Source: Clostridia bacterium (GTDB lineage: Bacteria; Bacillota; Clostridia; Oscillospirales; CAG-272). From it: a stretch of 64,000 nt of DNA. Positions within the stretch are counted from its first letter, which is position 1, and the number at the start of each line of letters is the position of its first letter. The notes beneath the pieces are model-generated. The model was not told where the DNA came from and made no database searches. It worked only from the letters and a program-made list of their open reading frames with translations. Shown one piece after another: positions 1 through 64,000 of this stretch. The stretch spans positions 3,497 through 67,496 of the forward strand of contig JAFTKN010000010.1 in NCBI GenBank assembly GCA_017453255.1, written 5' to 3'. The translations under genes and the position numbers were made by a program.

Positions 1-482
1 ATTTTGTCACATTCCTTAACATATCTGTGAGTATCCTTGCTAACGACGGCATGTAAATCATTAATTTTAACACCTAATTTTTCAAGCTCAGGCACAATTA
101 TTTCATTAAATCTTTGAATTTTATCGTTGTGAGTCCATTCAAATTCATCCCAAACAGGAGTAGTGGTTGCAAAAATGACATTGGGTGTTACCTTCAAAAG
201 TAACCTTGCAATTCTTGTCATATTTTCAATATATTCTTTTTCAGAAGTAAAAAGTCCATCGTCAAAAATTTCAGTACAGTCCCATAGACCATTATTCCAA
301 TGTATAACGTCAGCACCCCTGATTCCATCTTGCCAATCAAATAAACCTCTTAACGTATATTTAGCAAATCGACAGTTGTCCTCAGGTTGCCAAACCTCAA
401 AATCATTTCCAAGTAACTCGGGCACCTTAGTACCATATCCCCATAAGCGAATAGAATCGCCAAGTAAAACAACCTTTTTCAT
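1..482 (-). CDS. SGNH/GDSL hydrolase (3' end runs off the window)
   Basis: Manual translation of the minus strand from ATG at 482: MKKVVLLGDSIRLWGYG...VIHWNNGLWD..., i.e. GDS block I and a WNxG block; GGAGG RBS upstream. Not in the ORF track because it is open at the window edge. Confidence 0.85.
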   Translation of the reverse strand, partial: MKKVVLLGDSIRLWGYGTKVPELLGNDFEVWQPEDNCRFAKYTLRGLFDWQDGIRGADVIHWNNGLWDCTEIFDDGLFTSEKEYIENMTRIARLLLKVTPNVIFATTTPVWDEFEWTHNDKIQRFNEIIVPELEKLGVKINDLHAVVSKDTHRYVKECDK

Positions 483-578
483 AAAAGCCTCCATAATTTA
501 ACTAATTTAATTATAATCAAAAGCTAAATTAAAGTCAACCCTAGCCTCACGGATTTATCGTTCCAAGACAAATGGATT

Positions 579-1037
579 TTACTCGCTCTTTTTTCTCTTA
601 CCAAAATAATCACTAATTGCTGCCACCTTGTCATAAAAGCAAACAAGCCAACCAAAATGTGTACGTGGTGGAGAAAGAGTCAATGGAAACATATGATGCT
701 TAATCATGTCAATTTCACGTACAGTCAAGCTATGAAAGTCTCTTAGAGCATTATTCAAGGCACGCTTTGGGTGTTTAATTCCGTGTAATCTGGTTTCTGG
801 TGCTTTAATTCGCCAATCATATAAATAATAGTCGTGAAGCAACGCACCTCGCAAAAGCTCCAAAACATCACCCTTTAAATGAAATCTTTTGTAATGCTTG
901 TAGCATAAATACGCAACCTTAATAGAATGGTCGTAAATGGTGCTTTTAATATGATGCCTAAATTTTTTTAGCTTTAAAAAGTTGTTAGTACAAATAATAT
1001 AACTAATAAGACTTAAAAACTCATTTTCGTAATTCAT
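579..1037 (-). CDS. HD-domain phosphohydrolase
   Basis: HH...YDHS...GALLHDYYLYDW...HP...HHMFPL motifs; start trimmed to MNYENEF (1037). Confidence 0.8.
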   Translation of the reverse strand: MNYENEFLSLISYIICTNNFLKLKKFRHHIKSTIYDHSIKVAYLCYKHYKRFHLKGDVLELLRGALLHDYYLYDWRIKAPETRLHGIKHPKRALNNALRDFHSLTVREIDMIKHHMFPLTLSPPRTHFGWLVCFYDKVAAISDYFGKRKKSE

Positions 1038-1251
1038 ATATATAGTGTAGTCAAAAAACAAATAAAATAGCATTCCAAATAGAGTATTTTCTGGGAAATA
1101 AATCAAATTTGCAAACAACGAATGAACATATTATCATATGAATAAAACATAATATGATAAAATTGACTGCTATGTTCACATTTTCTTAACAAATTATAAA
1201 CCTTTTACAAATAATACTATTATAAAATCATTATAAAGGAGGAGTGACGCT

Positions 1252-1923
1252 ATGATTAAAATTTTAATTGCAGAGGACGATAAGGATCTTAATCGTCTTG
1301 TATCAACCTGCTTACGCAATGAGGGCTATGATATAATTTCTTGTCTTGATGGTGAAAGTGCCCTCGAAAAAACGGAGAATACAAAATTCGACTTAATTCT
1401 TACAGATATAATGATGCCTAAAATGGATGGCTTTGAGCTTGCTGAAAATATACGACTCTTTGATAAGAATGTTCCAATAGTATTTATGACAGCAAAGGAC
1501 GACAAGCCTTCAAAAATGCTCGGCTATAAAATCGGAATAGATGACTATATTGTAAAGCCCTTCGATATTGACGTTTTAGTTATGAAAATTGGTGCAATTT
1601 TAAGACGTGCAAAAATTGAAACTGAAAAGGAAATCAAAATTGGTAATTTTCAAATGAATATTGTTGAGCATACAGCATCAATAGATGGTGAGGAAATTCA
1701 ATTAACAGTAAGAGAGTTTGATTTACTATTTAAGCTTTTATCTTATCCTAAAAAAACCTTTACACGGTCAGCACTTATGGAGGAATTTTGGGATTACGAC
1801 TCATCTGCAACCTCGAGGACAGTTGATGTTTATATGGCAAAGCTTCGTGAAAAAACATCTCAATGCACTGGCTTTGAAATTCTTACTGTTCACGGCTTAG
1901 GCTACAAGGCGGTGATTAAGTGA
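1252..1923 (+). CDS. OmpR/PhoB-family response regulator
   Basis: Receiver domain (AEDD, LTDIMMP, TAK) plus winged-helix (LTVREFDLL...RTVDVYMAKLR...VHGLGYK). Confidence 0.95.
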   Translation: MIKILIAEDDKDLNRLVSTCLRNEGYDIISCLDGESALEKTENTKFDLILTDIMMPKMDGFELAENIRLFDKNVPIVFMTAKDDKPSKMLGYKIGIDDYIVKPFDIDVLVMKIGAILRRAKIETEKEIKIGNFQMNIVEHTASIDGEEIQLTVREFDLLFKLLSYPKKTFTRSALMEEFWDYDSSATSRTVDVYMAKLREKTSQCTGFEILTVHGLGYKAVIK

Positions 1924-2966
1924 AAAATAAAAGACCAGGCAAAAGCTCCGTGTCTGTTGCAGGTGTTATCGCCTTTTTTGTTTTAGTTGCAGTAATTATA
2001 CAGATAGCGATTTTAACCTATGATTTTATAGAAACGAAAACTGAAAACAATGGACTCATTGCTATATTGGTTTTGATTCTTGTTGTTATCCTTTCGACTG
2101 TTATCATTTTGTGTGACATAATTCGTAGAAAGATTATGATAGACAAGCCAGTTAAAAAGATTCTTACAGCAACCGACAAGGTCGCTAATGGCGATTTTAA
2201 TGTTGAGCTTGAAATAGAGCATACTTTAAAAAATTATAACGAATACGATTTTATTATGGAAAACTTAAATAAAATGTTTTCTGAGTTGAGAAAAAGTGAG
2301 ATATTAAAAACCGATTTTATTTCAAATGTTTCTCACGAGCTTAAAACTCCACTGTTCGTTATTCAAAGCTATGCCAAACAGCTTGAAAAGGGTGGACTTG
2401 ATAAAGAAACGGAACAAAAATATGCAAAGTCGATAGTTGAAGCGTCAAAAAGATTGAGTGAGCTAATATCCAATATTTTAAAGCTCAACAAGCTTGAGAA
2501 TCAAGATTATATAAAAGAAAAGGAAAAGGTTAATCTCGCAGAGTCTATTGCAAACACAGTAATAAATTTTGAAGAGATAATTGAATATAAGGAAATAAAT
2601 TTAGAATGTGATTTAGATGACGTATGTGTAACATCAGTACCGAGCTATTTAGAAATTGTTTGGTCGAACTTGTTATCTAATGCGATTAAATTTACCGATA
2701 AAGGTGGACATATTAGAATTTCACTAAAAACTGAAAATTCACAGGCTATAATTAAATTTATCGACACAGGGTGTGGTATTTCCAAGGAAGAAGGAAAAAG
2801 AATATTTGAAAAGTTCTATCAGGCTGAAACCTCGCATTCTAAGGAGGGTAATGGCTTAGGACTTGCATTGATTAAAAAGGTTATAGACATCTTAGGTGGA
2901 GAAATCTCTGTTGAGAGCGAGGTTGGAAGGGGTAGTACCTTTACAATTATATTGGAGGGAAATTGA
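1920..2966 (+). CDS. HAMP-domain sensor histidine kinase
   Basis: Two N-terminal TM helices, HAMP, H-box VSHELKTPL, N-box NLLSNAIKFT, G-boxes DTGCGI and GNGLGL. Confidence 0.95.
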   Translation: MKNKRPGKSSVSVAGVIAFFVLVAVIIQIAILTYDFIETKTENNGLIAILVLILVVILSTVIILCDIIRRKIMIDKPVKKILTATDKVANGDFNVELEIEHTLKNYNEYDFIMENLNKMFSELRKSEILKTDFISNVSHELKTPLFVIQSYAKQLEKGGLDKETEQKYAKSIVEASKRLSELISNILKLNKLENQDYIKEKEKVNLAESIANTVINFEEIIEYKEINLECDLDDVCVTSVPSYLEIVWSNLLSNAIKFTDKGGHIRISLKTENSQAIIKFIDTGCGISKEEGKRIFEKFYQAETSHSKEGNGLGLALIKKVIDILGGEISVESEVGRGSTFTIILEGN

Positions 2967-2967
2967 A

Positions 2968-3879
2968 TTGAAGCAAAAAAATCCGCTACACGTGTTTATA
3001 AATCCGCCAAAAGCAATTAAAATATTGACAATTTTATTGACACCGTTGCTTGTTGCGTTATCAATAGTAGTGTTGGCTACAAATTTGCAAGAAACCAATC
3101 TATTTATCTTGGCTTATTTATCTTATGGATTATCTGCTTGTTTTCTTGCGTATTCTGTTTTTCTGATAGTGAAAAATAGAAAGAAAATAAGGGAACGTGT
3201 AGCTAATTTCGTTGAAAATAACGACGTAGCATACGTGTTAGTTAAGGATTTGGGCTATCGCAGTGTATTTATTGCTTGTTTCTCGTTGCTTTTCGGTATA
3301 GTTTATTCAATTATAAATGGTGTAATGGCAGCTTTATCAATGTCAGTGTGGTATTTATCTCTTGCAATTTATTATATTGCATTAGTAATAATACGAGGCG
3401 CTATTTTGATTTATCAAAAGAAAAAGCTTCAAGGCAGAAACAATAATTTGTCTTCAATAAAAACCTATCGTAACGCTGGAATAGCCTTATTACTAATTCA
3501 TGTGGCAATTACTGTTGCAGTATTACAAATGATATTAATAAATAAATTTTTCGAGTATCCAGGCTTATTGATTTATACAGCTGCGACGTATGCATTTTTG
3601 AAAATTACTCTATCTGTAATTAATATAATTAAAGTTAAAAAGCAAAAAGATTATACGATAAAGGCACTTTTATGTATAAATTTAGCCGATGCAGTTATTT
3701 CAATTTTAGCGTTACAGACGGCAATGCTTAACACCTTTGGACAAGGTGGTAACTATACTACGCTTGCAAACTCATTAACTGGTTCAGCTGCATGCTTACT
3801 TACATTAGCGCTTGGAATATATATGATAATTAAAGGACAAAAGGAAATTAGGCAGGAGTTAAATAATGGAAAAAAATGA
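2968..3879 (+). CDS. Multi-pass membrane protein
   Basis: About 7-8 hydrophobic segments; probable TTG start at 2968 after GGAGGG. Confidence 0.7.
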   Translation: MKQKNPLHVFINPPKAIKILTILLTPLLVALSIVVLATNLQETNLFILAYLSYGLSACFLAYSVFLIVKNRKKIRERVANFVENNDVAYVLVKDLGYRSVFIACFSLLFGIVYSIINGVMAALSMSVWYLSLAIYYIALVIIRGAILIYQKKKLQGRNNNLSSIKTYRNAGIALLLIHVAITVAVLQMILINKFFEYPGLLIYTAATYAFLKITLSVINIIKVKKQKDYTIKALLCINLADAVISILALQTAMLNTFGQGGNYTTLANSLTGSAACLLTLALGIYMIIKGQKEIRQELNNGKK

Positions 3880-4267
3880 ATTTAGGTTCACCTATAAAGC
3901 ACCTACAGAGGATGAAAGACGTGAAATTGCCGACATAAGAAGGCAATATACAGCAAAAGGCACCGAAGAAACAAAGCTCGATAGATTAAGAAAGCTTGAT
4001 AATTATGTGAATAATTTTTCCGTAATTGTAAGCTTAGTTATAGGCGTAGTTGGTACTTTAATTTTTGGTACAGGCTTGTCTGCAATTCTTTTAAATTGGT
4101 CGATTGCTTTAGGAATCATTTTGTGTATTTTAGGCTTTGTAGTAGCAATTTGTGCATACCCTGTGTATATAAAAACATTAAACTACAACAAAAATAAATA
4201 TGGTGATGAAATATTAAAGCTCTCCGAAGAACTATTAAATGAAAAAAATGAGGATACTGTTGAGTAA
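3866..4267 (+). CDS. Small two-TM membrane protein (paralog of 4393..4752)
   Basis: Shares Y...EETKLxxLxxLD...GxIGxLxxGxG...YPxxxK...KxxxEIxxLSxExL with the next gene. Confidence 0.75.
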   Translation: MEKNEFRFTYKAPTEDERREIADIRRQYTAKGTEETKLDRLRKLDNYVNNFSVIVSLVIGVVGTLIFGTGLSAILLNWSIALGIILCILGFVVAICAYPVYIKTLNYNKNKYGDEILKLSEELLNEKNEDTVE

Positions 4268-4392
4268 ACGACAGTATCCTTGCTTTTTTTACAAAACCTT
4301 AACAAAACATTTTCAAAACACTTACTTAATATTGTTTTTTTGCAAACAAATAGCGATTATAATGGTGTCACAAGGTTAAAACAGGAGACAAA

Positions 4393-4752
4393 ATGACAAA
4401 TCAAGAAATTAAATCAGTAAAAAAGATTTTAAGCACTTATAAGCTTAGAGAAGAAACGAAGCTGGAAAAGCTGAAAAGACTTGATAAAAGTGCAAAGAGC
4501 CCTGCAAGAATTTTTGCCTATGTTTTTGGTATAATTGGCTTATTGGTGCTTGGAACGGGAATGTGCTTTGCAATGGAGATACTTACCCAGCTTTCAATAG
4601 TTTCAGGCATAGTGATAGGCATAATCGGTATTTTAATTGTGACGATAAATTATCCACTACACAAGAAAATATTAAGACACGCAAAAAACAAAAAAGCAAA
4701 AGAAATAATTAATTTAAGTAATGAAATTTTAAATCAAAAAGGAGAAAATTAA
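4393..4752 (+). CDS. Small two-TM membrane protein (paralog of 3866..4267)
   Basis: Same motif pattern as the previous gene; AGGAG RBS. Confidence 0.75.
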   Translation: MTNQEIKSVKKILSTYKLREETKLEKLKRLDKSAKSPARIFAYVFGIIGLLVLGTGMCFAMEILTQLSIVSGIVIGIIGILIVTINYPLHKKILRHAKNKKAKEIINLSNEILNQKGEN

Positions 4753-4753
4753 A

Positions 4754-5008
4754 ATGGGAAAAATCAAGAACTTTTTCAAAAATGCATTCAAGGACATGAA
4801 ATCAAGTGCAAAGGCACAGCACGAGGTAGATAAGGCTAATTTAGAGGCTGTTAAGGCAGAATCCAAGGCAACATGGGAAGAGGCAAAAATGTCGCCAAAG
4901 GGACGTCAGGCTCTTATGCAGAAGGAAAGAGATGAGCAAATTGCTGAAGCAAAGCAAAGACAGCAAGAGGCAGAGGAAAGAATTCAATTCGCTAAAGAAA
5001 ATAAATAA
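4754..5008 (+). CDS. Hypothetical coiled-coil protein
   Basis: GGAG RBS; highly charged, helical-looking sequence. Confidence 0.65.
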   Translation: MGKIKNFFKNAFKDMKSSAKAQHEVDKANLEAVKAESKATWEEAKMSPKGRQALMQKERDEQIAEAKQRQQEAEERIQFAKENK

Positions 5009-5049
5009 AAAAAGCGAGGAGAAAATCTCCTCGTTTTGCCGTTAGAAAG

Positions 5050-6615
5050 ATGAAAAGACAAATAAAATATAATTTAAACAAAAAAACAGTAGAGCGTGAG
5101 GTAAACTATATCCCTGTACGATACATAATAGCGGTTCTTATGACGATTTTTGAAATTGTCGCTATAATAGGAGCAGTTGTATTGCTTTGCTATTTTGTTC
5201 CGTATTTTTATATAGCTGCCTTTATAACAGAAATAGTATGTATTGTAAGAATATCGGCATCAGATAATAATCCAGATTATAAAATTCCATGGCTTCTTGT
5301 GATAATATTTTTGCCAATAGCAGGCTTTATGCTTTACTTTATATTTTCAAAGAGAACCTTAAAAAGAAAATTTGTAAATCGCCTTGAAAAGATTGATAAA
5401 GCAACAGCTGTGATTGAAAATCATGAAGCAAAAAATAAGCTCGAAAAGGAAAATAAAACTGCAAGCCTACAAGCAAATCAGCTATGTAAGATAGCAAGCA
5501 CATCTCTTTACACAGATACAAAGCAGGAGTATTTTGAATCAGGAGAAAAAATGCATATAAAGCTCCTCGAGGATTTAAAAAGTGCAAAGGAATTTATCCT
5601 TATGGAGTATTTCATAATAGAGGAGGGAATTTTTTGGGATTCAATCCTTGAAGTCCTAAAGGATAAAGCATTAAATGGTGTTGATGTAAAGGTTATATAT
5701 GATGATATAGGTTGCATGGGAACATTACATGGAAGCTATTATAAAAAGCTAAGAAAAATGGGAATTGAAGCAACCACATTTTCGCGCTTAAAGGGAAATG
5801 CAGATAGTGAATTTAATAATAGAAACCACAGAAAAATCACAGTTATAGATGGAAAAATAGGCTACACAGGTGGAATAAATATAGCTGATGAATACATAAA
5901 TAAAAAGAATCGCTTTGGATATTGGAAGGACACAGGAATAAGAATAGAGGGAAACGCGGTAAATCAATTAACGAAGCTTTTCTTAATGGATTTTTATATT
6001 AATGTAAAGGAAGTGCCTGATAACCTTGAAAAATATTATAGATATGAAAAATCAGCACAAACAGACGAGTATTTAATCCCCTTCGGAGATGGACCACGCC
6101 CACTTTACGAGCACAATGTAGCAAAAATTGTTATCGAAAATATGCTTACCTCAGCAACAAAATATGTGTATATAACAACACCATATTTGATAATTGATAA
6201 CGAGCTTTGTAAATGTATCGAGAACACAGCTCTGAAAGGGGTTGATGTTAGAATTATAACCCCTCACATACCCGACAAACGCTTAGTTTTTAGCATAACA
6301 AGAAGCTTCTATTTGCGACTAATAAATGCAGGCGTAAAAATATATGAATATGCTCCTGGATTTATCCATGCAAAAACATATATTTCAGATGATAAATACG
6401 CATTAATAGGTACTATAAATTTAGATTATAGGAGTCTTGTTCACCATTTTGAAAATGGCGTTTGGATGTATAATTGCAAGTCGATATTAGATATCAAAAC
6501 TGATATAGATAACGTTATTGAAAAAAGTATCAAAATTGAGAAAAACACTATAAAAATCAATATACTAAAAAGAATACTTCGTTCAGTAGTAAGAATATTT
6601 TCTCCATTACTTTAA
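5050..6615 (+). CDS. cls: Cardiolipin synthase
   Basis: N-terminal TM region (PLDc_N-like WLLVIIFLPIAG) and two HKD motifs (NHRKITVIDG, HAKTYISD). Confidence 0.92.
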   Translation: MKRQIKYNLNKKTVEREVNYIPVRYIIAVLMTIFEIVAIIGAVVLLCYFVPYFYIAAFITEIVCIVRISASDNNPDYKIPWLLVIIFLPIAGFMLYFIFSKRTLKRKFVNRLEKIDKATAVIENHEAKNKLEKENKTASLQANQLCKIASTSLYTDTKQEYFESGEKMHIKLLEDLKSAKEFILMEYFIIEEGIFWDSILEVLKDKALNGVDVKVIYDDIGCMGTLHGSYYKKLRKMGIEATTFSRLKGNADSEFNNRNHRKITVIDGKIGYTGGINIADEYINKKNRFGYWKDTGIRIEGNAVNQLTKLFLMDFYINVKEVPDNLEKYYRYEKSAQTDEYLIPFGDGPRPLYEHNVAKIVIENMLTSATKYVYITTPYLIIDNELCKCIENTALKGVDVRIITPHIPDKRLVFSITRSFYLRLINAGVKIYEYAPGFIHAKTYISDDKYALIGTINLDYRSLVHHFENGVWMYNCKSILDIKTDIDNVIEKSIKIEKNTIKINILKRILRSVVRIFSPLL

Positions 6616-6640
6616 AAATCCGACTAAATGTCGGATTTTT
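6616..6640 (+). terminator. Intrinsic terminator after cls
   Basis: AAAATCCGAC-taaat-GTCGGATTTT inverted repeat followed by a T-rich tract. Confidence 0.75.
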
Positions 6641-6695
6641 CTTTTATATCATAAAGAAATATGCTATAATATAAAAAATAATATTGAGGTGAATA

Positions 6696-7445
6696 ATGAT
6701 AAATATTTCAATAGATAGATTAATGAAAAAGCTTGATGAGTATTTGGGTAAGAATGACTACTTATCAGCAGAAAAGCACTTGATATATTGGCTAAACGAA
6801 GCAAAAGCAGAAAACGACAAAAGAACAGAATTAACAATTACAAATGAGCTAATTGGTTTATACAGAAAAATATCAAACGAAAATAAAGCGATTGAATGTG
6901 TCGAAACTGCGATAGAATTGGTTTCTAAGTTAGAAATGGAAAAAGAGGTAAGTGGCGCAACAACTTATATTAATTGTGCAACTACATATAAGGCATTTGG
7001 AAGAGTAGAAAAATCAATAGATTTGTTTAAAAAAGCAAGAGACGTGTACGAAAAAGAGCTAAAATGCGATGACAGTCGCTTAGCAGGATTATATAACAAT
7101 ATGGCGCTAACCCTCGTTGATTTAAAGAATTTTGATAGTGCAATAAAATTATATAGAAAAGCTATTTCTATATTAGAAGAAAATAAAAATGGTGAGCTTG
7201 AAATAGCAATAACGTATTTGAATATAGCTAGCTGTCTTGAAGAAAAAATAGGAATAGAACAGGCAGAGCAAAAAATTAACGAGTGTGTGAATATAGCTCA
7301 GTCGTTAATAGATAGCTTTGAAAATAGAAATGGATATTATGCCTTCGTATGTGAAAAGTGTGCAGGGGTGTTTGGATATTATGGATATTTTGCGTATGAA
7401 AATGAATTAAAGAAGAGAGCAAGGAGAATTTATGAAGGGGCTTGA
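6696..7445 (+). CDS. TPR-repeat protein
   Basis: Repeated helical TPR-like units (ATTYINCATTYKAFG, AGLYNNMALTL, AITYLNIA). Confidence 0.85.
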   Translation: MINISIDRLMKKLDEYLGKNDYLSAEKHLIYWLNEAKAENDKRTELTITNELIGLYRKISNENKAIECVETAIELVSKLEMEKEVSGATTYINCATTYKAFGRVEKSIDLFKKARDVYEKELKCDDSRLAGLYNNMALTLVDLKNFDSAIKLYRKAISILEENKNGELEIAITYLNIASCLEEKIGIEQAEQKINECVNIAQSLIDSFENRNGYYAFVCEKCAGVFGYYGYFAYENELKKRARRIYEGA

Positions 7446-8373
7446 ATTATCTGAAAGATTTTATTTAGAATATGGTGTTCCTATGATAAAGGAGCAGTTT
7501 TCACACGTTGAAAATTTGCTTGCAATAGGTTTAATAGGAAGTGGCTCGGAATGCTTCGGATATGATGATAAAATTTCAACAGACCACGATTTTGAACCAG
7601 GTTTTTGTATTTTTATACCAGATGAGGAAATTTTTGATCGTAGAACTGAATTTCTGCTTGAAAGAGCATATGCAAAGCTTCCAAAAGAATTTATGGGTTA
7701 TAAAAGAAATATGCTAAATCCGGTAGGTGGAAATCGTCACGGAGTAATAAGAATTAGCCAGTTTATAAAAGAAAAAACGGGAACAAGTATCGCTAATATG
7801 ACTTGTTATGATTGGCTACATATATCTGAACAATCAATTTTGGAGGTGACAAATGGTAAGCTATTTTGCGACAATTATGGAGAATTGACAACCATAAGAG
7901 AAAAACTATCTTATATGCCTGAGGATATAAGACTGAAAAAGTTAGCTGGAAACCTTCTTGTTATGTGCCAGTCTGGACAATATAATTTTGAAAGATGTAT
8001 GCAAAGAAAGGAAACTGGCTCTGCACAGCTTGCATTGTTTGAATTTGTGAAAAGTACAATGAATGTAATTTTCTTGTTAAATAAAAAATACATACCCTAT
8101 TATAAATGGTCCTTTAAGGCACTACGATCATTAAAAGTGTTATCAAACCTTTCAAATGACTTGGAATACTTGATTAGTAGTGAAAATAACGACACTGAGT
8201 CAGCAAAAAAGCAAAAAATCATTGAAAAAATCTGCATGCAAATATTAACTGAGCTTGAGATTCAATCGCTATCAAAAGACGAATCAAAAGTTCTCGAAGC
8301 TCACGCCTATACAGTCAACAACAAAATCTCTTCTCCTGAAATTCGCAACTTTCATATTCTTACGGCAATATAA
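7432..8373 (+). CDS. DUF4037-type putative nucleotidyltransferase
   Basis: GSGSECFGYDDxxSxDHDFEPGF (GS + DxD of the Pol-beta NTase fold); PYYKW motif; overlaps the TPR gene. Confidence 0.75.
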   Translation: MKGLELSERFYLEYGVPMIKEQFSHVENLLAIGLIGSGSECFGYDDKISTDHDFEPGFCIFIPDEEIFDRRTEFLLERAYAKLPKEFMGYKRNMLNPVGGNRHGVIRISQFIKEKTGTSIANMTCYDWLHISEQSILEVTNGKLFCDNYGELTTIREKLSYMPEDIRLKKLAGNLLVMCQSGQYNFERCMQRKETGSAQLALFEFVKSTMNVIFLLNKKYIPYYKWSFKALRSLKVLSNLSNDLEYLISSENNDTESAKKQKIIEKICMQILTELEIQSLSKDESKVLEAHAYTVNNKISSPEIRNFHILTAI

Positions 8374-8412
8374 AGCATTGGGATTTTCCCAATGCTTTTT
8401 TGTTGTATTATG

Positions 8413-8441
8413 TTGAAAGCATTTGGATATTGTGATATAAT
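8413..8441 (+). promoter_or_regulatory. SigA-type promoter for tfoX/MATE
   Basis: TTGAAA-17 bp-TATAAT. Confidence 0.6.
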
Positions 8442-8614
8442 AAAAACACATTGTATCAATAAATTAACATTTATTGTGGTGTTTTCATTGATGGCTAAAA
8501 GGCGCTTCTGCGCCGTTGGCTCAAACCACTAACGGTCTCTGACCGTTTTCAAACACTTTCGTGTTTGCTTTTATAAAGTATTTTGCTAATAAAAAGAACT
8601 TGACGGAGAAAAGT

Positions 8615-8917
8615 ATGCCAAGCAGTAAAGCATATTTAGGATTTGTTTTAGAACAGTGTAATGGTCTTTCAGCTCGTGCTATGATGGGCGAATATGTGCT
8701 ATATTATGGTGGCAGGGTAATCGGTGGTATTTATGACAACCGATTGCTCGTAAAGATTACACCCTCTTCTATAAAAATCTTGGAAAACGCACCCAAGGAA
8801 CTACCATATGAAGGTGCAAAGGAAATGCTCCTTGTGGAAGATATAGAGAATAGAGAACTTTTAACAACTCTGTTCGAATTAATGTACGAGGAACTACCCG
8901 AACCGAAGAAAAAATAG
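8615..8917 (+). CDS. TfoX N-terminal domain protein
   Basis: MPSSKAYLGFVLEQ...RAMMGEYVLY...GGIYDNRLLVK...PYEGAKEM pattern. Confidence 0.85.
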   Translation: MPSSKAYLGFVLEQCNGLSARAMMGEYVLYYGGRVIGGIYDNRLLVKITPSSIKILENAPKELPYEGAKEMLLVEDIENRELLTTLFELMYEELPEPKKK

Positions 8918-8922
8918 GAGAA

Positions 8923-10251
8923 ATGATGATAAGAAAAATTAAGACTTCATTGTTAAGAATAAACTACAAGCTTTTTGTAGCCCTCTTAGTCCTTGCACTT
9001 GCACCGACGATTTACACAACTGTGCGTGTATTTTTTCTTGGTCAGCTACCAGGGGAGTGGTCGTTTTCAATTGCAGGTCAACTGTCGTGGGTGAATTTGC
9101 TCTATGAAATACTCAATGAAGCAATTGTTTTGCCATTGTTCTTTTTTGTAGGCAAGGTCAAGGACGATAAGGACAAATTTTCTAACAGAGTTAGAACAGG
9201 CATGCTAATATCGCTTGGAGCTTATGCCGTTCTTTCAGCCGTTGTTATTATTTTTGCAGAGCCGTTGTTAAGAATTATGGCTACTGATGCAAGCATTATT
9301 GAAGCATCCGCATCCTACATACGCATCGAGAGCATTGCAAATATCTTTTCGATTCTTACGCAATTTGCTCTTGTAGCGCTTGTTACAATTAACAAAAGTA
9401 AATATCTATATGCACTAACAGGAGCAAAGCTTGTTTTGTGCCTTACACTTGATACATTCCTTGTTTCAACCTTATCAGTATCGGCTAATCTTGGCATAAA
9501 CGGAATAGGCTATTCCAATATTATTGTAAACGCATTATTGCTTGTGGTGTCCATTATACTTCTTGCAAAGGAAGAAATTAAGGTCTTTGCTAAGGCAAAG
9601 CTCAATTTTTCTTGGGCAAAGGAATTTGCAAAAATCGGTGGCATTTCAGGTATTGAATCACTTGTGAGAAATGTTGCCTATATGGTTATGATTGCGCGAA
9701 TGGTTAATATGGTTAATGAGCAGGGAACATACTGGGTTGCAAATAACTTTATTTGGGGCTGGCTACTTTTGCCCGTGCTTCAGCTTGGAGAGCTTATTAA
9801 GCAAGAGGCTTCAACTGATAAGGAAAATGTCCGTCGCAACTCACTTGGCTATTTTGGTATCACTTCAATTATTTCGGTATTGTGGCTTGTAAGCATTCCT
9901 GCATGGAAGCCATTTATGACACATGTACTCGGCTTTACCGATGTGGATAAGCTGTTTAATCTTGTGATGCTTCTAATCGGCTTTTATGTGCTATATGCAA
10001 TTCAAAATGTGTTCGATTCCACATTCTACGGACTTGGAAAAACAAACTATATGCTCTTTGAGTCGGTAGTTACAAATACGATTTATTACGGAATTGCATT
10101 TATCCTTTACATAACAGGAGTATGGACTCCTACACTCACAGGAATTGCATTGCTATTCGGTATAGGAAACGCCTTTGATAGCATTGTATCGCTTGTGGCA
10201 TATGCCTTCTTACTCAAAAAAGAAAAAATCAATATTTTGAAGGTTGAATAA
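8923..10251 (+). CDS. MATE-like multidrug/Na+ efflux transporter
   Basis: 442 aa with about 12 hydrophobic segments in two halves. Confidence 0.75.
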   Translation: MMIRKIKTSLLRINYKLFVALLVLALAPTIYTTVRVFFLGQLPGEWSFSIAGQLSWVNLLYEILNEAIVLPLFFFVGKVKDDKDKFSNRVRTGMLISLGAYAVLSAVVIIFAEPLLRIMATDASIIEASASYIRIESIANIFSILTQFALVALVTINKSKYLYALTGAKLVLCLTLDTFLVSTLSVSANLGINGIGYSNIIVNALLLVVSIILLAKEEIKVFAKAKLNFSWAKEFAKIGGISGIESLVRNVAYMVMIARMVNMVNEQGTYWVANNFIWGWLLLPVLQLGELIKQEASTDKENVRRNSLGYFGITSIISVLWLVSIPAWKPFMTHVLGFTDVDKLFNLVMLLIGFYVLYAIQNVFDSTFYGLGKTNYMLFESVVTNTIYYGIAFILYITGVWTPTLTGIALLFGIGNAFDSIVSLVAYAFLLKKEKINILKVE

Positions 10252-10437
10252 AAAATACCCCTAAAATCCATGTAGGATTTCATGTGGTCTTGATAAAATT
10301 CCATTTTGCATAGTCACTTGTAACGAGACATTATGTGAGAAATTGCAAGAATTTTTGCCAAATTTGAAGAAAAATCGGAGGTTTTGAAAAGCCTCCGATT
10401 TTGTGTTTTATTAGAAAGAGTATGAGATATGCAGTCA

Positions 10438-10869
10438 ACCCCAACTATTAGTCGTTGCTTTTGCTAGCCCTTTTTACTCCGTCTAGCAAATAGCCTCATT
10501 ATAGATTTGGAACGATAAATAGCTCTTTCCACAAACCAGAAACTTCTTGCTGATTGCTTAATCACCTGCACTTTTTAATTTGTATAAATACCTATTTCTT
10601 CGTTCTAAATTTGTGAACAATCTATGCCACACAATAGGCAAGTGAATTCCAATAGAGAAAGAGCAGATATATACTATTCCAAGCCTTTGTCTGTTGGGAT
10701 GTGCTGTCTATTATGCTTCATAGACGCGTTCAATCGGGTACAACGAGGCTAGTCCAGAAAAATTGTCAAAACCGTCCCGTCCTGTCCATTGTCTCCACCT
10801 CTCCAAACCACAAAATAGGCGACCCTGTGGTCAATTTCCAAAATTAAATATTTCACATGTGGTCAAAAA
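10438..10869 (+). repeat. Direct repeat, left copy (10438-10486 + 10750-10869), interrupted by a ~260-bp insert
   Basis: Matches 12824-12872 (2 mismatches in 49 bp) and 12880-13000 (about 120 bp, few mismatches). Confidence 0.9.
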
Positions 10870-10914
10870 GTCAATCCCCAAGATGTCGCCTAAAGCCTTT
10901 TGGGGATTGACTTT
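10867..10914. terminator. 15-bp perfect inverted repeat downstream of hipA
   Basis: AAAGTCAATCCCCAA (10867-10881) / TTGGGGATTGACTTT (10900-10914). Confidence 0.65.
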
Positions 10915-10923
10915 GTTTAATAT

Positions 10924-10959
10924 CAAACTCAAAATTTGCTATGCAGTAAGCAAAGAAAA
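10924..10959 (+). repeat. 30-36-bp module-boundary motif, copy 1
   Basis: CAAACTCAAAATTTGCTATGCAGTAAGCAAAGAAAA; other copies at 13234 and 14835. Confidence 0.8.
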
Positions 10960-10975
10960 GTGGTCAAATATTAAA

Positions 10976-12235
10976 TCAGCCACTATATTTTTCGCTCTCT
11001 CTAAACGCTGGACGCATATTTTCTATTTCGCCTCTGCTGAGCCCGTATTTTGTAGCAAGCGCTTCCCAGTTGTTTTTAACAGTTGTTAGTATATTAGAAG
11101 CATATTTATTTGCCGTATCCTCGTCAATGCCGTAGTGCTTTGCGGTTTCTATGGCAAGCTCAATGGAAATGGACGAGTCAGCTTCGTCAATACAAAGAGC
11201 AAGGTCGTTACCATATGGTACGGGATTTACATCGTAAAGAGGGGAGAGCTGCCAACCACCATTTACGAGAATAAATCCGTGATTGCGAAGATGGTCGTCT
11301 GTGTTTGAAATTGCCATACTGAAAACAATACGTTTCCATAGCTCAATAAGGTCTGTCTTAACATTTGTTCCGTACGCTTTTATAAAATCCACAATGTCAA
11401 GATAAGAGGCATCATGGTCTCCGTCCTGCTTGCCAAGCATAGTCATAGCAGAAGCAAAATGAACACGATTGTGACCGCCTCTATCAAAACGCTTTACTAA
11501 AAAGGTGCTTCCAAGAGTTGAGAATTTTTCAAGCTTTGATTCGGGAACATTCAAGCCACATAGTCTTGCAAGCTCGTGTGCAACCTTTTCCCATGCACCA
11601 ATATTTGAGGTGTCCTTGCGAGAAGGGAATTTTGCAATCCAAAGATTGCCGTCAGGGTCTTGTATGGTTGCCTTAGGACGAGCACCACCAAGAGAAGAGC
11701 CTGGACGAAGCAACTGATTGAGCCACTTGTCAATAAGAGCATTTTCGTCCTTCTCAAATTCACGAGACGCTTGCTCCAAGGTTCTAAGGGTTGCCCAAGG
11801 TGGAGCAGCAGTCTCCTTGTCATCAGAGAGAAAAGGTCCGCCATCCTCTAAAGCAAAACGCAAAGCACCCATTCTGCTTTCATCAAAAACTCCAAGTAAA
11901 TAATCACTGTCTAAAAGCTTGCTTGGCTTTCTGTCTTCCTTGTCAGCGTTAAGCTTCTCTCGACGCTCCATTAAAAGTCGTCCCCAACGGTCAGGGGAAG
12001 AGTCGGAAAAAATGCCAAAGCTCGATTTTCCGTGAGCAGGGAATTGCCTGCCCTTTATAAGAGATAAATCTGGGTCTATAATTAGCATTTGAGATGTAAT
12101 AGCATCAGTCAAAAAAGCAGGATCGAACTGGAAAGAAGAGTGCTCATTGCCACGAATGCTATCAATAAACAATGTGCCAATTTTTCTTGGAGAGTGCGAG
12201 CTCCAATTTTCATATACATATATTTTCTTTTCCAT
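10976..12235 (-). CDS. hipA: HipA-family serine/threonine kinase toxin
   Basis: GSSLGGARPKA, IAKFP, NTDDHLRNHGF, LSPLYDVNP kinase motifs. Confidence 0.9.
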   Translation of the reverse strand: MEKKIYVYENWSSHSPRKIGTLFIDSIRGNEHSSFQFDPAFLTDAITSQMLIIDPDLSLIKGRQFPAHGKSSFGIFSDSSPDRWGRLLMERREKLNADKEDRKPSKLLDSDYLLGVFDESRMGALRFALEDGGPFLSDDKETAAPPWATLRTLEQASREFEKDENALIDKWLNQLLRPGSSLGGARPKATIQDPDGNLWIAKFPSRKDTSNIGAWEKVAHELARLCGLNVPESKLEKFSTLGSTFLVKRFDRGGHNRVHFASAMTMLGKQDGDHDASYLDIVDFIKAYGTNVKTDLIELWKRIVFSMAISNTDDHLRNHGFILVNGGWQLSPLYDVNPVPYGNDLALCIDEADSSISIELAIETAKHYGIDEDTANKYASNILTTVKNNWEALATKYGLSRGEIENMRPAFRESEKYSG

Positions 12236-12249
12236 AGGTTATCTCCTTG

Positions 12250-12564
12250 TTACTTTTTAGGTGCACGGCGACGGACGGGTAGCTCAAGGTCTTGAAGCGT
12301 TCGCCCAAGTTCATCATCCTTTGCTATTAATAAGAAATCCGTATCCATATTTCCAAGTGCATGTAGAACAGCAGCGTAAATACCGATAGCGACAGAAGGA
12401 CTTCCTTTTTCAACATTCCATAGCGTAGCGCGACTAATGCCAGCGCGTTCGGCAACCAATTCTGCCGATAAACGTCTGCGTAGTCTTGCAAGCTTTATGT
12501 GTTCACCCATTTGTTCAAGTATCTCAGCGGTTTTTGGTAAAACTGTAACTCCTCGTTTGTTCAT
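12250..12564 (-). CDS. XRE HTH protein, HipB-like antitoxin
   Basis: IKLARLRRRLSAELVAERAGISRATLWNVEKG; directly upstream of hipA. Confidence 0.85.
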   Translation of the reverse strand: MNKRGVTVLPKTAEILEQMGEHIKLARLRRRLSAELVAERAGISRATLWNVEKGSPSVAIGIYAAVLHALGNMDTDFLLIAKDDELGRTLQDLELPVRRRAPKK

Positions 12565-12823
12565 AGTATATCCCTCCTAACATTTATTATTATAAACTAT
12601 TATTACGTTTTTGTCAATAATAATAAACATTATTCCTAAAAATTTCCTTCGCCCAACAAAGAAGAAACAAATGCAGCTTACTGTTTAGGGAAACACGCAA
12701 AAAATGTGTATTGTAGTAGACAGAAAATCGTCTTATCTAGTTTTTCTAGCACTGTTTAGTTTTTCTAGTCCGTTCTAGTCCAGAAATTTTTGCTGGATTT
12801 GCCAAAAAAATGCAAAATTATCT

Positions 12824-13000
12824 ACCCCAACTATTAGTCGTTGCTTTTTCTAGCCCTTTTTACTCCATCTAGACCTGTTTAGTCCAGAAAAATTGCCAAA
12901 ACCGTCCCGTCCTGTCCATTATCTCCACCTGCTCCAAACACCAAAATAGGCGATCCTGTGGTCAATTTTCAAAATTAAATATTTCACATGTGGTCAAAAA
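12824..13000 (+). repeat. Direct repeat, right copy (uninterrupted)
   Basis: Homologous to 10438-10486 and 10750-10869. Confidence 0.9.
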
Positions 13001-13233
13001 TCCAAATTCCCAACCACTCCCCAACTCACCTTCAAAATCCATACCACCAAATACTAACCCCACATTTCACAACTTACCAAATGTGGTCACCCTCACCAAG
13101 TTAAATATTCCAATTGTGGTCGCCACAAAACAGAGAACTCCCACACCGAAGCCACCATAACCATCCCAGCCCTCAAAGTTCTCCAATTTTAACTCTAATA
13201 ACTAGCTTTGTCAACCCACCTTGCAAAAAATCC

Positions 13234-13269
13234 CAAACTCAAAATTTGCCACGCAGTAACCAAAGAAAA
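13234..13269 (+). repeat. Module-boundary motif, copy 2
   Basis: CAAACTCAAAATTTGCCACGCAGTAACCAAAGAAAA. Confidence 0.8.
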
Positions 13270-13316
13270 ATCTTAAAATCAATTTGAAGCTACCCAAAAA
13301 GGATAGAGATAAATTA

Positions 13317-13345
13317 TTGACAGAGAGGCAATGATATGATACAAT
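13317..13345 (+). promoter_or_regulatory. SigA promoter with extended -10
   Basis: TTGACA-17 bp-TACAAT, with TG at the extended -10 position. Confidence 0.75.
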
Positions 13346-13351
13346 AGAATC

Positions 13352-13529
13352 ACAAGAAGGCGGTATGAGTACTTAAACGGCTGGACATAAAATAATAGCA
13401 TTTGACATTGACTATGCAAGTGGTTCATGTCAAATGATAGTGATTTATGTAACGCATTTTAAATATTTGTGCCCGATTGGAGCGCACGGGATATGTGGGC
13501 TTTGTCGGGCTATACTTATACCTTCTTGT
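13352..13529 (+). ncRNA. Putative structured leader RNA/ncRNA (~180 nt)
   Basis: 5' end (ACAAGAAG...GTATGAGTA) pairs with the 3' end (TACTTATAC-CTTCTTGT); internal hairpin ATTTGACAT/ATGTCAAAT with a GCAA loop; second arm GCCCGA/TCGGGC. Starts at the predicted TSS. Confidence 0.55.
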
Positions 13530-13560
13530 AGAATTTACTATAAGGAGGTTGTTTTTATTT

Positions 13561-14607
13561 ATGAACAACGATACACTAAACAAAATTCAAAATGACATCC
13601 AATATCCTTTTAGAAATCCTGATTTGTTACAACAGGCTTTTGTAAGACGTTCTTATTCAAAAGAGAATGGTGGCGAGGACAACGAAGTATTAGAATTTAT
13701 AGGAGATAAAGCACTAGACTTCGTTGTTGTAAAATTGTTAGCTGAAAAGTATGGTTCATTTGCAGAAGAATATGATGACTATAATCCAAATGAGGACTGG
13801 AATGAATTTGAGTCAGAGTATAGCGAAGGAAAGCTTACAGAACTAAAGAAAAAGCTTGTATGTCGTGAAATGTTGGCAAGTAGAATTCGTATGCTTGGCT
13901 TTCAGTATGAGCTAATTTTGGGAGAAGGCGACAAAGAACAAAACATACAAGACAAAGAGTCAGTTCAAGAAGATTTATTTGAGGCGATTATAGGCGCTGT
14001 AGCTCTTGATTCCAACTGGGATTTAGAAAAGCTATCAAATGTGGTTGATTTAATGTTAGATCCAGAGTTTTATTTGGAAAATGGATTTGATGACGAAGAT
14101 AATTATGTTGAATTGCTTCAACAGTGGTATCAAAAGAAACATCACCAAATTCCTGTATATTGTTTTAGAAACACAGGCGGATTTCCTTATTGCGGTAAAT
14201 ATGGAAAGTATGTTTGCGAATTAGGTTCTCCTATGGGCAAAGGATTTTGGGATGTTGGAGATACCAAGAGCGAAGCAAGAATGAAGGTTGCAAAACAAGC
14301 ATACGAATATCTTGAAGAAAACGATCTTTTGTACGATTGGATAGACGAAGTAGGAGAGCCTGAATTTGATAGAGCAATAAATCAACTTCAAGAACTTTAT
14401 CAAAAGGGATACATAGGTGAACCTCAATACGATTTTTCTGAATCATATGACGAAAATGGTAACCCAGTTTGGCACTGTGAGTGTTATGTAGAAGGATATG
14501 GATGCTATTATGATGATTTTTCATCAAAAAAATATGGAAAAAAATCACTTGCTTATGATATGCTTTGCGAAATCCTCGAATGGGAGGGCAAAGATGATGA
14601 GACTTAA
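13561..14607 (+). CDS. Accessory RNase III-family protein with two dsRBD-like domains
   Basis: NEVLEFIGD and EDLFEAIIGA catalytic motifs; two dsRBD-like units (YVELLQQW...TKSEARMKVAKQAYEYL; INQLQELYQK...SKKYGKKSLAYDML); AAGGAGG RBS before ATG 13561. Confidence 0.85.
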   Translation: MNNDTLNKIQNDIQYPFRNPDLLQQAFVRRSYSKENGGEDNEVLEFIGDKALDFVVVKLLAEKYGSFAEEYDDYNPNEDWNEFESEYSEGKLTELKKKLVCREMLASRIRMLGFQYELILGEGDKEQNIQDKESVQEDLFEAIIGAVALDSNWDLEKLSNVVDLMLDPEFYLENGFDDEDNYVELLQQWYQKKHHQIPVYCFRNTGGFPYCGKYGKYVCELGSPMGKGFWDVGDTKSEARMKVAKQAYEYLEENDLLYDWIDEVGEPEFDRAINQLQELYQKGYIGEPQYDFSESYDENGNPVWHCECYVEGYGCYYDDFSSKKYGKKSLAYDMLCEILEWEGKDDET

Positions 14608-14782
14608 AAAATTGCGTCTTGACAAGGGCGTAACACAACAAGAAGTGGCCAATGCAATAGGCTGTTCTGCTAACAACTATGCCCGTTACGAAAGAGAAGA
14701 AAGAGAACCAGATAATTATACTCTAAAACTGTTATCGAAATATTTTGGTGTTAGCATTGACTACATTCTATGCAATGATTGA
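14594..14782 (+). CDS. XRE HTH protein overlapping the RNase III stop
   Basis: RLKKLRLDKGVTQQEVANAIG...YEREEREP...FGVSIDYIL. Confidence 0.85.
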   Translation: MMRLKKLRLDKGVTQQEVANAIGCSANNYARYEREEREPDNYTLKLLSKYFGVSIDYILCND

Positions 14783-14834
14783 TACTGAATATCGATTTGA
14801 GTTTTCAGTCTGTAATTTAGCTTTTATATTTAGT

Positions 14835-14865
14835 TCAAAATGTGCTACGCAGTAAACAAAGAAAA
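14835..14865 (+). repeat. Module-boundary motif, copy 3
   Basis: TCAAAATGTGCTACGCAGTAAACAAAGAAAA. Confidence 0.75.
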
Positions 14866-15013
14866 CATAAAACTATGTCACATGGATTGACAGAATTAGA
14901 GATGGGTGTTATAATATCAATGCCTAGCATACTCGTATACAAATCTCCTTTGCACCTTTACCATTAACCTGTAAGGGCATCTCGTATTTCGAGAAATTTA
15001 TGCCCCGAGGAGA

Positions 15014-15310
15014 ATGTCAATGACTACAAGACGCGAGCTTGAGGTTTTGATGAAGCTTTTGATGAAAAAGGCGAAAGCTAAGTATGGTTCTTTAGAAAAG
15101 ATAAGCTGGAAAACAGGCATATCTACTAAGAGCCTTCATAGGTACGAAATAGGTGAAGTATTGCCTTCACTTGAAACGTACGCAATGCTATGCGAGTGCA
15201 TAGGTGGTCGCTGTTACTCTGAAAAGAGTGACAGCGACCTTATTTTTTGCAAAAAAATCAAACAATCGGTCAGGTTTGTCCAAACTATTGAAAAGATGCC
15301 GAAGCGGTGA
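15014..15310 (+). CDS. XRE HTH protein
   Basis: SLEKISWKTGISTKSLHRYEIGEVLPSLET. Confidence 0.65.
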   Translation: MSMTTRRELEVLMKLLMKKAKAKYGSLEKISWKTGISTKSLHRYEIGEVLPSLETYAMLCECIGGRCYSEKSDSDLIFCKKIKQSVRFVQTIEKMPKR

Positions 15311-15486
15311 TATCATAAATATGGCAAGACTGCGAAAAGTTATGATAAACTTGTCAACGACTAAACTGGCACAAAACTATTGTAATTACATGAAAACACC
15401 CCATAAATCGACAACAACTCTTGCAACCAAGTATTTATTATGTTATAATATTCTTGTATAATTATAAATTGGCAAGGAGAATTATT

Positions 15487-15681
15487 ATGCAAGAGATTAA
15501 CCAATCGCCTGAACGCTGGTATTCGACAAAGGAGATTTGTGTTTATTTGGGCGTCAGTCGTGATACAGTACTTACATGGATAGCTGAAAAAGGATTGCCG
15601 GCACATAAAGTTGGACGAAATTGGAAATTTAAGCCGAGCGAAGTGGATGAATGGGTAAAAGCTGGAAAGGCGTCGGTGTGA
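15487..15681 (+). CDS. Excisionase-like (MerR/HTH_17) DNA-binding protein
   Basis: WYSTKEICVYLGVSRDTVLTWI...LPAHKVGRNWKF; AAGGAG RBS; first gene of the defence operon. Confidence 0.85.
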   Translation: MQEINQSPERWYSTKEICVYLGVSRDTVLTWIAEKGLPAHKVGRNWKFKPSEVDEWVKAGKASV

Positions 15682-15684
15682 GCA

Positions 15685-16923
15685 ATGAATTATATTGATT
15701 TGTTTGCTGGCGCAGGTGGCTTATCAGAAGGCTTCATTCAAGCGGGATTTGAACCTGTTGCCCATATCGAAATGAACAAGGATGCTTCTGATACATTGAA
15801 AACAAGAACGTGCTATCATTACTTGAGAGCAAATGGCAATTTAAGGAATTACAAAAGATATCTACAAGGCAGAATAACAAGAGAGCAATTGTATGCTTTA
15901 GTTCCAGCTGAAGAATTAAATTCAGTTTTAAATGTTGAAATATCAGAGAAAACAATAAACGGTATTTTTGATGATGTAGACGAGCTTCTTGCGAGAAAAG
16001 CCGATTGGAATAATGAAGTAGATGTTATCGTTGGTGGACCTCCGTGCCAAGCATATTCTTTGATAGGACGAGCTGTTAAAGATGACAACATGGTAGGAGA
16101 TCCCAGAAATTTCTTATATAAGATGTACTGTAGATTTTTGAATAGATACCGCCCCAAAATGTTTGTTTTTGAAAATGTACCCGGTTTAAAAACAGCGAAA
16201 AAGGGAGAATATTTTAGAAATTTACAAACTTATATGAAGCATGTGGGATATCGCATAGAAGCAAGAGATTTAAATGCGTGTGAATATGGTGTTTTGCAAA
16301 GCAGAAAAAGAGTAATTATTGTAGGTTGGAGAAACGATTTGGATCTTGGATTTCCAAACTTAGCGGCTGTTGCTCACAATTATACAGTGAATGACATTTT
16401 GTATGATTTGAGGGCTATCGAGCCGGGTAAAGAGGATAATAGATATAAACCTGTTAAAAGAAGTCCTTATTTAGGTGCTTTTGGCATTAGAGATAATGAT
16501 GATGTTCTAACTTGGCATGTTGCTCGACCTCATATTGATAGAGATAGAAAAATATATAGAAAAGCGATAGAGTTATGGAATGATGGACACAAACGCTTGA
16601 ACTATAAGAGTTTGCCCAAAAAATTAAGAACACATAAAAATGTAACCGCCTTTCTTGACAGATTTAAGGTTGTAGAAGGCGACACGGCTACTTGCCATAC
16701 AATGATGGCACACATATCAAAAGATGGACATTATTTTATCCATCCAGATATTAATCAAGCAAGATCAATAACAGTGCGAGAAGCGGCAAGAATACAGTCG
16801 TTCCCTGACAATTATTATTTTGAAGGAAGCAGAACAGCCGCTTTCACACAAATAGGAAATGCGGTGCCACCTTTAATGGCGCAAGCAATAGCAACAGGAA
16901 TCAGAAATTTATTGGAGAATTAA
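15685..16923 (+). CDS. DNA cytosine-5 methyltransferase (DrmMII-like position)
   Basis: DLFAGAGG, GGPPCQ, FENV, QSRKR, QIGNAV motifs. Confidence 0.95.
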   Translation: MNYIDLFAGAGGLSEGFIQAGFEPVAHIEMNKDASDTLKTRTCYHYLRANGNLRNYKRYLQGRITREQLYALVPAEELNSVLNVEISEKTINGIFDDVDELLARKADWNNEVDVIVGGPPCQAYSLIGRAVKDDNMVGDPRNFLYKMYCRFLNRYRPKMFVFENVPGLKTAKKGEYFRNLQTYMKHVGYRIEARDLNACEYGVLQSRKRVIIVGWRNDLDLGFPNLAAVAHNYTVNDILYDLRAIEPGKEDNRYKPVKRSPYLGAFGIRDNDDVLTWHVARPHIDRDRKIYRKAIELWNDGHKRLNYKSLPKKLRTHKNVTAFLDRFKVVEGDTATCHTMMAHISKDGHYFIHPDINQARSITVREAARIQSFPDNYYFEGSRTAAFTQIGNAVPPLMAQAIATGIRNLLEN

Positions 16924-16925
16924 TA

Positions 16926-18980
16926 ATGAGTAAAGACATTACAATAAACGAGTTTTATGGGAAGTTTAGTGAAGAAATAGCTGTGGCACAAGATGCCGAG
17001 ACATTTGGCTGGGAGCCACGAGATTTCTTCACAGCTGTTATGCTTGGTTATTTGGAAGAAGCAGGTGTGATCGAAGATCCTATAATTTGTCCTTTTAAAG
17101 TAAGCGGTTTACAAATGAACGCTTATCATATTTCTGAATCATTTGAAGAGGTTGATATTTTTGTTAGTGTGTATAATGCAAATGAAACTCTTTCATCAGT
17201 TTCAAGAACAGATATTGATGCTGCTATAAAAAGAGCTATTCAACTTTATAGAAGAGCAATAAGCGATTTGTATATATCATTTGAAAAAGATAGTGATACT
17301 TATGAATTTGCCATAACATTACATAACGCAAGAGAAAAAATAAAAAAAGTCAGAATTATTGCATTAACAAATGGAATAGTGAAAGCTATTCCGTTTGAAA
17401 AAATTGATTTGGCGGGAGTTGAAGTATCTTTTTCTGTTTGGGATATCGATAGGCTTTATCGCTGTACGACATCTGGTAAAATGAGAGAAACAATTGAAAT
17501 TGATTTTCTTTCATCGTATGGTGTGACGATTCCCTGCATTGAAAATGCCACGTCCAATGTATATAGTGTATATCTTGCAATTCTTAACGGCGAACTGTTG
17601 GCACGCATTTATGAAGAACACGGTCCTAGATTACTCGAGAGAAATGTTAGGTCTTTTTTACAAGTGAAAGGTGCTGTAAATAAAGGTATAAGAGATACTT
17701 TAAGAGATGAGCCGGATATGTTCCTTGCTTACAACAACGGAATAAGTGTAACCGCGGAAAGCGTTGATGTAGTTCGTGATGATAGCGGAAAAACTTCAAT
17801 CAAGAAAATTCGCGATATGCAGATTGTTAACGGAGGTCAAACAACTGCTTCTATATATAACGCTTGGAAGGATAAAAAGCTAGATGTAGATCTAAGCAAA
17901 GTGTTTGTGCAGATGAAGCTGTCTGTGATAAGTACATCATCTGCTATGGATGAAATTGTGCCAAAGATATCTGCGTTTGCAAATACTCAGAATAAAATCC
18001 AGATGGCGGACTTTTCTGCAAACGATCCGTTTCACAGGAAAATTGAAGAACTCTCTCGTATCACTTGGGCACCTGCTCAAGGAGGTCAAAAACCTCACAA
18101 TTGGTTCTACGAAAGAGCAAGAGGACAATATGCTGATATGCTTTCAAAGGAAACAACTCCACTAAGAAGAAAGGCATACAAAGAAACTCATCCATTGTTC
18201 ACAAAAACTGATTTGGCAAAATATGAGAATTCGTGGGATCAAATACCATATTGGGTGAGCGAAGGCGCTCAAAAGAACTTTAAAAAATTTACCATTCGCT
18301 TGGCAGAACGCGGAAATTTTATTCCTGATGCAAAATATTACGAGAGATTAATAGCCAAAGCAATTTTGTTCCGTAGAACGGAAAAACTTGTACAGCAACA
18401 GCAATATGGTGGATATCGTGCGAATATAGTTACCTACACAATTGCATATCTGTCTTATGCCACGGGACAAAGAATAGATCTTGATACTATATGGAAGAAC
18501 CAATCTTTGTCACCAGCACTTGAAGAAAACATAATTGAAGTATCAAAGTTTGTGCAACAGATTATCGTTAACCCTCCGGGAGGGGCGAATGTAGGAGAAT
18601 GGTGCAAAAAACAACAATGCTGGAGCGCGATTAAGGAGTATGATTACAAAATAACAGATGGATTACAAGCCGAGCTTGCTGATCCATCGGATAAATTAAA
18701 TGTGGTTTCTTCTTCTGGACAAGCATCGACTTCCTCACTTAATGTTGCTACTGTTGAGGAAATAACTGTTATTGACAGAGTATATGAAATACCAGCGGCA
18801 GAGTGGTTTTTGCTTGTAAAATGGGCGAAAGAAACTAATAATTTCCAAGGATGGCAAAGGAGCATATTGTTTACTGTAGCACAATTGATTGCAAGAAAAC
18901 ATAAGCCATCATACAAGCAAGCGATTCATGCTATGAAATTATACGAAGAAGCTATTGATAAGGGGTTTAATAAATTTTAA
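16926..18980 (+). CDS. AIPR-family protein
   Basis: LLERNVRSFLQ, FLAYNNGI, QIVNGGQTT, NTQN and WFYERARGQY motifs. Confidence 0.9.
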   Translation: MSKDITINEFYGKFSEEIAVAQDAETFGWEPRDFFTAVMLGYLEEAGVIEDPIICPFKVSGLQMNAYHISESFEEVDIFVSVYNANETLSSVSRTDIDAAIKRAIQLYRRAISDLYISFEKDSDTYEFAITLHNAREKIKKVRIIALTNGIVKAIPFEKIDLAGVEVSFSVWDIDRLYRCTTSGKMRETIEIDFLSSYGVTIPCIENATSNVYSVYLAILNGELLARIYEEHGPRLLERNVRSFLQVKGAVNKGIRDTLRDEPDMFLAYNNGISVTAESVDVVRDDSGKTSIKKIRDMQIVNGGQTTASIYNAWKDKKLDVDLSKVFVQMKLSVISTSSAMDEIVPKISAFANTQNKIQMADFSANDPFHRKIEELSRITWAPAQGGQKPHNWFYERARGQYADMLSKETTPLRRKAYKETHPLFTKTDLAKYENSWDQIPYWVSEGAQKNFKKFTIRLAERGNFIPDAKYYERLIAKAILFRRTEKLVQQQQYGGYRANIVTYTIAYLSYATGQRIDLDTIWKNQSLSPALEENIIEVSKFVQQIIVNPPGGANVGEWCKKQQCWSAIKEYDYKITDGLQAELADPSDKLNVVSSSGQASTSSLNVATVEEITVIDRVYEIPAAEWFLLVKWAKETNNFQGWQRSILFTVAQLIARKHKPSYKQAIHAMKLYEEAIDKGFNKF

Positions 18981-18995
18981 CAAGGAGGAAATGTT

Positions 18996-21578
18996 ATGCT
19001 TTCATGGAATGAATACATAAAGGAATTGCTGTCAACTAAAACTGTATTAGATGATATGTATTTGCAAAATGGCAATACAACTGTGTCGCCTATTGTAAAA
19101 GCTAGTATTCAAATGCTTGAAAGCATGATTGAAACAGAAGGTCCTCATAATGTATTTGTTTTTCCGGAAATTAAAGAATTACTGTACGAGTTCGTTATTT
19201 CTAAGATAGTTTTTAATGTATCAGCAGGAAAAATCAATATAAATTACGATCCGCATTCTTTTCAAAAAGGTCAAAAGTTAAAATATAAAAACTGCATAGT
19301 AAAATTCAACAGGTATGTAGAGAACGATTTTGATGGCAAAGAAAGAATTTATATAGAATTTGCCGATGGAGGAACACGAGGATTACCACCTAAAATTGCA
19401 CCAATATTCCAAATTGTTGATTCTGAAACAAAGCGTTTTTCTAAAGAAAAGGCTTTTGATGAAGTGTATTCTGCCCAAGAAGCACTTGAAGAATTAGAGT
19501 CTATTACAAAGCATTGTAATATTGTAGAAAATTTGAAAGATTATAAGACACATCTTGACGGATCAATATTTTTAGTGACAAACATGAGAAATGCTAAAGA
19601 ATATTTTGATCAAGCATTAATAAACGGAACACCGATGAAAGATGTTCTTTTAATTGGAAAGGTACAAGGCGATGGAAGTGTTGACAGTTGTTATGCAGGT
19701 CAACTTTCTGGAAATCCAGCGATTGTTCTTGTTAATGATTTGTATTCAATACAAAAGGCTATTGAGCACGGTGCCAGAGCACAGTCTGTTATTATTAATT
19801 CTTCATACGGCAATATAATAGAGAATCAACTAGACGTGTTAGATGAGTTGTCAAGCGAAAGCTTTCCGATTTTGTGTCTAACAGATACTAACAATTCGTT
19901 TAATTTGGATGTTCTTTTTGATCGCTGTTATAACATATGGCGCTGGAATGAGAAGAGTTTAGTTGACGAAATACACACTTCTGGACTTAAAACTGCGGGG
20001 TACAGAATAAAGAACTGTGCTGTGCAGAAACTTACATACGAAAAAGTGTCTAGCCTTGAAATAAGCGAGGCACTTCAGTCCTTGTATGCACATAAGAACA
20101 CAATAGAAGAACAAGGGACAAATGTAATAGCGACTTATAACAAACTCTTTTCGCTTTTGTTTACATCTTTAAGATCTGCTATTCCGTTCGAGAGAGAAGA
20201 ACAGTTTAGAGTTCAAAATGTACTATATGAGTGTGAATTTGTATTAAATCAGTCGAAAAGATTTATGAGTCAATCACTGTATAACGATTTGATGAAGGTC
20301 ATAACTTGTTATGAAAAGGTCTTCACAATGACTTTCGAGAATCCTAAAGTCTTAAAAATGTCCGAAATTATATCATCTAAAAAATATTCTTCCGTATGCA
20401 TTGTCATAACAGATCGAATGGATAAAGTGAAATGTGAAGAATACTGGAGAAACTATGCTGTTAGAAAACATAGCCCTACAGTTATAAAAGTGTTATATCC
20501 GCAAGAGTATGCTAACTTCAATGCGGTAAAATACGATGCTACAATTATAGTCGGATGGTTGAACAGTAAAAACATGAGAAATATCATTTATTCTTATGGT
20601 ACAGCTGAATATATCGTATTAACATATGATTGTGAAGAAAAATGGAAAAAAGCACATACAAGGGTTTGGAACAAGGCGTTAGCTAATAGTAGCAATAAAA
20701 ACATTGTGAAAAATTCGTTTAGCAAAACGGCGCAAGTTGAAATATCAGACGAAAGATTTGTCGAAAAATCGGCTATGGTTCATGAGGATACATTCGATGA
20801 ATTGACCGATATAGAGGCATTGATTCAAAGAAATATGTATAAGCAATATGGAGTTTCTAACAATGGTCAGAATCAGGTTGTGGAAGCTTATCCGATCAAT
20901 TTTGTTGGTGGAAATCTTTCCCTCTATAGAACTGGTCATAAAATTGTCACAGTAACAGACATTGTTGTTGACGGCAAGGAAAACGTGTCATTAAGAACTC
21001 CAGATGAACTACAAATTGGTGACTTTGTCGTAGAGAGAGAAGCTCAAAGAGATATTATAAAAGATATAGCAGATAAAATACTCGAAAGAAGTGGCATGTC
21101 CGATGCAAGAACGATAGCGATGCGATGGAAAGAGTCTTTAAATGTAGAAACAGCGTTCGCGTCGTTAGACGTTATTTATCATAATCTTAAACTTCATGGA
21201 TGTTCTCGTGAGTATCAAACTGTAAGAAATTGGATAGAGAATGAGGATCAATTTTCACTATCCAGCAAAGAGGATCTTATTTGTATCGCAAAAACCCTAG
21301 ATGATGAATTATTATTAGAATCAATCGACGAGGTTTATGTTGCGGGTCAAAATGTTAAGCGAGCTCACGTTATGGCAGGGCAGTATTTATCTCGCAAGTT
21401 AAGGGTTCAAATTGCAGAAAGAATTTCTGAATACGGAGAGATAGATCCATTTAATATTTGGGATCCAATAGAACTGCAAATTGAAGATATTGGAAAAGTG
21501 ATAATTTTGAAGATTATTGACATCAATCGTCCGATTTTTGTTGATATGGGTAATACAAACAGATTACTATCTGAGTGA
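18996..21578 (+). CDS. Large hypothetical protein, probable DrmE-like DISARM component
   Basis: 860 aa without a recognisable catalytic motif; position upstream of drmA/drmB in an operon with a C5 MTase fits class II DISARM DrmE (inference from context and size). Confidence 0.55.
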   Translation: MLSWNEYIKELLSTKTVLDDMYLQNGNTTVSPIVKASIQMLESMIETEGPHNVFVFPEIKELLYEFVISKIVFNVSAGKININYDPHSFQKGQKLKYKNCIVKFNRYVENDFDGKERIYIEFADGGTRGLPPKIAPIFQIVDSETKRFSKEKAFDEVYSAQEALEELESITKHCNIVENLKDYKTHLDGSIFLVTNMRNAKEYFDQALINGTPMKDVLLIGKVQGDGSVDSCYAGQLSGNPAIVLVNDLYSIQKAIEHGARAQSVIINSSYGNIIENQLDVLDELSSESFPILCLTDTNNSFNLDVLFDRCYNIWRWNEKSLVDEIHTSGLKTAGYRIKNCAVQKLTYEKVSSLEISEALQSLYAHKNTIEEQGTNVIATYNKLFSLLFTSLRSAIPFEREEQFRVQNVLYECEFVLNQSKRFMSQSLYNDLMKVITCYEKVFTMTFENPKVLKMSEIISSKKYSSVCIVITDRMDKVKCEEYWRNYAVRKHSPTVIKVLYPQEYANFNAVKYDATIIVGWLNSKNMRNIIYSYGTAEYIVLTYDCEEKWKKAHTRVWNKALANSSNKNIVKNSFSKTAQVEISDERFVEKSAMVHEDTFDELTDIEALIQRNMYKQYGVSNNGQNQVVEAYPINFVGGNLSLYRTGHKIVTVTDIVVDGKENVSLRTPDELQIGDFVVEREAQRDIIKDIADKILERSGMSDARTIAMRWKESLNVETAFASLDVIYHNLKLHGCSREYQTVRNWIENEDQFSLSSKEDLICIAKTLDDELLLESIDEVYVAGQNVKRAHVMAGQYLSRKLRVQIAERISEYGEIDPFNIWDPIELQIEDIGKVIILKIIDINRPIFVDMGNTNRLLSE

Positions 21579-21591
21579 GGAAATTGTAAAA

Positions 21592-23337
21592 ATGGCTAGA
21601 ATGATTCCTTCGGTTCTTTCGCCGGAAATTAAAAGCAATGCGGAAAGAAAAATATTTGAGTGGTTTAGAGACGACCCAGAGACAGAAGGCTGGGTGGTGC
21701 TTCACTCGCTTGGTATAGCAAATCATAGAACCGTGTTGTATGGCGAACTTGACTTTTTTGTCATAGCGCCAAGACTCGGTGTTTTTGCATTGGAAGTTAA
21801 AGGTGGCAGAGTAAGTTGTAACGAAGGTGTCTGGTCTTTTACTAACAAGTACGGAAAGACTACATCAAAAACAAGAGGTCCATTTGCGCAGGCAAACGAG
21901 GGCATGTTCAGTCTTATTGATGCCGTAAAGCTTAAATTTGGTCAACGGCACAGATTGAGCAACTTGCTGTTTGGCACAGGAGTTGTATTTCCTGATATTG
22001 AGTTTCAAGTGGATGGAACTGAAGGAGAGCAGTGGCAAGTATTTGATATGAGAGACGGAATGGCTGTGGGTAGTTACATTCGTCGTCTTTCTCAAAATGT
22101 CAAACGCAAGTGGGAAGAGCAATTTGGTTATTTTCCTGAAGATAAATTACCAGATGCTAAGGATGTAAAAGAACTGGCATCGATGCTTCGTGGTAACTTT
22201 GATAAAGTAATGTCCATTGGTAAGAAAATTGCTTATGCAGAAGAAGCTCTTATTACACTTACTGAAGAGCAATTCCGTTGCCTTGATCAACTGGAAGATA
22301 ATCCGAGGTGTTTAATTCGCGGTGCCGCAGGTACTGGAAAAACCTTACTTGCGATTGAAGAAGTAAAGAGATCTGTGGCTCTTGGGCAAAAAGTTGCATT
22401 TTTCTGTTATAATTCAATGCTTGCGAATTGGCTAAAGTTGCTATTTGAAGATGTTGTCCCAGAAATGCAACCAGCATTTATTGGAACAATTCATTCGTGG
22501 TTGCTTCAGGTGGCAAATAGTGCAGGTGCTAATATAAGACCTGGAATTGACGAACTTGATGAGTTCTATAAAAAAGAGTTGCCCCTATTAGCTCTTGACG
22601 CGCTAGATCTATGTCATGTAAGTTACGATAAAATTGTCATTGATGAGGCACAAGATATTCTAGGAACGGATTCGTTTGAAGTTCTGGACGCTGTGTTAAA
22701 GGGCGGCTTGGAGCGTGGAAAATGGGCTATCTTTGGAGATTTTACAAGACAAGCTATCTATCAAAATGCAGATAAAGTAGATGACATAATTGAGAAACTT
22801 GATAATCGCACTTCGTTTATCAGATTCAAGTTGAAAATCAATTGTCGTAATACCAAATTCATTGGTGATGAGATCAAGTGTATAACTGGATTTGATAGTG
22901 GAGCTTACATATGGTCAAAGATTGAAGGAGTGCCTGTTGAGCATAAAATTTTTAGTTCTCAAGACGAGCAGAAACAGCAACTAGAAGATTTAATTTGCAA
23001 GTTGATTGCGGATGGTATTTCTGCTGAAAATATAACCATCCTTTCTCCTTACAAGCGAGAAAACTCTGTTGTTGCAGATATATCTAATGTGAAAATAAAA
23101 GATTACACTCCTAAAACCGAGGGGAAAGTTACTTTTAGTACGATTCAAGCATACAAAGGTCTTGAAAACACTGTAATCATAATGACAGACATTGAGTCGT
23201 TTGAACATGAGCAACTTATGTACGTTGGTCTTAGCAGAGCAAGAAGTGGATTGTTTATTTTGGAGTCTAACGGAGCAAGAAAAGAGTATTTGAATATTCA
23301 AAAAAGGAGGTTTTTAGAAGATGGATACAAGGCGTGA
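21592..23337 (+). CDS. NERD nuclease-related domain fused to a UvrD-like/SF1 helicase
   Basis: LHSL...GELDF...LEVKGG (NERD), GAAGTGKT, IDEAQD, NCRNT, TIQAYKGLE, YVGLSRA. Confidence 0.88.
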   Translation: MARMIPSVLSPEIKSNAERKIFEWFRDDPETEGWVVLHSLGIANHRTVLYGELDFFVIAPRLGVFALEVKGGRVSCNEGVWSFTNKYGKTTSKTRGPFAQANEGMFSLIDAVKLKFGQRHRLSNLLFGTGVVFPDIEFQVDGTEGEQWQVFDMRDGMAVGSYIRRLSQNVKRKWEEQFGYFPEDKLPDAKDVKELASMLRGNFDKVMSIGKKIAYAEEALITLTEEQFRCLDQLEDNPRCLIRGAAGTGKTLLAIEEVKRSVALGQKVAFFCYNSMLANWLKLLFEDVVPEMQPAFIGTIHSWLLQVANSAGANIRPGIDELDEFYKKELPLLALDALDLCHVSYDKIVIDEAQDILGTDSFEVLDAVLKGGLERGKWAIFGDFTRQAIYQNADKVDDIIEKLDNRTSFIRFKLKINCRNTKFIGDEIKCITGFDSGAYIWSKIEGVPVEHKIFSSQDEQKQQLEDLICKLIADGISAENITILSPYKRENSVVADISNVKIKDYTPKTEGKVTFSTIQAYKGLENTVIIMTDIESFEHEQLMYVGLSRARSGLFILESNGARKEYLNIQKRRFLEDGYKA

Positions 23338-26300
23338 GCAAATCATTGATATTGTAACGCGTGAATTTATAGGTCCCGATCCCATTAATAAGCCTGGAAT
23401 GATACAGGAAAACGGAGAAGAAATCTTATCTTCCGATCCTCCTCGCATTAGATATGCTGCAGGTATACTGTTTCCTCAAAAGGTGAGTATTGATAGCAAC
23501 ACCGCAGATGAAAATTCTGAAGTCGTTGAGAACGATACGCCCGATATGTCTGCAGGCGATGAGCCTGAAAGGCATGGTGGTACAAAGGAATATTTGGCTG
23601 ATGCTGAGGAGATGATAAATCTATCAAATGCGTATCAGCAATCCGCGATCAGCATGACAGCAGCGGTATTAGATAGTGATACATTGATTGTAAATGTTTC
23701 TGCCGGAATGTACTCTTCGATAAAAGTTGCAGATCCGGAAACTGGTATTGAGCATGTCAAGTATCCGAGAATTCCGTTGAATTGGAATAATAATGGAATG
23801 CCAATTGATCTCCCCGATGAGACTACCGGAATTAAAAAATATCGTGTTATGCATGGTGAGCAAGAAACGCGCCTCGTGTTTGCTATCACATACAGATACA
23901 AGTATGATGGGTATTCGCTCTATACTTTTACACTTCAAAATGATTTGATTTGCGAGACTTCTATTAGGGATGAGGATTGCTATTTCCAAGTGCAATTCGA
24001 TTTGATATCCGAGCAAGGATTCTCTCCTATGCCGGAAACTGAAAAGCTTACAAGCGATAACGACTATCTGTCAAACCAAATGCTCTATAGGAATATCAAG
24101 ACCTATGCAATTGGTCACGGCTGCGCTGCAAAGTGGGATGAAAATGAATTCCCAGTAAAGAAGCTTTCAACATCCATTTTTCCGATGCATGAGATAAAGC
24201 CCATTGTTCCGAGTAAAATTGACGGCGTTTCTCTTGAAATGTATAAAATGTCCGATTATGGAAACAAAGAAGAGACTATTTCTGAGTTGACCGCTATGTG
24301 CGAGAAATATGCAATATGGATAAATGGACTTTCAGAAAAAGTATCTACAATTAATGACAGAGGAACAGCGATTAGACATATTGAAAATTGCAGACGTTGT
24401 TTGAAACGTATGAAGGAAGGCGTTGAACTTTTAAAGAACGATGCAGATGTTTTGTTTGCATTTCAGCTCATGAATAGAGCTATGTTGTTACAACAGTTGC
24501 ATTATAATTTACCGTTGCAAAAATGGGTTTGCGAAGATGGAAATACCATTCATCTTAAAAATCCAGTAGAAGTTCTTCCGGATGTGAGCAACCAAGAAAC
24601 TTGGTACGGAGATAAAAGTCGTTACGGAAAATGGAGACCATTTCAGCTTGCGTTCGTTTTAATGAACCTTAAGTCTATGGCTAAAAGAAATTGTAACGAA
24701 AGATCAATCGTTGATCTTATATGGTTTCCTACCGGAGGTGGTAAAACAGAGGCATATCTTGGACTATCTGCATATACCATTTTCATAAGAAGGATTAAAA
24801 ATAAGAATAACGCAGGTACTGCTATATTGATGAGGTATACTTTGCGCCTTCTTACATCACAGCAGTACGAACGGGCAGCCGCGATGATATGTGCATGCGA
24901 TGTAATTCGAAAAGAGTTTGAGGATAAACTCGGCAAAAATCGTATCTCAATAGGTCTCTGGGTTGGTGATGCGACTACACCTAATACAATGAAGAAGGCT
25001 GTAGATGCCTACAAAAAAATTTATCGAGATGGTTCTGTAAGTGAAAACAGCCCTATTGTAATTCTGAAATGTCCTTGGTGTGGCGCCCAAATGGGAGTTG
25101 TGCCTACTGGCAAAACGTATAAAATACCAGGATACAAAAAGGTGCCTGATGGCAGAAAAGAGAAGCTAATATTACAATGCGAAAATAAGGAACATGGTTG
25201 TGAATTTTCAAAGATTGGATTTGAACTTCCTCTGCAAATAGTTGATGATGATATTTACGCGAATCCTCCGACTCTTCTTTTGGGAACAGTTGATAAGTTT
25301 GCGATGCTTCCGTATCGTCCAGAGGCTCAAACTTTGTTTGGAATCAAAAATGGCAACCGTGTAACTGCTCCAGATCTCATTATTCAAGACGAACTTCATT
25401 TGATATCAGGACCTCTTGGCTCGATGGTCGGTCATTATGAAACAATGATTAACGAGCTGTGTGCGTATGAGAAAGACGGTGTTCGTATACAACCTAAGAT
25501 CATAGCATCTACGGCTACTATTAGCCGCGCAAGTGAGCAATGTAAGGCACTATACGGTTGTCCAACTGAAAATGTAATGCAATTTCCACCGCCGGGTCTT
25601 GAAGCGGGAAATTCATTCTTTGCCGAAGAGGATAGAGAAGCAATTGGAAGAATGTACGTTGGTGTGTTTGCTGCTGGTTCTTCTTCAATTGCAACTACGA
25701 CTATACGTTTATATGCTACATTGTTATATGCAGCCAAGGCTATTTCAGTTAAAAATGAATCAGACAGAGATGGATATTGGACCAATGTAGGATACTTTAA
25801 TAGCATTAGAGAGCTTGGACAGACGGAAACGTGGATTAAAGCAGATATTGATGAGTATCTTCATGTAATCTATAAAAGACGTTATGAGGATAAAGAAGAG
25901 GGATATAAAGAGAATAGACGCTACATTTATAAAGACGAAGAATTAACGAGTCGTGTAAGTAGTGATAAGATTCCGTTTAGCCTTCAGAATTTAAGCTATG
26001 AATATCCTATGAGTGCTGAAGATAAACGTCCAGTGGATATTTGTTTGGCAACTAATATGATTTCTGTTGGTGTTGATGTTCCAAGACTTGGTTTGATGAC
26101 TGTGTCGGGACAGCCTAAAACAACATCAGAATATATTCAAGCTACGAGCCGTGTAGGTAGAAACAAAAAGGCGCCTGGTTTGGTATTTACAATTTATAAT
26201 CCAGGAAAACCAAGAGATAGGTCTCATTATGAGCATTTTGAAACATATCATTCAAGGGTGTACTGTAATGTTGAGCCTACAAGTGTTACCCCTTTTTCTG

Positions 26301-26701
26301 CTCAGCTACGCGAACGCGCACTACATGCGATAGTTTTTGGTCTTCTCCGTTTGAGAGGAGATAATAATTTAAATGCTGATCCGCCTAAATTTCCGAGTTT
26401 GGAAAAAATTCAAGAGATTAAAGACATTATCGCAGAAAGAATCGAGGCGGTGGATGTTGATGAATTAGAAAAAACATTAGAGCATATTGATAGCATTGTT
26501 GAAAAATGGAAACGCGAAGAACCGGGAAAATATCAAGATTTTGGTACAGGTGAAGTATTACCTTTGATGTTTCGTGCAGGAGCAATGAGAAATGCCACAT
26601 GGGGAAAACGAGGATTTCCCACACCAACATCTATGAGAAATGTAGATGCGTCTTGTGAAGCAATGGTGTTAGAAAACGGATACTTCGAGGAGGATGAATA
26701 A
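23321..26701 (+). CDS. drmA: DISARM helicase DrmA-like (SF2)
   Basis: WRPFQLAF, FPTGGGKTEAY, RYTLRLLT, QDELH, ATNMISVGVD, QATSRVGR; immediately upstream of the DUF1998 gene. Confidence 0.85.
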   Translation: MDTRREQIIDIVTREFIGPDPINKPGMIQENGEEILSSDPPRIRYAAGILFPQKVSIDSNTADENSEVVENDTPDMSAGDEPERHGGTKEYLADAEEMINLSNAYQQSAISMTAAVLDSDTLIVNVSAGMYSSIKVADPETGIEHVKYPRIPLNWNNNGMPIDLPDETTGIKKYRVMHGEQETRLVFAITYRYKYDGYSLYTFTLQNDLICETSIRDEDCYFQVQFDLISEQGFSPMPETEKLTSDNDYLSNQMLYRNIKTYAIGHGCAAKWDENEFPVKKLSTSIFPMHEIKPIVPSKIDGVSLEMYKMSDYGNKEETISELTAMCEKYAIWINGLSEKVSTINDRGTAIRHIENCRRCLKRMKEGVELLKNDADVLFAFQLMNRAMLLQQLHYNLPLQKWVCEDGNTIHLKNPVEVLPDVSNQETWYGDKSRYGKWRPFQLAFVLMNLKSMAKRNCNERSIVDLIWFPTGGGKTEAYLGLSAYTIFIRRIKNKNNAGTAILMRYTLRLLTSQQYERAAAMICACDVIRKEFEDKLGKNRISIGLWVGDATTPNTMKKAVDAYKKIYRDGSVSENSPIVILKCPWCGAQMGVVPTGKTYKIPGYKKVPDGRKEKLILQCENKEHGCEFSKIGFELPLQIVDDDIYANPPTLLLGTVDKFAMLPYRPEAQTLFGIKNGNRVTAPDLIIQDELHLISGPLGSMVGHYETMINELCAYEKDGVRIQPKIIASTATISRASEQCKALYGCPTENVMQFPPPGLEAGNSFFAEEDREAIGRMYVGVFAAGSSSIATTTIRLYATLLYAAKAISVKNESDRDGYWTNVGYFNSIRELGQTETWIKADIDEYLHVIYKRRYEDKEEGYKENRRYIYKDEELTSRVSSDKIPFSLQNLSYEYPMSAEDKRPVDICLATNMISVGVDVPRLGLMTVSGQPKTTSEYIQATSRVGRNKKAPGLVFTIYNPGKPRDRSHYEHFETYHSRVYCNVEPTSVTPFSAQLRERALHAIVFGLLRLRGDNNLNADPPKFPSLEKIQEIKDIIAERIEAVDVDELEKTLEHIDSIVEKWKREEPGKYQDFGTGEVLPLMFRAGAMRNATWGKRGFPTPTSMRNVDASCEAMVLENGYFEEDE

Positions 26702-28555
26702 ATGTCAAAACAAAATAGACCTATGCGACGTAGCGCATTAATTAGTCCTTGGGGTGTAGGAGCTATTGTTCCGTTTGTAAATGATGAATCTCTTATGATA
26801 GCAGGTCTTGATATGTGGCACTATCATACAACCGATCCGTTTGTCATTAAAGATGAACGTTTGCAGAAACGCTTAGGCGTGAAGGAACTTAGATGGCCAC
26901 CAGATTTTAGAGACTATGAGACTGATACTGAAAACTGCAATTTGAAGATTCCAGCAGTTCGTTTCCCAAGATGGAACTATTGTCCGTTCTGTGGAACAAT
27001 GCAAAGGGTTGGACTGTTTACGAAACAACCTAAGTGCGATGCATATCAATGGCCACACGGAAGAAAATGTGATGCTTCCAAAAGGTATCGTCGTAGCTTA
27101 ATTCCTGAAAGATTTGTTGTTGTATGTCCGGAAGGTCATATCGATGATTTTCCTATTGCTGAATGGATACATGCTGATAGTGGACATGTTTACAACGAAC
27201 ACACATGTCGTATTCGCCGTAGCACAGGTGGTACATCAGCGGCGCTGACCGGAGTACGATACGAGTGTTCTTGTGGAGCTTCAAGGTCAATTGCAGGTGC
27301 TTTACGTCCTGGTGCGTTAAAGTCCATCGGATATAAGTGCAAGGGTGGCAAACCTTGGCTTGGTGTAGAAGAGGATTTAGAGAACCCTTGCAAATGTGAG
27401 GATGCATCTCAATTAAGAGTACTTCAACGTGGAGCGAGTAATGTTTGGTTTGCTGATACTAGAAGCTCAATTTATATTCCTACTGAAGATGATGCTTTGA
27501 CCCGCAGAATGGTTGAAATTGTTAATGATCCAAGAAATTTAAATTATGTAATGAGTCATCGTGTGAATGGCGAATTGGATTACGATATAGTTGCAATGAT
27601 CGCTGAAATGGAGGGTGGTGTTAGTCCTGATGATTTGTTTTTGGCTTTTAAAAATAAAATAAACAACATTGAAGGACTTCCAGAAGTCACAGAGGAAATG
27701 TCAGAGGATGAATATAGACTGGCAGAATATAAGATGTTAACAAAGAGCTCCGGTGGAGATGCTTTGGATTTTCACTCTGTGAATTATTCTATAAGCAGAT
27801 ATCATTCTCGTATTCAAAAACTTTTCAAAAGTATATCTTTAGTGAAAAAACTTAGAGAAACTCGTGCATTTGTTGGATTCTCTCGTTTGCAACCTAATAC
27901 TTCTACTAAAATCGAAGATAAAAAGGCTATGCTTCGATTAGGAAATGGTAGTTGGTTACCTGCAATAGAAGTATATGGTGAGGGAATATTCTTTGAATTC
28001 TCATCTGACGAATTAAAAAAATGGGCAGAAAAAGAAGAAGTAAAAGCGAGATTGGCACCTCTTGATTCGGCTTACCAACAGTCATTCTTCGGAAAATCGA
28101 ACCCGGGCAACCTCAGAGCTGAATATGTTTTGTTACATACATTTGCCCATCTTATTATTAACCAACTTAGTTACGAGTGCGGTTATGGTAGTTCCTCAAT
28201 CAAGGAGAGAATCTACTGCGAAAAGTGTAGTGATGATCTGGAAATGTGCGGCGTGCTAATCTATACAGCTTCTGGAGACTCAGAAGGTTCACTTGGTGGA
28301 CTTGTTCGAAGAGGCGAACCTGGAAAACTAGAGGATACAATTATTGCGGCGTTGGAAAATGCAAAATGGTGTTCTTCGGATCCAATTTGCATAACTTCTC
28401 TTGGTCAAGGACCAGAATCTCTTAACAGAGCAGCCTGTCACAACTGCGCACTTCTTCCGGAAACATGTTGTGAGTGTGGTAATCGACTTCTTGATAGGGG
28501 ATTAGTGATTGGTGAATTAGAAAACAAGAATATTGGCTACTTTTCAAACATTTAA
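26702..28555 (+). CDS. drmB: DISARM DrmB-like DUF1998 protein
   Basis: SPWGVGA start, CPEGHIDDFP, LLHTFAHLII, GSLGGL, ACHNCALLPETCCE. Confidence 0.88.
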   Translation: MSKQNRPMRRSALISPWGVGAIVPFVNDESLMIAGLDMWHYHTTDPFVIKDERLQKRLGVKELRWPPDFRDYETDTENCNLKIPAVRFPRWNYCPFCGTMQRVGLFTKQPKCDAYQWPHGRKCDASKRYRRSLIPERFVVVCPEGHIDDFPIAEWIHADSGHVYNEHTCRIRRSTGGTSAALTGVRYECSCGASRSIAGALRPGALKSIGYKCKGGKPWLGVEEDLENPCKCEDASQLRVLQRGASNVWFADTRSSIYIPTEDDALTRRMVEIVNDPRNLNYVMSHRVNGELDYDIVAMIAEMEGGVSPDDLFLAFKNKINNIEGLPEVTEEMSEDEYRLAEYKMLTKSSGGDALDFHSVNYSISRYHSRIQKLFKSISLVKKLRETRAFVGFSRLQPNTSTKIEDKKAMLRLGNGSWLPAIEVYGEGIFFEFSSDELKKWAEKEEVKARLAPLDSAYQQSFFGKSNPGNLRAEYVLLHTFAHLIINQLSYECGYGSSSIKERIYCEKCSDDLEMCGVLIYTASGDSEGSLGGLVRRGEPGKLEDTIIAALENAKWCSSDPICITSLGQGPESLNRAACHNCALLPETCCECGNRLLDRGLVIGELENKNIGYFSNI

Positions 28556-28562
28556 ATATTTT

Positions 28563-28598
28563 AAAACCTTGCTTGAACGAACATGATGGCAAGGTTTT
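28563..28598 (+). terminator. Terminator closing the DISARM-like operon
   Basis: AAAACCTTGC / GCAAGGTTTT inverted repeat. Confidence 0.65.
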
Positions 28599-28721
28599 TG
28601 TTATGAATAATCTTTGAAAAAATTACAAGATCGTTTAATTAATTCTAAAATTCGCTTGCAATTTATACAAAAAAGTGTTAAAATGATAAATGTATAAAAC
28701 GACTATTTTATGAGGTGAAAA

Positions 28722-30020
28722 ATGGTTGCAAGTTATAAAAAATTATTTAAATTGTTGATTGATCGAGAGATGAAAAGTAAAGATCTTGCTTTAAAAGCTG
28801 GAATCAGTCCAGCTACTCTCGCAAAAATGAAAAAAGATGGAGCAACGGTCTCAAGCGATGTATTGGTAAAAATTTGCATGGCTTTAGAATGCACATTAGA
28901 TGATATAATTGAAATAATATCGGTGGATAAACCAAAACCGGTCATCGCTGGACCTAAAAAATTTAAGTTGGGAGAACTTTTCTGCGGTCCTGGCGGTATT
29001 GCTTGCGGTGCGATGAGAGCAAAAAGTGCAGATGGAAGATTTGTGATTGAGCATGCATGGGCAAACGATTATGATGCAGATACTTGCGAAACATATAGAA
29101 AAAACATTTGTCCGGATGCTCCTCAAACTGTATATTGTGGAGATGTAAGAGAACTTGATATTAAATCTCTTGGTGAAATAGATGCATTCTGTTACGGCTT
29201 CCCGTGTAATAGCTTCTCAAATGTAGGCAAACATCAAGGACTTGAAAACGAGAAGTTCGGACAGCTCTATTGGTATGGAATAGAGGTGCTTAAAATTTAC
29301 AAGCCGAAGTGGTTTGTAGCAGAAAATGTTTCGGGAATCCGTTCAGCTGGTTCTGGTGATTTCGATATTATCCTTAACGATATGAGAGAAGCTGGATATC
29401 GCTTGAATGTGAATCTATACAAGGCAGAGCAGTATGGCGTTCCTCAAACAAGACACAGAGTGATAATCGTTGGAATCAGAAATGATTTGCCGATAGAATA
29501 TAGAGTGCCAGATCCTGCGATGTATACAAATTGCGATGTGTCTTCGAGAACTGCACTTGCTGATATACCAACAACGGCTACGAATAACGAGGTTAGAAAA
29601 CTGACCAAAGACGTGGTAAGAAGGTTGTCGTATATTCGTCCTGGCGAGAATATTTGGCAAGCAGAAGAAAGACTCGGAGACAAATTCCCAGATGAATTGA
29701 GAATTCGAACGAAAACGAAGATCAGTCAGATTTATCGCAAGCTTGATCCCGACAAGCCTGCCTACACCGTGACGGCATCAGGTGGCGGTGGAACGTTCAT
29801 GTATCATTGGACAGATAGGGAATTGACCAATAGAGAGCGGGCAAGAATACAAACCTTCCCTGATAATTATGAGTTCGTAGGAAATTATAGTAGTGTAAGA
29901 AAACAGATTGGAATGGCGGTTCCGTGCAAACTTTCGGAAATAGTCATAACTGCGGTACTAAACTGCTTTGCAGGTATTGAATATCCGTCTGTAAAAGCAA
30001 ATATGGAGGAGCAAAAATGA
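28722..30020 (+). CDS. HTH-fused DNA cytosine-5 methyltransferase
   Basis: N-terminal Cro/C1-type HTH (SYKKLFKLLIDREM...ICMALECTLDDI) then ELFCGPGG, GFPCN, AENV, QTRHR, QIGMAV. Confidence 0.92.
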   Translation: MVASYKKLFKLLIDREMKSKDLALKAGISPATLAKMKKDGATVSSDVLVKICMALECTLDDIIEIISVDKPKPVIAGPKKFKLGELFCGPGGIACGAMRAKSADGRFVIEHAWANDYDADTCETYRKNICPDAPQTVYCGDVRELDIKSLGEIDAFCYGFPCNSFSNVGKHQGLENEKFGQLYWYGIEVLKIYKPKWFVAENVSGIRSAGSGDFDIILNDMREAGYRLNVNLYKAEQYGVPQTRHRVIIVGIRNDLPIEYRVPDPAMYTNCDVSSRTALADIPTTATNNEVRKLTKDVVRRLSYIRPGENIWQAEERLGDKFPDELRIRTKTKISQIYRKLDPDKPAYTVTASGGGGTFMYHWTDRELTNRERARIQTFPDNYEFVGNYSSVRKQIGMAVPCKLSEIVITAVLNCFAGIEYPSVKANMEEQK

Positions 30021-31096
30021 TACCAAAATTTGATGATATAACAAAAAATCCAACTTTTATTACAGATGATTTTGATGAACCTGTTCTTTACGCTCCTGCA
30101 AGAATTGAACTTGCTCGTCCATGTACATCATTAAAAATTATAACTGCCTTTACCGACTGTGAAAGAATATCTACACATATGATTCATCTTGCGGAAGGAA
30201 TTAAAAATAATAGATTTTCGAAAGGTCTTTCCGTCGAAATTTTGCTTGGCATGACTAAATCCAGTCTTTCACAGAAAAAACATGAAGACATTTGCCGTAT
30301 GATCGGTTTTTTGAATAGTTCTAAAGGTATGCCGAAAATTTCATGCAGATATATTTGTCAGGGTCCAGAGGTACATTCAAAAGTGTATATCTGGACAACT
30401 CCTGATAGCGAAGTTGGAGAAATACCATGGTTGGCTTTTTGTGGTTCTTTAAATTATACAATGAATGCTTTTTATAAGCGTAGAGAATCTGTAAGCATGT
30501 GCAATTCACTAGAGGCCTTTTTTTATTACAAGAAACTTCTTACCGATACCATTGATTGCTTTGACCCCGATGTGTCAGAAAAGTTGAAAAACGTAATAAA
30601 CAATACATCTGAGTCTTTTGTAGAACCGGATAATTCCGAAAAGGATTACCTTGTTTATGATGCGGAAACGCCGGTGGATATGCTGACTGTTTCTCTTTTG
30701 AGAGCTGACGGTAGCGATACAGGATACGGTTCTGGAATTAACTGGGGCATTAGAAAGAATGGCACGAAACGAGATCAAAATCAAGCATATATTCCTTACA
30801 ATCATCAAGATAAAAAAACAGGATTTTTCCCTGACAGAATAAATCCCGATGATGAAAATTGCCCTATGTTCAAGGTCATTACCAAAGATTTTGGGTCGTT
30901 CCACATGCGTATGGCTCAACAGGCAAACAAAGCATTACATAGTGTAGAGAGTAATGCAATCTTAGGCGAATGGATTAGAAAGAGAATAGGTGCACCATCT
31001 GGTGGATATGTAACAAAGCAGATGTTGGAACTTTATGGGAAGACATATGTTACATTCAGAAAATATGAGGATGGAACCTATCTTTTGGACTTTTAG
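30017..31096 (+). CDS. PLD-family (NgoFVII-like) restriction endonuclease
   Basis: VHSKVYIW...GSLNYT (HxK...GSxN); C-terminal GSGINWG...QAYIPY domain; overlaps the MTase stop. Confidence 0.75.
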   Translation: MIPKFDDITKNPTFITDDFDEPVLYAPARIELARPCTSLKIITAFTDCERISTHMIHLAEGIKNNRFSKGLSVEILLGMTKSSLSQKKHEDICRMIGFLNSSKGMPKISCRYICQGPEVHSKVYIWTTPDSEVGEIPWLAFCGSLNYTMNAFYKRRESVSMCNSLEAFFYYKKLLTDTIDCFDPDVSEKLKNVINNTSESFVEPDNSEKDYLVYDAETPVDMLTVSLLRADGSDTGYGSGINWGIRKNGTKRDQNQAYIPYNHQDKKTGFFPDRINPDDENCPMFKVITKDFGSFHMRMAQQANKALHSVESNAILGEWIRKRIGAPSGGYVTKQMLELYGKTYVTFRKYEDGTYLLDF

Positions 31097-31103
31097 AAAA
31101 ATT

Positions 31104-31517
31104 ATGATAAAAGAATTAATACACGATCCAATATTTTTGGCTCAAAAATCAGAAAATGCAACGATAGAGGACAAGCAGGTCGCAATTGACTTGCTTGATA
31201 CTCTTGTTGCACACAAGGATAGCTGTGTTGGAATGGCAGCCAATATGATAGGCATTAAAAAGCGAATAATTGCTATAGACAACAATGGTGAGTATATTGT
31301 AATGTACAACCCGGAAATCATCAAAAAAAGCGATCCATACAATACAGAAGAAGGATGCCTATCCCTTCTTGGTGGCCCACGCAAATGCAAACGATATAAA
31401 ATAATCAAGGTTCAATATCAAAACGAGCTATTCAAACAAAGAGTTAAAACATTCACTGGTTTGACAGCACAGATCATTCAGCATGAGTTGGATCATTGTA
31501 ATGGTGTGTTGATTTAA
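31104..31517 (+). CDS. def: Peptide deformylase (short form)
   Basis: GMAANMIG, EGCLS, QHELDH motifs. Confidence 0.88.
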   Translation: MIKELIHDPIFLAQKSENATIEDKQVAIDLLDTLVAHKDSCVGMAANMIGIKKRIIAIDNNGEYIVMYNPEIIKKSDPYNTEEGCLSLLGGPRKCKRYKIIKVQYQNELFKQRVKTFTGLTAQIIQHELDHCNGVLI

Positions 31518-31535
31518 CGAAAGGATAGTGGTGTT

Positions 31536-32447
31536 ATGGATAATGCTATTTTTTCATATTTAGTGGTTTTTAAGAGTGAAGAGCTGAACTATGAAGGACC
31601 CATCGCACTCTCTCCCACAGGAAACGGTACAATGCATTTATTCGACGAAGAAATGTATCCCACATTAGATGCTTTAGAATTTTTGCTACATATGCCAAGA
31701 AACATCTTTGATATGCATGATATCGATGAAAATTTAATGAATGCATCACATGATACATCTCACGATATTGTGCTCGTGCCGGATAAATTTATAGAAAAGC
31801 TCCCAAATATCAATGCGACTATGATCATATTAACTGATGATTGTCTAGAAGATATAAAAATGAGGTGTGAGAGGTTTACTCCTTTCCTCGGGGTTTATTA
31901 CTCTAGAGAGTTGAATGATGCATTGCTTAAGACTTTGTGGAACAATTTGCACGAGCAGTACAAGTTAAAAGGCTACTCCGTTGTTAGAAACATAGATACT
32001 CAATTAATTCTTCGTGATGAATATATTAAAGCGTTGCCAACGTTGTTTTTGAGTAGGCAATTTGGAGATGTTAATAATTTTTTGGTAAAAATTTATAATA
32101 GTGAAAATCTTGAGGATGCAATAATACAATCTCATTGGCACTGTTTATCACGATTAAACACATTGGTTTCATTAGGAAAACAGGGCGTTACTACTGCTGA
32201 AGAGCTCACTGAACAATATGAGGAACAGTACAAAAAGGAATTCAAAAGCCAGCGTGTAAATGTTGTGATTACATTTCCTGGTATTCCAAAGAGGCAGAAA
32301 ACTTTGGGGATGAATTTAGGACAATTGTCCGATAAAGAGCGCCGTATCATAAGAATTATAGGTGTACATAGAGCAATTGCTCGCAATGGGATACTGGCTG
32401 AACTTTCGATTGCTTCAGAAACACTTTTTCAAGAGTGGTGGGGTTAA
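31536..32447 (+). pseudogene. Hypothetical gene probably truncated by prophage insertion
   Basis: AT-rich ORF ends three codons after the composition switch (...LFQE-WWG*), inside the integrase 3' end. Confidence 0.6.
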
Positions 32448-33962
32448 AGTTTGAACACTTCCACCCGCGCCCGCGTGCGCGTTATTATTATCGCCGAGAG
32501 GGACGCCCGACGCCTCGTCGGTATCCTCTTTGCCGATAAACGCCGTTTCGCGTCCACCGCTTATATTGAAGTATAGCACGACGCGGTCGTCGTAAATATA
32601 CATCGCGTTGACGAGGTTGTCAATAATGCGTTTTTGAAATTCCTTGTCGTGGAGGTCGCCCCGTATAAACTCCGCCACAAACGCGATTATATCCTCGCGG
32701 CGAACTTGCAACCCGCGCTCTAACTCCAACTTCGCTTGATACTCGGTAAGGTCGTTAAGTTGTGCGGTCAACTCCACAATCTTTTTATCGAGCGTCTTTA
32801 CGACCTCGGGAGATACGCCCGATACCATAAGATTAACCGCGTTGTCAATCTCTTTTTGTATCCTCGTGCGCTCGACCGTTATGCGCTTTATCTCGCTTGT
32901 ATCGGTGCGGGACTCATAGTACGCAATAACATCGTCGGCAATAAGAGCGACGCGACGCGGGTCGGAAAGATACGCGACGGTTTGCTCGGTCGCATACCAC
33001 TCCAAAAAGTCTTTTTTCTCGTTGCGCTTGGTACAAGTGCGGCGTTTTTTCTTTGCTGTGCAAGCGTAATAATGGTAAACCGCGCCCGTCTTACTCGTGC
33101 CGCCGTCCGCGACCATATTTGCGCCACAATGACCGCAATATAATTTACCTTGTAAAAGGTAGGTTATCCGAGCGGAGTTTGCGCCCGAGAAGTATTTGTT
33201 TTGTTGTGCGCGACGTTGCACCTTGTCAAAAAGTGCCTTGTCGATAATTTGCGGGTAGGTATTGGCGCAGAGCCGCCCGCCAAACTCAAACGTACCCGTG
33301 TACTTCGGGTTGATTAGCATTTTATCGAAATCGCGCCCGCGCCACGGTTTACCGTGGTAACGCTCCCCGCGAGCATTTAACGCCTCGGCAATGTCCTTTT
33401 TTGGTACGCCGCTTGCATACTCCTCGAAAAAGTAACGGACGATAGCCGCCTCCGCCTCGTTTATAACGACGCGCTTGCCTTCCTTTTTATATCCATATAT
33501 AAGATGTCCGCCCGCAAACGTGCCGTTTGCAACCGACGTCGTCAAACCCTCGCGAACTCTCGTTGATAGGCGCGTCGAGTATTTCTCGGCGTTCCACTCC
33601 AAAAACATTTGGTAAAACTCGCCCTCCTCCGACTCCGAGATATTCTCGGTAGCGGACACGACGCGTATATTTTGTTGTTGCAACTGCCAACGGTACACGG
33701 TGGAGTAATAGCGGTTGCGCGCGAAACGGTCAATCATATAAACGATTACGTGCGTAAACGCGCCCGTCGCCGCGTCGTCAATCATTTTTTGGAATTGTGG
33801 GCGGTTGACGTCCGTACCTGTTTTGTGCTTGTCGATGTAGATATTAACGACGCGCAATTTGTGTTGTTGCGCGTACTCGGAGCAAACGCGGATTTGCCCC
33901 TCGATTGTTTGCTCGTTTTGCCCGTGGGAGGAATAACGGGCGTATATTACCGCGTTTTGCAT
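32415..33962 (-). CDS. Large serine recombinase (phage integrase)
   Basis: MQNAVIYARYSS, DRFARN, recombinase domain (GYK, NPKYTG), zinc ribbon LQGKLYCGHCG...YYAC...C, coiled coil; ATG overlaps the upstream TAA. Confidence 0.95.
   Translation of the reverse strand: MQNAVIYARYSSHGQNEQTIEGQIRVCSEYAQQHKLRVVNIYIDKHKTGTDVNRPQFQKMIDDAATGAFTHVIVYMIDRFARNRYYSTVYRWQLQQQNIRVVSATENISESEEGEFYQMFLEWNAEKYSTRLSTRVREGLTTSVANGTFAGGHLIYGYKKEGKRVVINEAEAAIVRYFFEEYASGVPKKDIAEALNARGERYHGKPWRGRDFDKMLINPKYTGTFEFGGRLCANTYPQIIDKALFDKVQRRAQQNKYFSGANSARITYLLQGKLYCGHCGANMVADGGTSKTGAVYHYYACTAKKKRRTCTKRNEKKDFLEWYATEQTVAYLSDPRRVALIADDVIAYYESRTDTSEIKRITVERTRIQKEIDNAVNLMVSGVSPEVVKTLDKKIVELTAQLNDLTEYQAKLELERGLQVRREDIIAFVAEFIRGDLHDKEFQKRIIDNLVNAMYIYDDRVVLYFNISGGRETAFIGKEDTDEASGVPLGDNNNAHAGAGGSVQTLTPPLLKKCF
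32416..32466. other. Putative attL junction
   Basis: Abrupt AT-rich to GC-rich switch; TTCAA...TTGAA inverted symmetry and a repeated AACACTT flanking ~32441; exact crossover not determinable without attR. Confidence 0.5.
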
Positions 33963-34612
33963 TATTCCACGCCCTCGATTGTAAAGTTGCAACCGAGGGT
34001 CTTTTTGTCGTCCTCGCCGCCTGTTATCTCTTGTATAATACCGTGGAAGGAGCAACCCTCGCCAAACTCACCGAGCAAGGACGCCGCGAGGTCTGCCCCG
34101 ACGTTTCCGAGTTGCTTGCCCGTACGCTCGTTTATAATCGCAATAGTGTCGGGATACTCGGGCGTCGGTGCGTGCTTGATAATAAGCGCGTCGCCCTCCT
34201 CGCTATCCCTCAAATACTCTTGACGTCCTCCAAAGGTAACGCCGCGAGCCTTTGAGTGTATCGGGAAGTCGATTGCGTTGTCGGTATCGCGCCCGCCAAC
34301 TATACGCACAGAAAAACCGCCGCTCATACTTGCGGCAATCTCCGCTCGTCTTTTTGCCTCCGCCTCGGCTTGCGCTTGGGCGGCTTTTTCTTTTTCCGCC
34401 TTTTTCTCCTTATCTCGCGCCCGAGCGGCGAACACGGTAAATACAATGCCGAGCGCAAGAAAAATAACCACCACAAACGCGAGTCCGTCCGACATTTCCG
34501 AGGACTCGCCGTTTATAGCAAGGTCAATAAAACACGTCAAAAGCAACGGTATCCACGACGCAACGGCAATCAACACGCGATATTTGTTTTGCAGATTATT
34601 AAACCATTTCAT
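33962..34612 (-). CDS. Membrane-anchored HIRAN-domain protein
   Basis: Two N-terminal TM segments, a charged linker, then SKARGVTF...LIIKHAPTPEYPDTIAII...QLGNVG (HIRAN-like). Confidence 0.7.
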   Translation of the reverse strand: MKWFNNLQNKYRVLIAVASWIPLLLTCFIDLAINGESSEMSDGLAFVVVIFLALGIVFTVFAARARDKEKKAEKEKAAQAQAEAEAKRRAEIAASMSGGFSVRIVGGRDTDNAIDFPIHSKARGVTFGGRQEYLRDSEEGDALIIKHAPTPEYPDTIAIINERTGKQLGNVGADLAASLLGEFGEGCSFHGIIQEITGGEDDKKTLGCNFTIEGVE

Positions 34613-34615
34613 ACA

Positions 34616-35023
34616 TCAACCCTCCGACATCTCGTTTTCGAGTTTGTACGCATACGTCAAAAGCGCGTTTTTGCGGCGAATATCGAGGCTCGCGCACACC
34701 TTCAGCAACTCGCCCTCAATCTCGGATACTTCGAGAGGGACGTTACCGTTTATTGTAACGGTGTTGTTGTGGTTGCGGTCGCCGAATATCCCTTGATTTA
34801 CTGTTTGAGAGGGAGAGGGCGCGTACTCCTTGCCTGTAACGAGGTAATCAACGGATACGCCGAAAAACTCGGCAATTTTTTCGAGGAGGTCGGCGGCGGG
34901 TGTTGTGCCTTTTGTTTTCCACGACGAAACGGTCGCTTGACGGATACCGAGAGCGGTTGACAATGCACCTTGCGACTTCTTTTGTTTTTGTAAAAGGTCA
35001 AAAATTCTTTCCGAAATGCTCAT
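34616..35023 (-). CDS. CI-like prophage repressor (XRE HTH)
   Basis: ISERIFDLL...SQGALSTALGIRQATVSSWK...IAEFFGVSVDYL; divergent from the Cro-like gene. Confidence 0.88.
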   Translation of the reverse strand: MSISERIFDLLQKQKKSQGALSTALGIRQATVSSWKTKGTTPAADLLEKIAEFFGVSVDYLVTGKEYAPSPSQTVNQGIFGDRNHNNTVTINGNVPLEVSEIEGELLKVCASLDIRRKNALLTYAYKLENEMSEG

Positions 35024-35082
35024 AAATTTACTCCTTGTTTATGTAAATGATAAAAAAAGCGAAAAAATATCCCTAAAACCTC

Positions 35083-35111
35083 TTGACAAACATAAACAAA
35101 TCGTATAAAAT
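35083..35111 (+). promoter_or_regulatory. Rightward (lytic) promoter
   Basis: TTGACA-17 bp-TAAAAT. Confidence 0.7.
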
Positions 35112-35207
35112 ATAAGCGTGGTTATAAATAAAGCGCAAAAACAACCACCCTCCGATTTATTGGCGAGCGTCAAGAATATTTTACGGTTTATATGAAGTGG
35201 CATTTGT

Positions 35208-35236
35208 ATTATACCAAAAATAATTACGCTTGTCAA
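35208..35236 (-). promoter_or_regulatory. Leftward (repressor) promoter
   Basis: TTGACA-17 bp-TATAAT on the minus strand. Confidence 0.75.
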
Positions 35237-35292
35237 TAACGGAGGTTATAAAAAGCGCAAAAATCAATCAAAAAATTACGGAGGTTAGTAAA

Positions 35293-35502
35293 ATGTTTGG
35301 CGAAAGATTAAGACAAGCACGCGAGGCGGCGGGAATGTCGCAAGAGGAAGTTGCCCGTGTCCTCGGTGTATCGCAAGCCGCATACTCGTACTTCGAGAAC
35401 GGCGAAAAAAACCCGTCCTTACCCGCCGCAAAGCGACTCGCGGTCGTTTTGCACACCTCGCTCGATTATCTTGTCGGCATTGAAAAGAAAAATACAAAAT
35501 AA
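35293..35502 (+). CDS. Cro-like HTH protein
   Basis: MFGERLRQAREAAGMSQEEVARVLGVSQAAYSYFENGEKNPS. Confidence 0.88.
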   Translation: MFGERLRQAREAAGMSQEEVARVLGVSQAAYSYFENGEKNPSLPAAKRLAVVLHTSLDYLVGIEKKNTK

Positions 35503-35518
35503 AGGAGGAAACCCGAAA

Positions 35519-35749
35519 ATGAACAAAGCAAGACGCAAAACAATCGACGAAATTGCGGCGCAGTTGTCCGCGATACGTGACCTCATAGAGGAGGTCAAAG
35601 ACGAGGAGAAGGAATACAAGGACAATATCCCCGAGAATATGCAGAGCGGCGAGCGATACGAAACCGCCGAAAACGCTTGCTCGGCACTCGAAGAAGCACT
35701 CGACAACATCGACAACGCCCTTGACAACCTCTCAACCGCTATGGAATAA
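35519..35749 (+). CDS. Phage hypothetical protein
   Basis: AAGGAGG RBS; MNKARRK...PENMQSGERYE. Confidence 0.75.
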   Translation: MNKARRKTIDEIAAQLSAIRDLIEEVKDEEKEYKDNIPENMQSGERYETAENACSALEEALDNIDNALDNLSTAME

Positions 35750-35763
35750 AGGAGGATTACGAA

Positions 35764-36015
35764 ATGCAAGCAACCAACCGCACCAAAACAAACCCCTTTA
35801 CGGCTTTTGGCACACCCGCAAAGGTATTTATCGACGGCAAACCCGTCGCAAACGAGCGTATCGCGGACGTACTCGACCACGTCGCCGCCGCTCCGAAATC
35901 AATCAAGGCGTTTACCGTATCGCGCATTAACGGCGTCGTAAAGGTTTATATCGCCCGCACCCGCAACGTCCTCCACCGCAAATTTATCGTGACGACGGAG
36001 GGGTTTAAGGTATGA
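35764..36015 (+). CDS. Phage hypothetical protein
   Basis: AAGGAGG RBS; coupled to the next gene. Confidence 0.65.
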   Translation: MQATNRTKTNPFTAFGTPAKVFIDGKPVANERIADVLDHVAAAPKSIKAFTVSRINGVVKVYIARTRNVLHRKFIVTTEGFKV

Positions 36016-36479
36016 CGGAAAACAAATTGACGATTTACTCGCGCTCTCCCTTGAAATACCGTTATCAAACAGAGGGACAAACGAGCCTTTTTAACGCTCC
36101 CGACACGTCCGCCGTACCTATTGAGGAATACGTCGGCGACGCCGCGGTCGGCGAATTGTGGAAAATCCGTTTTGACAGGCTCGACGACCTCGACAAAAAG
36201 ATTTGCGACGCGGTTTATCCGACGTTGTGCGACAAAGACCCCGCAAAACTCAAATCCCCCGAAATTATCGTCCGTATGGCGCGCCGCAAGATTGCTCGCG
36301 ATTTTGGTACAACTTGCCGACGTTGCGGCGGCTCGGGCAGTTACGCCCGCTCGGTCGCTTATACAGAGGTTGACGACGGCATTTGTCACCTTTGCCGCGG
36401 TTCGGGGCGGTCGTTGCCTCGACTCACCGATAAAAAACTCGCGGAAATTGCCGCGCATTACGCGGAGGTGGCAAAATGA
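36012..36479 (+). CDS. Phage protein with DnaJ-like CxxCxGxG zinc finger
   Basis: CRRCGGSG...CHLCRGSG. Confidence 0.7.
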   Translation: MTENKLTIYSRSPLKYRYQTEGQTSLFNAPDTSAVPIEEYVGDAAVGELWKIRFDRLDDLDKKICDAVYPTLCDKDPAKLKSPEIIVRMARRKIARDFGTTCRRCGGSGSYARSVAYTEVDDGICHLCRGSGRSLPRLTDKKLAEIAAHYAEVAK

Positions 36480-37189
36480 CAATCACTCAATACCGCGAAA
36501 ACTTGAACTTGCACGAGGATATATACCGTGCGAAACTCAAAACCGACAATCTCCCTCACAAAAAGGGAGATTGGGTTTTCGGCAACCTCGTAAAAATGGT
36601 TGACGGAGATACCGTATCAACTTACATCTATTATTACGGCGAGGTATTCGCAAAGACGGTCGGTCGTTGCGTTGGCTTGCCCGATTGCGACGGAGAGATT
36701 GCGTTTGACGGCGACATTATCTCGGATATGGACGGTTACGAGGTCGGTATTGTACGTTGGGACGACGACTCCGCGCGTTTTGTTCTTGACATCGACAACG
36801 TTATCGAAACGGCGGAGAGTCTTTACGCATACCGCATTATCGGAAACGTACACGATAACCCCGAATTGTTGGAGAGGGACGCGCCCGAGGTTGACTCGGA
36901 CGTCGCGCCGATACAAACCGTTTATATCCCCTCTTGTGATAATCACGAAGGGATACACGGCATACACGTCCGCCTTCGTTGGATATGTCCGAAATGCGGG
37001 AAACCCCGCGGCAAACCCGTCGGCGGTTTATCGTATGACGGCTCGCAATATTTGAGCGTGCATAAATGGACTAACCCGTGCGGACACGTTGACAAGTACG
37101 CCGATGTGCGCCACGAGGCAGTTGCAAACGGACTCAACATTGTTACCGAGGTTATCCCGTCCGACCACGGAGAGGGAGGCGACGTATGA
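36476..37189 (+). CDS. YopX-family protein with a C-terminal Zn-binding extension
   Basis: WVFGNL...TVGRCVGLPDCDGEIAFDGDII...IIGNVHDNPELL; then WICPKCG...CGH. Confidence 0.75.
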   Translation: MTITQYRENLNLHEDIYRAKLKTDNLPHKKGDWVFGNLVKMVDGDTVSTYIYYYGEVFAKTVGRCVGLPDCDGEIAFDGDIISDMDGYEVGIVRWDDDSARFVLDIDNVIETAESLYAYRIIGNVHDNPELLERDAPEVDSDVAPIQTVYIPSCDNHEGIHGIHVRLRWICPKCGKPRGKPVGGLSYDGSQYLSVHKWTNPCGHVDKYADVRHEAVANGLNIVTEVIPSDHGEGGDV

Positions 37190-37386
37190 GCAAACCGAAA
37201 TTTGCAAACGAATACACCGCCCTGCAACGTGAGATTATAAACGACCTCGCCCGTATCGAGCAAGAGGACGCGGACAGATGTGCCGCGTGCGGCGGCGAGG
37301 ATTGCGTTTGTTGCGAGTATTACCACGATAGGCAAAAATGGAAATCCCCCGACGCTCTTTTTGCCGAGGACGGAGGCATTGTATGA
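37186..37386 (+). CDS. Small Cys-rich phage protein
   Basis: CAACGGEDCVCC; coupled starts. Confidence 0.6.
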   Translation: MSKPKFANEYTALQREIINDLARIEQEDADRCAACGGEDCVCCEYYHDRQKWKSPDALFAEDGGIV

Positions 37387-37592
37387 CCGTTGACGAACTG
37401 AAGGAGGCGTGGCGCACCCGCGCGCCCGTCAAACATCGCGATATTGAGTATCGCCGTATTACCGCGCTTATCTATCGGAGGGACGACAAAAACGAGCCGT
37501 TTTTGCAAGTCGAACTTCTCGACAAAAACACAAATAGCGTCGTTATCGCCGCCCCGCGAGAAGTACACCCGTTGCAAGGAGGCGACAAATGA
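37383..37592 (+). CDS. Phage hypothetical protein
   Basis: GGAGG RBS; ATGA overlap. Confidence 0.6.
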   Translation: MTVDELKEAWRTRAPVKHRDIEYRRITALIYRRDDKNEPFLQVELLDKNTNSVVIAAPREVHPLQGGDK

Positions 37593-38551
37593 AAATAGGA
37601 CTATACGACGCCGACTCGCACAATTTCCCAAACCTCCCGTTAATGAAAATATCGGCATATCACAAGGCACGCGGCGACGATGTGGAGTTTGTATGTCCGA
37701 TTTTTCCGTATGACCGTATTTATGTTAGTCGCATTTTTGGCGACGAGTACACGACAATACAAAATCTTTGCTTGCAATCCTCGGAGGTAATATATGGCGG
37801 GACGGGATACGCAATATCCGTCGAAAACGGAAAAGAGGTTTATAAAAAGACCCTCGACGCCGACCTCCCGCCCGAAATCGAACATACATACCCCGACTAT
37901 TCTTTGTATCCCGAGTTGACAAAAGATACCGCATACGGCTTTTTGACGAGAGGGTGTCCGAATAATTGCGGGTATTGTATCGTTACTCAAAAAGAGGGGC
38001 GCGAGTCCCACAAAGTCGCCGATTTATCGGAATTTTGGAGAGGGCAAAAATACATTAAACTTCTCGACCCGAATTTGCTTGCGTGCAAAGATAAACGGGA
38101 ATTATTGCAACAACTTATTGATAGCCGCGCCCGCGTTGATTTTACGCAAGGACTCGACGCGCGGTTTATCACGGAGGAAATTGCAACAATGCTCAAATCC
38201 ATAAAGACCGAACGCGTACACTTCGCCTTCGATTTAATGAAAAACGAAAAGGCAATCGTCCGAGGACTCAAAACGTACAAGCGTATATGCAATCTCCCCG
38301 ACAATAAGGCGTTTGTTTATATGCTTACGAATTACGACACGACGATTGAGGAGGATTTGTACCGTATCCGCACAATACAAGAGTGCGGGTATAAACCCGA
38401 TGTGCGAATATATCGCAAGCCGACCGCGCCGCAAGTATTAAAGGACTTGCAACGTTGGTGTAATAACCGATTGCTTTATACCTCGTGCAAGTTTATGGAC
38501 TATGTACCGCGCAAGGACGGCAAAACCATACGAGAATTATATTTTTCATAA
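37589..38551 (+). CDS. Phage radical SAM (Fe-S) protein
   Basis: RGCPNNCGYC (CxxxCxxC); N-terminal FPNLPLMKISAYHK; DFTQGLDAR. Confidence 0.85.
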   Translation: MKIGLYDADSHNFPNLPLMKISAYHKARGDDVEFVCPIFPYDRIYVSRIFGDEYTTIQNLCLQSSEVIYGGTGYAISVENGKEVYKKTLDADLPPEIEHTYPDYSLYPELTKDTAYGFLTRGCPNNCGYCIVTQKEGRESHKVADLSEFWRGQKYIKLLDPNLLACKDKRELLQQLIDSRARVDFTQGLDARFITEEIATMLKSIKTERVHFAFDLMKNEKAIVRGLKTYKRICNLPDNKAFVYMLTNYDTTIEEDLYRIRTIQECGYKPDVRIYRKPTAPQVLKDLQRWCNNRLLYTSCKFMDYVPRKDGKTIRELYFS

Positions 38552-38563
38552 GGAGTAATCACA

Positions 38564-38920
38564 ATGGCAGAAACAACAAACCAAACCCGAAAATTATACG
38601 GTTTTGATACGTGGCACTTGGGAAAAATCACCGAGTACGACGTCGTAAAGGAAACCGCAAAAACCTACGTTGTGGCAAGGACGGGCGAGCCGTCTTTTAA
38701 CGGACATCGCCACACAAACACCGTCCGCAAAGCCGAAATGTCTTTTTATGATACAAGGCTCGCCACCTCCCGCACGGCGGCGGTCGAAATGCTCAAAGAA
38801 TATTTACGCAAACGTATCGCGCGCAACAACGACAAGGCAAAATCCCTTATTGCGGACTCCGACGAGTGCGCCGCATTGTTAAAGAAATACGAGGAGGGCG
38901 GAGAAAATGGGACGAAGTAA
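38564..38920 (+). CDS. Phage hypothetical protein
   Basis: AAGGAG RBS; ORF track. Confidence 0.65.
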   Translation: MAETTNQTRKLYGFDTWHLGKITEYDVVKETAKTYVVARTGEPSFNGHRHTNTVRKAEMSFYDTRLATSRTAAVEMLKEYLRKRIARNNDKAKSLIADSDECAALLKKYEEGGENGTK

Positions 38921-39173
38921 GTGCGGATTTAGAAAAACCAAAGACGGTTTTGAGTATTGGGGCGACCTCTCCGAGTGCGTCGAAAAAGCAAAAGAAAAAA
39001 TAAGACGCCTCGAAACAGAGAGCGGCTATATACTCCGTCGTTTCACAGAGGAGGAAAAACGCAAAAACTCACACTTTGCGGCAATCGCGGTCGCAAAACG
39101 TTTTGTCGAGGTCGTGGAAAGACAAAACATTGATAAAAAACTCGGAGTTACGGAGGACTCAAACAATGATTGA
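38907..39173 (+). CDS. Phage hypothetical protein
   Basis: GGAGG RBS; overlaps its neighbours. Confidence 0.6.
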   Translation: MGRSKCGFRKTKDGFEYWGDLSECVEKAKEKIRRLETESGYILRRFTEEEKRKNSHFAAIAVAKRFVEVVERQNIDKKLGVTEDSNND

Positions 39174-39615
39174 TAAAGAAAACACCCTCAACGAGAGGGA
39201 CGCCGACGGTATGTTGCCGTTTTACCCGACTTGTCGCTTTTGTGGAAGTGCGGAGTTGCCTGTCGGAGATTACGAGAGTCAAGAGGAGGCAAACGAGGCG
39301 GCGACGATACGTTGCAAGTGTTACGAGGCGCGCCGTTATCAAGAGGAGTTGGAGAAAAAGCGCGAGCGCGAAAAGAACATCGTCAAGTTGCGCCAAAAAC
39401 TCGACGACTTCTCGACGTATTGCGAGGGTCGCGGCGTCAACCTCGAAGGCGACCTTTACGACACCATTTTCAACGCGGGCGTTGCCGTCCTCGACGGCGT
39501 CGTGTTGACGGTATCATTTAAGTTTGCACGTATGAAGGTTGCAATCTCCGCAAATAGCAAGGGTACGTTGATTATCGCCTTTACATACTCGGACGGTGCG
39601 AAGGTGGAGGTGTGA
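39166..39615 (+). CDS. Phage hypothetical protein (CxxC...CxC)
   Basis: CRFCG...RCKC; GGAGG RBS. Confidence 0.65.
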   Translation: MIDKENTLNERDADGMLPFYPTCRFCGSAELPVGDYESQEEANEAATIRCKCYEARRYQEELEKKREREKNIVKLRQKLDDFSTYCEGRGVNLEGDLYDTIFNAGVAVLDGVVLTVSFKFARMKVAISANSKGTLIIAFTYSDGAKVEV

Positions 39616-39616
39616 T

Positions 39617-39841
39617 ATGGCGGCATTTCCGAAGTATATAAGGGTCGATGTCGAAATCGAAATCCCCGTCGAGAGTGAGTTTACCGACCCGACGACGTTG
39701 TCGATAACGGCGGATATGAAAAAAGCAAACCGTTTTATTAAAGCGGTCGGCAGATTGTGCGACAGGTACAATTATCGAATAAAGGTAACGCGCAGAGAAC
39801 GACACCCGCCAACGACGGGAAGTAACGCGTACCACGGATAA
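39617..39841 (+). CDS. Phage hypothetical protein
   Basis: GGAGG RBS before ATG 39617. Confidence 0.55.
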   Translation: MAAFPKYIRVDVEIEIPVESEFTDPTTLSITADMKKANRFIKAVGRLCDRYNYRIKVTRRERHPPTTGSNAYHG

Positions 39842-39855
39842 CAAGGAGGCTTACA

Positions 39856-40080
39856 ATGGCAAAGGAAACATACATACAAATCGGCGTAACGGCATTAAGG
39901 ACACCGACGGGAGATTTTCTCCCGTCCGTCCCTCTTTACATCAAGGCGGCGGAGGCGGTCGGCGCAAGCGGACTCACACCGTCCGAGGAAAGACCCCTTC
40001 ACGATGTCGCCGCCCTCTTTGCCGTTGAGCATATCAAGAACACGGCACAAAAGGAGGTAAGACACCGTGCCAAAGTATAA
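39856..40080 (+). CDS. Phage hypothetical protein
   Basis: AAGGAGG RBS; IGVTALRTPTGDFLPSVPLY. Confidence 0.65.
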   Translation: MAKETYIQIGVTALRTPTGDFLPSVPLYIKAAEAVGASGLTPSEERPLHDVAALFAVEHIKNTAQKEVRHRAKV

Positions 40081-40558
40081 AGAAGTAATGTTTGTCAAGG
40101 GTATTATGCAAAAAGAGGTGTTGGACGGAGTGCGCCGCGCCGACCCTCGCGTTGATAAACCCCTTTTAAGCAAGATTGTAAACGGTATTTGTTTACCGAA
40201 CAAACCCACCCTCGACGGTATTTGCAAGGCGTTATCGTGCGATGTACTCGACATCTACGACCGCCGCGAACTTGACTTGATACCGTCCGATACACCCGTT
40301 GCAACGCCCACGGAGGGCGTAAACCCGCACACGCAGAGGACGCGCCGCCGCCGTGCGGACAATCCTTTTTATAATCTTACGGTCGAAATCCCGCGCGACG
40401 TTGCCGAGCGCGTGTTTGACAAAGAGTCTTTACGCAAGTTGGGATATTTGAGCGTTACGGACTTTGTGCGCCACGCGGTCGATAAACTCGCCGCGAGGCT
40501 CGACAAAATCGAGGCAAAAGAAAAAGCCGCCGCGGGCGATACCCACGACGGCGAATAA
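40067..40558 (+). CDS. HTH-containing phage regulator
   Basis: DKPLLSKIVNGICLPNKPTLDGICKALSCDVLDIY. Confidence 0.65.
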   Translation: MPKYKEVMFVKGIMQKEVLDGVRRADPRVDKPLLSKIVNGICLPNKPTLDGICKALSCDVLDIYDRRELDLIPSDTPVATPTEGVNPHTQRTRRRRADNPFYNLTVEIPRDVAERVFDKESLRKLGYLSVTDFVRHAVDKLAARLDKIEAKEKAAAGDTHDGE

Positions 40559-40566
40559 TAGCACAT

Positions 40567-40643
40567 AAAAAGAAAAGCGGGGCGACACAATGGCACTTGT
40601 GAAACGCCCCTACGGATTGACGCGAAAACATCAACCAAACCGT
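40567..40643 (-). ncRNA. Putative antisense small RNA (~77 nt)
   Basis: Minus-strand promoter TTGACA-17-TACAAT (40678-40650) and minus-strand terminator GGGGCG/CGCCCC + U tract (40610-40567). Confidence 0.5.
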
Positions 40644-40804
40644 ATAACTATTGTACCATATACCGAGCGATTTGTCAACCTTTTTAATTAAAAAAAGAGG
40701 GTGGAAAAATGGCTTTTGGCGTCCTCGTAATGAAGTATTATCTTATCGACGAAGGAAGGTACGGAGCGGTTATGTTTCACGCTCGAATTTAAGAGGTGAA
40801 AAAA

Positions 40805-41317
40805 ATGAAAAATAATTATGCTTTTACAAATCATAGTCAAGGTCGGAGTCAAAGTCAAGTCGGGTATCCCACGTTGGGCGACCACCTCGCAAGGATAGAG
40901 GCACAAATTGAGATTTGTTGTTTTGACGAGGAGTACGAGGCACAAGCCGAGGAAATATGCCTCATAATCGCCGAGGTGTTTATGCTCCCTCCGACCGCGG
41001 AAATTCAAATCGCGGGACAAAAACTCTCGGTCGCTCTTGTATGTGGAGTCTATGAAATGTTACGCCACGAGGATATTATCGCCGTAATGGATAACGTCGA
41101 AAAGGCGACGTATGAAATTAAGCACAAAAAAACATACCTCCGTACCGCCCTTTATAACGCCGTATTTGAACACGAAACAAGAGAGTTGAACGACTTGCGT
41201 GCCGAGTGCGGGGACGACGACCCGTATTTAAGGACGCGCCGCGAGCGTATCAACGAGCGTCGATATAGAACCGCGCAAGAGTGGTTAGCAGAACGGAAAA
41301 AGGCGGGCAACGTATGA
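40805..41317 (+). CDS. Phage replication-associated protein (similar to RepA_N C-terminal domains)
   Basis: IKHKKTYLRTALYNA motif recalled from Clostridia replication initiator C-termini; not verified. Confidence 0.5.
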   Translation: MKNNYAFTNHSQGRSQSQVGYPTLGDHLARIEAQIEICCFDEEYEAQAEEICLIIAEVFMLPPTAEIQIAGQKLSVALVCGVYEMLRHEDIIAVMDNVEKATYEIKHKKTYLRTALYNAVFEHETRELNDLRAECGDDDPYLRTRRERINERRYRTAQEWLAERKKAGNV

Positions 41318-42204
41318 GAAACTATACCCTTGACCCTGCTACCGTTGATTTTGACGAGGTTTTCCCGTACGCGGAAACCTCCGAGGAGCGATTGTCCGCC
41401 CTCGACGATAGGCACATTGTAAAGTATCGCACAAAGACCATTAAGAGCGGCGATGTGTTGGAGTGCGAAATTTACCCGATATGGAATAACGGGGCGTCAA
41501 CGTCCCGCGCAAAAAAGGTAAAAAAGAGCCGTCAATCACAAAAAAACCTCAACGCAAAAAACGCCCTCAAAAACGTTATCCGTCTTGTAAATACGAATTT
41601 CACCGACTCGGATATTTGGGGTACGTTTACATACGAAACCCGCAAACTCCCGAAATCGGTTGAGGAGGCGGAAAAATCCTTCAGCAACTTTATCCGACGA
41701 TTGAAATACTACGCCAAAAAGCACGGTTTTCCTCCCGTCAAATATGTGTATTGGACGGAGTTTGAGGACGACGAGAAAAAAGGCAAGCACCGAGTCCACC
41801 ACCACGTTATAACGAATTTCCCCGACCGCGACGTTATGGAAAGTCTATGGCGCAACGGCGCGCGAACTCAAACCCGCCGATTGCAAGCCGACGAGAGCGG
41901 TTACGAAGGCGCGGTGCGCTATTGTATGAAAGACCCCAAAGGCACAAAGAGATACAAGGCGTCGAAAAACCTTAAAAAGCCGACAATCACGGTCGCGGAC
42001 ACAAAGTTTACGCGCCGCAAGGTTAATCGCATTATCCGAGGCGACGTAAACGCGGTCGATGTATTCGAGTCGCTTTATGCGGGTTATGATATTACCCACA
42101 TTGAACACAAAACGAGCGATTATGTCACGGGAGCGTATTTATACGTGAAAATGGCAAGGCGAAAGAAAGAGAGAGGGCGAAAAAGTGAAGTACATAGGCA
42201 GTAA
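41314..42204 (+). CDS. HUH endonuclease, rolling-circle Rep-like
   Basis: Motif I GTFTY, motif II RVHHHVI, motif III YCMK. Confidence 0.75.
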   Translation: MRNYTLDPATVDFDEVFPYAETSEERLSALDDRHIVKYRTKTIKSGDVLECEIYPIWNNGASTSRAKKVKKSRQSQKNLNAKNALKNVIRLVNTNFTDSDIWGTFTYETRKLPKSVEEAEKSFSNFIRRLKYYAKKHGFPPVKYVYWTEFEDDEKKGKHRVHHHVITNFPDRDVMESLWRNGARTQTRRLQADESGYEGAVRYCMKDPKGTKRYKASKNLKKPTITVADTKFTRRKVNRIIRGDVNAVDVFESLYAGYDITHIEHKTSDYVTGAYLYVKMARRKKERGRKSEVHRQ

Positions 42205-43057
42205 AGCAAAATACGCGGCGGAGATTGTGCCGCTTTTACAAGACATTATCGAACGGTACGATGTGGAGCAGTACGTCGAGCCGTTTGTCGGCGGTTTTAA
42301 CATTATCGACAAAATCGAGTGCGAATACCGCCTCGGCAACGACATCGACCCTCTTGTTTGTAATCTCGTCGAGGCTTGCCGCGAGCGTCCGCAACTCCTT
42401 GACACATTGAAAACGCCGACCCGAGAGGAATATTACGACGTACGCGACAACCCCGAGAAGTACGCGCCGTGGTATCGCGCGGCAATACTCCTCTTTGCGT
42501 CCTATAACGCACGCGTTTACGGCGGGTGTTACGGAGCGGTTGCAAAAACAAAGGACGGTAAGGAGCGCAATTACTTCGAGGAGGCAAAGGCGAATTTTAA
42601 GCGGCAGTTGCCCTCTCTCCGCAATATCTTAATCGGGTGTTGCGATTACCGCGATTTGCGTTTCCCGATACATAAAACGGTGCTTATTTATTGCGACCCG
42701 CCGTATGCGGACTCTATCGGATACGGCAAAGAATTTGACACCGCGGCGTTTTGGGAATGGTGCAGACGTCAAAGCGAGGCGGGACACATCGTAATCGTTA
42801 GCGAGTACACCGCGCCCGACGACTTTGTTTGTATTTGGGAGAGGGACACCAAAACCCACCTAAACAACCGACAAAAGCACGACCGCAAGGAGCGGTTGTT
42901 TGCGTACCGTGCGTTTGACCGTGAAAATCCACCCACAAAGCCGACGACCGAGGAGGATTGCCGCACTTGTCAATATTTCTTGGCGTGCGAATGTTTCGAC
43001 GGGTCGATTTGTTGCGATTACAAAGAACGAATGACCGAGGAGGCGGAAAAATGTTAA
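42185..43057 (+). CDS. DNA adenine methyltransferase (Dam/D12 class)
   Basis: KYIGSK, YVEPFVGG, IYCDPPY. Confidence 0.9.
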   Translation: MKYIGSKAKYAAEIVPLLQDIIERYDVEQYVEPFVGGFNIIDKIECEYRLGNDIDPLVCNLVEACRERPQLLDTLKTPTREEYYDVRDNPEKYAPWYRAAILLFASYNARVYGGCYGAVAKTKDGKERNYFEEAKANFKRQLPSLRNILIGCCDYRDLRFPIHKTVLIYCDPPYADSIGYGKEFDTAAFWEWCRRQSEAGHIVIVSEYTAPDDFVCIWERDTKTHLNNRQKHDRKERLFAYRAFDRENPPTKPTTEEDCRTCQYFLACECFDGSICCDYKERMTEEAEKC

Positions 43058-43314
43058 AAGTACACGAGTTGAAAATCTTGCCCGAATACTTCGCCGACGT
43101 CAAGAGTGGCGCGAAAAAGGCGGAGTATAGGTACAACGACCGCAATTTCAAGGTCGGCGACGTCCTTATTTTGCGAGAATACGAAAACGGCGACTATACG
43201 GGACGCCGCTTGTGTTTCAAAATAACGCACATTTTGGAGGGCGTGTACGGTATGCCCGAAAAGTGGGCGGTTTTGAGTATCAAGCCGTATAAAGGAGGGT
43301 TGAAAAGATGTTAA
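43051..43314 (+). CDS. DUF3850/ASCH-like protein
   Basis: HELKILPEYF...KKAEYRYNDRNFKVGDVLILRE...YTGR. Confidence 0.85.
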   Translation: MLKVHELKILPEYFADVKSGAKKAEYRYNDRNFKVGDVLILREYENGDYTGRRLCFKITHILEGVYGMPEKWAVLSIKPYKGGLKRC

Positions 43315-43517
43315 AACGCATTATAAGCATTATTTACATCGTTGCGTTGCTCGTGACGGTCGTTTGTGTCCCTCTCTCGGCGATATTTATAATCGTCAAA
43401 TTATGCGGCGCGTCCGCGATGTCGTGGCTTGCGTGTTGTATGCCCGTAATCGTCGTTTTGGCGATATTGCCGCTCTTGCTCATATCAAAATTTTTACTCG
43501 ACCAAAAAGGAGGTTAA
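43308..43517 (+). CDS. Small membrane protein
   Basis: Two hydrophobic segments. Confidence 0.65.
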   Translation: MLKRIISIIYIVALLVTVVCVPLSAIFIIVKLCGASAMSWLACCMPVIVVLAILPLLLISKFLLDQKGG

Positions 43518-43520
43518 GAA

Positions 43521-44117
43521 ATGCCGAAACACCCCGAAAACCCCGTCGTTGACGGAGAAACCCCAAAAACACCCAAAAAACAGACCAAAAAGACCCCGAA
43601 AAAGACCTCAAAAAAGACCCCGAAAAAGGCGTCCGAGGCAAAGAAAAAACGCGGTGTCCCGTGCGAGTACGACAATAAGGTTTTACCTTATTTGAAGGAC
43701 ATTGAAAAATATGCCCGTTGCGGAGTCACCGAAGGACAACTCGCGGAATACTACCACGTCGGCAAAACGTCGTGGGCGAAATATAAGAAAGATTACCCCG
43801 AATTTGCCGAAATACTATGTAAAGCAAAACGGGAGTGTAACACCGATTTAATCAACCGTGCGTATCAAGTGGCTATGGGTTACGAGTACGAGGAGGAAAC
43901 GACCGTCACTATCAAAGATAAGGCGGGAAACGTTACGGGTACAAAGACCACCAAACACAAACGATTTGCAAGAGCCGACGGAGGTATGTTACAATTCCTC
44001 CTCATTAACCGCAATCCCGACGAGTTTGCACGTGACCCGCAGATACTCGAACTCCGCCGCAAGGCGTTGGAACTTGCCGAGCAAGGCAAGACGTCGCCCG
44101 ATATGGAGGGTATATAA
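43521..44117 (+). CDS. Phage HTH protein (terminase-small-like family)
   Basis: GVTEGQLAEYYHVGKTSWAKYKKDYPEF...GYEYEE; Lys/Pro-rich PKKT repeats at the N-terminus. Confidence 0.6.
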   Translation: MPKHPENPVVDGETPKTPKKQTKKTPKKTSKKTPKKASEAKKKRGVPCEYDNKVLPYLKDIEKYARCGVTEGQLAEYYHVGKTSWAKYKKDYPEFAEILCKAKRECNTDLINRAYQVAMGYEYEEETTVTIKDKAGNVTGTKTTKHKRFARADGGMLQFLLINRNPDEFARDPQILELRRKALELAEQGKTSPDMEGI

Positions 44118-44120
44118 ACA

Positions 44121-44807
44121 ATGGCTCTTGACCCGATACACGCCTTTTATTGTACCGACGCTTATTTGTCGTTGGCGCAGATGTGCAAAGTCAAGAGCGG
44201 CGGTATGTGCGCTCGGTGCGGGCAAATATTCGAGATTGCAGAACTCCGACCGCACCACATAATCGAACTCACACTCGATAACATCGACGACGTAAATATC
44301 ACACTCAACCCCGATAATATCGAGGTGTTATGTGAGGATTGCCACAACGCCCAACACGGACGTTTCGGACACACCGTCGGACAAAAGCACATATACCTCG
44401 TCTATGGCTCGCCGTTTGCGGGTAAGCAAATGTACGTGAGTGCAGTTGCAACAAGGCACGATTTGATTATCGACCTTGACAAGATACATCGCTCGTTGTG
44501 TATATGCGGACTCTATGACAAACCCGACTCAACAAAGAGCGTCGCCTTCAACGTGAGAGATTATTTACTCAACGAGGCACGCACGGCGGGACGTCGGCGC
44601 AAATGGCAAGACGCATACATTATCGGCACGTATCCCGACCGCCTCGACCGAGAGGAGATTGTGCGAGAGTATGCCGCCGAACTCGTACACGTTGCAACTC
44701 CGAAGGAGGAATGTATCAAGCGAGCATATCAAGACATACAACGTCCGATTATTCGCGACGCCGCGGTCGGTTGGATAAATAACTATTGGCAACGATACCG
44801 CGCTTGA
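44121..44807 (+). CDS. HNH endonuclease (packaging-associated) with a degenerate P-loop C-terminal domain
   Basis: CARCG...PHH...LCEDCHNAQH; then YGSPFAGK. Confidence 0.85.
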   Translation: MALDPIHAFYCTDAYLSLAQMCKVKSGGMCARCGQIFEIAELRPHHIIELTLDNIDDVNITLNPDNIEVLCEDCHNAQHGRFGHTVGQKHIYLVYGSPFAGKQMYVSAVATRHDLIIDLDKIHRSLCICGLYDKPDSTKSVAFNVRDYLLNEARTAGRRRKWQDAYIIGTYPDRLDREEIVREYAAELVHVATPKEECIKRAYQDIQRPIIRDAAVGWINNYWQRYRA

Positions 44808-44931
44808 CTCCCCCCACCCTCGACGAATTTTTCGAGGCGCAACAGACTCCACGCCCCAACTCGGAAATATCCACACCGAAAAATTGACTTTTTTCTCGAA
44901 AAGTTTGCAAAATCTAAAAAGGAGGCTCAAA
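44808..44931. other. Probable cos/packaging-initiation region
   Basis: Intergenic C-rich stretch between HNH and TerS, the usual cos location in HK97-like phages; CCTCGA/TCGAGG inverted repeat. Confidence 0.35.
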
Positions 44932-45273
44932 ATGCCAAAGAATACCCCAAAGACTCGGGACGAACACACCGAAATCGAATATAAAAGGCTCGTAAGCCTC
45001 TACACCGAGGCGGGTGTTGACGAGATAAAGTTGCGCGTCAACGACTCCCTCATACATAAGGTCGCGGAGGTTTTCGGGATATTGGAGTCGATAAAGCACC
45101 TCCCGACTATCATTTACGACCCCAAAAACCCCGCCGTGCAACGTGAAACGGCGGCGGGAAAAACGCGCGTAAAGTATATGGCACAATATGTATCCTCTAT
45201 GCAGAAACTAAACAAAGAAATGCTCGGCGCACTCGACGGCGACGACGGCGACGAACTTGACGACTACGAATAA
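44932..45273 (+). CDS. terS: Terminase small subunit
   Basis: Position before TerL; NPAV...YMAQY...LNKEM pattern of P27-like small subunits. Confidence 0.7.
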   Translation: MPKNTPKTRDEHTEIEYKRLVSLYTEAGVDEIKLRVNDSLIHKVAEVFGILESIKHLPTIIYDPKNPAVQRETAAGKTRVKYMAQYVSSMQKLNKEMLGALDGDDGDELDDYE

Positions 45274-47098
45274 TACGACCGCGGCGGCGTGGGATTTAGT
45301 CAACCCCGATATTGTGCCTATTGAGGGTTGGCACGTCATAAACGACGATGTCGGCGGGCGTCATAGTTATTTAATCGAGTATTACAAGCGATGTCGGAGC
45401 GGCGAAATCACAATCGGACGCGAACTCAAAACGCAACTCGAAATGTGCATACAAGACATATTGTCCCCCTCGGATACATACCGTTTTGAACTCGAAGGAG
45501 CGCACAAACGAATACAGTTTATCGAGAGGGAAATTAAACACTTTGAGAGTCCGTTTGCGGGCAAACCGTTTATATTAACGCTCAATCAAAAAGCAATCGC
45601 CGAGGCGATATTTGGCTTTTACTTTTTCGACGACGAACTCCTCGGCGGCGGTCGGTGGGTACGTCGATACAAAGAGGTTTTGTTGCTCATAGCACGTAAG
45701 AACGGCAAGACGCCGTTTGTTGCGGCGTTGGTGCTTGCCGAGTGGTTTTGTGGTGAGGCGGGACAAAAAGTAATGTGCGCGTCCAACGACTACGAACAAG
45801 CGGGGTTAATCTTTGATTGTATAAACAACTTCCGCGAGGAGTCCCGCGCGATGTTGCGCGTCACCCGCAAGAACAACAAAGGTATCTTTTTCGGCAACCC
45901 GAAACAACGCAAAAAACGCGGCAAATTTTCCGCACAAAACAAAGGCTCGATAAAAAAGATGTCGGCGAAATCGGGTGCAAAGGAAGGTCGAAACCTCAAA
46001 ATCGTTATCGTGGACGAGGTACACGAAATGAAAGACCGCACGACCGTAATGCCTCTCCGCTCCTCGCAGACGACGCAAGACGAGCCGTTTTACATCGAGA
46101 TTACGACCGAGGGTGTCGTCCACGACGGATACCTCGACGAGAGATTGCGCGAGGCGCGCCGCGTGCTGAAGGGCGAACTTGACCGCCCGCGTTGGCTCGT
46201 ATGGCTCTACACGCAAGACTCGGAGGCGGAAATTTGGAACGACGAAAACTCGTGGTACAAGTCAAATCCGATGTTGGGCGTTGTAAAGAAAATTTCCGAC
46301 CTCCGCGACCTCGTGGAGGAGGCGAGAATTAACGGAGCGCAACGCGCGTTTACGCTCGCAAAGGAATTTAATCTCAAACAACTTTCCTCCCGCGCTTGGT
46401 TGCGCGAGTCCGATATTATCGGGTGCGACGGTACGTTTACTCTTGACGACTTCCGTAATTCTTGGTGCATTGTGGGCGTTGACCTTGCAGAGTCAAACGA
46501 CCTTTGTGCCGTAACATTTTTGTTTATGCGACCCGACGACCCCGTCAAGTATATGTTTACGATGTACTTTGTCCCCGAGTCGAAGGCGGCGGATATACAA
46601 TCGACCGAGAGTCCGACGAATACCGAAAAGCGCGATTATCGCGAGTGGGAGCGTATGGGACTTTGCCGCATTGTCAAGGGCAACGTTATCGACGACGACG
46701 TTATCGCCGAGTATCTATACGAGATTTACAACGAGTATCATATCCGCCCGTACCGCGTCGGATACGACGAATGGCACGCGAAGGAATTTGCAAAAATCAC
46801 CCGTCAACACTTCGGCGACGTTGCAACAAAAATTAAGATGTCATACGAGGCGTTGAACACTCCGACCCGTACTCTCGAAATTGACCTCCGCGACCGCAAC
46901 GTCAATTATAACAACAACGAAATTTGCGCGTGGTGTTTCCGTAATACCGCGGTCAAGCACGATAGCAAAGGTTTTGTAATGCCCGAGAAAATCGCGGGAT
47001 ACATCGGCAATAAAATCGACGGCACGGCGTCAAAAATTATCGCATACGCCACCTTGCGTGAGTGCAAGAGTGCGTTTATGTCGAAAATAGGAGCGTGA
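45257..47098 (+). CDS. terL: Terminase large subunit
   Basis: Walker A ARKNGKT, Walker B IVDEVHE, nuclease GVDLA...D and KIDG. Confidence 0.95.
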   Translation: MTTTNNTTAAAWDLVNPDIVPIEGWHVINDDVGGRHSYLIEYYKRCRSGEITIGRELKTQLEMCIQDILSPSDTYRFELEGAHKRIQFIEREIKHFESPFAGKPFILTLNQKAIAEAIFGFYFFDDELLGGGRWVRRYKEVLLLIARKNGKTPFVAALVLAEWFCGEAGQKVMCASNDYEQAGLIFDCINNFREESRAMLRVTRKNNKGIFFGNPKQRKKRGKFSAQNKGSIKKMSAKSGAKEGRNLKIVIVDEVHEMKDRTTVMPLRSSQTTQDEPFYIEITTEGVVHDGYLDERLREARRVLKGELDRPRWLVWLYTQDSEAEIWNDENSWYKSNPMLGVVKKISDLRDLVEEARINGAQRAFTLAKEFNLKQLSSRAWLRESDIIGCDGTFTLDDFRNSWCIVGVDLAESNDLCAVTFLFMRPDDPVKYMFTMYFVPESKAADIQSTESPTNTEKRDYREWERMGLCRIVKGNVIDDDVIAEYLYEIYNEYHIRPYRVGYDEWHAKEFAKITRQHFGDVATKIKMSYEALNTPTRTLEIDLRDRNVNYNNNEICAWCFRNTAVKHDSKGFVMPEKIAGYIGNKIDGTASKIIAYATLRECKSAFMSKIGA

Positions 47099-47100
47099 GT

Positions 47101-47271
47101 ATGGGCGAGAAAAAGAAACAAAATCAAAATCAATACCGCCGCGAGATACGTTGCCCCGTACATAACAAGTTAATCGGCAAGTACGACGCGCGATACGGCA
47201 TAACTAACGTTACTTACTATTGCCCGAAATGCCACAAAGAGCATACTTTTACGCGTCCCCGCGAGGCGTAA
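47101..47271 (+). CDS. Small zinc-ribbon protein (Mu Com-like)
   Basis: IRCPVHNKLIGK...YYCPKCHKEH. Confidence 0.6.
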   Translation: MGEKKKQNQNQYRREIRCPVHNKLIGKYDARYGITNVTYYCPKCHKEHTFTRPREA

Positions 47272-47325
47272 ACGCTCGTTTTTACGGATTGATTGAAATT
47301 TTTTCCGGAAAATCGTAAAAACCTA

Positions 47326-47354
47326 TTGACATTTTTACGGGTTAGCGGTATAAT
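47326..47354 (+). promoter_or_regulatory. Consensus SigA promoter between terL and portal
   Basis: TTGACA-17 bp-TATAAT. Confidence 0.75.
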
Positions 47355-47420
47355 GTAATAAAATCAAATACGTGTATCCGCCGATATTCTCGGCGCGTAC
47401 CCCTTTTGAGCAATCAAAAC

Positions 47421-47494
47421 AAGTGGGTCGATATTTTGTAAACGGTCTTTTTTCCTTTCGTCCGTTACATTTATCGACCCACTTTTATTTTTTC
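47421..47494 (+). terminator. Long hairpin plus U-tract upstream of the portal gene
   Basis: AAGTGGGTCGATA / TATCGACCCACTT 13-bp stem with inner TGTAAACGG/CCGTTACA pairing; followed by TTATTTTTTC. Confidence 0.6.
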
Positions 47495-47514
47495 ACCGAA
47501 GGAGGTTAAAAGGC

Positions 47515-48798
47515 TTGGGAACTCTCAACAACGCAATACATAATTTGCTCGGTTGGAGCAAGGCGAGCGTTTATAATAGTCAACTTATCAACGCAAATAA
47601 AGTCGTGTTTTCCTCTTACGGTAGGGATATACACACCTCGGATATTGTCAAGACGGCAATACATCGCGTTTGCGAGGAGGTGTCAAAGTGCAAAATCAAA
47701 TCCGTTATCGAACACCAAAACCCGCGACACGTCGAGATTTGCAACGACGACCTCAACGCCCTTTTTGCATATCGTATCAATCCTCTTTGCGGGTTGAAGG
47801 ACTTTTTATACAAGGTCGCTTACCTTGCAAAGGTCAATAAAAATTGTTTTATCTATTGGCAGTACGACGAAGTACCGATTATCGGGACGGACAAGGTGCG
47901 CCGCGTCACCCGCGGACTCTACCCGATAGAACACGCGAGCGTCAAACTTTATTACCTCGGCGACGAAATGCGTGTCGAACTCACGAGCATAAACGGCGAC
48001 GTCGTCCTCGATATGCCGTACTCGGACGTTATACATATACGCCACGGTTACGGCGCAAACGCGTACCTCGGAGGAAACGCAAGCGGTCGAGCGGATACCC
48101 GCGAACTCTTGACAAACTTACAGACGATACACGTTATCAAAGAGGCGATACCAAAGTCGTTAGAGGCGTCGTTGTCGCTCAAAGGTATTTTGTCAATGAA
48201 AACCGTTGCGGACGTCGATAAAAAGGCGATTACCCGCGAGGAGTTTGAAAATCACCTTTTTGACAGTAAATACGGCATAGTTGCAACCGACTACGAGAGC
48301 GATTTTACGCCGATTAACATTAACGCGACGGACATACCGTCAAACATCTTGTCGTTTGTGCGCGACGAAATCCTTGCGCCGCTCGACGTGTCCCTCCCTA
48401 TCTATCTTGGAAAGTGGACGGACGACGATTACACCGCGTTTTATCAAACCGCGGTCGAGGGTCTTTTGCTCGAAATCGTCGAGGCTATGAAAATTGTATT
48501 TTTCACCCCTCGTCAAATCGCGTACGGACACTCGATAAAGTGCTACGATAGATTGGTGCAATCCCTATCGTTTGAACGCCGACAAAACATTTGCGAAATG
48601 ACAAAAGAGGACGCGTTGTTGACCCGCGCGGAACGCCGCGAACTCCTCGGGTACGAACCCGACGGAGAGCCGACCCGCGTATCGCTCAATTATATTGACG
48701 TGTCAATCGCAAGCGAATATCAAACGGGAACGTTGACCGCGTCCCCGAAAACGGAAACCACACCGACCGAAAAGGAGGACGAGGACAATGCCGAATAA
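47515..48798 (+). CDS. Portal protein (HK97-type)
   Basis: Position and size; TTG start after AAGGAGG; DVIHIR, GILSM. Confidence 0.9.
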   Translation: MGTLNNAIHNLLGWSKASVYNSQLINANKVVFSSYGRDIHTSDIVKTAIHRVCEEVSKCKIKSVIEHQNPRHVEICNDDLNALFAYRINPLCGLKDFLYKVAYLAKVNKNCFIYWQYDEVPIIGTDKVRRVTRGLYPIEHASVKLYYLGDEMRVELTSINGDVVLDMPYSDVIHIRHGYGANAYLGGNASGRADTRELLTNLQTIHVIKEAIPKSLEASLSLKGILSMKTVADVDKKAITREEFENHLFDSKYGIVATDYESDFTPININATDIPSNILSFVRDEILAPLDVSLPIYLGKWTDDDYTAFYQTAVEGLLLEIVEAMKIVFFTPRQIAYGHSIKCYDRLVQSLSFERRQNICEMTKEDALLTRAERRELLGYEPDGEPTRVSLNYIDVSIASEYQTGTLTASPKTETTPTEKEDEDNAE

Positions 48799-49495
48799 CG
48801 CGCAGAAACTCGAAATAAAGCCTATTTCCCGCGACTCTCCCGCAATCGTAAGGCGCAACGCGTCAAGCGAGTTGCAACCCGTTAAAATCGAGCCGTTAAA
48901 GGGTATTATCGAAGGATACCCTATCGTATTTGAGCAACGCACGCTTATCGCGGAGTTGTTTTATGAAATTATCGACCCGCACGCGCTCGACGAGGCGGAT
49001 TTGTCCGACATCAAGTTTTTTGTAAACCACAACGACGCTATGATACCCCTTGCAAGACATCGCCGCGGCAAACGCTCCACAATGGACGTATCCGTCGATA
49101 GCAAGGGTATGCCGATATATACGCAACTTGACATTGAAAACAACGCCACCGCCCGCGAGTTATGCTCGGCGGTAAACCGTGGCGACGTGGAGGATATGTC
49201 GTTTGCGTTTGGTATTATGGTATCGGGCGAGGAGTGGTTTGACCTTGATAAACCTATCCCGACCCGACGTATTACGAAAATATCAAAGGTCTTTGAGGTA
49301 TCCGCCGTAAACGACGGCGCGTATCCTCAAACCGAGATATATGCCCGCTCGGCGTCGTTGGATAACGCAAAAAACGCATTGGATAATGCGCGCGCCGTTG
49401 CGTTGGATAACGAAAAAAGGGCAAAGGCACAAGCGTCCTTATCGCTTGAAAAACAAAAATTTTTATATTTGGAGGCATTGAAAAATGACTATTAA
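48788..49495 (+). CDS. HK97-family prohead protease
   Basis: IEGYPIVF, FFVNH...LAR, MSFAF, EVSAVNDGAYPQT. Confidence 0.92.
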   Translation: MPNNAQKLEIKPISRDSPAIVRRNASSELQPVKIEPLKGIIEGYPIVFEQRTLIAELFYEIIDPHALDEADLSDIKFFVNHNDAMIPLARHRRGKRSTMDVSVDSKGMPIYTQLDIENNATARELCSAVNRGDVEDMSFAFGIMVSGEEWFDLDKPIPTRRITKISKVFEVSAVNDGAYPQTEIYARSASLDNAKNALDNARAVALDNEKRAKAQASLSLEKQKFLYLEALKNDY

Positions 49496-50753
49496 GGAAC
49501 TCAAAGAAAAGCGCGCCGCGCTCGTTGCAGAGGTTGAGGGCGCAACCGAGGAAAGATTTGCCGAAATCAGAAAGGAAATCGCAAAGTACGATTTTATGAT
49601 TGACGAGGCAAAAAAAGCCGACGAGGCAAGTGCCGCAGAACAGAGAGCGGCAGAGGAAAGAGCCGCACGCGACCCTAACGGCGGCAAGGACGACGGCGCA
49701 GACCCCGCACCCGCGCCCGAGCAGAGAGGCAAGGTTGTCGTATTTGACAACAAGGCTATTGAGGAGGCGGCGGAAATGAGCAAGGCGGACGCGCTCCGTT
49801 TTGCAAAGTCCGCGTTTGGTAAGCAGGTGCGCGCCGCGCTCAATAAGACCACCGCAACACTCGATAAGAACGAAAAGCGTGCAATCGGTATCGCTATCAC
49901 CACCACAAGCGAGGACTTCTCCGCGGCGTCCGCAGACGCTAACGGCGTAAACAACGGCGGCGTGTTTATCCCGCAGAACGTCCTTTATGACCTTCTCGAA
50001 ATCGACACTCCCGACTCTCCCTTCCTCCGTGACGTCAACGCAACCCACATCAAGGGCGCGCTTGTATTCCCTTACGTTATCGAGGCGAGCAACGGAGAGG
50101 GCAAGGGCAAGAAGGAAACCGTTGCGGCAAACGACCGCGCTATCAAGTGGGGCAAACTCACCCTTGCACAGGGTAACTATCCTCTCACTATCGAGGTAAC
50201 TATGGAACTTCTCGCGATGACCGACGAGGAGTTTACCGATTATCTCCTCGCCGACCTCTCCACCGAGATTAACTTCCTCCTCGCCGACGAGGTGCTTTAC
50301 GGCACGGGCAAGGACGAGTGTATCGAGGGTGTAACCGTCGGCGCAATCACGGGCGACGCATACGCCGCGGGTACAGAGGCGGAGGCAATCAAGTCCGCGT
50401 TGCTTAAACTCTCCCGCAGAGCGCGCAAGGGCGCAAAGGTTTATATTTCCCGCTCTATGTCCCTTGAAATGACCTTTGAGAAGGACAAGAACGGTCGTTA
50501 CATTTTCCCGATTTACAACAACACGGGAATTACCACAATCGCAACCGTACCCGTTGAGGTTGACGAAAACCTCGCGGACGGCGACTTCGTTGTCGGCAAC
50601 GCGAAAAACTACAAACTCAACTTCGTTAAGCCTACCGAGATTTACCCCGAAATCCACGGTAAGACTCGCGTAATTGAGTACACCGCGCACGTAATGGTTG
50701 CGGGCAGAGCCGCACCCAACAAGTTTTATTACGGCAAGAAGGCAAACGCCTAA
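49485..50753 (+). CDS. Major capsid protein (HK97 fold, with N-terminal delta domain)
   Basis: Coiled-coil N-terminus, GGVFIPQ, EVLYGTG, KDKNGRYIF. Confidence 0.92.
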   Translation: MTIKELKEKRAALVAEVEGATEERFAEIRKEIAKYDFMIDEAKKADEASAAEQRAAEERAARDPNGGKDDGADPAPAPEQRGKVVVFDNKAIEEAAEMSKADALRFAKSAFGKQVRAALNKTTATLDKNEKRAIGIAITTTSEDFSAASADANGVNNGGVFIPQNVLYDLLEIDTPDSPFLRDVNATHIKGALVFPYVIEASNGEGKGKKETVAANDRAIKWGKLTLAQGNYPLTIEVTMELLAMTDEEFTDYLLADLSTEINFLLADEVLYGTGKDECIEGVTVGAITGDAYAAGTEAEAIKSALLKLSRRARKGAKVYISRSMSLEMTFEKDKNGRYIFPIYNNTGITTIATVPVEVDENLADGDFVVGNAKNYKLNFVKPTEIYPEIHGKTRVIEYTAHVMVAGRAAPNKFYYGKKANA

Positions 50754-50828
50754 AAACTAACGCTTAAAGTGCGGGCGTTATCAAAAGAGCCGATATGTAA
50801 TCGGTAAACGATTTGGAGGTTGCAACTT

Positions 50829-51086
50829 ATGAGCGAAGTTGACAAGATACTTTATAAATTGGGCTACTATGATAGCGACCCGCACAAAAAAGCAGAAGTA
50901 CAAGGCTACATCGACGAGGCGGTCGAATTTATGCTTGAAAGCGGCGTCAAACCCGAAAAATTAACGACTCAAAGAGCGTACGCAATCAAAAGTATTTGGG
51001 CGGACGCTCGCGACAAGGGCGAAATCAACGATATTGTCAAGTGCGACGGTATGGTTGTTGCCCTTATCTCGCAGTTGAGGAGGTAA
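50829..51086 (+). CDS. Head-tail connector protein
   Basis: Position after the capsid gene; D...VQGYIDEAVEFMLESGV. Confidence 0.7.
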   Translation: MSEVDKILYKLGYYDSDPHKKAEVQGYIDEAVEFMLESGVKPEKLTTQRAYAIKSIWADARDKGEINDIVKCDGMVVALISQLRR

Positions 51087-51089
51087 TGT

Positions 51090-51497
51090 ATGGCGCAGAC
51101 CGTAAAGCGTAAACGCACTCTCGTAAAATTTGCCGTACAACGTACAAAATACGTCGAGGGCGAGGGGTCAACGACGACGTGGCAACCTATCGAGGTATCA
51201 ATCGGTAAGGACGAAAACGGCGTCGATATTATGACGGATTGTTTTTATTGTGAGTGGTTAAATTCCTACGGAAACACCGCTATACAACAACAAGCCGACG
51301 GCGTAATACGCCCCGCCCGCGTGCGTATTCCTTTTGTCAAAAAGTTATACGACGCATTATGCACCGAGGACGTGAGGGTTTACAAAAACGGAGTCATTGA
51401 CGACGCGCATTGTTTTATCCTTGCGTCGGCGGCGGATAACTACATCGAAGATAACAAAATGTTGGAATTTCAAGTCAAGAAGTACGAGGTGAGATAA
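51090..51497 (+). CDS. Head closure/adaptor protein
   Basis: Synteny within the neck module. Confidence 0.6.
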   Translation: MAQTVKRKRTLVKFAVQRTKYVEGEGSTTTWQPIEVSIGKDENGVDIMTDCFYCEWLNSYGNTAIQQQADGVIRPARVRIPFVKKLYDALCTEDVRVYKNGVIDDAHCFILASAADNYIEDNKMLEFQVKKYEVR

Positions 51498-51919
51498 TGG
51501 ACGCAATCGCGATTACACAATCAAAGTTGGATAAAGTGCTTTTATCCCACGGCGTCACGTCGCACCATTTACGCCGCGTCGAGGTTGATTACATCGAGAG
51601 GGACGGACGGAGAATAAAGGCAAACAAGGACGAGTACGTCGTCTTTCGCCTTATCTCCAACCCGCCCCGCCGATACGGTGACGGTAAGCCGCTAACCGAC
51701 CGCGCATACGTTGACGTAAATTATTACTACTCTTACGAGAAAACCGACTCCCGTTATAAGGACGTAAGAGCGCGGATAAAGGCGATTATCAAAGAGTTTT
51801 TGTCCGATAGTAAAATACGCCTCGCGAACGGGGAAAGCGACATTTACGACCTCGACAACCCGTATCGTGGTATAAATGTCGAATTTTTGTTTATAGGAGT
51901 CTTTGACAATGGCGGGTAA
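51497..51919 (+). CDS. Neck/tail-terminator-like protein
   Basis: Synteny; EYVVF...VDVNYY. Confidence 0.55.
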   Translation: MDAIAITQSKLDKVLLSHGVTSHHLRRVEVDYIERDGRRIKANKDEYVVFRLISNPPRRYGDGKPLTDRAYVDVNYYYSYEKTDSRYKDVRARIKAIIKEFLSDSKIRLANGESDIYDLDNPYRGINVEFLFIGVFDNGG

Positions 51920-52328
51920 GATTACCCCCGACCAACTCCCCGAAAAACTCGACGGCATTTTGTCGGAGTTTTTGCACTCCTCTTTTGATACAAGACAAGA
52001 GGCGTTGCAAGCGGGCGCGGAGGTTTTTAAGGACGCCGTCGCCGCGGCTACGCCGAAGGATACGGGCGAAATGGCGGAGTCTTGGGCGATTAAAACAAAA
52101 TACAAAGACCGCCGATACGTCGGAAGTACGCGCGTTGCAAAAGGCGTCGTACATCGTAAGAAAAAAGGCGGTGGCAAAGGCGAGGCACGAGAGGGCGTCC
52201 CGCTCTCGAATGTCCTTGAATACGCGGAAAACTCCCCGCACAAGGGATTTATCCGACGGTGCTTTGATAGCACCGAGCCGCAAATATTCGCGGCAATCAA
52301 AAGTAAACTCAACAACGGAGGTAAATAA
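51909..52328 (+). CDS. HK97 gp10-like neck protein
   Basis: AATPKDTGEMAESW...LEY...GFIR. Confidence 0.75.
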   Translation: MAGKITPDQLPEKLDGILSEFLHSSFDTRQEALQAGAEVFKDAVAAATPKDTGEMAESWAIKTKYKDRRYVGSTRVAKGVVHRKKKGGGKGEAREGVPLSNVLEYAENSPHKGFIRRCFDSTEPQIFAAIKSKLNNGGK

Positions 52329-52331
52329 AAA

Positions 52332-52949
52332 ATGGCAGACGCAAAGAAAACTCTTGTACGTTTCAACGTGCAGAATATCAAATATGCCGTGCTTTCAAAC
52401 GGTGAATATGGCGTACCCGTTCCGTATGGTACGGCAATCAAAATGGCGTTAGAGGCAAACTCTGCCGTCAAGGCAATTTACGGCGACGGTCGCCGTATTT
52501 GCTCCATTGTCAACGATAAGGGCAAGACGGGTACAATGACTACAAACAACGTATCCGACGATTACGAAATCGCTATGGCGCGCAGAATTAAGACCACAAG
52601 CGGTATCGCGGAAATCAAGCAGCAGAAAAACATCGTACACGCGATTTATTTTGAAACTTGCGGTCTTGACTCCGAAGGCGGTATGCCTATCGCGAAAACG
52701 TGGCTTTACGGTGTTACGTCCTCTCGTCCTTCCGAGTCTTTCGACCAAAACACCGACGACGTCAACGAGTCCTCGTTTGAAACGCCGCTCGAAATTAGCG
52801 GTACGGATATGCTCGCAAGCGACGGTAAGGTTTACAAAGACCCTGTTACAGGTTGCGACGTTGTCGTATGGCAAATGACCGTAACTCCCGACGACCCCGA
52901 GTACGCAACTTTTGGCGACTCGGTTGTCCTTCCTCAAATGCCCGCATAA
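52332..52949 (+). CDS. Major tail (tube) protein
   Basis: VRFNVQNIKYA...YGDG...FET...KTWLYGV, typical of Bacillota siphovirus tail tubes. Confidence 0.85.
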   Translation: MADAKKTLVRFNVQNIKYAVLSNGEYGVPVPYGTAIKMALEANSAVKAIYGDGRRICSIVNDKGKTGTMTTNNVSDDYEIAMARRIKTTSGIAEIKQQKNIVHAIYFETCGLDSEGGMPIAKTWLYGVTSSRPSESFDQNTDDVNESSFETPLEISGTDMLASDGKVYKDPVTGCDVVVWQMTVTPDDPEYATFGDSVVLPQMPA

Positions 52950-52963
52950 GGAGGTAAAACAAA

Positions 52964-53359
52964 ATGATTAAAACAAAACTTCCCGCCGTGGAAAAGACCA
53001 TTGACGAGGCAACAAACGCTCTCGTTGTCAAGGAAAAGGAAATCGACGTCGCGATTGATACGTCGCTTTTTGCAGAGGAACGTTGGGAGGCAAATTTTCC
53101 TCATAACGCCAAAAACGAAACCCTTTTTGCATACATCGAGCGCGTACAGAAGGCGGGACTCTTGGAAAACAAGGCGCATATCCTTTCAAACCTTAAAGCG
53201 TTGTATTGCTTTATGGAGGGCGCGGAGATTGCCGACTTTAAGTCGTTTTGTCAACTCTTTGACCTTGCAGACGGCGCACGCCTTGAAAAACTCGTTGATA
53301 AAATCAAGTACGTTTTCGGTATCGTCCTCAACTCGTCCACGGTATCGGGAAAAAACTAA
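52964..53359 (+). CDS. Tail assembly chaperone (gpG-like)
   Basis: Between the tail tube and tape measure; ends in a slippery site. Confidence 0.75.
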   Translation: MIKTKLPAVEKTIDEATNALVVKEKEIDVAIDTSLFAEERWEANFPHNAKNETLFAYIERVQKAGLLENKAHILSNLKALYCFMEGAEIADFKSFCQLFDLADGARLEKLVDKIKYVFGIVLNSSTVSGKN

Positions 53360-53682
53360 CGGCGGCAAGTCAAGAATTGTTGCGCTTGCATAAGAAGTTA
53401 AACCTTAACTTGAAAGACAAGCGCAACCCCGACTTGATTATGCCGCGTGTAATAACCCTTTATCAAAAATGTGTTGAACACAAGATACAAGATTGCTTGA
53501 TTGCTCGATTGCATTTTAACGACCTTTACGTGCTTATACTTTCACTTGATATACAAAACATCAAGACGGCATTACGCCAAAAAAGCAATATGTCGAGAAA
53601 GAAAAGCAACGTCGAAGTGCGTGATATATCGCAATCGGACGCGGTTAAATTCTTAAAAGGAGGCGGAGTAAATGGCGGATAA
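53347..53682 (+). CDS. gpT-like extension reached by -1 frameshift
   Basis: G GGA AAA at 53347-53353; the -1 frame is open (LTAASQELLRLHKK...) to 53682. Confidence 0.75.
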   Translation, partial: GKKLTAASQELLRLHKKLNLNLKDKRNPDLIMPRVITLYQKCVEHKIQDCLIARLHFNDLYVLILSLDIQNIKTALRQKSNMSRKKSNVEVRDISQSDAVKFLKGGGVNGG

Positions 53683-55756
53683 AATACGCGGCTTGACGGT
53701 CGAAATAAGCGCGGACGCCTCGCAATTTAATAAGCAGATGTCCGCCGTCCGCAAAGAGGCGAAGTCCTCGCAAGCGGAATTAAACGCGTTACAAAAGAGT
53801 TTGGAAATGGAGTATGACCCGTCCAAATTCGCCCGCGCGCAAAAGGTGGCGCAAGACGCAATCGACTCGACCGCAAAACAAGCGGAGGTTTTGCGCGAAC
53901 GTTTAAGGTTTTTGGAGGAGAACGGCGACGCTGACACGTCCCACTATCGCCAAATACAAAGCGAACTCGCACAAACCGAACTCAAAGCGCAACAGTTAGA
54001 GGCGCAACTTGAAAAACTCAACAACCTAAAATTTGAACAACTCGGCAACAAGATACAAGGCGTCGGCGATAAGATACAAGGCGTCGGTCAAGCATTGACG
54101 CCCGTTTCGGTTGCCGCCGCGGGTACGATAACAGGACTCGGTGCGCTCGGCACAAACGCGGTATCCGCCGCGGACGATATTGCGACGCTTGCGACGCAAT
54201 ACGATATGTCCGCCGAGGCGTTGCAACGATTTAATTACGTTGCCTTGCAGACGGACACCGACTCGGAGGTGCTTTACAAAGCCTTCGTAAAAATGCGTGC
54301 GGGCGCGGCAGACCTCGCGACGGGCGTAACGTCGGTTGCCTCGACCGCGTTGCAAAAATTAAACCTTGACTTAAACAGTTTTGACGGTAGCGAGGAGCAG
54401 TTTTACGCTATCATAACCGCGCTTGCGGATATGGAAGATAAAACGCAAATGGTAGCGATTGCAAACGATGTTTTCGGCGAAAAACTCGCAAACAATCTCT
54501 TGCCCCTCATTTACTCGGGGAGTGACGCAATAGGTGCGTATGCCGCGGAATTTGACAACCTCGGCGCGCTATCCGACGAGCAAGTAAACAAACTCGCGGA
54601 GTTTGACAACGTACTCAATACCATTAAAACGCAGTTAGCAAACGTCGCTTTGCAAATCGGGTCGTCGTTACTCCCGATTATGCAATCGCTCGCGGGGTTT
54701 GTTAGCACAAGTCTTGTACCGAAATTGCAGACGCTCGCGGGGTGGTTTAACTCCTTAACCCTCGGGCAACAAGAATTTGCATTGAAGGCACTTGCGGTCG
54801 TGGCGGCTCTTGCACCGCTTACAATGGGTATCGGCAAATTGGTATCGACTGTCGGAAGTATTATAAAAATGCTCCCCGCGTTGCAATCGGCATTGTCGTC
54901 GCTTGCCGCGCACCCGATTATACTTATTATCGCCGCTATCGCTATGATATTGCTTGTGCTTTACACACAATGCGAGTCCTTCCGTGAGAGTATAAATAAC
55001 CTCGTATCAACACTTGGAGAGGGATTACAACCCGTCCTCGATGTGGTAATGGGTCTTTTATCAACTCTTATGGAATTATTAACCCCGATACTCGACCTCC
55101 TCGGAGGCGTCCTCGGTACGGTTATAAACCTTGTTGTCGAGGCTCTTTCCCCTTTATTTGAAATGTTGGCGGTAATAATGGAGATTATACAACCCTTGCT
55201 CGAAGTTGCCCTTATCCCGTTGCAACTCGCGTTAAATGCGCTCTCCGTGCCGTTGCAAGTCCTCGGCACTTTGCTCGGTTGGCTCGCTCCTCTGTTTCAA
55301 GCCTTCGGCAATATCGTAACAAAGATTTTTAGCGGCGTAATCGAGGTTGTAAATTTCATTTTGGGATTTATCGAGGACGCGGTCAACTTTGTTATCGGCA
55401 TTATAAACGGACTTATCGACGGCGTAAATAGTGCGCTCGGTTGGCTCGGCGTAAACATCGAACATATTCAAGAAGTAAGCCTCAAAATCAATACGTCGGC
55501 AATAGACGATATGAACGATGTCGAGGCTATTATTGACAGTACACCGCCCGATACAAGCGGTACGGGCGCATTGAGTCCCGACACCATATACGACCAAATC
55601 GGAGCGGGAGGCACGACGGGCGACATTTACAATTACGACAACAGTACAAACAATAAGACGCAAAACGTTACGGTTGTAATCGAGAATTACGCCGCCGAGG
55701 TTGATGTCGATAACCTTGTGCGTCAAATCAATATCAAACTTGCGGAGGCTATGTAA
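53672..55756 (+). CDS. Tape measure protein
   Basis: KIRGLTVEISAD N-terminus, helical repeats, hydrophobic C-terminal region. Confidence 0.9.
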   Translation: MADKIRGLTVEISADASQFNKQMSAVRKEAKSSQAELNALQKSLEMEYDPSKFARAQKVAQDAIDSTAKQAEVLRERLRFLEENGDADTSHYRQIQSELAQTELKAQQLEAQLEKLNNLKFEQLGNKIQGVGDKIQGVGQALTPVSVAAAGTITGLGALGTNAVSAADDIATLATQYDMSAEALQRFNYVALQTDTDSEVLYKAFVKMRAGAADLATGVTSVASTALQKLNLDLNSFDGSEEQFYAIITALADMEDKTQMVAIANDVFGEKLANNLLPLIYSGSDAIGAYAAEFDNLGALSDEQVNKLAEFDNVLNTIKTQLANVALQIGSSLLPIMQSLAGFVSTSLVPKLQTLAGWFNSLTLGQQEFALKALAVVAALAPLTMGIGKLVSTVGSIIKMLPALQSALSSLAAHPIILIIAAIAMILLVLYTQCESFRESINNLVSTLGEGLQPVLDVVMGLLSTLMELLTPILDLLGGVLGTVINLVVEALSPLFEMLAVIMEIIQPLLEVALIPLQLALNALSVPLQVLGTLLGWLAPLFQAFGNIVTKIFSGVIEVVNFILGFIEDAVNFVIGIINGLIDGVNSALGWLGVNIEHIQEVSLKINTSAIDDMNDVEAIIDSTPPDTSGTGALSPDTIYDQIGAGGTTGDIYNYDNSTNNKTQNVTVVIENYAAEVDVDNLVRQINIKLAEAM

Positions 55757-55759
55757 TTT

Positions 55760-56614
55760 ATGAGAAAATTTGCACTTCATACATACGATAAGTCAAAAAC
55801 TTTCGACTTAAATACCGCCTCCGCACTCGCCGCCGAGCCTTCAGGACTTGGAAACGCATTTACTACCACGTACAAGGAAAGCGAAAAAGGAAAACACCTA
55901 ACCAACGTTACACCCTCGTTTGAGCCTATCACGCTGAAGGTGTACTTTAACGCGGACGGCACGGACGGATATGCCAACTATAAGAGCCTTTTAATCTTTT
56001 TGGCGGAGTGCGGCACGTCGGCGTTTTTGTTTGAGTACAACGACGGCGTTACAGACAAGTATTGCGATGTTGTGTTGCAATCGCACACAAAGAGCGAGAA
56101 AAACGAGGACGGTTTGTTTTGTGAAACGTTTACCTTTGAACGTCAAACGTATTGGTATGAACAAATCGAAACATCGTTTGATTTTAAGATTAACGACGAT
56201 GTGTCGGCGTACCCCCTCGCGTTTCCCTTTGGTTTTGCGGGTATGACGTTTTCAAACTCGATAAAGGTAACAAATACATTCTTTGCGGACGCGCCTATTT
56301 TTATTAAGATAAGCGGGTATATCGAAAGTAATATACGCGTTTATATAAGGAGCGTTGCAACAAACGAGATTGTGTCCGAAATCCAACTATCGAGGGGCAA
56401 CGCGGACGGCGAAACAATCGTTATCGACCCGACCACAAAGAAAATTAACGTCACCGACGAGGACGGCAACGTTACCAACGGTTACGGATTGACCGACAAA
56501 ACAAAACAATCGTTTTTATATCTCCCGCAAGGTGAGTATTACGTCGGCTCTAACATCACGGTAAACGATAGCGGAAGTATCGAGGTATCAATCAAGCGAT
56601 ATTTGCTTGATTAA
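55760..56614 (+). CDS. Distal tail (Dit-like) protein
   Basis: Position after the TMP; YWY...YPLAFPF...QSFLYLPQG. Confidence 0.75.
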   Translation: MRKFALHTYDKSKTFDLNTASALAAEPSGLGNAFTTTYKESEKGKHLTNVTPSFEPITLKVYFNADGTDGYANYKSLLIFLAECGTSAFLFEYNDGVTDKYCDVVLQSHTKSEKNEDGLFCETFTFERQTYWYEQIETSFDFKINDDVSAYPLAFPFGFAGMTFSNSIKVTNTFFADAPIFIKISGYIESNIRVYIRSVATNEIVSEIQLSRGNADGETIVIDPTTKKINVTDEDGNVTNGYGLTDKTKQSFLYLPQGEYYVGSNITVNDSGSIEVSIKRYLLD

Positions 56615-56625
56615 GGAGGCGGCGT

Positions 56626-57825
56626 ATGTATATTGCATTGTATGACGAAAACCGACAACACATAACAAACGTCGATAACGTCACTTACGATAAAACCGTA
56701 CGCGTTTACGACCTCGACTCTTTCACCGCCGAAGGCGTGTCCTCCGAGGACGTCAACGACGCAAGGATTGTTGTTGTAAATGACGACGCGGGCAATTACC
56801 GATATGCGTGCTTTGCGGATACGGTTACACCCGACAAGAACAAACGCACCGTCAAGGGTCTTGACTTCAAGACCCTTTGGGACACCGAAATTTTGCTTGA
56901 TTACACCGCGGACGGCAGTTTTGACGGCAGACTTTCGGCAATATTCACAAAAATAAAAACGTTGGTGTTTGGAGGCTCGGACACAACCGTCGGTAAAATT
57001 CCCGTCGAGGTTGTTATCCCAACCGACAACACCGACACAACCGCGGTTTATGGCTCGTATCAAGGCACGTATCAACTCGTAAACGCGTATAGTTTTTTGA
57101 AATGTTATTTGAAATATTACGAGTACAACGTCGAGTCGCGATACGACATCGTAAACGAAAAAATTATATTTACTTTTGTAAAGCACACGACCCGTATTAC
57201 GGTTAATTTGAGCGACTTTATTTATGAGTTGACGACCACATCGGCGGCAACAAATAAAGCCGTTGCAACCATAAAATACGACGTCCAAACGCCCGAAACG
57301 GACGCCGACGGCAATATCGTTTATACGAACGTACAAGAGGTTGACGAGAGCGACAACCCAAAGGTTGACGAGGACGGAAACCCCGTGTACGTACCAAAGT
57401 ATAAACCCCGTCCGTCCTCGATTGTCACACGATATTATTATCGTGACAAAAATAATAACATCGCAGAAGGTGACGCCGCGGGCAATTACAGAGATAGCGG
57501 CAAGCCTATCGAGGATAGAATATACCCCGTACGTACAAAGTGGTTTGAGTCCGAGTATTTGGCGGACGCGCAGTTTGAGGCAGTTTACGAACTCGCAAGC
57601 GCTCGTTACGTCGATAACATCGTGATTGACAACAATATCACGATTGACCCGATAGATTTTGCCGACTATCCCCTTTATACAAAGGTTGAGTTATATTACG
57701 ACGGCAAGTTGTATAAAACGCTCCCGATAAGTGAAAAAATATCAACGCTCGACGCGAGCGGCGAAAACACAAAAATTAAACTCGGTTTTAAGAAAATACT
57801 TTTAACCGAAATTATCAAGGGTTAA
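56626..57825 (+). CDS. Tail tip/hub protein
   Basis: Synteny after Dit. Confidence 0.65.
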   Translation: MYIALYDENRQHITNVDNVTYDKTVRVYDLDSFTAEGVSSEDVNDARIVVVNDDAGNYRYACFADTVTPDKNKRTVKGLDFKTLWDTEILLDYTADGSFDGRLSAIFTKIKTLVFGGSDTTVGKIPVEVVIPTDNTDTTAVYGSYQGTYQLVNAYSFLKCYLKYYEYNVESRYDIVNEKIIFTFVKHTTRITVNLSDFIYELTTTSAATNKAVATIKYDVQTPETDADGNIVYTNVQEVDESDNPKVDEDGNPVYVPKYKPRPSSIVTRYYYRDKNNNIAEGDAAGNYRDSGKPIEDRIYPVRTKWFESEYLADAQFEAVYELASARYVDNIVIDNNITIDPIDFADYPLYTKVELYYDGKLYKTLPISEKISTLDASGENTKIKLGFKKILLTEIIKG

Positions 57826-57838
57826 GGAGGTTTATTTT

Positions 57839-59020
57839 ATGGCAATAAAACCCGTAACGTATCAAGGCGTTTCAAATTTCAAATCGAATTTATACGCGCT
57901 TGAAGTAAAATCAAGGTTTATCGACCAAAGTGCCGCAAACGGCTATTATAAAGGTTACGGAAACGAACTCGCGCCGACCGCGTCGAGTAACGTTATCACA
58001 ATAGGAAGTGGCGCGTTTCTCGTACAAGGTAGATTGAACGAGATTGACACGGGCGGCGAGGCGGTAACGGTAACAATACAAAACGGATATGTCGGATACG
58101 TGTGCGCTCGTATCGAAACATACCACCCCGACGACACCGAAAATTGCACCCTTGTCGTTAAAACGGGTGCGTCGCTCGGTGCAATTACCTTTACTCGCGA
58201 CGATACATACCAAAGAACGGCGGAGAGCGAAAACAAGGTGTACGAATTGCCTTTATGTTCGTTTTCTATGTCGGGCGGAAAGGTAACAAATCTCGTTAGA
58301 GTGATAACCGCTATCGAGGAAAACACCACAACGAGAGATATTGCGAATGAGGCAAAAAGCACCGCGGCAAGTGCAGTATCCACCGCAACCGCCGCGAACT
58401 CAACGGCAAACGCCGCAAAAACAACCGCCAACACCGCGGCGACAAATGCGTCAAACGCGGTATCCACCGCCAACACGGCAAAGAGTACGGCGGACGCGGC
58501 AAGCACCTCCGCGGCAAGCGCGGTATCGACCGCAAACACCGCAAAAACAACCGCCAACACCGCGGCAACAAACGCCTCAAACGCGGTAACGACCGCAAAC
58601 GCCGCAAAGACCGCCGCAACGGCGGCTCAAACCGCGGCAGAAAAGGCGCAAGCGGCGGCAGAGAACGCCGACGCGGTGTCCTACGTACACCACCTTGTTT
58701 TTAGTGGTGTAAACGGAGATACATATTACAATATTTTTTGTGATATTGTATCAAAGAGCGCAACTAAAATTACAACCGCAACGCAATTAAAGTCGCTTAT
58801 ACAATCCGTGTATCAGCACTCTTGCTCGGGCTATGTTAGTAACGCGAGCGATACGGTGGTACAAAGGTCTATACCGTTTAGTTTTTCCCCCGCGTCAAAC
58901 TCGGATACAAGATTTACGGTATTTTATCTTACTATCCCCGCGAGTGGCAACGGCTCGGTTGGTAGTCAGTTGCTTTATTATACGAGCATAACAAATATTT
59001 CCGATTTTGTGACATCGTAA
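57839..59020 (+). CDS. Tail fibre/baseplate protein with an Ala/Thr-rich stalk
   Basis: Repeats AVSTANTAKT/STA; distinct C-terminal tip domain. Confidence 0.7.
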   Translation: MAIKPVTYQGVSNFKSNLYALEVKSRFIDQSAANGYYKGYGNELAPTASSNVITIGSGAFLVQGRLNEIDTGGEAVTVTIQNGYVGYVCARIETYHPDDTENCTLVVKTGASLGAITFTRDDTYQRTAESENKVYELPLCSFSMSGGKVTNLVRVITAIEENTTTRDIANEAKSTAASAVSTATAANSTANAAKTTANTAATNASNAVSTANTAKSTADAASTSAASAVSTANTAKTTANTAATNASNAVTTANAAKTAATAAQTAAEKAQAAAENADAVSYVHHLVFSGVNGDTYYNIFCDIVSKSATKITTATQLKSLIQSVYQHSCSGYVSNASDTVVQRSIPFSFSPASNSDTRFTVFYLTIPASGNGSVGSQLLYYTSITNISDFVTS

Positions 59021-59032
59021 GGAGGCGAAACA

Positions 59033-59398
59033 ATGGATAAACTTACAATCATTGTTTCTGTCCTTTCCCTCCTCGTTTCTCTTACGACTCTTGTGTCCTT
59101 TTTTATAAAGGCGCGAAAGCGTATCGAGGACGACGCGACCGAGGAAACCGAGGAGAAAACAAAAGCGTCGATGTCGCTTGACTACATCAAACTTCAAAAC
59201 GAAACCATTATCGCGGGCAACCGCAATATCGCGGACAAACTCGACGACCAAAACGCACGATTAACCCGCCTCGAAACGACCGTCGCAAATTCACACCTTG
59301 CGGAGTTGCCGTCAAGAGTCGCGGCGTGCGAGGAGTCCGTTAAGTCGGCGCATAAGCGTATCGACCGTTTGCACCGCAAAGACGAAGGAGGTATCTAA
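59033..59398 (+). CDS. Phage membrane protein (holin/XhlA-like)
   Basis: N-terminal TM helix, coiled coil, SAHKRIDRL C-terminus. Confidence 0.6.
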   Translation: MDKLTIIVSVLSLLVSLTTLVSFFIKARKRIEDDATEETEEKTKASMSLDYIKLQNETIIAGNRNIADKLDDQNARLTRLETTVANSHLAELPSRVAACEESVKSAHKRIDRLHRKDEGGI

Positions 59399-59400
59399 AA

Positions 59401-62400
59401 ATGATTTTGGAATTTATCGGCAACGCACCGAAAACAAAATACGTATCAATCGGAGTCAACGGCAACAATCTTGTTGACGACCTTGTGTTTATTATCGGTC
59501 GCAAGCAAGGTAAAAACGACTTGTACGAGTTTACCCCGAAAATTAAAATCACAACGTCCGAGAGGGATTTTGCCGAATACTCGGGCGACGACCTCACGGT
59601 CGAAAAAATCGAGGAGAGGGACACAATCAAGATTACATACGCCCTCCCCGAGATTGTAACAGAGCGCGGCAACGTCGATATGCTTATCGTGTTTGAAAAG
59701 GCTATCGAAGGCGGCGAGGTTAAGACGTGGCAGACTCTCCCGTTTAACATCAATTTTCCCGACGGTATCGACGAGTCGGACTCGATTATTGAAGCGTATC
59801 CGAATATCGTGCGCGAACTGAAGGCGGATACCAAAAAAGCGGTTGACGACTCCGCCTCCGCGGTATCCACCGCCAACACGGCAAAGAGTACGGCGGACGC
59901 CGCGAAAGCCGCGTCCGATAATGCAGTTGCAACCGCCAACAAGGCAAAATCTACCGCCGATAGTGTTACCGCCGCAGAGGCAAACCGCGTATCCGCAGAG
60001 AACGCAAGAGCCTCCGCAGAGGCGGCGCGCGTTACCGCCGAAAATCTCCGCTCTACCGCAGAGGGAACGAGAAAAACCAACGAGGACGCACGCAAGGCGA
60101 GCGAAACCGCCCGCGCCGACGCTGAAGGTGAACGTAAGGCGGCGGAAACCGCGAGGGCAAATGCAGAGTCCGCCCGTGCCTCCGCAGAGTCCACCCGTAA
60201 AACAAATGAAACGGCGAGAGGGACGGCGGAAACCGCAAGGGCGTCCGCAGAGTCAACGCGCGTATCGAATGAGAACACCCGCAAAAACAACGAAACGGCA
60301 AGGGGGACGGCAGAAACCGCCCGCGCCGACGCTGAAGGTAAACGTGCGGCGGCGGAAACCGCGAGGGCAAATGCAGAGTCCGCACGCGCCTCCGCAGAGT
60401 CCGCCCGTAAAACAAATGAAACGGCGAGAGGGACGGCGGAAACCGCAAGAGCCTCCGCCGAGGCGTCCCGTGTATCGGCAGAGTCCGCCCGCGTCGAGGC
60501 AGAAAATAAGCGCGTGGAGGCAGAGAACGCCCGCGCCGCTACACTTGCCGCTAAACTCGATAAAAGGAGCAACGACGGCAAGAAAACCGAGGCGTACGTT
60601 TATAACGGCGCGACGCAGAGCGCGAAGGAGGTAACAAACACCCCGACCGCCTCCGCAATCCCGACGTATAACGCAAATAACAACCTCAAAACCGACAAGC
60701 CTATCGACCCCGACGATTGTGTCCGCAAGGTCGATATTGCAAACCTTATTGAGGGTACGGACAAATACTTCGCGGCACTCCTCAACGATACCAACACAAC
60801 CGAAACGTTTAAGGCGTGGTACAACGCCGCAAACGACGGCGAAGTTACCCGTTATGCGTTACTCGAAAGGTTTTTCCGTATGCTCGCGCTTAACAACGAC
60901 CAAACGCACACGGTACGCTTTTACTCCTCCGCGGTATCCTCGGATAGCAAGGGTACGCCCCTTGATTGGCTCGCCGACAAGAAGGCGCAAGTCCTCGCAA
61001 CCGACGCGGGCGTTGTCGAAAACGCCAACTCTTGGCTTGACGCCGACGGTGTTACCCGAAAGGACGGCGAGGATTGGGCAACCGAAAACCGTATCACGTG
61101 GTACGTGCGTGCAAATGCGCTCTCGCTCGACGACGGCACAATGGACGTCCTTGCAATCGAGGGTGTGGACGATACCTTTGATATTACGGGAAATCTCGCG
61201 CCCGTTTACACCTTCCAACTCTCCCCGTGGTACAAGGAAACAGACGACGGCGAGTATCTTATCAAGTCTTGGCGTGCGAACTACGCCGAGGGATATGCAC
61301 CGTTTAACAACAACGTTGATTTTGACGGCAACCCTCGCGCCCTCACGTGGCACGCGTCCTTCGGCGGCGTAATGACCGACGACGGCACAAAGTTGACAAG
61401 TGGCGCACATCGTCGCCCGAAAAATTACACCTCCTCCACCGCGGCGTTGACGCTTGCTCGCAAGTGGAACGCAAACGAGGCGGTCGGAGCGGACGCAAAT
61501 GCAAAATGGGCGTTGTCCGAGTGGCAACACCGACACTTCAACAAAGAAAACTCGGATATTGCAAACGGTTGTTTGTACTACAATTTCCAACACAAGGTAT
61601 CCGTTGCCGAGGCGGACACAATGCGCGTTATTGTGACGGCGGCGCAGATGTCGAGTTATATTGTCGGCGCAAACGTTATCGTCGGCGACAACTCCGCAGA
61701 AAGCACACCCGACCGCGGTGTTGCGGCGGCGTACAATCTCTCAAAACACGCCGTAAAAGTCCTCTCGGTCGAAACGGTGGAAATCGACGGTGCGTCGTAC
61801 GGTGCAATCACTCTCGACCTTGACGAGCCTATCACCACCACCGCGACAACGTGGGTATCCTCCGCACCGTGGGATACGGGAGAAACCGAGAAAATCTCGG
61901 GCAATCACCTTGACGGGTCGCCCGTGTCTTTGACGTCGCAGAAATACCCGCTCCGTGTTGCGGGTATGGAGGTTTTAATCGGTGCGTACTTTATCGGCAT
62001 TGACGTCCTTTACAACGTTACCGCAAACCCCGACGGCGGTTTTAATTACTCCGTATTTGAGTGCCGCGACAGTAAGTACATCGCGGGCAGTATCAACGAA
62101 AATTACATTGATACGGGTATCCGCCTTGAAGGCGTACCGAGCGGTTGGGGATACGTGAAGGATTTTGTCAATACCAACGCTCCCGTATTATTCCCGCAGA
62201 CCCTCGGCGGCTCGTCAACGGGTTATTACAAGTCCGCCTTCTACGGGGCGACCTCCGCGGGCGTCCGCTCTCCGTGGCGTTTCGGTAGCTTGGGCTATGG
62301 TGTCACGGTTGGCGGTCTTGCTTGTGAGACTGGTCACTATGCTCCGTCGTACTCGCATTGGATCGGCGTGCCGTGGCTTACAGGAGCGGAGAAAAAGCGG

Positions 62401-62427
62401 GGTGAATGGTTAGGCGGCAACGCCTAA
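59401..62427 (+). CDS. Receptor-binding tail fibre; DGR target
   Basis: BppU-like N-terminus, heptad AETARAS stalk, C-terminal variable repeat (SPWRFG...GGLAC...W.GVPW). Confidence 0.88.
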   Translation: MILEFIGNAPKTKYVSIGVNGNNLVDDLVFIIGRKQGKNDLYEFTPKIKITTSERDFAEYSGDDLTVEKIEERDTIKITYALPEIVTERGNVDMLIVFEKAIEGGEVKTWQTLPFNINFPDGIDESDSIIEAYPNIVRELKADTKKAVDDSASAVSTANTAKSTADAAKAASDNAVATANKAKSTADSVTAAEANRVSAENARASAEAARVTAENLRSTAEGTRKTNEDARKASETARADAEGERKAAETARANAESARASAESTRKTNETARGTAETARASAESTRVSNENTRKNNETARGTAETARADAEGKRAAAETARANAESARASAESARKTNETARGTAETARASAEASRVSAESARVEAENKRVEAENARAATLAAKLDKRSNDGKKTEAYVYNGATQSAKEVTNTPTASAIPTYNANNNLKTDKPIDPDDCVRKVDIANLIEGTDKYFAALLNDTNTTETFKAWYNAANDGEVTRYALLERFFRMLALNNDQTHTVRFYSSAVSSDSKGTPLDWLADKKAQVLATDAGVVENANSWLDADGVTRKDGEDWATENRITWYVRANALSLDDGTMDVLAIEGVDDTFDITGNLAPVYTFQLSPWYKETDDGEYLIKSWRANYAEGYAPFNNNVDFDGNPRALTWHASFGGVMTDDGTKLTSGAHRRPKNYTSSTAALTLARKWNANEAVGADANAKWALSEWQHRHFNKENSDIANGCLYYNFQHKVSVAEADTMRVIVTAAQMSSYIVGANVIVGDNSAESTPDRGVAAAYNLSKHAVKVLSVETVEIDGASYGAITLDLDEPITTTATTWVSSAPWDTGETEKISGNHLDGSPVSLTSQKYPLRVAGMEVLIGAYFIGIDVLYNVTANPDGGFNYSVFECRDSKYIAGSINENYIDTGIRLEGVPSGWGYVKDFVNTNAPVLFPQTLGGSSTGYYKSAFYGATSAGVRSPWRFGSLGYGVTVGGLACETGHYAPSYSHWIGVPWLTGAEKKRGEWLGGNA
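60103..60450 (+). repeat. 210-bp-period duplication within the heptad stalk
   Basis: GAAACCGCCCGCGCCGACGCTGAAGGT... recurs at 60103 and 60313. Confidence 0.85.
62234..62381 (+). repeat. DGR variable repeat (VR)
   Basis: 148-bp match to the TR with 15 differences, all opposite TR adenines. Confidence 0.97.
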
Positions 62428-62496
62428 ACAGAGGGGCAAGACCCCTTATAATGCAAAAGCAATCTAAAATTAAATAGGGTGTTATGTTGTGGCGCG

Positions 62497-62644
62497 CCGC
62501 CTTCTACGGGACGAACTCCGCGGGCGTCCGCTCTCCGTGGCGTTTCGGTAACTTGAACAATGGTGTCACGAATGGCGGTCTTGCTTGTGAGAATGGTAAC
62601 AATGCTCCGTCGAACTCGAATTGGAACGGCGTGCCGTGGATTAC
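62497..62644 (+). ncRNA. DGR template repeat (TR), part of the DGR RNA
   Basis: AAC/AAT-rich copy of the VR (offset 263 bp), followed by a hairpin-rich spacer (~62680-62800) before the RT. Confidence 0.95.
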
Positions 62645-62855
62645 TGATTTTATTATTGACCTATAAAAGGTTATAACTTCATAACGCCCTTGCCGCAAGG
62701 CTAAAATCAAGGAAAACCGCAATCCCCGTCAAACGGGAGCGTGCGTCTTTTAGAGGCGTGCGCGGGGTTGGTAGTAATACTCCGCCTATCTGCTTTAAGA
62801 GTGGCGGTCAACCGAAAACCCTTTGTCTATAAAATCAGTAAGCGAGGTTGTATTT

Positions 62856-64000
62856 ATGAAACAAAGATACCGAGAGTTGACCGACGCGTTATGTTTTCGC
62901 GCCGTCCGCGATTGCTTTAAGGGCAAGTGGGCGCGCCGCGACGTATCAAGCGTCGTCGAGGAATATGCGGGCATATCCAAACGCGCGATACTTGCAGAGC
63001 AAGCACAAGGCGGTAAATGCGCCCTCAAAAACGAGGCTATTGTCAACATCGGATACGAGATACAAAATCGTTTAGAACGGTTACTCGACGGCGACGAAAA
63101 CGCCCTCGAACTCGACCCCGTCGTTTTTCGATACGAGAAGGACGGTATGAGTCAAAAAGTACGTAAGATTGCTTATTGTTGTATATTTCACCAAATTTTC
63201 GACCACCTTGCCGCGCTTGCGCTTATGCCGCCATTTCACGCGAAAATATTGCCGTGTCAATATGCGAGCATACCAAACCGCGGACAAACGGGGTTAAAAA
63301 AGCACGTTGTAAAAATCCTCCGCAAAAAGTCCTCAAATATCCGATATGCCAAAAAGACCGACGTTACACACGCGTACGAAACGACGATGTACTCCGTCAT
63401 TATCGAGGTTATCGAAAAAGAGATACCGTCGGCGACGTGGATAATCACGCTATTAAAGGCACTCGCGCGAATGTCGCCCGAAGGTTGCCTTATTATCGGC
63501 GGATACCTTGACGCGTGGTTGTTTAATTACCTTATGTCTTACGTCCTACGTTATGCCCTCGGACAGAGCAAGGAAAAGCGAGGCAAGAAAACGTACTTGA
63601 TAAAAGCGGCGGTATCCTTTATGGACGACTTCGGGTATTTTGGGAGTCGCGAGGCGGATATTAACCGCGATGTCCGAGCGGTCAACGCCTTTTTGGGGTG
63701 TCAAATGCAACTCGGACTCAAAGACGGAAAGAAAACCGCATTTTTGAGTTTTGAGGAGGAGAAAAAGCGACGATGTAAGCCGTCGCCCGCGGCGCGCGGT
63801 TGCCCTTATTTTGACATAGGAGGCTATCAAGTACACCGCGGATATGTAACGATACGCAAACGAATATTTTTGCGCTTGCGGCGTCAATACTTGCGTGCGG
63901 CGGCGGAAGTAAGCAACGGAGGCTCGATGTGTTTGCAACGCGCATACGCGATTATTGCGTATTACGGGTATATTAAAAACTCGCACTCAAAGCGCGTCGC
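62856..64000 (+). CDS. DGR reverse transcriptase (runs off the window)
   Basis: Manual translation from ATG 62856: KVRKIAY, QYASIPNRG, KTDVTHAY, LIIGGYLDAWLFN, FMDD (63618-63629), FDIGGY; no stop before 64000. Confidence 0.93.
   Translation, partial: MKQRYRELTDALCFRAVRDCFKGKWARRDVSSVVEEYAGISKRAILAEQAQGGKCALKNEAIVNIGYEIQNRLERLLDGDENALELDPVVFRYEKDGMSQKVRKIAYCCIFHQIFDHLAALALMPPFHAKILPCQYASIPNRGQTGLKKHVVKILRKKSSNIRYAKKTDVTHAYETTMYSVIIEVIEKEIPSATWIITLLKALARMSPEGCLIIGGYLDAWLFNYLMSYVLRYALGQSKEKRGKKTYLIKAAVSFMDDFGYFGSREADINRDVRAVNAFLGCQMQLGLKDGKKTAFLSFEEEKKRRCKPSPAARGCPYFDIGGYQVHRGYVTIRKRIFLRLRRQYLRAAAEVSNGGSMCLQRAYAIIAYYGYIKNSHSKRV

Follow-up and report, generated by a model that had tools for sequence, protein, structure and literature searches.

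A covarying, switch-like leader RNA linked to an accessory RNase III with two dsRBDs in gut and rumen Clostridia

RNase III of E. coli autoregulates its expression by cleaving its own 5' UTR, the rncO element (Rfam RF00552), and the yeast RNase III Rnt1p reads an AGNN tetraloop with its dsRBD and cleaves at a distance of 14-16 bp. In type III toxin-antitoxin (TA) systems, the antitoxins are tandem RNA repeats that are processed by the toxin. The locus described here shares features with each of these systems and differs from each of them. It lies within the 64,000-nucleotide stretch of Clostridia bacterium DNA that was analysed (the window), where positions 13290-14782 make up a cassette of about 1.5 kb with four parts, namely an operator/promoter, a leader RNA, a terminator that doubles as sequestrator of the RBS, and the genes for an RNase III and an HTH protein. 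The cassette and its surroundings contain the following features, by window position:

13247..13269, + strand: 23-nt motif TGCNAYGCAGTAANCAAAGAAAA on the upstream side, one of the copies that flank the cassette in the window's genome
13290..13306, no strand assigned: putative operator, palindrome CTACCC-AAAAA-GGATAG, 10 nt 5' of the -35 box
13317..13345, + strand: sigma-70 promoter with -35 TTGACA, a 17-nt spacer and a TG-extended -10 TACAAT
13351..13371, + strand: closing helix P0, 5' strand (CACAAGAAGG, CGG bulge, TATGAGTA), the proposed antiterminator or anti-sequestrator strand
13364..13468, + strand: P1, a long interrupted hairpin of ~35 bp, whose internal loops are conserved and whose apex, UAUGCAAGUG, is invariant
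13469..13512, + strand: P2, a GC-rich hairpin (TGCCCGA .. TCGGGCTA) with a variable inner stem
13513..13560, + strand: expression platform, made up of the P0 3' strand, the terminator/SD-sequestering hairpin and a T-run
13561..14607, + strand: accessory class-1-like RNase III of 348 aa, assigned from Pfam, PDB alignment, AlphaFold and Foldseek
14594/14597..14782, + strand: XRE-family HTH of 61-62 aa (HTH_3 match, 3.7e-15)
14843..14865, + strand: downstream copy of the 23-nt motif, after which the next promoter lies at 14887-14915

A preliminary description of this DNA had named a promoter, a folded leader, an RNase III and an HTH, placed between a TA module and a DISARM-like island. All four sequence elements are present, far above chance, and the cassette is indeed preceded by HipA/HipB and followed by a DISARM class 2 island (DrmMII, DrmE, DrmA, DrmB). 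As in rncO, a structured 5' leader stands directly before an RNase III gene, and action of the enzyme on its own leader is the most economical reading. The likeness ends there. The leader matches rncO in neither sequence nor structure (Rfam 15); rncO is a stabilising hairpin, whereas the present leader comprises three helices and a switch between an antiterminator and a terminator/SD sequestrator; and the gene behind it, unlike that of rncO, is a paralog, accessory and mobile, that encodes an additional dsRBD, in genomes where a housekeeping rnc is also present.

The leader of ~200 nt consists of the closing helix P0, the long GCAA-capped hairpin P1 and the GC hairpin P2, and the 220-nt leader sequence folds at -72.5 kcal/mol (z = -6.7), a value matched by none of 200 shuffles. 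All three helices had been drawn in the preliminary description, and all three hold up in comparison with homologs. In P0, 13352-13371 pairs with 13513-13529 (5' CAAGAAGG..TATGAGTA with TACTTATA-CCTTCTTG), with a duplex energy of z = -5.6 in the window; the same complementarity is found in 36/36 leaders, including those that differ in sequence (mean z = -3.9, with 34 of the 36 below -2), and five of nine pairs carry changes on both sides in an alignment that was not fitted to the helix. P1 is built from the arms ACATAAA/TTTATGT and ATTTGACAT/ATGTCAAAT around a GCAA loop at 13416-13419, its helices being 87-99% paired each in one count and 88-100% in another (RNAalifold and pair counts), with compensatory changes in most pairs. 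The outer helix of P2 is 99.5-99.7% paired, and five of its six pairs change on both sides. Taken as a whole, RNAalifold finds compensatory changes in 28 of 47 pairs, and 93.9% of cells are paired versus 39-47% in slid controls, with 0/500 shuffles as good. Over 54 distinct sequences, the paired share is 94.4%, and two-sided changes occur in 32 of 42 pairs. The covariance model was built without the terminator, P0 and the terminator having been assessed by pair counts and duplex energies. Nucleotides of the junction and the internal loops are also highly conserved.

No Rfam 15 family reaches its gathering score anywhere in the window, and at E up to 10 the interval 12500-15700 yields chance-level matches only. 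The leader contains no tandem repeats (TRF, 13200-13560; a repeat search returns just the hairpin arms) and no conserved small ORF, and a search of its own genome for trans targets, made with the leader and with the variable stem at its top, turned up no match longer than 15 nt, which is the level of chance. It is well supported that the leader is a conserved, covarying structured RNA new to Rfam 15. Neither the enzyme subfamily nor the leader was found described in the literature; the leader may be among the 16,482 unnamed candidate RNAs catalogued from the human microbiome (PMC8040213).

The RNA and the gene occur together. The covariance model matches the + strand directly 5' of the gene in 79/80 homologous loci, whether or not the HTH is present, and returns a single copy in the window's own genome and matches in two of 300 genomes of the class. 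The linkage also holds when the search begins from the RNA: a 19-mer scan of metagenomes gave 16 matches, 11 of them true, and the gene lay behind the RNA in all 11. The remaining five had no score with the RNA model and arose by chance. A pattern scan of viral contigs gave 52 matches, of which 50 were chance and two were true, both of these being cut at the ends of the locus and uninformative. A one-to-one tie between the leader and this RNase III subfamily is therefore well supported. The leader constitutes a new, well-supported structured RNA family with a clear switch architecture, which is expressed in vivo and occurs in hundreds of Clostridia from gut and rumen. Cultured carriers include Ruminococcus sp. 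JL13D9, Pumilibacter intestinalis CLA-AA-M10, Hominiventricola aquisgranensis CLA-AA-H78B, Butyrivibrio sp. AE3009 and Pseudobutyrivibrio sp. ACV-2.

The distribution of this cassette is patchy and its sequence is mosaic. Leaders that are 96-100% identical sit before ORFs that are just 55-59% identical, and in several pairs of loci identity falls from 96-100% to 50-60% exactly at both ends of the leader. From locus to locus, the leader and the HTH show near identity, whereas the nuclease ORF that they enclose has been swapped. The excess of leader identity over ORF identity points to recombination, so that conservation of the leader partly reflects shared recent ancestry and not constraint alone. 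The locus is best explained as a self-contained, accessory, horizontally moving cassette.

Transcription has been captured in natural communities. In three bovine-gut metatranscriptome assemblies, contigs of a close relative start 10-20 nt after the predicted transcription start and span the leader, the RNase III and the HTH, and in three of four runs no relative's contig extends 5' of the equivalent start site. A search of RNA runs for the window's own sequence returned only a relative's contig. Contig depth, a poor measure, is ~90 over the leader and 57-72 over the ORF, with no obvious leader excess, so that no strong attenuation can be seen in these samples.

The expression platform begins with the P0 3' strand (TACTTATA-CCTTCTTGT, 13513-13529) and continues into a hairpin in which 13520-13531 pairs with 13538-13549, followed by a T-run at 13550-13560; the SD, AAGGAGG, occupies 13543-13549. 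A scan rates the hairpin and T-run as terminator-like, and the hairpin is 90.9% paired among 36 leaders. The P0 3' strand doubles as the 5' arm of this intrinsic terminator, whose 3' arm is the Shine-Dalgarno sequence. Since one strand serves both helices, the two folds exclude each other, and in 12 leaders they differ by 1-5 kcal/mol. That the leader is a switch between an antiterminator and a terminator/SD-sequestering fold is well supported. With P0 formed, transcription would read through and the SD would be free (ON); with P0 lost, transcription would terminate or the SD would be sequestered (OFF). Competition by the 3' strand of a closing helix, between folds of nearly equal energy, is likewise seen in ribosomal-protein leaders, PyrR, T-box and terminator/antiterminator riboswitches; unlike these, the present RNA has a new fold and serves one gene family only. 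In three members of the clade (L019, L013 and L042) the terminator-like element stands clear of the SD, with the hairpin and T-run followed by ~40 nt and then a separate SD.

The encoded enzyme resembles canonical Rnc (7r97, 1o0w, 2ez6), its residues 1-255 aligning over complete Rnc with all of the catalytic acidic residues. Pfam reports Ribonucleas_3_3 and dsrm, PF14622 and PF00636 both being above cut-off, and E42, E45, D49, D138 and E141, in the motifs NEVLEFIGD and EDLFEA, are invariant in 76 homologs. In the AlphaFold model (pLDDT 89.8), an RNase III domain (1-175) is followed by two well-formed dsRBDs (182-253 and 269-338), whereas the canonical enzyme has one dsRBD in about 220-250 aa; the first helix of the extra domain, AINQLQEL, is nearly invariant. 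The loop between alpha3 and alpha4 also exceeds that of canonical Rnc by 8-18 aa, and some members of the family have an acidic version of it. Retention of the catalytic acids, the second dsRBD and an acidic insertion had all been claimed from the letters of the DNA, and each has proved sound, with the refinement that the acidic segment (65-88) is a beta-hairpin, a +10-aa variant confined to part of the family.

The preliminary description had noted that the gene lies outside a housekeeping rnc context, and the protein is indeed not a housekeeping Rnc. The protein scores 139.2 bits against NCBIfam TIGR02191, below the equivalog cut-off of 166.25, it has the extra domain, and it is not the sole copy: the window's own genome encodes a second, canonical and better-scoring rnc elsewhere (243-aa frame), and 24/24 other carrier genomes tested likewise have a canonical rnc of ~230-250 aa, giving at least two RNase III genes each. 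Unlike a canonical rnc, moreover, the gene has no conserved genomic context. The family comprises more than 2100 proteins and 372 species genomes. Its genes now carry the label "ribonuclease III" or "hypothetical", and counts of the housekeeping rnc should leave them out. They form a new bacterial RNase III subfamily with two dsRBDs that is invariably accompanied by this leader RNA. In PHROGs, one family matches, of unknown function. Sister clades carry tiny, highly acidic ORFs in place of the HTH; a role of the acidic insert as a substitute for this partner ORF was considered and rejected, since the two show no anticorrelation and one locus (L061) has both.

Upstream of the leader, the promoter scores 11/12 and would start transcription at ~13352. 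Its distance to the leader is fixed among homologous loci and its register is kept in 44 homologous leaders, in keeping with the strong promoter first proposed. The putative operator has counterparts at the same position in HTH-carrying loci, where the palindrome TATCC-AAAAC-GGATA is found, and some loci have symmetric variants (CTACCC..GGGTAG, GGTAACC..GGTTACC). Among the homologous loci compared, no such palindrome was found in those without an HTH. The window's operator is the sole copy with its spacer in its own genome. The XRE HTH frame shares its first 11-14 nt with the end of the RNase III ORF, an overlap that had been noticed, and by comparison with homologs probably starts at the second ATG (14597). 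It (MRLKELR..) is conserved in ~45/80 loci with the same -10 overlap, is lacking from about half of the RNase III family, and is by Pfam a bare DNA-binding domain with no additional toxin-binding part. Because a matching operator is present at the promoter, the HTH resembles a transcriptional autoregulator; this small protein, encoded last, would bind the palindrome 5' of the -35 box and presumably repress its own promoter.

We consider it somewhat probable that the cassette is controlled at two levels, through feedback of the RNase III on its own leader and transcriptional autoregulation by the HTH. The effector of the switch would then be the encoded RNase III, a dimer of which, with two dsRBDs per subunit, would recognise the long P1/P0 helix, perhaps via the invariant tetraloop apex, and cut it. 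Such a cut would free the P0 5' strand and flip the mRNA to the OFF fold, closing a loop that would probably be one of negative feedback, akin to that of E. coli rncO but working by a switch. Binding by the dsRBDs without cleavage would instead stabilise P0 and give positive feedback, so the loop could take either sign. A compact RNA-protein pair of this kind bears on the way in which an RNase III selects one particular substrate and on how the dosage of a nuclease is controlled on mobile DNA.

The preliminary description had gone further, proposing an RNA-controlled toxin or defence module. Control by RNA is borne out by the covarying switch leader; for the toxin or defence part, the positive evidence is confined to the local neighbourhood. 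The corresponding model is a type III-like RNA antitoxin or abortive-infection module, in which most transcripts would end at the terminator, yielding an abundant RNA of ~200 nt whose long hairpin would fill the four dsRBDs of the dimer and render the enzyme harmless. When transcription collapses (e.g., upon phage infection), the labile RNA would decay and the freed enzyme would degrade dsRNA, stopping phage or cell, with the HTH as regulator or second antitoxin. Like ToxIN, CptIN and TenpIN, the locus has a promoter, a non-coding RNA, a leaky terminator and an endoribonuclease gene in that order, the conserved hairpin and T-run (13520-13560) being the terminator between RNA and nuclease gene. 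Unlike in those systems, the RNA is single, structured and non-repetitive, and the nuclease has an RNase III fold, not a ToxN-like one. The toxin-first order and overlapping HTH recall type II systems such as higBA, mqsRA and hicAB, and gene overlap and a palindromic operator are both present, yet the HTH is a bare domain of 61-62 aa with its own operator and about half of the family does without it. The tiny acidic ORFs of the sister clades could be nuclease inhibitors.

Genomic surroundings and distribution give this model a mixed hearing. In the window, the cassette is flanked by HipBA and a DISARM island, AbiEi, AbiH, LmuB, PDC-S01 and Mob_Pre occur among the neighbours elsewhere, and a patchy, multi-copy and mosaic distribution is what genes for defence and addiction typically show. 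However, the 268 ORFs closest to the cassette in 80 further genomes fall into 231 clusters and are mostly ordinary, with only ~10% related to defence or mobility and no recurrent partner; raw counts among 142 nearest neighbours in other genomes are three for AbiEi, two each for AbiH, LmuB and Mob_Pre, and five for HNH. Against PADLOC-DB 2.0, the RNase III matches no known or candidate defence system (0 families) and the HTH gives only generic HTH matches. Two true viral-contig matches out of 52 indicate that the cassette is rarely phage-borne, and gut metatranscriptomes cover the entire operon at good depth, which also argues against the model. With no PADLOC match and mostly unrelated neighbours, a toxin or defence role may exist but draws no support from beyond the local neighbourhood; the RNA-antitoxin model in particular we regard as rather unlikely. 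Were the cassette a toxin or defence module, it would be the first such module based on an RNase III, gated by a single structured RNA.

In a bolder reading, which we hold to be distinctly unlikely, the leader would be more than a cis-regulator. It would partner an RNase III of the ruler type, comparable to Rnt1p or to a minimal Dicer/Microprocessor, and the dimer with its four dsRBDs would dock on the invariant GCAA apex and cut at a fixed distance. The comparison with Rnt1p is one of analogy only and consists in an invariant tetraloop apex (UAUGCAAGUG) on a long hairpin beside an RNase III whose extra dsRBD starts with the near-invariant helix AINQLQEL, whereas Rnt1p is eukaryotic, has one dsRBD and an N-terminal dimerisation domain, and reads an AGNN rather than a GCAA loop. 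The RNA-protein complex may then restrain the nuclease until invader dsRNA appears or transcription is shut off, as in RNA-gated abortive infection or addiction; alternatively, the variable upper stem may give rise to a small duplex RNA of defined size or sequence that functions in its own right. Exchange of the nuclease between a near-identical leader and HTH fits diversifying selection on the nuclease.

A further alternative is that the leader is a riboswitch, or responds to some other trans factor, and senses a small molecule or cellular signal, with a ligand that stabilises the P0-P1-P2 junction and thereby turns the operon ON, the enzyme taking no part in the switch. The architecture is that of a classic riboswitch, with a conserved, covarying aptamer-like domain and an expression platform in which the 3' strand of the closing helix competes with a terminator or SD sequestrator, and the invariant GNRA loop, together with the conserved junction and internal loops, suggests tertiary docking. 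A riboswitch of a known class usually regulates several families of genes for transport or metabolism; the present RNA, a single copy per genome, is found only before one RNase III family (by the loci and the RNA-first scan above), and no metabolic gene is linked to it. As the downstream product itself binds dsRNA, self-recognition is the simpler reading, and sensing of a ligand is quite improbable. Highly conserved unpaired nucleotides and a near-isoenergetic switch are equally expected of a small-ligand riboswitch.

Finally, a DNA-level function of the leader, for instance as a recombination or attachment site for cassette exchange, would accord with the abrupt fall in identity at its two ends and with the 23-nt direct repeats, but is highly improbable given the compensatory changes, a strand-specific RNA logic unexpected of a DNA site (G-U pairs, a terminator and then a T-run, SD sequestration), the absence of a linked recombinase and the transcription of the region. 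The direct repeats bracket cassettes in the window's genome, where the motif TGCNAYGCAGTAANCAAAGAAAA occurs six times, four of them on the window's contig; the window holds three copies where 0.02 would be expected, and the copy upstream of the cassette falls within a 51-nt repeat family (D1).

The RNase III gene belongs to a compact single unit on the plus strand (13290-14782) that comprises, in order, a promoter, about 200 nt lacking any conserved ORF, a 348-aa ORF with the Shine-Dalgarno sequence (SD) AAGGAGG 11 nt upstream, and a 61-62-aa ORF that overlaps its stop codon. Pfam recognizes Ribonucleas_3_3, Ribonuclease_3, and one dsrm domain in the longer product and HTH_3 in the shorter one. 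The best explanation of this unit would be an accessory RNase III cassette that is doubly autoregulated. In line with the preliminary description, which placed the gene between a TA module and a DISARM-like island, HipA and a HipB-like HTH lie upstream, and a DISARM class 2 island (DrmMII, an AIPR/MzaE-like protein, DrmE, a helicase, DrmA, and DrmB) lies downstream; that observation, with its strong promoter and its HTH gene overlapping the RNase III gene, has been confirmed in every detail and is extended here.

Features of the cassette and its surroundings in the window
10937-10959, 13247-13269, and 14843-14865: three copies of the 23-nt motif TGCNAYGCAGTAANCAAAGAAAA
10976-12235, minus strand: HipA
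13290-13306: putative operator copy CTACCCAAAAAGGATAG, the sole such site in the genome
13317-13345, plus strand: strong promoter (TTGACA, 17 nt, TG-extended TACAAT)
13364-13468, plus strand: P1, a long interrupted hairpin of ~35 bp; internal loops conserved, apex UAUGCAAGUG (GCAA loop) invariant
13469-13512, plus strand: P2, a GC hairpin
13520-13560, plus strand: hairpin plus T-run, 3' of P2, its 3' arm being the SD
13561-14607, plus strand: RNase III ORF, 348 aa
14594/14597-14782, plus strand: HTH ORF, 61-62 aa
15685-28555: DISARM class 2 island (DrmMII, DrmE C-terminal domain, DrmA, DrmB)
16926-18980: AIPR/MzaE-like protein, interleaved with the island
21517-23337: helicase, best PADLOC match the NERD-helicase model RTasNERD-Hel, interleaved with the island

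The region 14887-15310 holds a second perfect promoter (TTGACA-17-TATAAT, 12/12) driving a 98-aa ORF that matches an HTH only weakly; the 3' end of that ORF contains a strong terminator hairpin (15206-15239), and an excisionase-like ORF and DrmMII come next.

The leader is genuinely a structured RNA, and it is conserved. In the window it folds with z = -6.7 into the long GCAA-capped hairpin and GC arm that had been noticed from the sequence, and even at loci where protein identity is just 52-57%, blastn shows the leader to be ~90% identical. For 36 leaders in an unfitted alignment (MAFFT), the RNAalifold prediction contains 47 pairs, of which 28 carry compensatory changes; 93.9% of cells are paired, versus 39-47% with the partners slid, 30 pairs are altered on both sides, and none of 500 shuffles reaches this level of pairing. 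Covariation across homologs, a check proposed beforehand, is also evident in the alignment of 54 distinct sequences fitted to R1, the covariance model of P1 and P2, where pairing reaches 94.4% of cells and both sides are altered in 32 of 42 pairs. Searches of the leader yielded no matching Rfam family, no tandem repeats, and no conserved small ORF.

The paired leader ends of the preliminary description are exactly the closing helix, P0, in which the 5' end (13351-13371; CACAAGAAGG, a CGG bulge, and TATGAGTA) pairs with TACTTATA-CCTTCTTGT (13513-13529). Because CCTTCTTGT doubles as the 5' arm of the terminator/SD-sequestering hairpin, P0 and that hairpin are mutually exclusive. The forced-state energies of the two folds lie within 1-5 kcal/mol of each other in 12 representative leaders. 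Complementarity between the 5' and 3' ends is found in 36 of 36 leaders, including divergent ones with different sequences (z averages -3.9 relative to shuffled 5' segments and is below -2 in 34 of the 36), and P0 pairs show double changes even in the unfitted alignment. At three of the homologous loci in other genomes (L019, L013, and L042), ~40 nt and then a separate SD come after the hairpin plus T-run, so the hairpin is by itself a terminator; at most loci, the window included, it additionally sequesters the SD. We hold this anatomy, and its operation as a switch, with high confidence.

Expression is seen in many gut metatranscriptome runs, in which the conserved leader is present. Three bovine-gut assemblies contain contigs from a close relative of locus L012; these start 10-20 nt past the predicted TSS, with none reaching 5' of it, and span the leader and the RNase III ORF into the HTH, at a depth of ~90 in one (contig-level data). 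In a fourth run (X10), which may contain DNA, the contig includes the promoter.

Far from lacking the leader, homologous loci almost always carry it: R1 matches on the plus strand, 40-50 nt 5' of the start codon, in 79 of 80 GTDB loci, the sole exception being interrupted by a contig end, and matches extend to distant Lachnospiraceae and Anaeroplasmataceae loci without the HTH. The same association emerges when the RNA is taken as the starting point. When metagenome contigs were scanned with a conserved 19-mer, 16 loci were recovered, 11 of them true by R1, and an RNase III gene lies 3' of the leader in all 11; the remaining five are chance matches by R1. Under strict filters, the window's genome has one R1 copy, and copies occur in just 2 of 300 sampled genomes of the class; a search of the window's genome for other leader targets found none. 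The RNA and RNase III are thus inseparable, and the HTH is optional. Judging from this linkage, we lean slightly toward RNase III itself as the leader's effector, the enzyme being preferred over a small-molecule ligand mainly because the one-to-one linkage is independent of the third gene.

Of the 80 loci, ~45 have the HTH gene, which shows the same short overlap in each; among the others are loci with an HNH_3 protein, with tiny acidic ORFs, and with nothing recognizable. The HTH is best read as a putative local transcriptional autoregulator, because the palindrome TATCC-AAAAC-GGATA lies directly 5' of the -35 box in HTH-positive loci and is absent from HTH-negative ones. Symmetric operator variants are also found (CTACCC..GGGTAG in L006 and L008; GGTAACC..GGTTACC in L034). 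In HTH-less clades (L053, L061, L076, L081, and L082), the tiny, very acidic ORF of 41-64 aa that replaces the HTH 3' of RNase III (e.g., FNYESGEYEDIDRDGYSW..YNWDDSEY) could encode a nuclease inhibitor or partner. The HNH_3 protein (~335-341 aa) recurs directly 3' of the cassette in L005, L006, L007, L009, L069, and L086.

Alignment of the RNase III to complete bacterial structures of this enzyme (e.g., 1o0w and 7r97) runs end to end over residues 1-255, and the AlphaFold model, built from a 76-sequence alignment, is confident (pLDDT 89.8), with bacterial RNase III and Dicer RNase IIIb plus dsRBD as top Foldseek matches. The catalytic acidic residues, described earlier as kept, are invariant in 76 homologs (E42, E45, D49, D138, and E141). 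The acidic insertion is likewise real: EEYDDYNPNEDWNEFESEY forms a beta-hairpin in the loop preceding the EGKLT helix, a +10-aa variant confined to part of the family. The protein scores 139 bits with the NCBIfam RNase III equivalog, below the cut-off of 166, and a PADLOC search with it gave no match.

The family comprises >2100 proteins in 90% clusters and 288 clusters at 50% identity (E below 1e-30), with relatives in 372 GTDB species genomes, labeled mostly as Clostridia (Oscillospiraceae, Christensenellaceae, and Lachnospiraceae) plus Anaeroplasmataceae. The window's gene is not the only rnc of its genome: a canonical rnc is also present there and in each of the 24 further carrier genomes tested, of which some have two or three cassette copies, and the cassette enzyme is therefore always an extra paralog. 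Loci L015 and L050, in MAGs labeled Alphaproteobacteria and Bacteroides, likely reflect mis-binned short contigs or long-range transfer. Decaying copies also occur: L063 and L067 have a frameshifted RNase III ORF, and L005 has a degenerate HTH.

In the earlier proposal of an RNA-controlled toxin or defense module, the RNA control is well supported; several features defining known toxin-antitoxin and defense families were tested for and not found. A hypothetical toxin or defense role would rest on local context and architectural analogy to type III toxin-antitoxin systems. Across the 80 loci, the nearest-neighbor ORFs are diverse (268 ORFs in 231 clusters), and Pfam and PADLOC place a few defense or mobility genes (AbiEi x3, AbiH x2, LmuB x2, PDC-S01 x3, Mob_Pre x2, and HNH_3 x5) among many ordinary ones, such as RtcB, SpoVAD, and thiolase, in 142 nearest neighbors. 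Two contexts that were examined closely are housekeeping ones, and only 2 of 52 pattern matches on viral contigs are true.

Leader identity stays near 80% even with proteins at 40-55% identity, and in some locus pairs leaders 95-98% identical precede proteins 55-59% identical. Sliding-window comparison places a fall in identity, from 96-100% down to 50-60%, precisely at the start codon; for L004 versus L018, identity returns to 81-90% over the HTH. The flanks (leader and HTH) are thus held in common and the nuclease ORF between them differs, a pattern that indicates recombination within a pool of cassettes. In the mosaics L004 versus L018 and L012 versus L004/L007, leaders are 96-100% and HTH regions up to 90% identical, yet amino-acid identity of the RNase III ORFs between them is only ~57%; the acidic insert is present in one ORF and missing from the other, and the breakpoints lie at the start codon.

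In the window's genome, TGCNAYGCAGTAANCAAAGAAAA brackets cassettes ahead of each successive module, with a fourth copy ~4.6 kb past the window's end and six in the genome. A ~500-nt non-coding unit is duplicated on either side of the hipBA module (10350-10970 and 12785-13280; 88-94% identity), and together with the 23-nt motif it resembles an array of cassettes or a hot spot for insertion. Within this unit, 12957-13125 contains four copies of (A/C)TGTGGTC, two inside AAATTAAATATTTCACATGTGGTC-like 24-mers, which may be protein-binding iterons. Finally, the same MatE-family transporter adjoins the cassette in the window (8923-10251), L012 (5236-6588), L032, and L083 (9240-10565), upstream in the window but otherwise downstream, overlapping the HTH stop in L083; this recurrence suggests a shared insertion neighborhood.

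Follow-up and report, generated by a model that had tools for sequence, protein, structure and literature searches.

The window, a stretch of DNA of 64,000 nucleotides, carries at positions 15487-28555 seven tightly packed open reading frames, all on the + strand, each of which has the expected domain according to the ORF check and the profile searches. The gene order that had been proposed in a sequence-only reading, namely HTH, C5 methyltransferase, AIPR, DrmE, NERD/SF1 helicase, DrmA, and DrmB, is indeed the one present:

15421..15449, + strand: promoter-like site upstream of the first gene, TTGCAA-17-TATAAT with an extended -10 TG (10/12 consensus matches)
15487..15681, + strand: excisionase-family/MAD1-like HTH protein, 64 aa (Pfam HTH_17 7e-17; TIGR01764 68.9 bits, cutoff 28.8)
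15685..16923, + strand: DrmMII, C5-cytosine DNA methyltransferase (PADLOC DrmMII 1e-167; Pfam DNA_methylase 3e-62)
16926..18980, + strand: AIPR protein (AIPR_N + AIPR), MzaE-like (Pfam AIPR 3e-102, AIPR_N 1e-38)
18996..21578, + strand: DrmE, 860 aa (NCBIfam DrmE_fam 4e-110, 369 bits, cutoff 80; Pfam DrmE_C 28 bits, cutoff 27)
21592..23337, + strand: NERD (PD-(D/E)xK) nuclease domain fused to an SF1B helicase (PADLOC RTasNERD-Hel 2e-45, NERD+UvrD 2e-14)
23321..26701, + strand: DrmA, YprA-family SF2 helicase (PADLOC DrmA 4e-235; NCBIfam DrmAS 944.5 bits, just below the 950 cutoff)
26702..28555, + strand: DrmB, DUF1998/MZB zinc-binding partner of DrmA (NCBIfam DrmB_fam 454 bits, cutoff 240)
28563..28598, + strand: intrinsic-terminator-like hairpin at the operon end (11-bp stem, 14-nt loop, -12.8 kcal/mol, z = -3.0, U-rich 3' side)

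The successive gene junctions are +3, +2, +15, +13, -17, and 0 nt, the helicase frame overlapping drmA by 17 nt and drmB beginning one base past the drmA stop. A GGAG-type ribosome-binding site precedes most of the genes, and an AAGGAG lies at 15475, ahead of the HTH gene. The site at 15421-15449 is promoter-like, a putative assignment made from the consensus match. The terminator claimed earlier is found at exactly the positions listed by its folding energy; it was overlooked by the pattern scanner because its loop is long. None of the seven frames is truncated, and their catalytic motifs are invariant.

The 64-aa HTH protein is probably the regulator of the operon. It is 89% identical in two relatives (L001 and L002), while others have a Cro/C1-type HTH instead. 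Membership in the MADS system (MAD1 HTH plus MAD2-8) was considered and rejected, because the match of the HTH to the MADS1 model, at 71.3 bits, stays below the cutoff of 80, and the other MADS models match none of the operon's proteins. The DrmMII methylase (pfam00145), which is the C5-cytosine methylase of class 2 DISARM, has the invariant motifs DLFAGxGG, GGPPCQ, ENV, and GNAVP, with its catalytic motifs intact.

The 860-aa protein, previously only called DrmE-like, is a true DrmE, the second class 2 component present: the DrmE_fam match, far over its cutoff, covers model positions 2-838 of 838. The PADLOC DrmE models do not match it, and PADLOC might therefore fail to assign loci of this kind to class 2 DISARM. 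Its AF2 model (pLDDT 75.6) gives Foldseek matches to RIG-I, LGP2, Hef, and XPB at E 4e-6 and probability 1.0, and no conserved GK[ST] or DExH is found across 13 family members; as modeled, DrmE is an SF2-helicase-like fold without ATPase motifs. DrmA, with the motifs GGGKT472, DELH690, and TAT731, contains the helicase domain of the DISARM core (pfam00271; Pfam Helicase_C 27.2 bits, cutoff 23.5). DrmB is the separate DUF1998/MZB gene following it (pfam09369; Pfam MZB 31.6 bits, cutoff 24.2), with C-terminal CxxC pairs at 506, 579, and 589.

The remaining core component, the PLD nuclease DrmC (pfam13091) expected after DrmB, is missing, as had been claimed for the operon: it contains no PLD gene, a PF13091 search of the 96.8%-complete genome finds no DrmC-type PLD, and none of the related loci examined has a DrmC. 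The PF13091 matches of the genome are confined to two double-PLD cardiolipin-synthase-like proteins and an NgoFVII-type enzyme. The PLD nuclease 1.5 kb downstream (30017-31096) was rejected as DrmC, since it is NgoFVII-type and part of another restriction-modification pair, which has a methylase and a promoter of its own. DrmC is also missing in 11 of the 12 other DrmE-bearing loci of the genome sample, and its loss alone therefore does not demand a substitute nuclease. In class 2 DISARM, drmC is reported to be dispensable, and drmA, drmB, and drmE to be essential (10.1101/2021.12.28.474362).

The nuclease-helicase combines the PD-(D/E)xK and SF1 ATPase motifs of NERD nuclease-helicases. The invariant residues are E52, D54, F55, and E68-V-K70 (GE-x-DF and E-V-K), the Walker A motif GTGKT247-251, and the Walker B motif DEAQ351. 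Both the RTasNERD-Hel and the NERD+UvrD matches span the protein end to end, and it also matches the PADLOC models AbiO (1e-11) and Nhi (9e-10). Because the Pfam NERD model gives no direct match to the operon's own helicase, the NERD call rests on the orthologues, 2 of 10 of which match (L052 at 5e-11), and on the invariant motif. Translation begins at ATG 21592, the start seen in all orthologues and giving 581 aa, and not at the upstream TTG 21517. In the unbiased sample of 401 genomes, all nine examined helicase matches of at least 32% identity lie beside DrmA/DrmB, and in four more distant relatives (L066, L067, L068, and L051) the helicase directly follows DrmB, that is, in the position of DrmC. 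With the intact nuclease motif, this placement makes it a well supported proposal that the nuclease-helicase would supply the effector.

The AIPR protein is 60-85% identical among the relatives, with an invariant core that includes IRDMQIVNGGQTTASI, and at 67% identity or above it is confined to DISARM loci in the 401-genome sample. It matches MzaE at 1e-98, the 442 bits being below the NCBIfam equivalog cutoff of 1050, and PADLOC AbiU at 4e-28. The nearest AIPR outside DISARM is a true MzaE (48% identity) in a genuine Mza operon whose first gene encodes a C5 methyltransferase (L065), which ties this DISARM lineage to the Mza system. Membership in Mza itself was rejected, because the operon has only this MzaE-like AIPR, below the equivalog cutoff, and none of its genes matches the PADLOC or NCBIfam models of MzaA-D. 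The AF2 model of the AIPR (pLDDT 68.5) gives only weak nuclease-fold matches, the fold search finds nothing significant (best E about 0.5), and neither a conserved catalytic triad nor a HEPN Rx4-6H motif is found in the N-terminal domain. An effector role for the AIPR is thus weakly indicated at most.

About 35 related loci keep the order from the methyltransferase through AIPR, DrmE, and helicase to DrmA and DrmB, even where DrmE identity falls to 34%. They come from MAGs of at least four phyla (Bacillota, Bacteroidota, Pseudomonadota, and Actinomycetota) and from an isolate, Sedimentibacter sp. B4. Over 18 non-redundant loci, the pairwise identities of the components correlate with those of DrmA (Mantel p about 5e-4), with values of 0.97 for DrmB, 0.96 for the helicase, 0.90 for DrmE, 0.81 for AIPR, and 0.69 for the methyltransferase. 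In the DrmA and DrmB trees, all loci with AIPR and helicase form one deep clade (support 100/100, branch about 2.3), separate from the canonical-type DISARM loci, to which DrmA and DrmB are about 33-40% identical. Inside this clade fall loci without AIPR (L018, L057, L058, and L019) or without helicase (L028 and L019); judged from the trees, these are secondary losses and the layout is of single origin. The AIPR-less loci have DrmE, helicase, DrmA, and DrmB intact, and natural loci lacking one gene but otherwise intact indicate that neither is strictly needed to retain the rest. The survey thus confirms that AIPR and the nuclease-helicase are conserved with drmAB, and together with a literature search in which no paper of the searched library described a DrmC-less DISARM layout with AIPR and helicase, the separate clade upholds the suggestion of an uncharacterised DISARM variant.

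We consider it probable that this intact and presumably functional operon represents a distinct class 2-type DISARM lineage that is monophyletic, lacks DrmC, and has the NERD-SF1B nuclease-helicase and the MzaE-like AIPR as ancestral components; the roles of these two proteins are inferred. In such a system, DrmMII would methylate host cytosines as a self-mark, as expected from its family. DrmA-DrmB, aided by the ATPase-dead, helicase-shaped DrmE, would load onto incoming phage DNA that is unmethylated or has single-stranded ends, a step suggested by the DrmAB structures of class 1 and the genetics of class 2. Next, the NERD-helicase, whose translation is coupled to that of DrmA, could be recruited or released to unwind and cut the phage DNA, taking over the job nominally given to the dispensable PLD protein DrmC. 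The AIPR, adjoining the methylase as in Mza, might read the modification state or act as a second, abortive-type effector, which is the least certain step, and the HTH may be a controller-type regulator. The sole predicted nuclease of DISARM, DrmC, is dispensable in both tested classes. In this widespread DrmC-less lineage, the nuclease-helicase keeps its active sites intact and evolves in parallel with DrmA and DrmB, which makes it a concrete candidate for the effector with which DISARM stops phages.

A stronger version, which we put forward tentatively, is that the lineage constitutes a self-standing third DISARM class, where the NERD-SF1B helicase would be the DNA-destroying effector, coupled physically to DrmA/DrmB via the pseudo-helicase DrmE, and the AIPR would read cytosine methylation to license the attack. 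If true, the presence of this helicase in further DrmAB operons, behind DrmB or alongside Hsp70-like and UvrD-like genes, would mark a broad, unrecognised DrmAB-plus-nuclease-helicase family.

We have also considered an alternative in which an otherwise ordinary class 2 DISARM without DrmC houses two independent single-gene defences, an AbiU-like AIPR and an Nhi/AbiO-like NERD-helicase, that share only its transcription. DISARM, BREX, and type I RM loci commonly contain embedded genes, which usually are separate defences in the same orientation (10.1101/2024.01.29.577857), AbiUi by itself gives modest protection (PMC13064643), proteins of the types matched by the Nhi and AbiO models can act alone, and the natural loci without one or the other gene would fit. 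However, embedded cassettes differ among relatives, while here position and identity are fixed in about 35 loci of single origin, the divergence of the helicase follows that of DrmA as closely as DrmB's does, and helicase relatives still adjoin DrmAB down to 32% identity, with the 17-nt overlap here. We therefore regard this alternative as unlikely.

Similarly improbable is a pair of cooperating modules, in which HTH, methyltransferase, and AIPR would be a reduced Mza- or RM-type methylation module, with the AIPR serving the methylase rather than DrmAB, and DrmE, helicase, DrmA, and DrmB a separate nuclease-helicase machine. The MzaE of the Mza operon, the position of AIPR beside the methyltransferase, its lower correlation with DrmA than that of the helicase, the four-gene remainder of the AIPR-less loci, and the known association of AIPR/AbiU1 with RM systems (PMC3506569) all speak for it. 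Yet AIPR tracks DrmE (0.91) better than the methyltransferase (0.76), it remains beside DrmE where the methyltransferase has moved to the 3' end (L025), and MzaA-D are missing.

An eighth gene follows DrmB in 14 of the 26 readable loci and is found neither in the operon nor in its genome, so that the copy here may be incomplete; that it is a decaying or non-functional island remnant is nevertheless very improbable, for although drmA is split in L007 and L061, drmB is split in L002, and L019 is decayed, here the seven frames run to full length and keep the invariant catalytic motifs, and whole sub-clades without the eighth gene, such as the Lachnospiraceae loci, have intact operons.

Class 2 DISARM protects against phages, and loss of its methylase is toxic. 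The DrmC-less lineage shares with the Bacillus paralicheniformis type of this class separate drmA and drmB genes, the C5 methylase DrmMII, and DrmE, all matching curated models; it differs in lacking the PLD protein DrmC, in the added AIPR and NERD-SF1 helicase, and in the 5' position of the methylase. The summary of Ofir et al. 2018 in 10.1101/2021.12.28.474362 gives drmE, drmA, drmB, drmC, and drmMII for class 2. With class 1 DISARM (Serratia sp. SCBI; DrmAB cryo-EM, PMC9142583) the DrmA-DrmB helicase core is common, but that class has DrmD (SNF2) and the N6-adenine methylase DrmMI, and no DrmE, AIPR, or NERD-helicase. Mza (C5 methyltransferase, nickase, MzaB-E) resembles the operon in having an AIPR in an operon headed by a C5 methylase. 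In ARMADA type II (ArmA-D), the YprA helicase requires an SF1 (GajB/UvrD-like) helicase with an N-terminal nuclease-type domain (PMC12458937). A YprA-family helicase and an SF1 helicase with a nuclease domain are likewise paired here; in ARMADA, however, DUF1998 is fused to the YprA helicase, a PglX-like methylase is present, and a RelE-like RNase takes the place of NERD on the SF1 helicase. Finally, the stand-alone Nhi, AbiO, DRT-associated NERD-Hel, and AbiU defences have the same domain types as the helicase and AIPR, which here are instead fixed in a seven-gene operon and co-diverge with DrmAB.

The operon consists of seven ORFs on the plus strand, in the low-GC part of the window, with junctions of +3, +2, +15, +13, -17, and 0 nt and GGAG-type ribosome-binding sites before most of the genes. 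The features of the operon and of the two genes that follow it are:

15421-15449: promoter-like site upstream of the first gene, from a consensus scan
15487-28555, plus strand: the seven ORFs, as follows
Gene 1: HTH_17/excisionase-family HTH protein, also MAD1-like, below cutoff
Gene 2: DrmMII C5 methylase (PADLOC, 1e-167)
Gene 3: AIPR_N + AIPR protein (3e-102), MzaE-like, below the equivalog cutoff
Gene 4: DrmE (NCBIfam DrmE_fam, 369 bits, cutoff 80, full length)
Gene 5: NERD/SF1 helicase (PADLOC RTasNERD-Hel, 2e-45, end to end)
Gene 6: DrmA (PADLOC, 4e-235; NCBIfam, 944.5 bits vs a cutoff of 950)
Gene 7: DrmB (NCBIfam, 454 bits vs a cutoff of 240)
28563-28598: hairpin after DrmB (11-bp stem, -12.8 kcal/mol, z = -3.0)
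28722-30020: C5 methylase with a fused N-terminal Cro/C1 HTH, first half of a separate type II RM pair
30017-31096: NgoFVII-type PLD endonuclease with a B3-like DNA-binding domain, second half of the RM pair

The tightly coupled seven-gene order with its closing terminator, as proposed in the sequence-only reading, is thereby borne out, and so is the DrmE-like nature of the 860-aa protein. The PADLOC DrmE models match neither this protein nor related DrmEs; the question was settled by the NCBIfam model instead. The true start of the helicase is the ATG at 21592, giving a protein of 581 aa, the length found in every orthologue, and its ORF overlaps drmA at the -17 nt junction. The catalytic motifs of the methylase (GGPPCQ, ENV) are intact, as are the motifs of the helicase (GE-x-DF…E-V-K of the PD-(D/E)xK type, GTGKT, DEAQ), those of DrmA (GGGKT, DELH, TAT), and the CxxC pairs at the C-terminus of DrmB.

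The neighbourhoods of DrmE homologues at 72%, 65%, 48%, and 42% identity were compared, and 23 loci from species-representative genomes and three reached via AIPR homologues were added, with mapping by tblastn. The order MTase-AIPR-DrmE-helicase-DrmA-DrmB is found again at DrmE identities as low as 34%, with unrelated flanks, in Clostridia, Lachnospiraceae, Oscillospiraceae, Syntrophomonas, Phascolarctobacterium, and Muribaculaceae, in MAGs labelled Proteobacteria and Actinomycetes, and in the cultured Sedimentibacter sp. B4. AIPR is better kept across these loci (60-85% identity) than DrmE (34-73%). The exceptions to the order are three loci without AIPR (L018, L057, L058), one without the helicase (L028), and one with remnants of both (L019).

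Split or decayed genes are found in a number of the relatives, namely drmA in L007, L009, L059, and the Sedimentibacter locus (L061), where it lies in two ORFs, drmB in L002, and both AIPR and the helicase in L019. Such decay could mean that a costly system has truly been inactivated or, as most of the relatives are MAGs, that the assemblies are at fault. The slot after DrmB varies as well, being occupied by a McrBC-like pair (AAA_5 + DUF2357/PDDEXK_7) in L005:19552-22562, a GIY-YIG PDC-S14 gene in L006:13706-14638, and Vsr in Sedimentibacter (L061:22012 onward); in the window, it holds the separate RM pair.

Payne et al. (10.1101/2024.01.29.577857) showed that defences of their own are often encoded by the genes nested in DISARM, and AIPR and the helicase could be embedded passengers of this kind. 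Three tests argue against this reading in the present lineage. The first is co-divergence, measured over 18 non-redundant loci as the correlation of pairwise identities with those of DrmA. It gives r = 0.96 for the helicase, 0.97 for DrmB, 0.90 for DrmE, 0.81 for AIPR, and 0.69 for the MTase (Mantel p ~5e-4 each). The second is phylogeny: in the tree of DrmB, built with a careful search, and that of DrmA, built with a quick one, all loci with both AIPR and the helicase form one clade of single origin, which a 100/100 branch of length ~2.3 sets apart from canonical-type DrmE systems. Loci that lack AIPR or the helicase fall within this clade and therefore represent secondary losses.

The third test used 401 genomes of the phylum, sampled without bias; 13 of these contain DrmE_fam. 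In this sample, AIPR matches of at least 67% identity come only from two other DISARM loci, the next match, at 45-48%, being the MzaE of a genuine Mza operon. All nine helicase matches examined, at 32% identity or more, adjoin DrmA/DrmB; in L066, L067, L068, and L051 the helicase comes straight after DrmB, where DrmC usually sits, and in L066 and L067 Hsp70-like and UvrD-like genes precede in place of DrmE. Together with the recurrent gene order, these results show AIPR and the NERD-helicase to be conserved with drmAB, as the sequence-only reading required, and the two are probably integral, co-inherited parts of the operon.

Two of the compared loci types are worth describing. The closest non-DISARM relative of the window AIPR (48% identity) belongs to a complete Mza system, L065:2067-11590, composed of a C5-MTase, a nicking endonuclease, MzaB, MzaC, MzaD, and MzaE. 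The DrmAB variant of L066:9115-19607, L067:790-11304, and also L068 consists, in this order, of an Hsp70-like ATPase (478 aa), a UvrD-like helicase (~795 aa), DrmA, DrmB, and the NERD-SF1 helicase, with no DrmE_fam match and no methylase among the ORFs examined.

The sequence-only reading had also noted that DrmC is missing from the operon. The absence extends to the genome of the window (1.76 Mb, 96.8% complete), which has no DrmC-type PLD, and to every related locus of the lineage examined. Among the 12 further loci with DrmE that the sample contains, only L054 has DrmC. According to published work (10.1101/2021.12.28.474362), both classes can do without DrmC, and class 2 cannot do without drmA, drmB, or drmE. 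A displaced DrmC was considered for the PLD protein at 30017-31096 and rejected, since this protein combines an NgoFVII PLD with a B3-like DNA-binding domain, has an HTH-C5 methylase of its own as partner, and is set off from the operon by the terminator and a separate promoter-like site. It is also unrelated to the NgoFVII-type PLD beside the Sedimentibacter operon (E 0.14). Nor is DrmC represented by the PLD protein at 5050-6615, which is double-domain and cardiolipin-synthase-like, or by the ~790-aa PLD proteins beside the AIPR-less L057 and L058, which are type IV methyl-directed restriction enzymes. An HKD regex scan of the related loci, not fully sensitive as it missed the NgoFVII-type PLD in L061, hit nothing but chance occurrences within other genes.

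The region is a defence island abutting a prophage. Upstream of the operon lie hipBA, an RNase III-like gene, and HTH genes. The GC content is 32-40% over the first 32.4 kb and ~49% from there on; at this step the prophage begins with a gene for a serine recombinase (32415-34055, minus strand). The restriction enzyme is followed, before the prophage border, by a peptide deformylase gene (31035-31517), in an odd site for a housekeeping-type gene; its ORF as called overlaps the 3' end of the enzyme gene by ~60 nt. The prophage (32500-64000) is nearly devoid of many short palindromes and shows extreme, broad restriction-site avoidance, with observed vs expected counts of 1/165 for CCGG, 0/100 for GGCC, 1/91 for GATC, 0/34 for CATG, and 0/47 for GGACC, and no CCWGG; the classical site of NgoFVII, GCSGC, occurs often (174 times). 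The avoidance is far too broad to assign the DrmMII target. GGCC is also scarce in the host-like part (1-32400; 5 observed vs 35 expected, z = -7), as a restriction system specific for GGCC in the lineage might explain.

A conserved eighth gene (~331-346 aa, 45-67% identity among loci) is present directly after DrmB in 14 of 26 readable loci (including L001:15806-16801, L003, L004, L007, L010, L012-L017, L023, and L064), and is missing from the window and its whole genome, the 303-aa ORF at 31536-32447 having no similarity to it. Its sequence matches nothing in Pfam, PADLOC, or the PDB. A weak similarity (26% over 120 aa) to the type IV methyl-directed restriction enzyme next to the L057 operon hints at a modified-base reader.

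In a sequence search of solved structures, neither AIPR nor DrmE nor the eighth gene had a match. The AF2 model of DrmE (pLDDT 75.6, pTM 0.62) matches SF2 helicases such as RIG-I, LGP2, MDA5, Hef, XPB, and Mfd (E down to 4e-6, probability 1.0). No P-loop or DExH is conserved in any family member checked, so DrmE has the shape of a helicase but lacks the usual ATPase site. The AIPR model is moderate (pLDDT 68.5, pTM 0.36), and its fold search returned nothing significant; the weak top matches, FokI, HamA, and Shedu, all PD-(D/E)xK nucleases, are only suggestive, and echo the likening of AbiUi to FokI (PMC13064643). Against a published prediction, no conserved HEPN Rx4-6H motif was found in the AIPR N-terminal domain. 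The invariant beta-strand-NGGQT-helix core of AIPR would fit its proposed link to the DndB N-terminal domain (PMC3506569).

In the most likely mechanism, DrmMII would mark self DNA, and DrmAB with DrmE would engage invader DNA that is unmethylated or ssDNA-ended, as in class 1 structures (PMC9142583). The NERD-SF1B helicase, with its ORF overlapping drmA, may then unwind and cut the engaged DNA. AIPR, always beside the methylase as in Mza, may sense modification or serve as a second effector, and the HTH protein could be a controller-type regulator.

DISARM itself is already known, and the layout with AIPR and a nuclease-helicase appears to be undescribed: searches for DISARM with AIPR, DrmE, NERD, "class 3", or "DISARM-like", in literature largely outside the subscription journals, did not find it. 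The lineage might constitute a third class of DISARM. A 2025 YprA survey, in which this layout is not described, reports that DISARM typically has the PLD DrmC and mentions "many uncharacterized DISARM-like classes". A tested precedent is provided by ArmD of ARMADA II, where a YprA helicase depends on an SF1 helicase that bears a nuclease-type domain at its N-terminus (PMC12458937).

Follow-up and report, generated by a model that had tools for sequence, protein, structure and literature searches.

To our knowledge, all mechanistic and structural work on DGRs has dealt with the bRT-Avd pair. In the prototype, the DGR of Bordetella phage BPP-1, which is arranged as mtd-avd-TR-brt, Avd is essential (PMC5758913). 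DGRs without Avd account for 26-38% of these elements (PMC5758913, PMC8934634): Wu et al. 2018 (PMC5758913) placed 29% of DGRs in 'Architecture A' and described a 'Lineage 3' without avd, and Sharifi and Ye (PMC8934634) found that only 62% of DGR RTs adjoin an Avd. The Avd-less 'Architecture A1' (Wu et al. 2018) is represented by Butyrivibrio phages Arawn and Idris, Faecalibacterium phage FP_Epona and Bacteroides Hankyphage p00, which, like the element described here, come from gut or rumen hosts (Firmicutes or Bacteroides) and carry target-VR-TR-RT between tail genes and a lysis cassette, with no avd annotated; Arawn, FP_Epona and Hankyphage are cultured phages. Departures from the DGR signature [I/V/L]GxxxSQ (domain 4) have likewise been reported; among 155 DGRs, Schillinger et al. 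2012 (PMC3521204) listed 15 with SP, SH, NQ, PA, AQ or VQ in place of SQ, and the VR changes in these are adenine-specific, as they are here. Because about 10% of working DGRs are altered in this way, and because bRT Q187P left misincorporation unchanged (PMC7826257), the SQ dipeptide is therefore a signature of DGR RTs and not a requirement. DGRs are thus known to exist in an Avd-less state, and both Avd-less DGRs and SQ variants are already published. How an Avd-less DGR works is a question raised in 2018, to which the literature that we searched held no experimental answer.

We analyzed a stretch of 64,000 nucleotides from a Clostridia bacterium (GCA_017453255.1, JAFTKN010000010.1:3497-67496), hereafter the window; all features given below lie on its + strand. 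The element found there is supported as an ordinary kind of DGR, compact in its target-VR-TR-RT order and without Avd, and we are confident that it is a functional DGR of a gut Clostridia prophage, with an RT of a derived IGxxxDA subclade and neither Avd nor a conserved accessory gene. The prophage is roughly 34 kb long, temperate and siphophage-like, with a GC content of about 50% compared with about 35% in its host. Its target gene (59401-62427) follows the Dit gene and other tail genes and encodes a 1008-aa tail-fibre protein, whose PHROG matches comprise phrog_17147 (1.4e-91) and several tail or tail-fibre families. In this protein, a long stalk of Ala-rich heptad repeats is followed by a C-terminal domain of about 330 aa, which bears the VR and is conserved across the RT family in alignment. 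As in BPP-1, the target is thus the C-terminus of a tail fibre, and the VR lies at the 3' end of its gene; however, the domain is not recognisable as Mtd or a C-type lectin. A Pfam search of the target protein gave no match, and the AF2 model of the C-terminal 330 aa (mean pLDDT 68, below 50 in the VR part), used at this low confidence, retrieved nothing with Foldseek at E <= 0.001; on a model this weak, we neither claim nor exclude a C-type lectin fold for the VR domain.

The repeat finder returned a direct repeat of 148 nt with 90% identity between the VR (62234-62381), which encodes target residues about 945-993, and the TR (62497-62644). Base-by-base comparison gave 15 mismatches, all of them at TR adenines, in agreement with the initial annotation, which had reported the same count and read it as past mutagenic retrohoming. 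The mutated positions are 15 of the 28 TR adenines, the VR bases there are 5 G, 5 C and 5 T, and every mismatch falls on the first or second base of a codon in the target frame; chance cannot explain this pattern when it is set against the base composition of the TR. Eleven of the 16 variable TR codons are AAY and a stop is reachable from none of the 16, with a coding capacity of about 1e16 protein variants. The AAY-rich TR codons and A-specific substitutions are shared with BPP-1.

The 3' end of the VR (62365-62381) consists of the GC-rich block GGCGTGCCGTGG (62365-62376), which has a copy in the TR too, followed by a fixed VR/TR difference at 62377, where the VR has C and the TR has A (62640). 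This position is C in all VRs that accompany an identical RT, and no variable VR site lies 3' of 62364; from its likeness to BPP-1 (PMC3240598), we infer that this end may serve as the IMH. The target stop codon ends 46 nt beyond the VR, and 28 nt after the VR a hairpin (62410-62427, TTAGGCG-GCAA-CGCCTAA, with a 7-bp GC-rich stem and a GCAA tetraloop) spans the last target codons and the TAA stop. Most related loci have an 8-bp stem and a 4-nt loop, mostly GTAA or GCAA, at 23-30 nt after the VR, with stem sequences that differ among loci and covary. Guo et al. 2011 (PMC3240598) described a phage DGR hairpin with a GC-rich stem of 7-10 bp and a 4-nt GRNA loop at 4-34 bp from the VR; the hairpin found here agrees with it in stem length, loop size and distance, but its loop is GYAA (GNRA-type) and not GRNA. 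In BPP-1, too, the VR 3' end is GC-rich and a GC-rich hairpin with a 4-nt loop comes after it, and by this analogy the hairpin is a candidate target-recognition hairpin or cruciform. It is new here and had been missed by the initial annotation, which pointed instead to the hairpin that immediately follows (62431-62447, GAGGGG-CAAGA-CCCCTT). This second hairpin is indeed present; most related loci keep the sequence of its GAGGGG...CCCCTC stem, with a variable loop. It sits in the spacer of a promoter-like site (62425-62452, TAAACA-16 nt-TATAAT, 10 of 12 positions matching the consensus), and a TATAAT-like box is often found 3' of it in related loci; it may act either as the terminator of the tail-fibre mRNA or as part of the promoter or leader of the DGR RNA. 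We propose the site only tentatively as a possible DGR RNA promoter, because an RNA-derived contig begins at 62434, upstream of the predicted start site.

The DGR RT begins with the ATG at 62856 and runs to the end of the window (64000). The initial annotation had recommended looking past this point. On the genome contig the ORF is intact, continues 112 nt to the equivalent of 64112, encodes 418 aa, and is accompanied by no avd. The RT matches phrog_1423 (5.7e-29), whereas in Pfam/NCBIfam its only matches are below threshold (RVT_1, E 0.007; Drt5, E 0.035), and pipelines that require RVT_1 therefore miss part of the family. Its AF2 model (pLDDT 95.5) has bRT in the DGR RNP (8ub7_A) as best PDB fold match (E 7.6e-12, TM 0.79), and bRT is also the best PDB sequence match, at an identity of no more than 17-19%. 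The RT exceeds bRT in length by 90 aa and carries an additional N-terminal helical insert (about residues 33-60), a C-terminal helix, a basic loop that follows motif B, and a further insert, which separates motifs D and E. The catalytic residues are all conserved, and K101, R103, D169, I214-G215, N224 and D257-D258 are invariant, with R103 and I214 equivalent to bRT R74 and I181. The FMDD and LIIGGYLDAWLFN described in the initial annotation are both there; however, its use of FMDD to mark an RT subtype did not hold, since the family shows F/Y/H-MDD, and FMDD is a trivial Y-to-F variant within the family. The real peculiarity of this RT is instead motif B, I214-G215-G-Y-L-D219-A220, in which I and G are kept and the SQ of bRT is replaced by DA, giving [I]GxxxDA instead of [I/V/L]GxxxSQ. 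A defence RT (DRT, retron or Abi) was also considered and rejected, because the TR/VR differences are A-specific and the fold is bRT-like.

This large RT family was found in phages of Clostridia, in 179 IMG/VR contigs and 27 GTDB genomes, with hosts in several Clostridia families. In 85 of the 107 related loci examined, the same VR-TR-RT layout was present and at least 80% of the mismatches lay at A of the RT-proximal copy; the typical spacing is about 110 nt from VR to TR and about 205 nt from TR to RT. The remote phage relatives retrieved by tblastn were all DGR RTs. The initial annotation had called for placement of the RT in a DGR phylogeny, and in our tree the clade with DA, which has 99% SH-aLRT support, is nested among SQ-bearing RTs, with intermediate SA and ST relatives present, which suggests that the motif changed in the order SQ, SA/ST, DA. 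P0157, which was sampled from the sister lineage, also carries a TR/VR pair with A bias. The RTs of the Architecture A1 phages differ in that they keep [LI]GxxxSQ, match RVT_1 normally, show 21-24% identity to the RT described here, and cluster with bRT, away from the DA clade. Moreover, DA and EA are absent from the variants of PMC3521204, whereas here the dipeptide change defines a whole, well-populated clade. The RT is a member of a derived DGR RT subclade that occurs in phages of gut Clostridia and forms a little-described lineage.

Unlike BPP-1, the element has no Avd. The initial annotation had noted none between target and RT, and the only ORF between the target stop (62427) and the RT is a 60-aa frame that is the TR itself. 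Pfam detected no Avd (PF05635) in the prophage and no other accessory domain (HRDC, MSL, CH1) in the neighbouring genes, and ORF clustering up- and downstream of the cassette yielded no accessory gene conserved across the family; the recurring neighbours are lysin, holin and tail proteins. Avd proteins are poorly conserved, and a divergent helper could thus escape Pfam. An N-terminal helical extension acting as a clade-specific fused Avd was rejected, because the N-terminus of SQ-bearing relatives is similarly long. The strongest alternative is that the DGR is active but depends on a helper in trans, either a stand-alone Avd-family four-helix-bundle protein of the host or an unrecognised phage protein. 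The essential role of Avd in BPP-1 makes such a helper conceivable, and the host genome does encode two stand-alone PF05635 proteins above cut-off (C12:13821-14123 and C25:77013-77312); however, none of the 38 viral records with this RT family, 27 of which are at least 90% complete, has an Avd above cut-off, and Wu et al. 2018 (PMC5758913) found no remote avd when they searched genomes with avd-less cassettes. Because the RT family occurs in phages of several Clostridia families, dependence on the protein of one host is unlikely. On the phage side, translation of a 140-aa ORF that overlaps the RT stop codon is coupled to that of the RT, and 24 of 102 loci carry this ORF; however, it is acidic, matches nothing in Pfam or PHROG, and is absent from about three quarters of the loci. 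We therefore regard a helper in trans as improbable; true independence from any accessory protein is suggested by analogy with BPP-1.

The TR and the region between TR and RT carry conserved RNA structure. A predicted duplex between GGGTGTTATGTTGT (62477-62490) and ACTTCATAACGCCC (62676-62689) would close the TR into a loop; over 52 loci it is 14-15 bp long with many compensatory changes, and own pairs average -24.4 kcal/mol compared with -16.4 kcal/mol for swapped pairs. It is analogous to the 'cPRT Stop' duplex of BPP-1 (bioRxiv 10.1101/2023.10.23.563531), where a long-range RNA duplex also flanks the TR and a structured spacer lies upstream of the RT. Directly 3' of the TR is a hairpin (62658-62672, GACCT-ATAAA-AGGTT), a position at which the aligned spacers have a hairpin of variable sequence; its position is analogous to that of the Avd-binding stem-loop of BPP-1. 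The structured core of the spacer RNA (62688-62822), delineated by RNAalifold covariation, comprises helices P2 (62688-62700), P3 (62723-62738) and P4 (62739-62763) and the long-range helix P5 (62764-62768 with 62818-62822), which encloses P5a and P5b, together with the conserved single-stranded motifs AAAAUCA (62703), GUAGUAA (62771) and AACCGAAA (62810). Compensatory changes were found in 26 of the 28 predicted pairs; paired cells made up 90.3%, compared with 66.1% in shuffles and 32-46% when the pairs were slid out of register, and double-change cells numbered 250 compared with 84 in shuffles. The spacer has no sequence similarity to that of BPP-1, and an Rfam search of 62200-63000 at E up to 5 gave no family match. 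Two elements of this description are new here: the covarying, predicted RNA structure that surrounds the TR over about 350 nt and takes in the TR-flanking duplex, and metatranscriptome contigs that specifically cover just the TR and spacer, at low depth and without strand information.

Based on these features, we propose the following mechanism. A non-coding RNA of about 350-400 nt would be transcribed from just downstream of the tail-fibre gene, with its TR looped by the 14-bp duplex between the flanks and followed by the multi-helix spacer. The 418-aa RT would bind this RNA and copy the TR into cDNA, perhaps with the spacer acting as its own primer as the BPP-1 analogy suggests, and would misincorporate opposite adenines. 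The 3' end of the tail-fibre gene would then receive this cDNA in place of the VR. The GC-rich IMH-like end would guide the replacement, as would, if its function is as in BPP-1, the tetraloop hairpin across the stop codon, and the receptor-binding tip could in this way take as many as about 1e16 forms. A bolder proposal, to which we give slightly less than an even chance, is that the clade is a naturally minimal DGR of two components, the RT and the RNA of about 350 nt, in which the TR-flanking duplex and six covarying helices, as a scaffold of RNA, would together with the RT insertions replace Avd, and adenine mutagenesis would proceed free of SQ.

The DGR has been active recently, as copies with an identical RT differ in the VR, nearly always at TR adenines. 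VR diversity was compared between samples, on contigs. In contigs from other samples with an identical encoded RT, the VR differs at 17-22 sites, almost all TR-A, and outside the VR the closest copies differ at 1-3 positions in 813 nt, compared with 18-22 inside it. The intact, identical RT ORF was found in at least 18 contigs from different samples, with VRs mutually distinct at TR-A and flanks nearly identical; the TR was near-invariant, unchanged among these copies except for two single changes, and in one TR allele with a new A the VR base at the matching site was mutated. Logan contigs from other sequencing runs gave the same pattern. Recombination between tail-fibre alleles was rejected as the source of this diversity, because the differences are nearly confined to TR-A positions. 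That the VR/TR differences record ancient activity of a decayed relic that no longer mobilises is very unlikely, despite a monomorphic VR in contigs of the two runs best matching the window (the likely source sample) and two mismatches in the window's TR-flanking duplex relative to close relatives, since the RT is intact with every catalytic residue in place, VRs beside the same RT have diverged, and contigs, which drop minor variants, say little about the population. The truncated RT and monomorphic VR named in the initial annotation as marks of an inactive element are accordingly not what was found: the RT is complete, and the VR varies between samples, which bears out past retrohoming.

The DA clade is a clean test case for Avd-less DGRs. 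It is abundant in gut phages and demonstrably active in nature, its RT is modelled with high confidence, and the structure of its cognate RNA can be written from covariation. If the two-component proposal is true, the clade would be of use in engineering, as a compact diversifier, and also as a natural experiment that asks what makes a DGR RT mutagenic at adenines. In addition, the stepwise loss of SQ with A-specificity kept leaves fewer candidate residues for adenine mutagenesis. The clade is also present in prophages of the cultured isolates Hominifimenecus microfluidus CLA-AA-H215, Fusicatenibacter faecihominis CLA-AA-H277 and Coprococcus intestinihominis CLA-AA-H190.

A repeat finder recovered a two-copy direct repeat of 148 nt with 90% identity (62234-62381 and 62497-62644), and base-by-base comparison showed that all 15 mismatches lay at adenines of the RT-proximal copy, in which 15 of 28 adenines were mutated; the distal copy carried five G, five C and five T at these sites. 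The distal copy is contained in a 1008-aa ORF (59401-62427), in whose frame every mismatch fell at codon position 1 or 2. Because the mismatches were confined to adenines of the proximal copy and to these codon positions, we assigned the distal copy as VR and the proximal copy as TR, in agreement with the initial annotation. The variable codons of the TR comprise 11 AAY and five other A-containing codons, from which no stop codon and approximately 1e16 proteins can be reached. The C-terminal domain of the target (~330 aa) was conserved throughout the RT family, and its VR part reads ...KSAFxGxxSAGVRxPWRFGxLxxGxxGGLACExGxxAPSxSxWxGxPxLxGxxKKRGEW. Pfam gave no match to this domain, and Foldseek returned nothing significant with a model that was poor over the VR; the scaffold presenting the VR may be a cryptic C-type lectin fold or another fold. 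The TR also lies in an open 60-aa frame from an ATG (MLWRAAFYGTNSAG...; 62484-62666) that gene callers reported as a protein on several contigs from other samples (L121, L122, and L125); this frame is, almost certainly, nothing more than the template version of the VR coding sequence. In addition, two tail-fibre genes (57839-59020 and the DGR target) contain long 21/42/63-nt periodic repeats (58300-58700 and 59850-60530) encoding Ala-rich heptad-like stalks (e.g., ...SAESARASAESTRKTNETARGTAETAR...), with a 210-nt tandem duplication in the target stalk (60073-60492); most targets in the family are ~500-600 aa and have no such long stalk.

Independent gut metagenomes contained at least 18 contigs encoding the exact RT protein. 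We aligned 961 nt around the cassette for nine related copies, and eight of them covered the full stretch. The TR was the same in these copies except for two single-base alleles, and their VRs differed from that of the window at 17-22 positions, of which 15-22 were TR-A positions. In particular, the closest copies (L118 and L121) showed one difference in 813 nt outside the VR and 18 differences within it, 18/18 at TR-A sites. One of the TR alleles, found in L122 and L125, has a new A at 62528, and at the matching VR site both copies carry G. Among Logan contigs, two runs with an exact window match carried a single VR, and two other runs showed ~20 VR differences and almost none elsewhere. The single VR in the contigs of the best-matching runs agrees with the inactive DGR that the initial annotation had named as its refutation, but the RT is free of frameshifts and the VR varies between samples, and this turnover excludes a dead element. 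The variation between samples, as read from contigs, is proof that the DGR was recently active.

The RT begins at ATG 62856, as annotated, and is only cut by the window end; on the genome contig, where the window corresponds to C31:3497-67496, the full length is 418 aa without a frameshift. Its match to Pfam RVT_1 was under the threshold (E 0.007), and it matched PHROG 1423 ("reverse transcriptase") at 5.7e-29. The AlphaFold model (89 sequences; mean pLDDT 95.5, pTM 0.91) found its best PDB fold match in the Bordetella bRT of the DGR ribonucleoprotein (8ub7_A, E 7.6e-12; TM 0.79-0.81 on the target), followed by group-II-like and group II intron RTs, and bRT was the sole match in a PDB sequence search. 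In an alignment with bRT and the RTs of Arawn, FP_Epona, Hankyphage, and ANMV-1, motif B was L-I-I-G-G-Y-L-D-A-W-L-F-N, compared with [LI]-P-[LI]-G-x-x-x-S-Q-W-F-A-N in the other RTs; thus, the Ile and Gly of the [I/V/L]GxxxSQ signature were retained and SQ was replaced by DA. Arg 103, the equivalent of bRT Arg 74, was also retained; Ile 181 and Arg 74 of bRT promote adenine mutagenesis (PMC7826257). SQ variants were reported in 2012 for 15 of 155 elements in apparently working DGRs (PMC3521204), but the DA of the window RT is not listed among them. The FMDD motif, previously regarded as a distinguishing trait, proved not to be one, since motif C is F/Y/H-MDD within the family.

We retrieved 182 relatives of the RT in a search of 5.8 billion proteins, and pattern scans placed family members on 179 IMG/VR viral contigs and in 27 GTDB species genomes; the genomes with lineage-naming titles were all Clostridia, and three were cultured isolates. 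Cultured lysogens of related prophages include H. microfluidus CLA-AA-H215 and F. faecihominis CLA-AA-H277. In a scan of 1.84 billion cluster representatives, E <= 1e-30 was reached by 53 clusters and E <= 1e-10 by 247. Among the 107 loci fetched, 85 carried a repeat pair with A-biased mismatches and the layout seen in the window (VR, ~110 nt, TR, ~205 nt, RT), with several of the remainder on contigs without upstream DNA, which indicates that the family as a whole is a DGR family. The signature dipeptide changed with identity to the RT, from DA or EA at 36% or more, through ST, SS, or SA at about 30-35%, to mostly SQ at lower identity. In a maximum-likelihood tree, the DA/EA sequences formed one clade (24 rows, SH-aLRT 99) whose sister was a mainly ST/SS/SC group; this clade was nested in SA-bearing and then SQ-bearing RTs, and bRT and the cultured-phage RTs branched elsewhere, apart from it. 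The phylogenetic placement called for in the initial annotation locates the RT in a clade nested among SQ-bearing RTs. P0157, an SQ-bearing relative on contig L134 whose lineage branches just below the DA/EA clade, already has the compact VR-TR-RT layout (14/14 mismatches at TR-A, with a VR-TR spacing of only ~200 nt); thus, the Avd-less layout appears to predate the loss of SQ. A relative in the ST-motif sister group, P0143 (RT at 2700-3962 of the 4557-nt Logan contig L131), begins 73 nt after a 602-aa gene, and no A-biased repeat was found on this 4.5-kb contig; in this sister lineage, the TR/VR may be located elsewhere, or the RT may not belong to a DGR.

The absence of avd noted from the cassette extended to the whole prophage, including the sequence past 64000, where Pfam gave no match to the Avd family PF05635. 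Likewise, none of 38 viral records with an RT of this family, 27 of them at least 90% complete, had PF05635 over the cut-off. ORF clustering, which reached 2.5 kb past the RT and 3 kb ahead of the target, found no family-wide gene; the recurring neighbours encode GH25-type lysin, holin, and tail proteins. An acidic ORF of 140 aa, which overlaps the stop codon of the RT, was present in 24 of 102 loci and had no Pfam or PHROG match. The best reading of these gene contents is that the family would have no dedicated accessory protein. A very divergent or host-supplied helper would also be compatible with sequence alone. The host genome contains two stand-alone PF05635 (23S_rRNA_IVP) four-helix-bundle genes, C12:13821-14123 (+) and C25:77013-77312 (-), on contigs with no RVT_1 match, and these could conceivably act in trans for the prophage DGR. 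A second RT-like sequence in the host, C13:697-1172 (-), matches RVT_1 in two adjacent pieces (model positions 5-88 and 129-205); lying close to a contig end, it resembles a disrupted or split RT and may be what is left of a group II intron.

DGRs without avd have been described previously: 29% of DGRs were assigned to "Architecture A," "Lineage 3" has no avd, and an Avd-independent mechanism was suggested (Wu et al. 2018, PMC5758913), and Avd co-occurs with 62% of DGR RTs (Sharifi and Ye, PMC8934634). The cultured phages Arawn, FP_Epona, and Hankyphage share the gene order of the window cassette. Taken together, we concluded that the DGR is real and active and that its architecture is of a known class, with an RT from a derived and apparently undescribed subclade. 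What is new here is the proof that the element was recently active, the clade's size, host range, and place in the phylogeny, the stepwise SQ replacement, a covariation-supported DGR RNA model, and a canonical stop-codon hairpin; the finding is chiefly valuable because it offers a tractable system in which to ask how DGRs function in the absence of Avd.

With regard to the RNA, a long-range duplex closing the TR was predicted between 62477-62490, just 5' of the TR, and 62676-62689 in the spacer. Across 52 loci, it comprised 14-15 bp with many compensatory changes, and cognate pairs had a mean energy of -24.4 kcal/mol compared with -16.4 for between-locus swaps. It resembles the BPP-1 RNA duplex termed "cPRT Stop," which was predicted in 207 Avd-containing DGRs (Handa et al., bioRxiv 10.1101/2023.10.23.563531). 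For the remainder of the spacer, the RNAalifold prediction from 32 diverse sequences comprised six helices with 28 pairs, and double changes occurred in 26 of these pairs; 90.3% of cells were paired compared with 66.1% in shuffles, double-change cells numbered 250 compared with 84, and out-of-register controls were 32-46% paired. The single-stranded motifs AAAAUCA, GUAGUAA, and AACCGAAA were almost invariant, and Rfam contained no match. This covariation supports a conserved structured RNA in this part of the spacer. RNA-derived contigs from four gut metatranscriptome-type runs covered 62434-62787, 62497-62677, 62572-62835, and 62559-62868; in the final 20 kb of the window, where much of the prophage lies, two runs had no other pieces, one had only two other short pieces, and the fourth covered many genes. 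These contigs, strandless, of depth 2-4, and possibly including DNA carry-over, fit loosely with an abundant, stable RNA over the TR and spacer, and hint that this RNA may be expressed during lysogeny.

At the 3' end of the VR, no variable sites were found beyond 62364, and position 62377 was C in every identical-RT VR, compared with A at the TR equivalent (62640). By analogy with BPP-1, this fixed difference and the GC-rich block between 62364 and 62377 (GGCGTGCCGTGG) would form the arrangement expected of an IMH/IMH* pair. The single hairpin initially described after the target gene, hairpin B (62431-62447; GAGGGG/CCCCTC stem), was present, with a stem of conserved sequence and inside a promoter-like site (TAAACA-16-TATAAT), but it is preceded in tandem by hairpin A (62410-62427; TTAGGCG-GCAA-CGCCTAA), which covers the stop codon together with the codons just before it. 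Hairpin A of related loci has an 8-bp stem and a GTAA/GCAA loop 23-30 nt after the VR, with stems that differ in sequence and keep their pairing. It fits the hairpin of phage DGR targets (7-10 bp GC-rich stem, 4-nt loop, 4-34 bp from the VR; Guo et al. 2011, PMC3240598).

The cassette occupies the right-hand end of a ~34 kb island (window ~32500-66500). The island has ~50% GC and the 1.76-Mb host genome ~35%, a difference that is unusually wide for a temperate phage. The cassette is preceded by genes for a Dit-type distal tail protein and tail-fibre-like proteins and followed by the 140-aa ORF, a holin (phrog_13712), and further small genes; the island is a prophage, and the DGR target is its tail fibre. 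In other samples, identical-RT copies adjoin different host genes, such as RecR/YbaB in L116; in L117 and L120, the phage end carries a large serine recombinase. Beyond the prophage, low-GC host DNA carries unrelated defence-like genes: the stretch at C31 70281-75621 (5282-10622 of the fetched contig L002) encodes a CHAT-domain protein (387 aa), a 451-aa protein, and an AAA_15/AAA_21 ATPase (557 aa), which look like defence-island genes.
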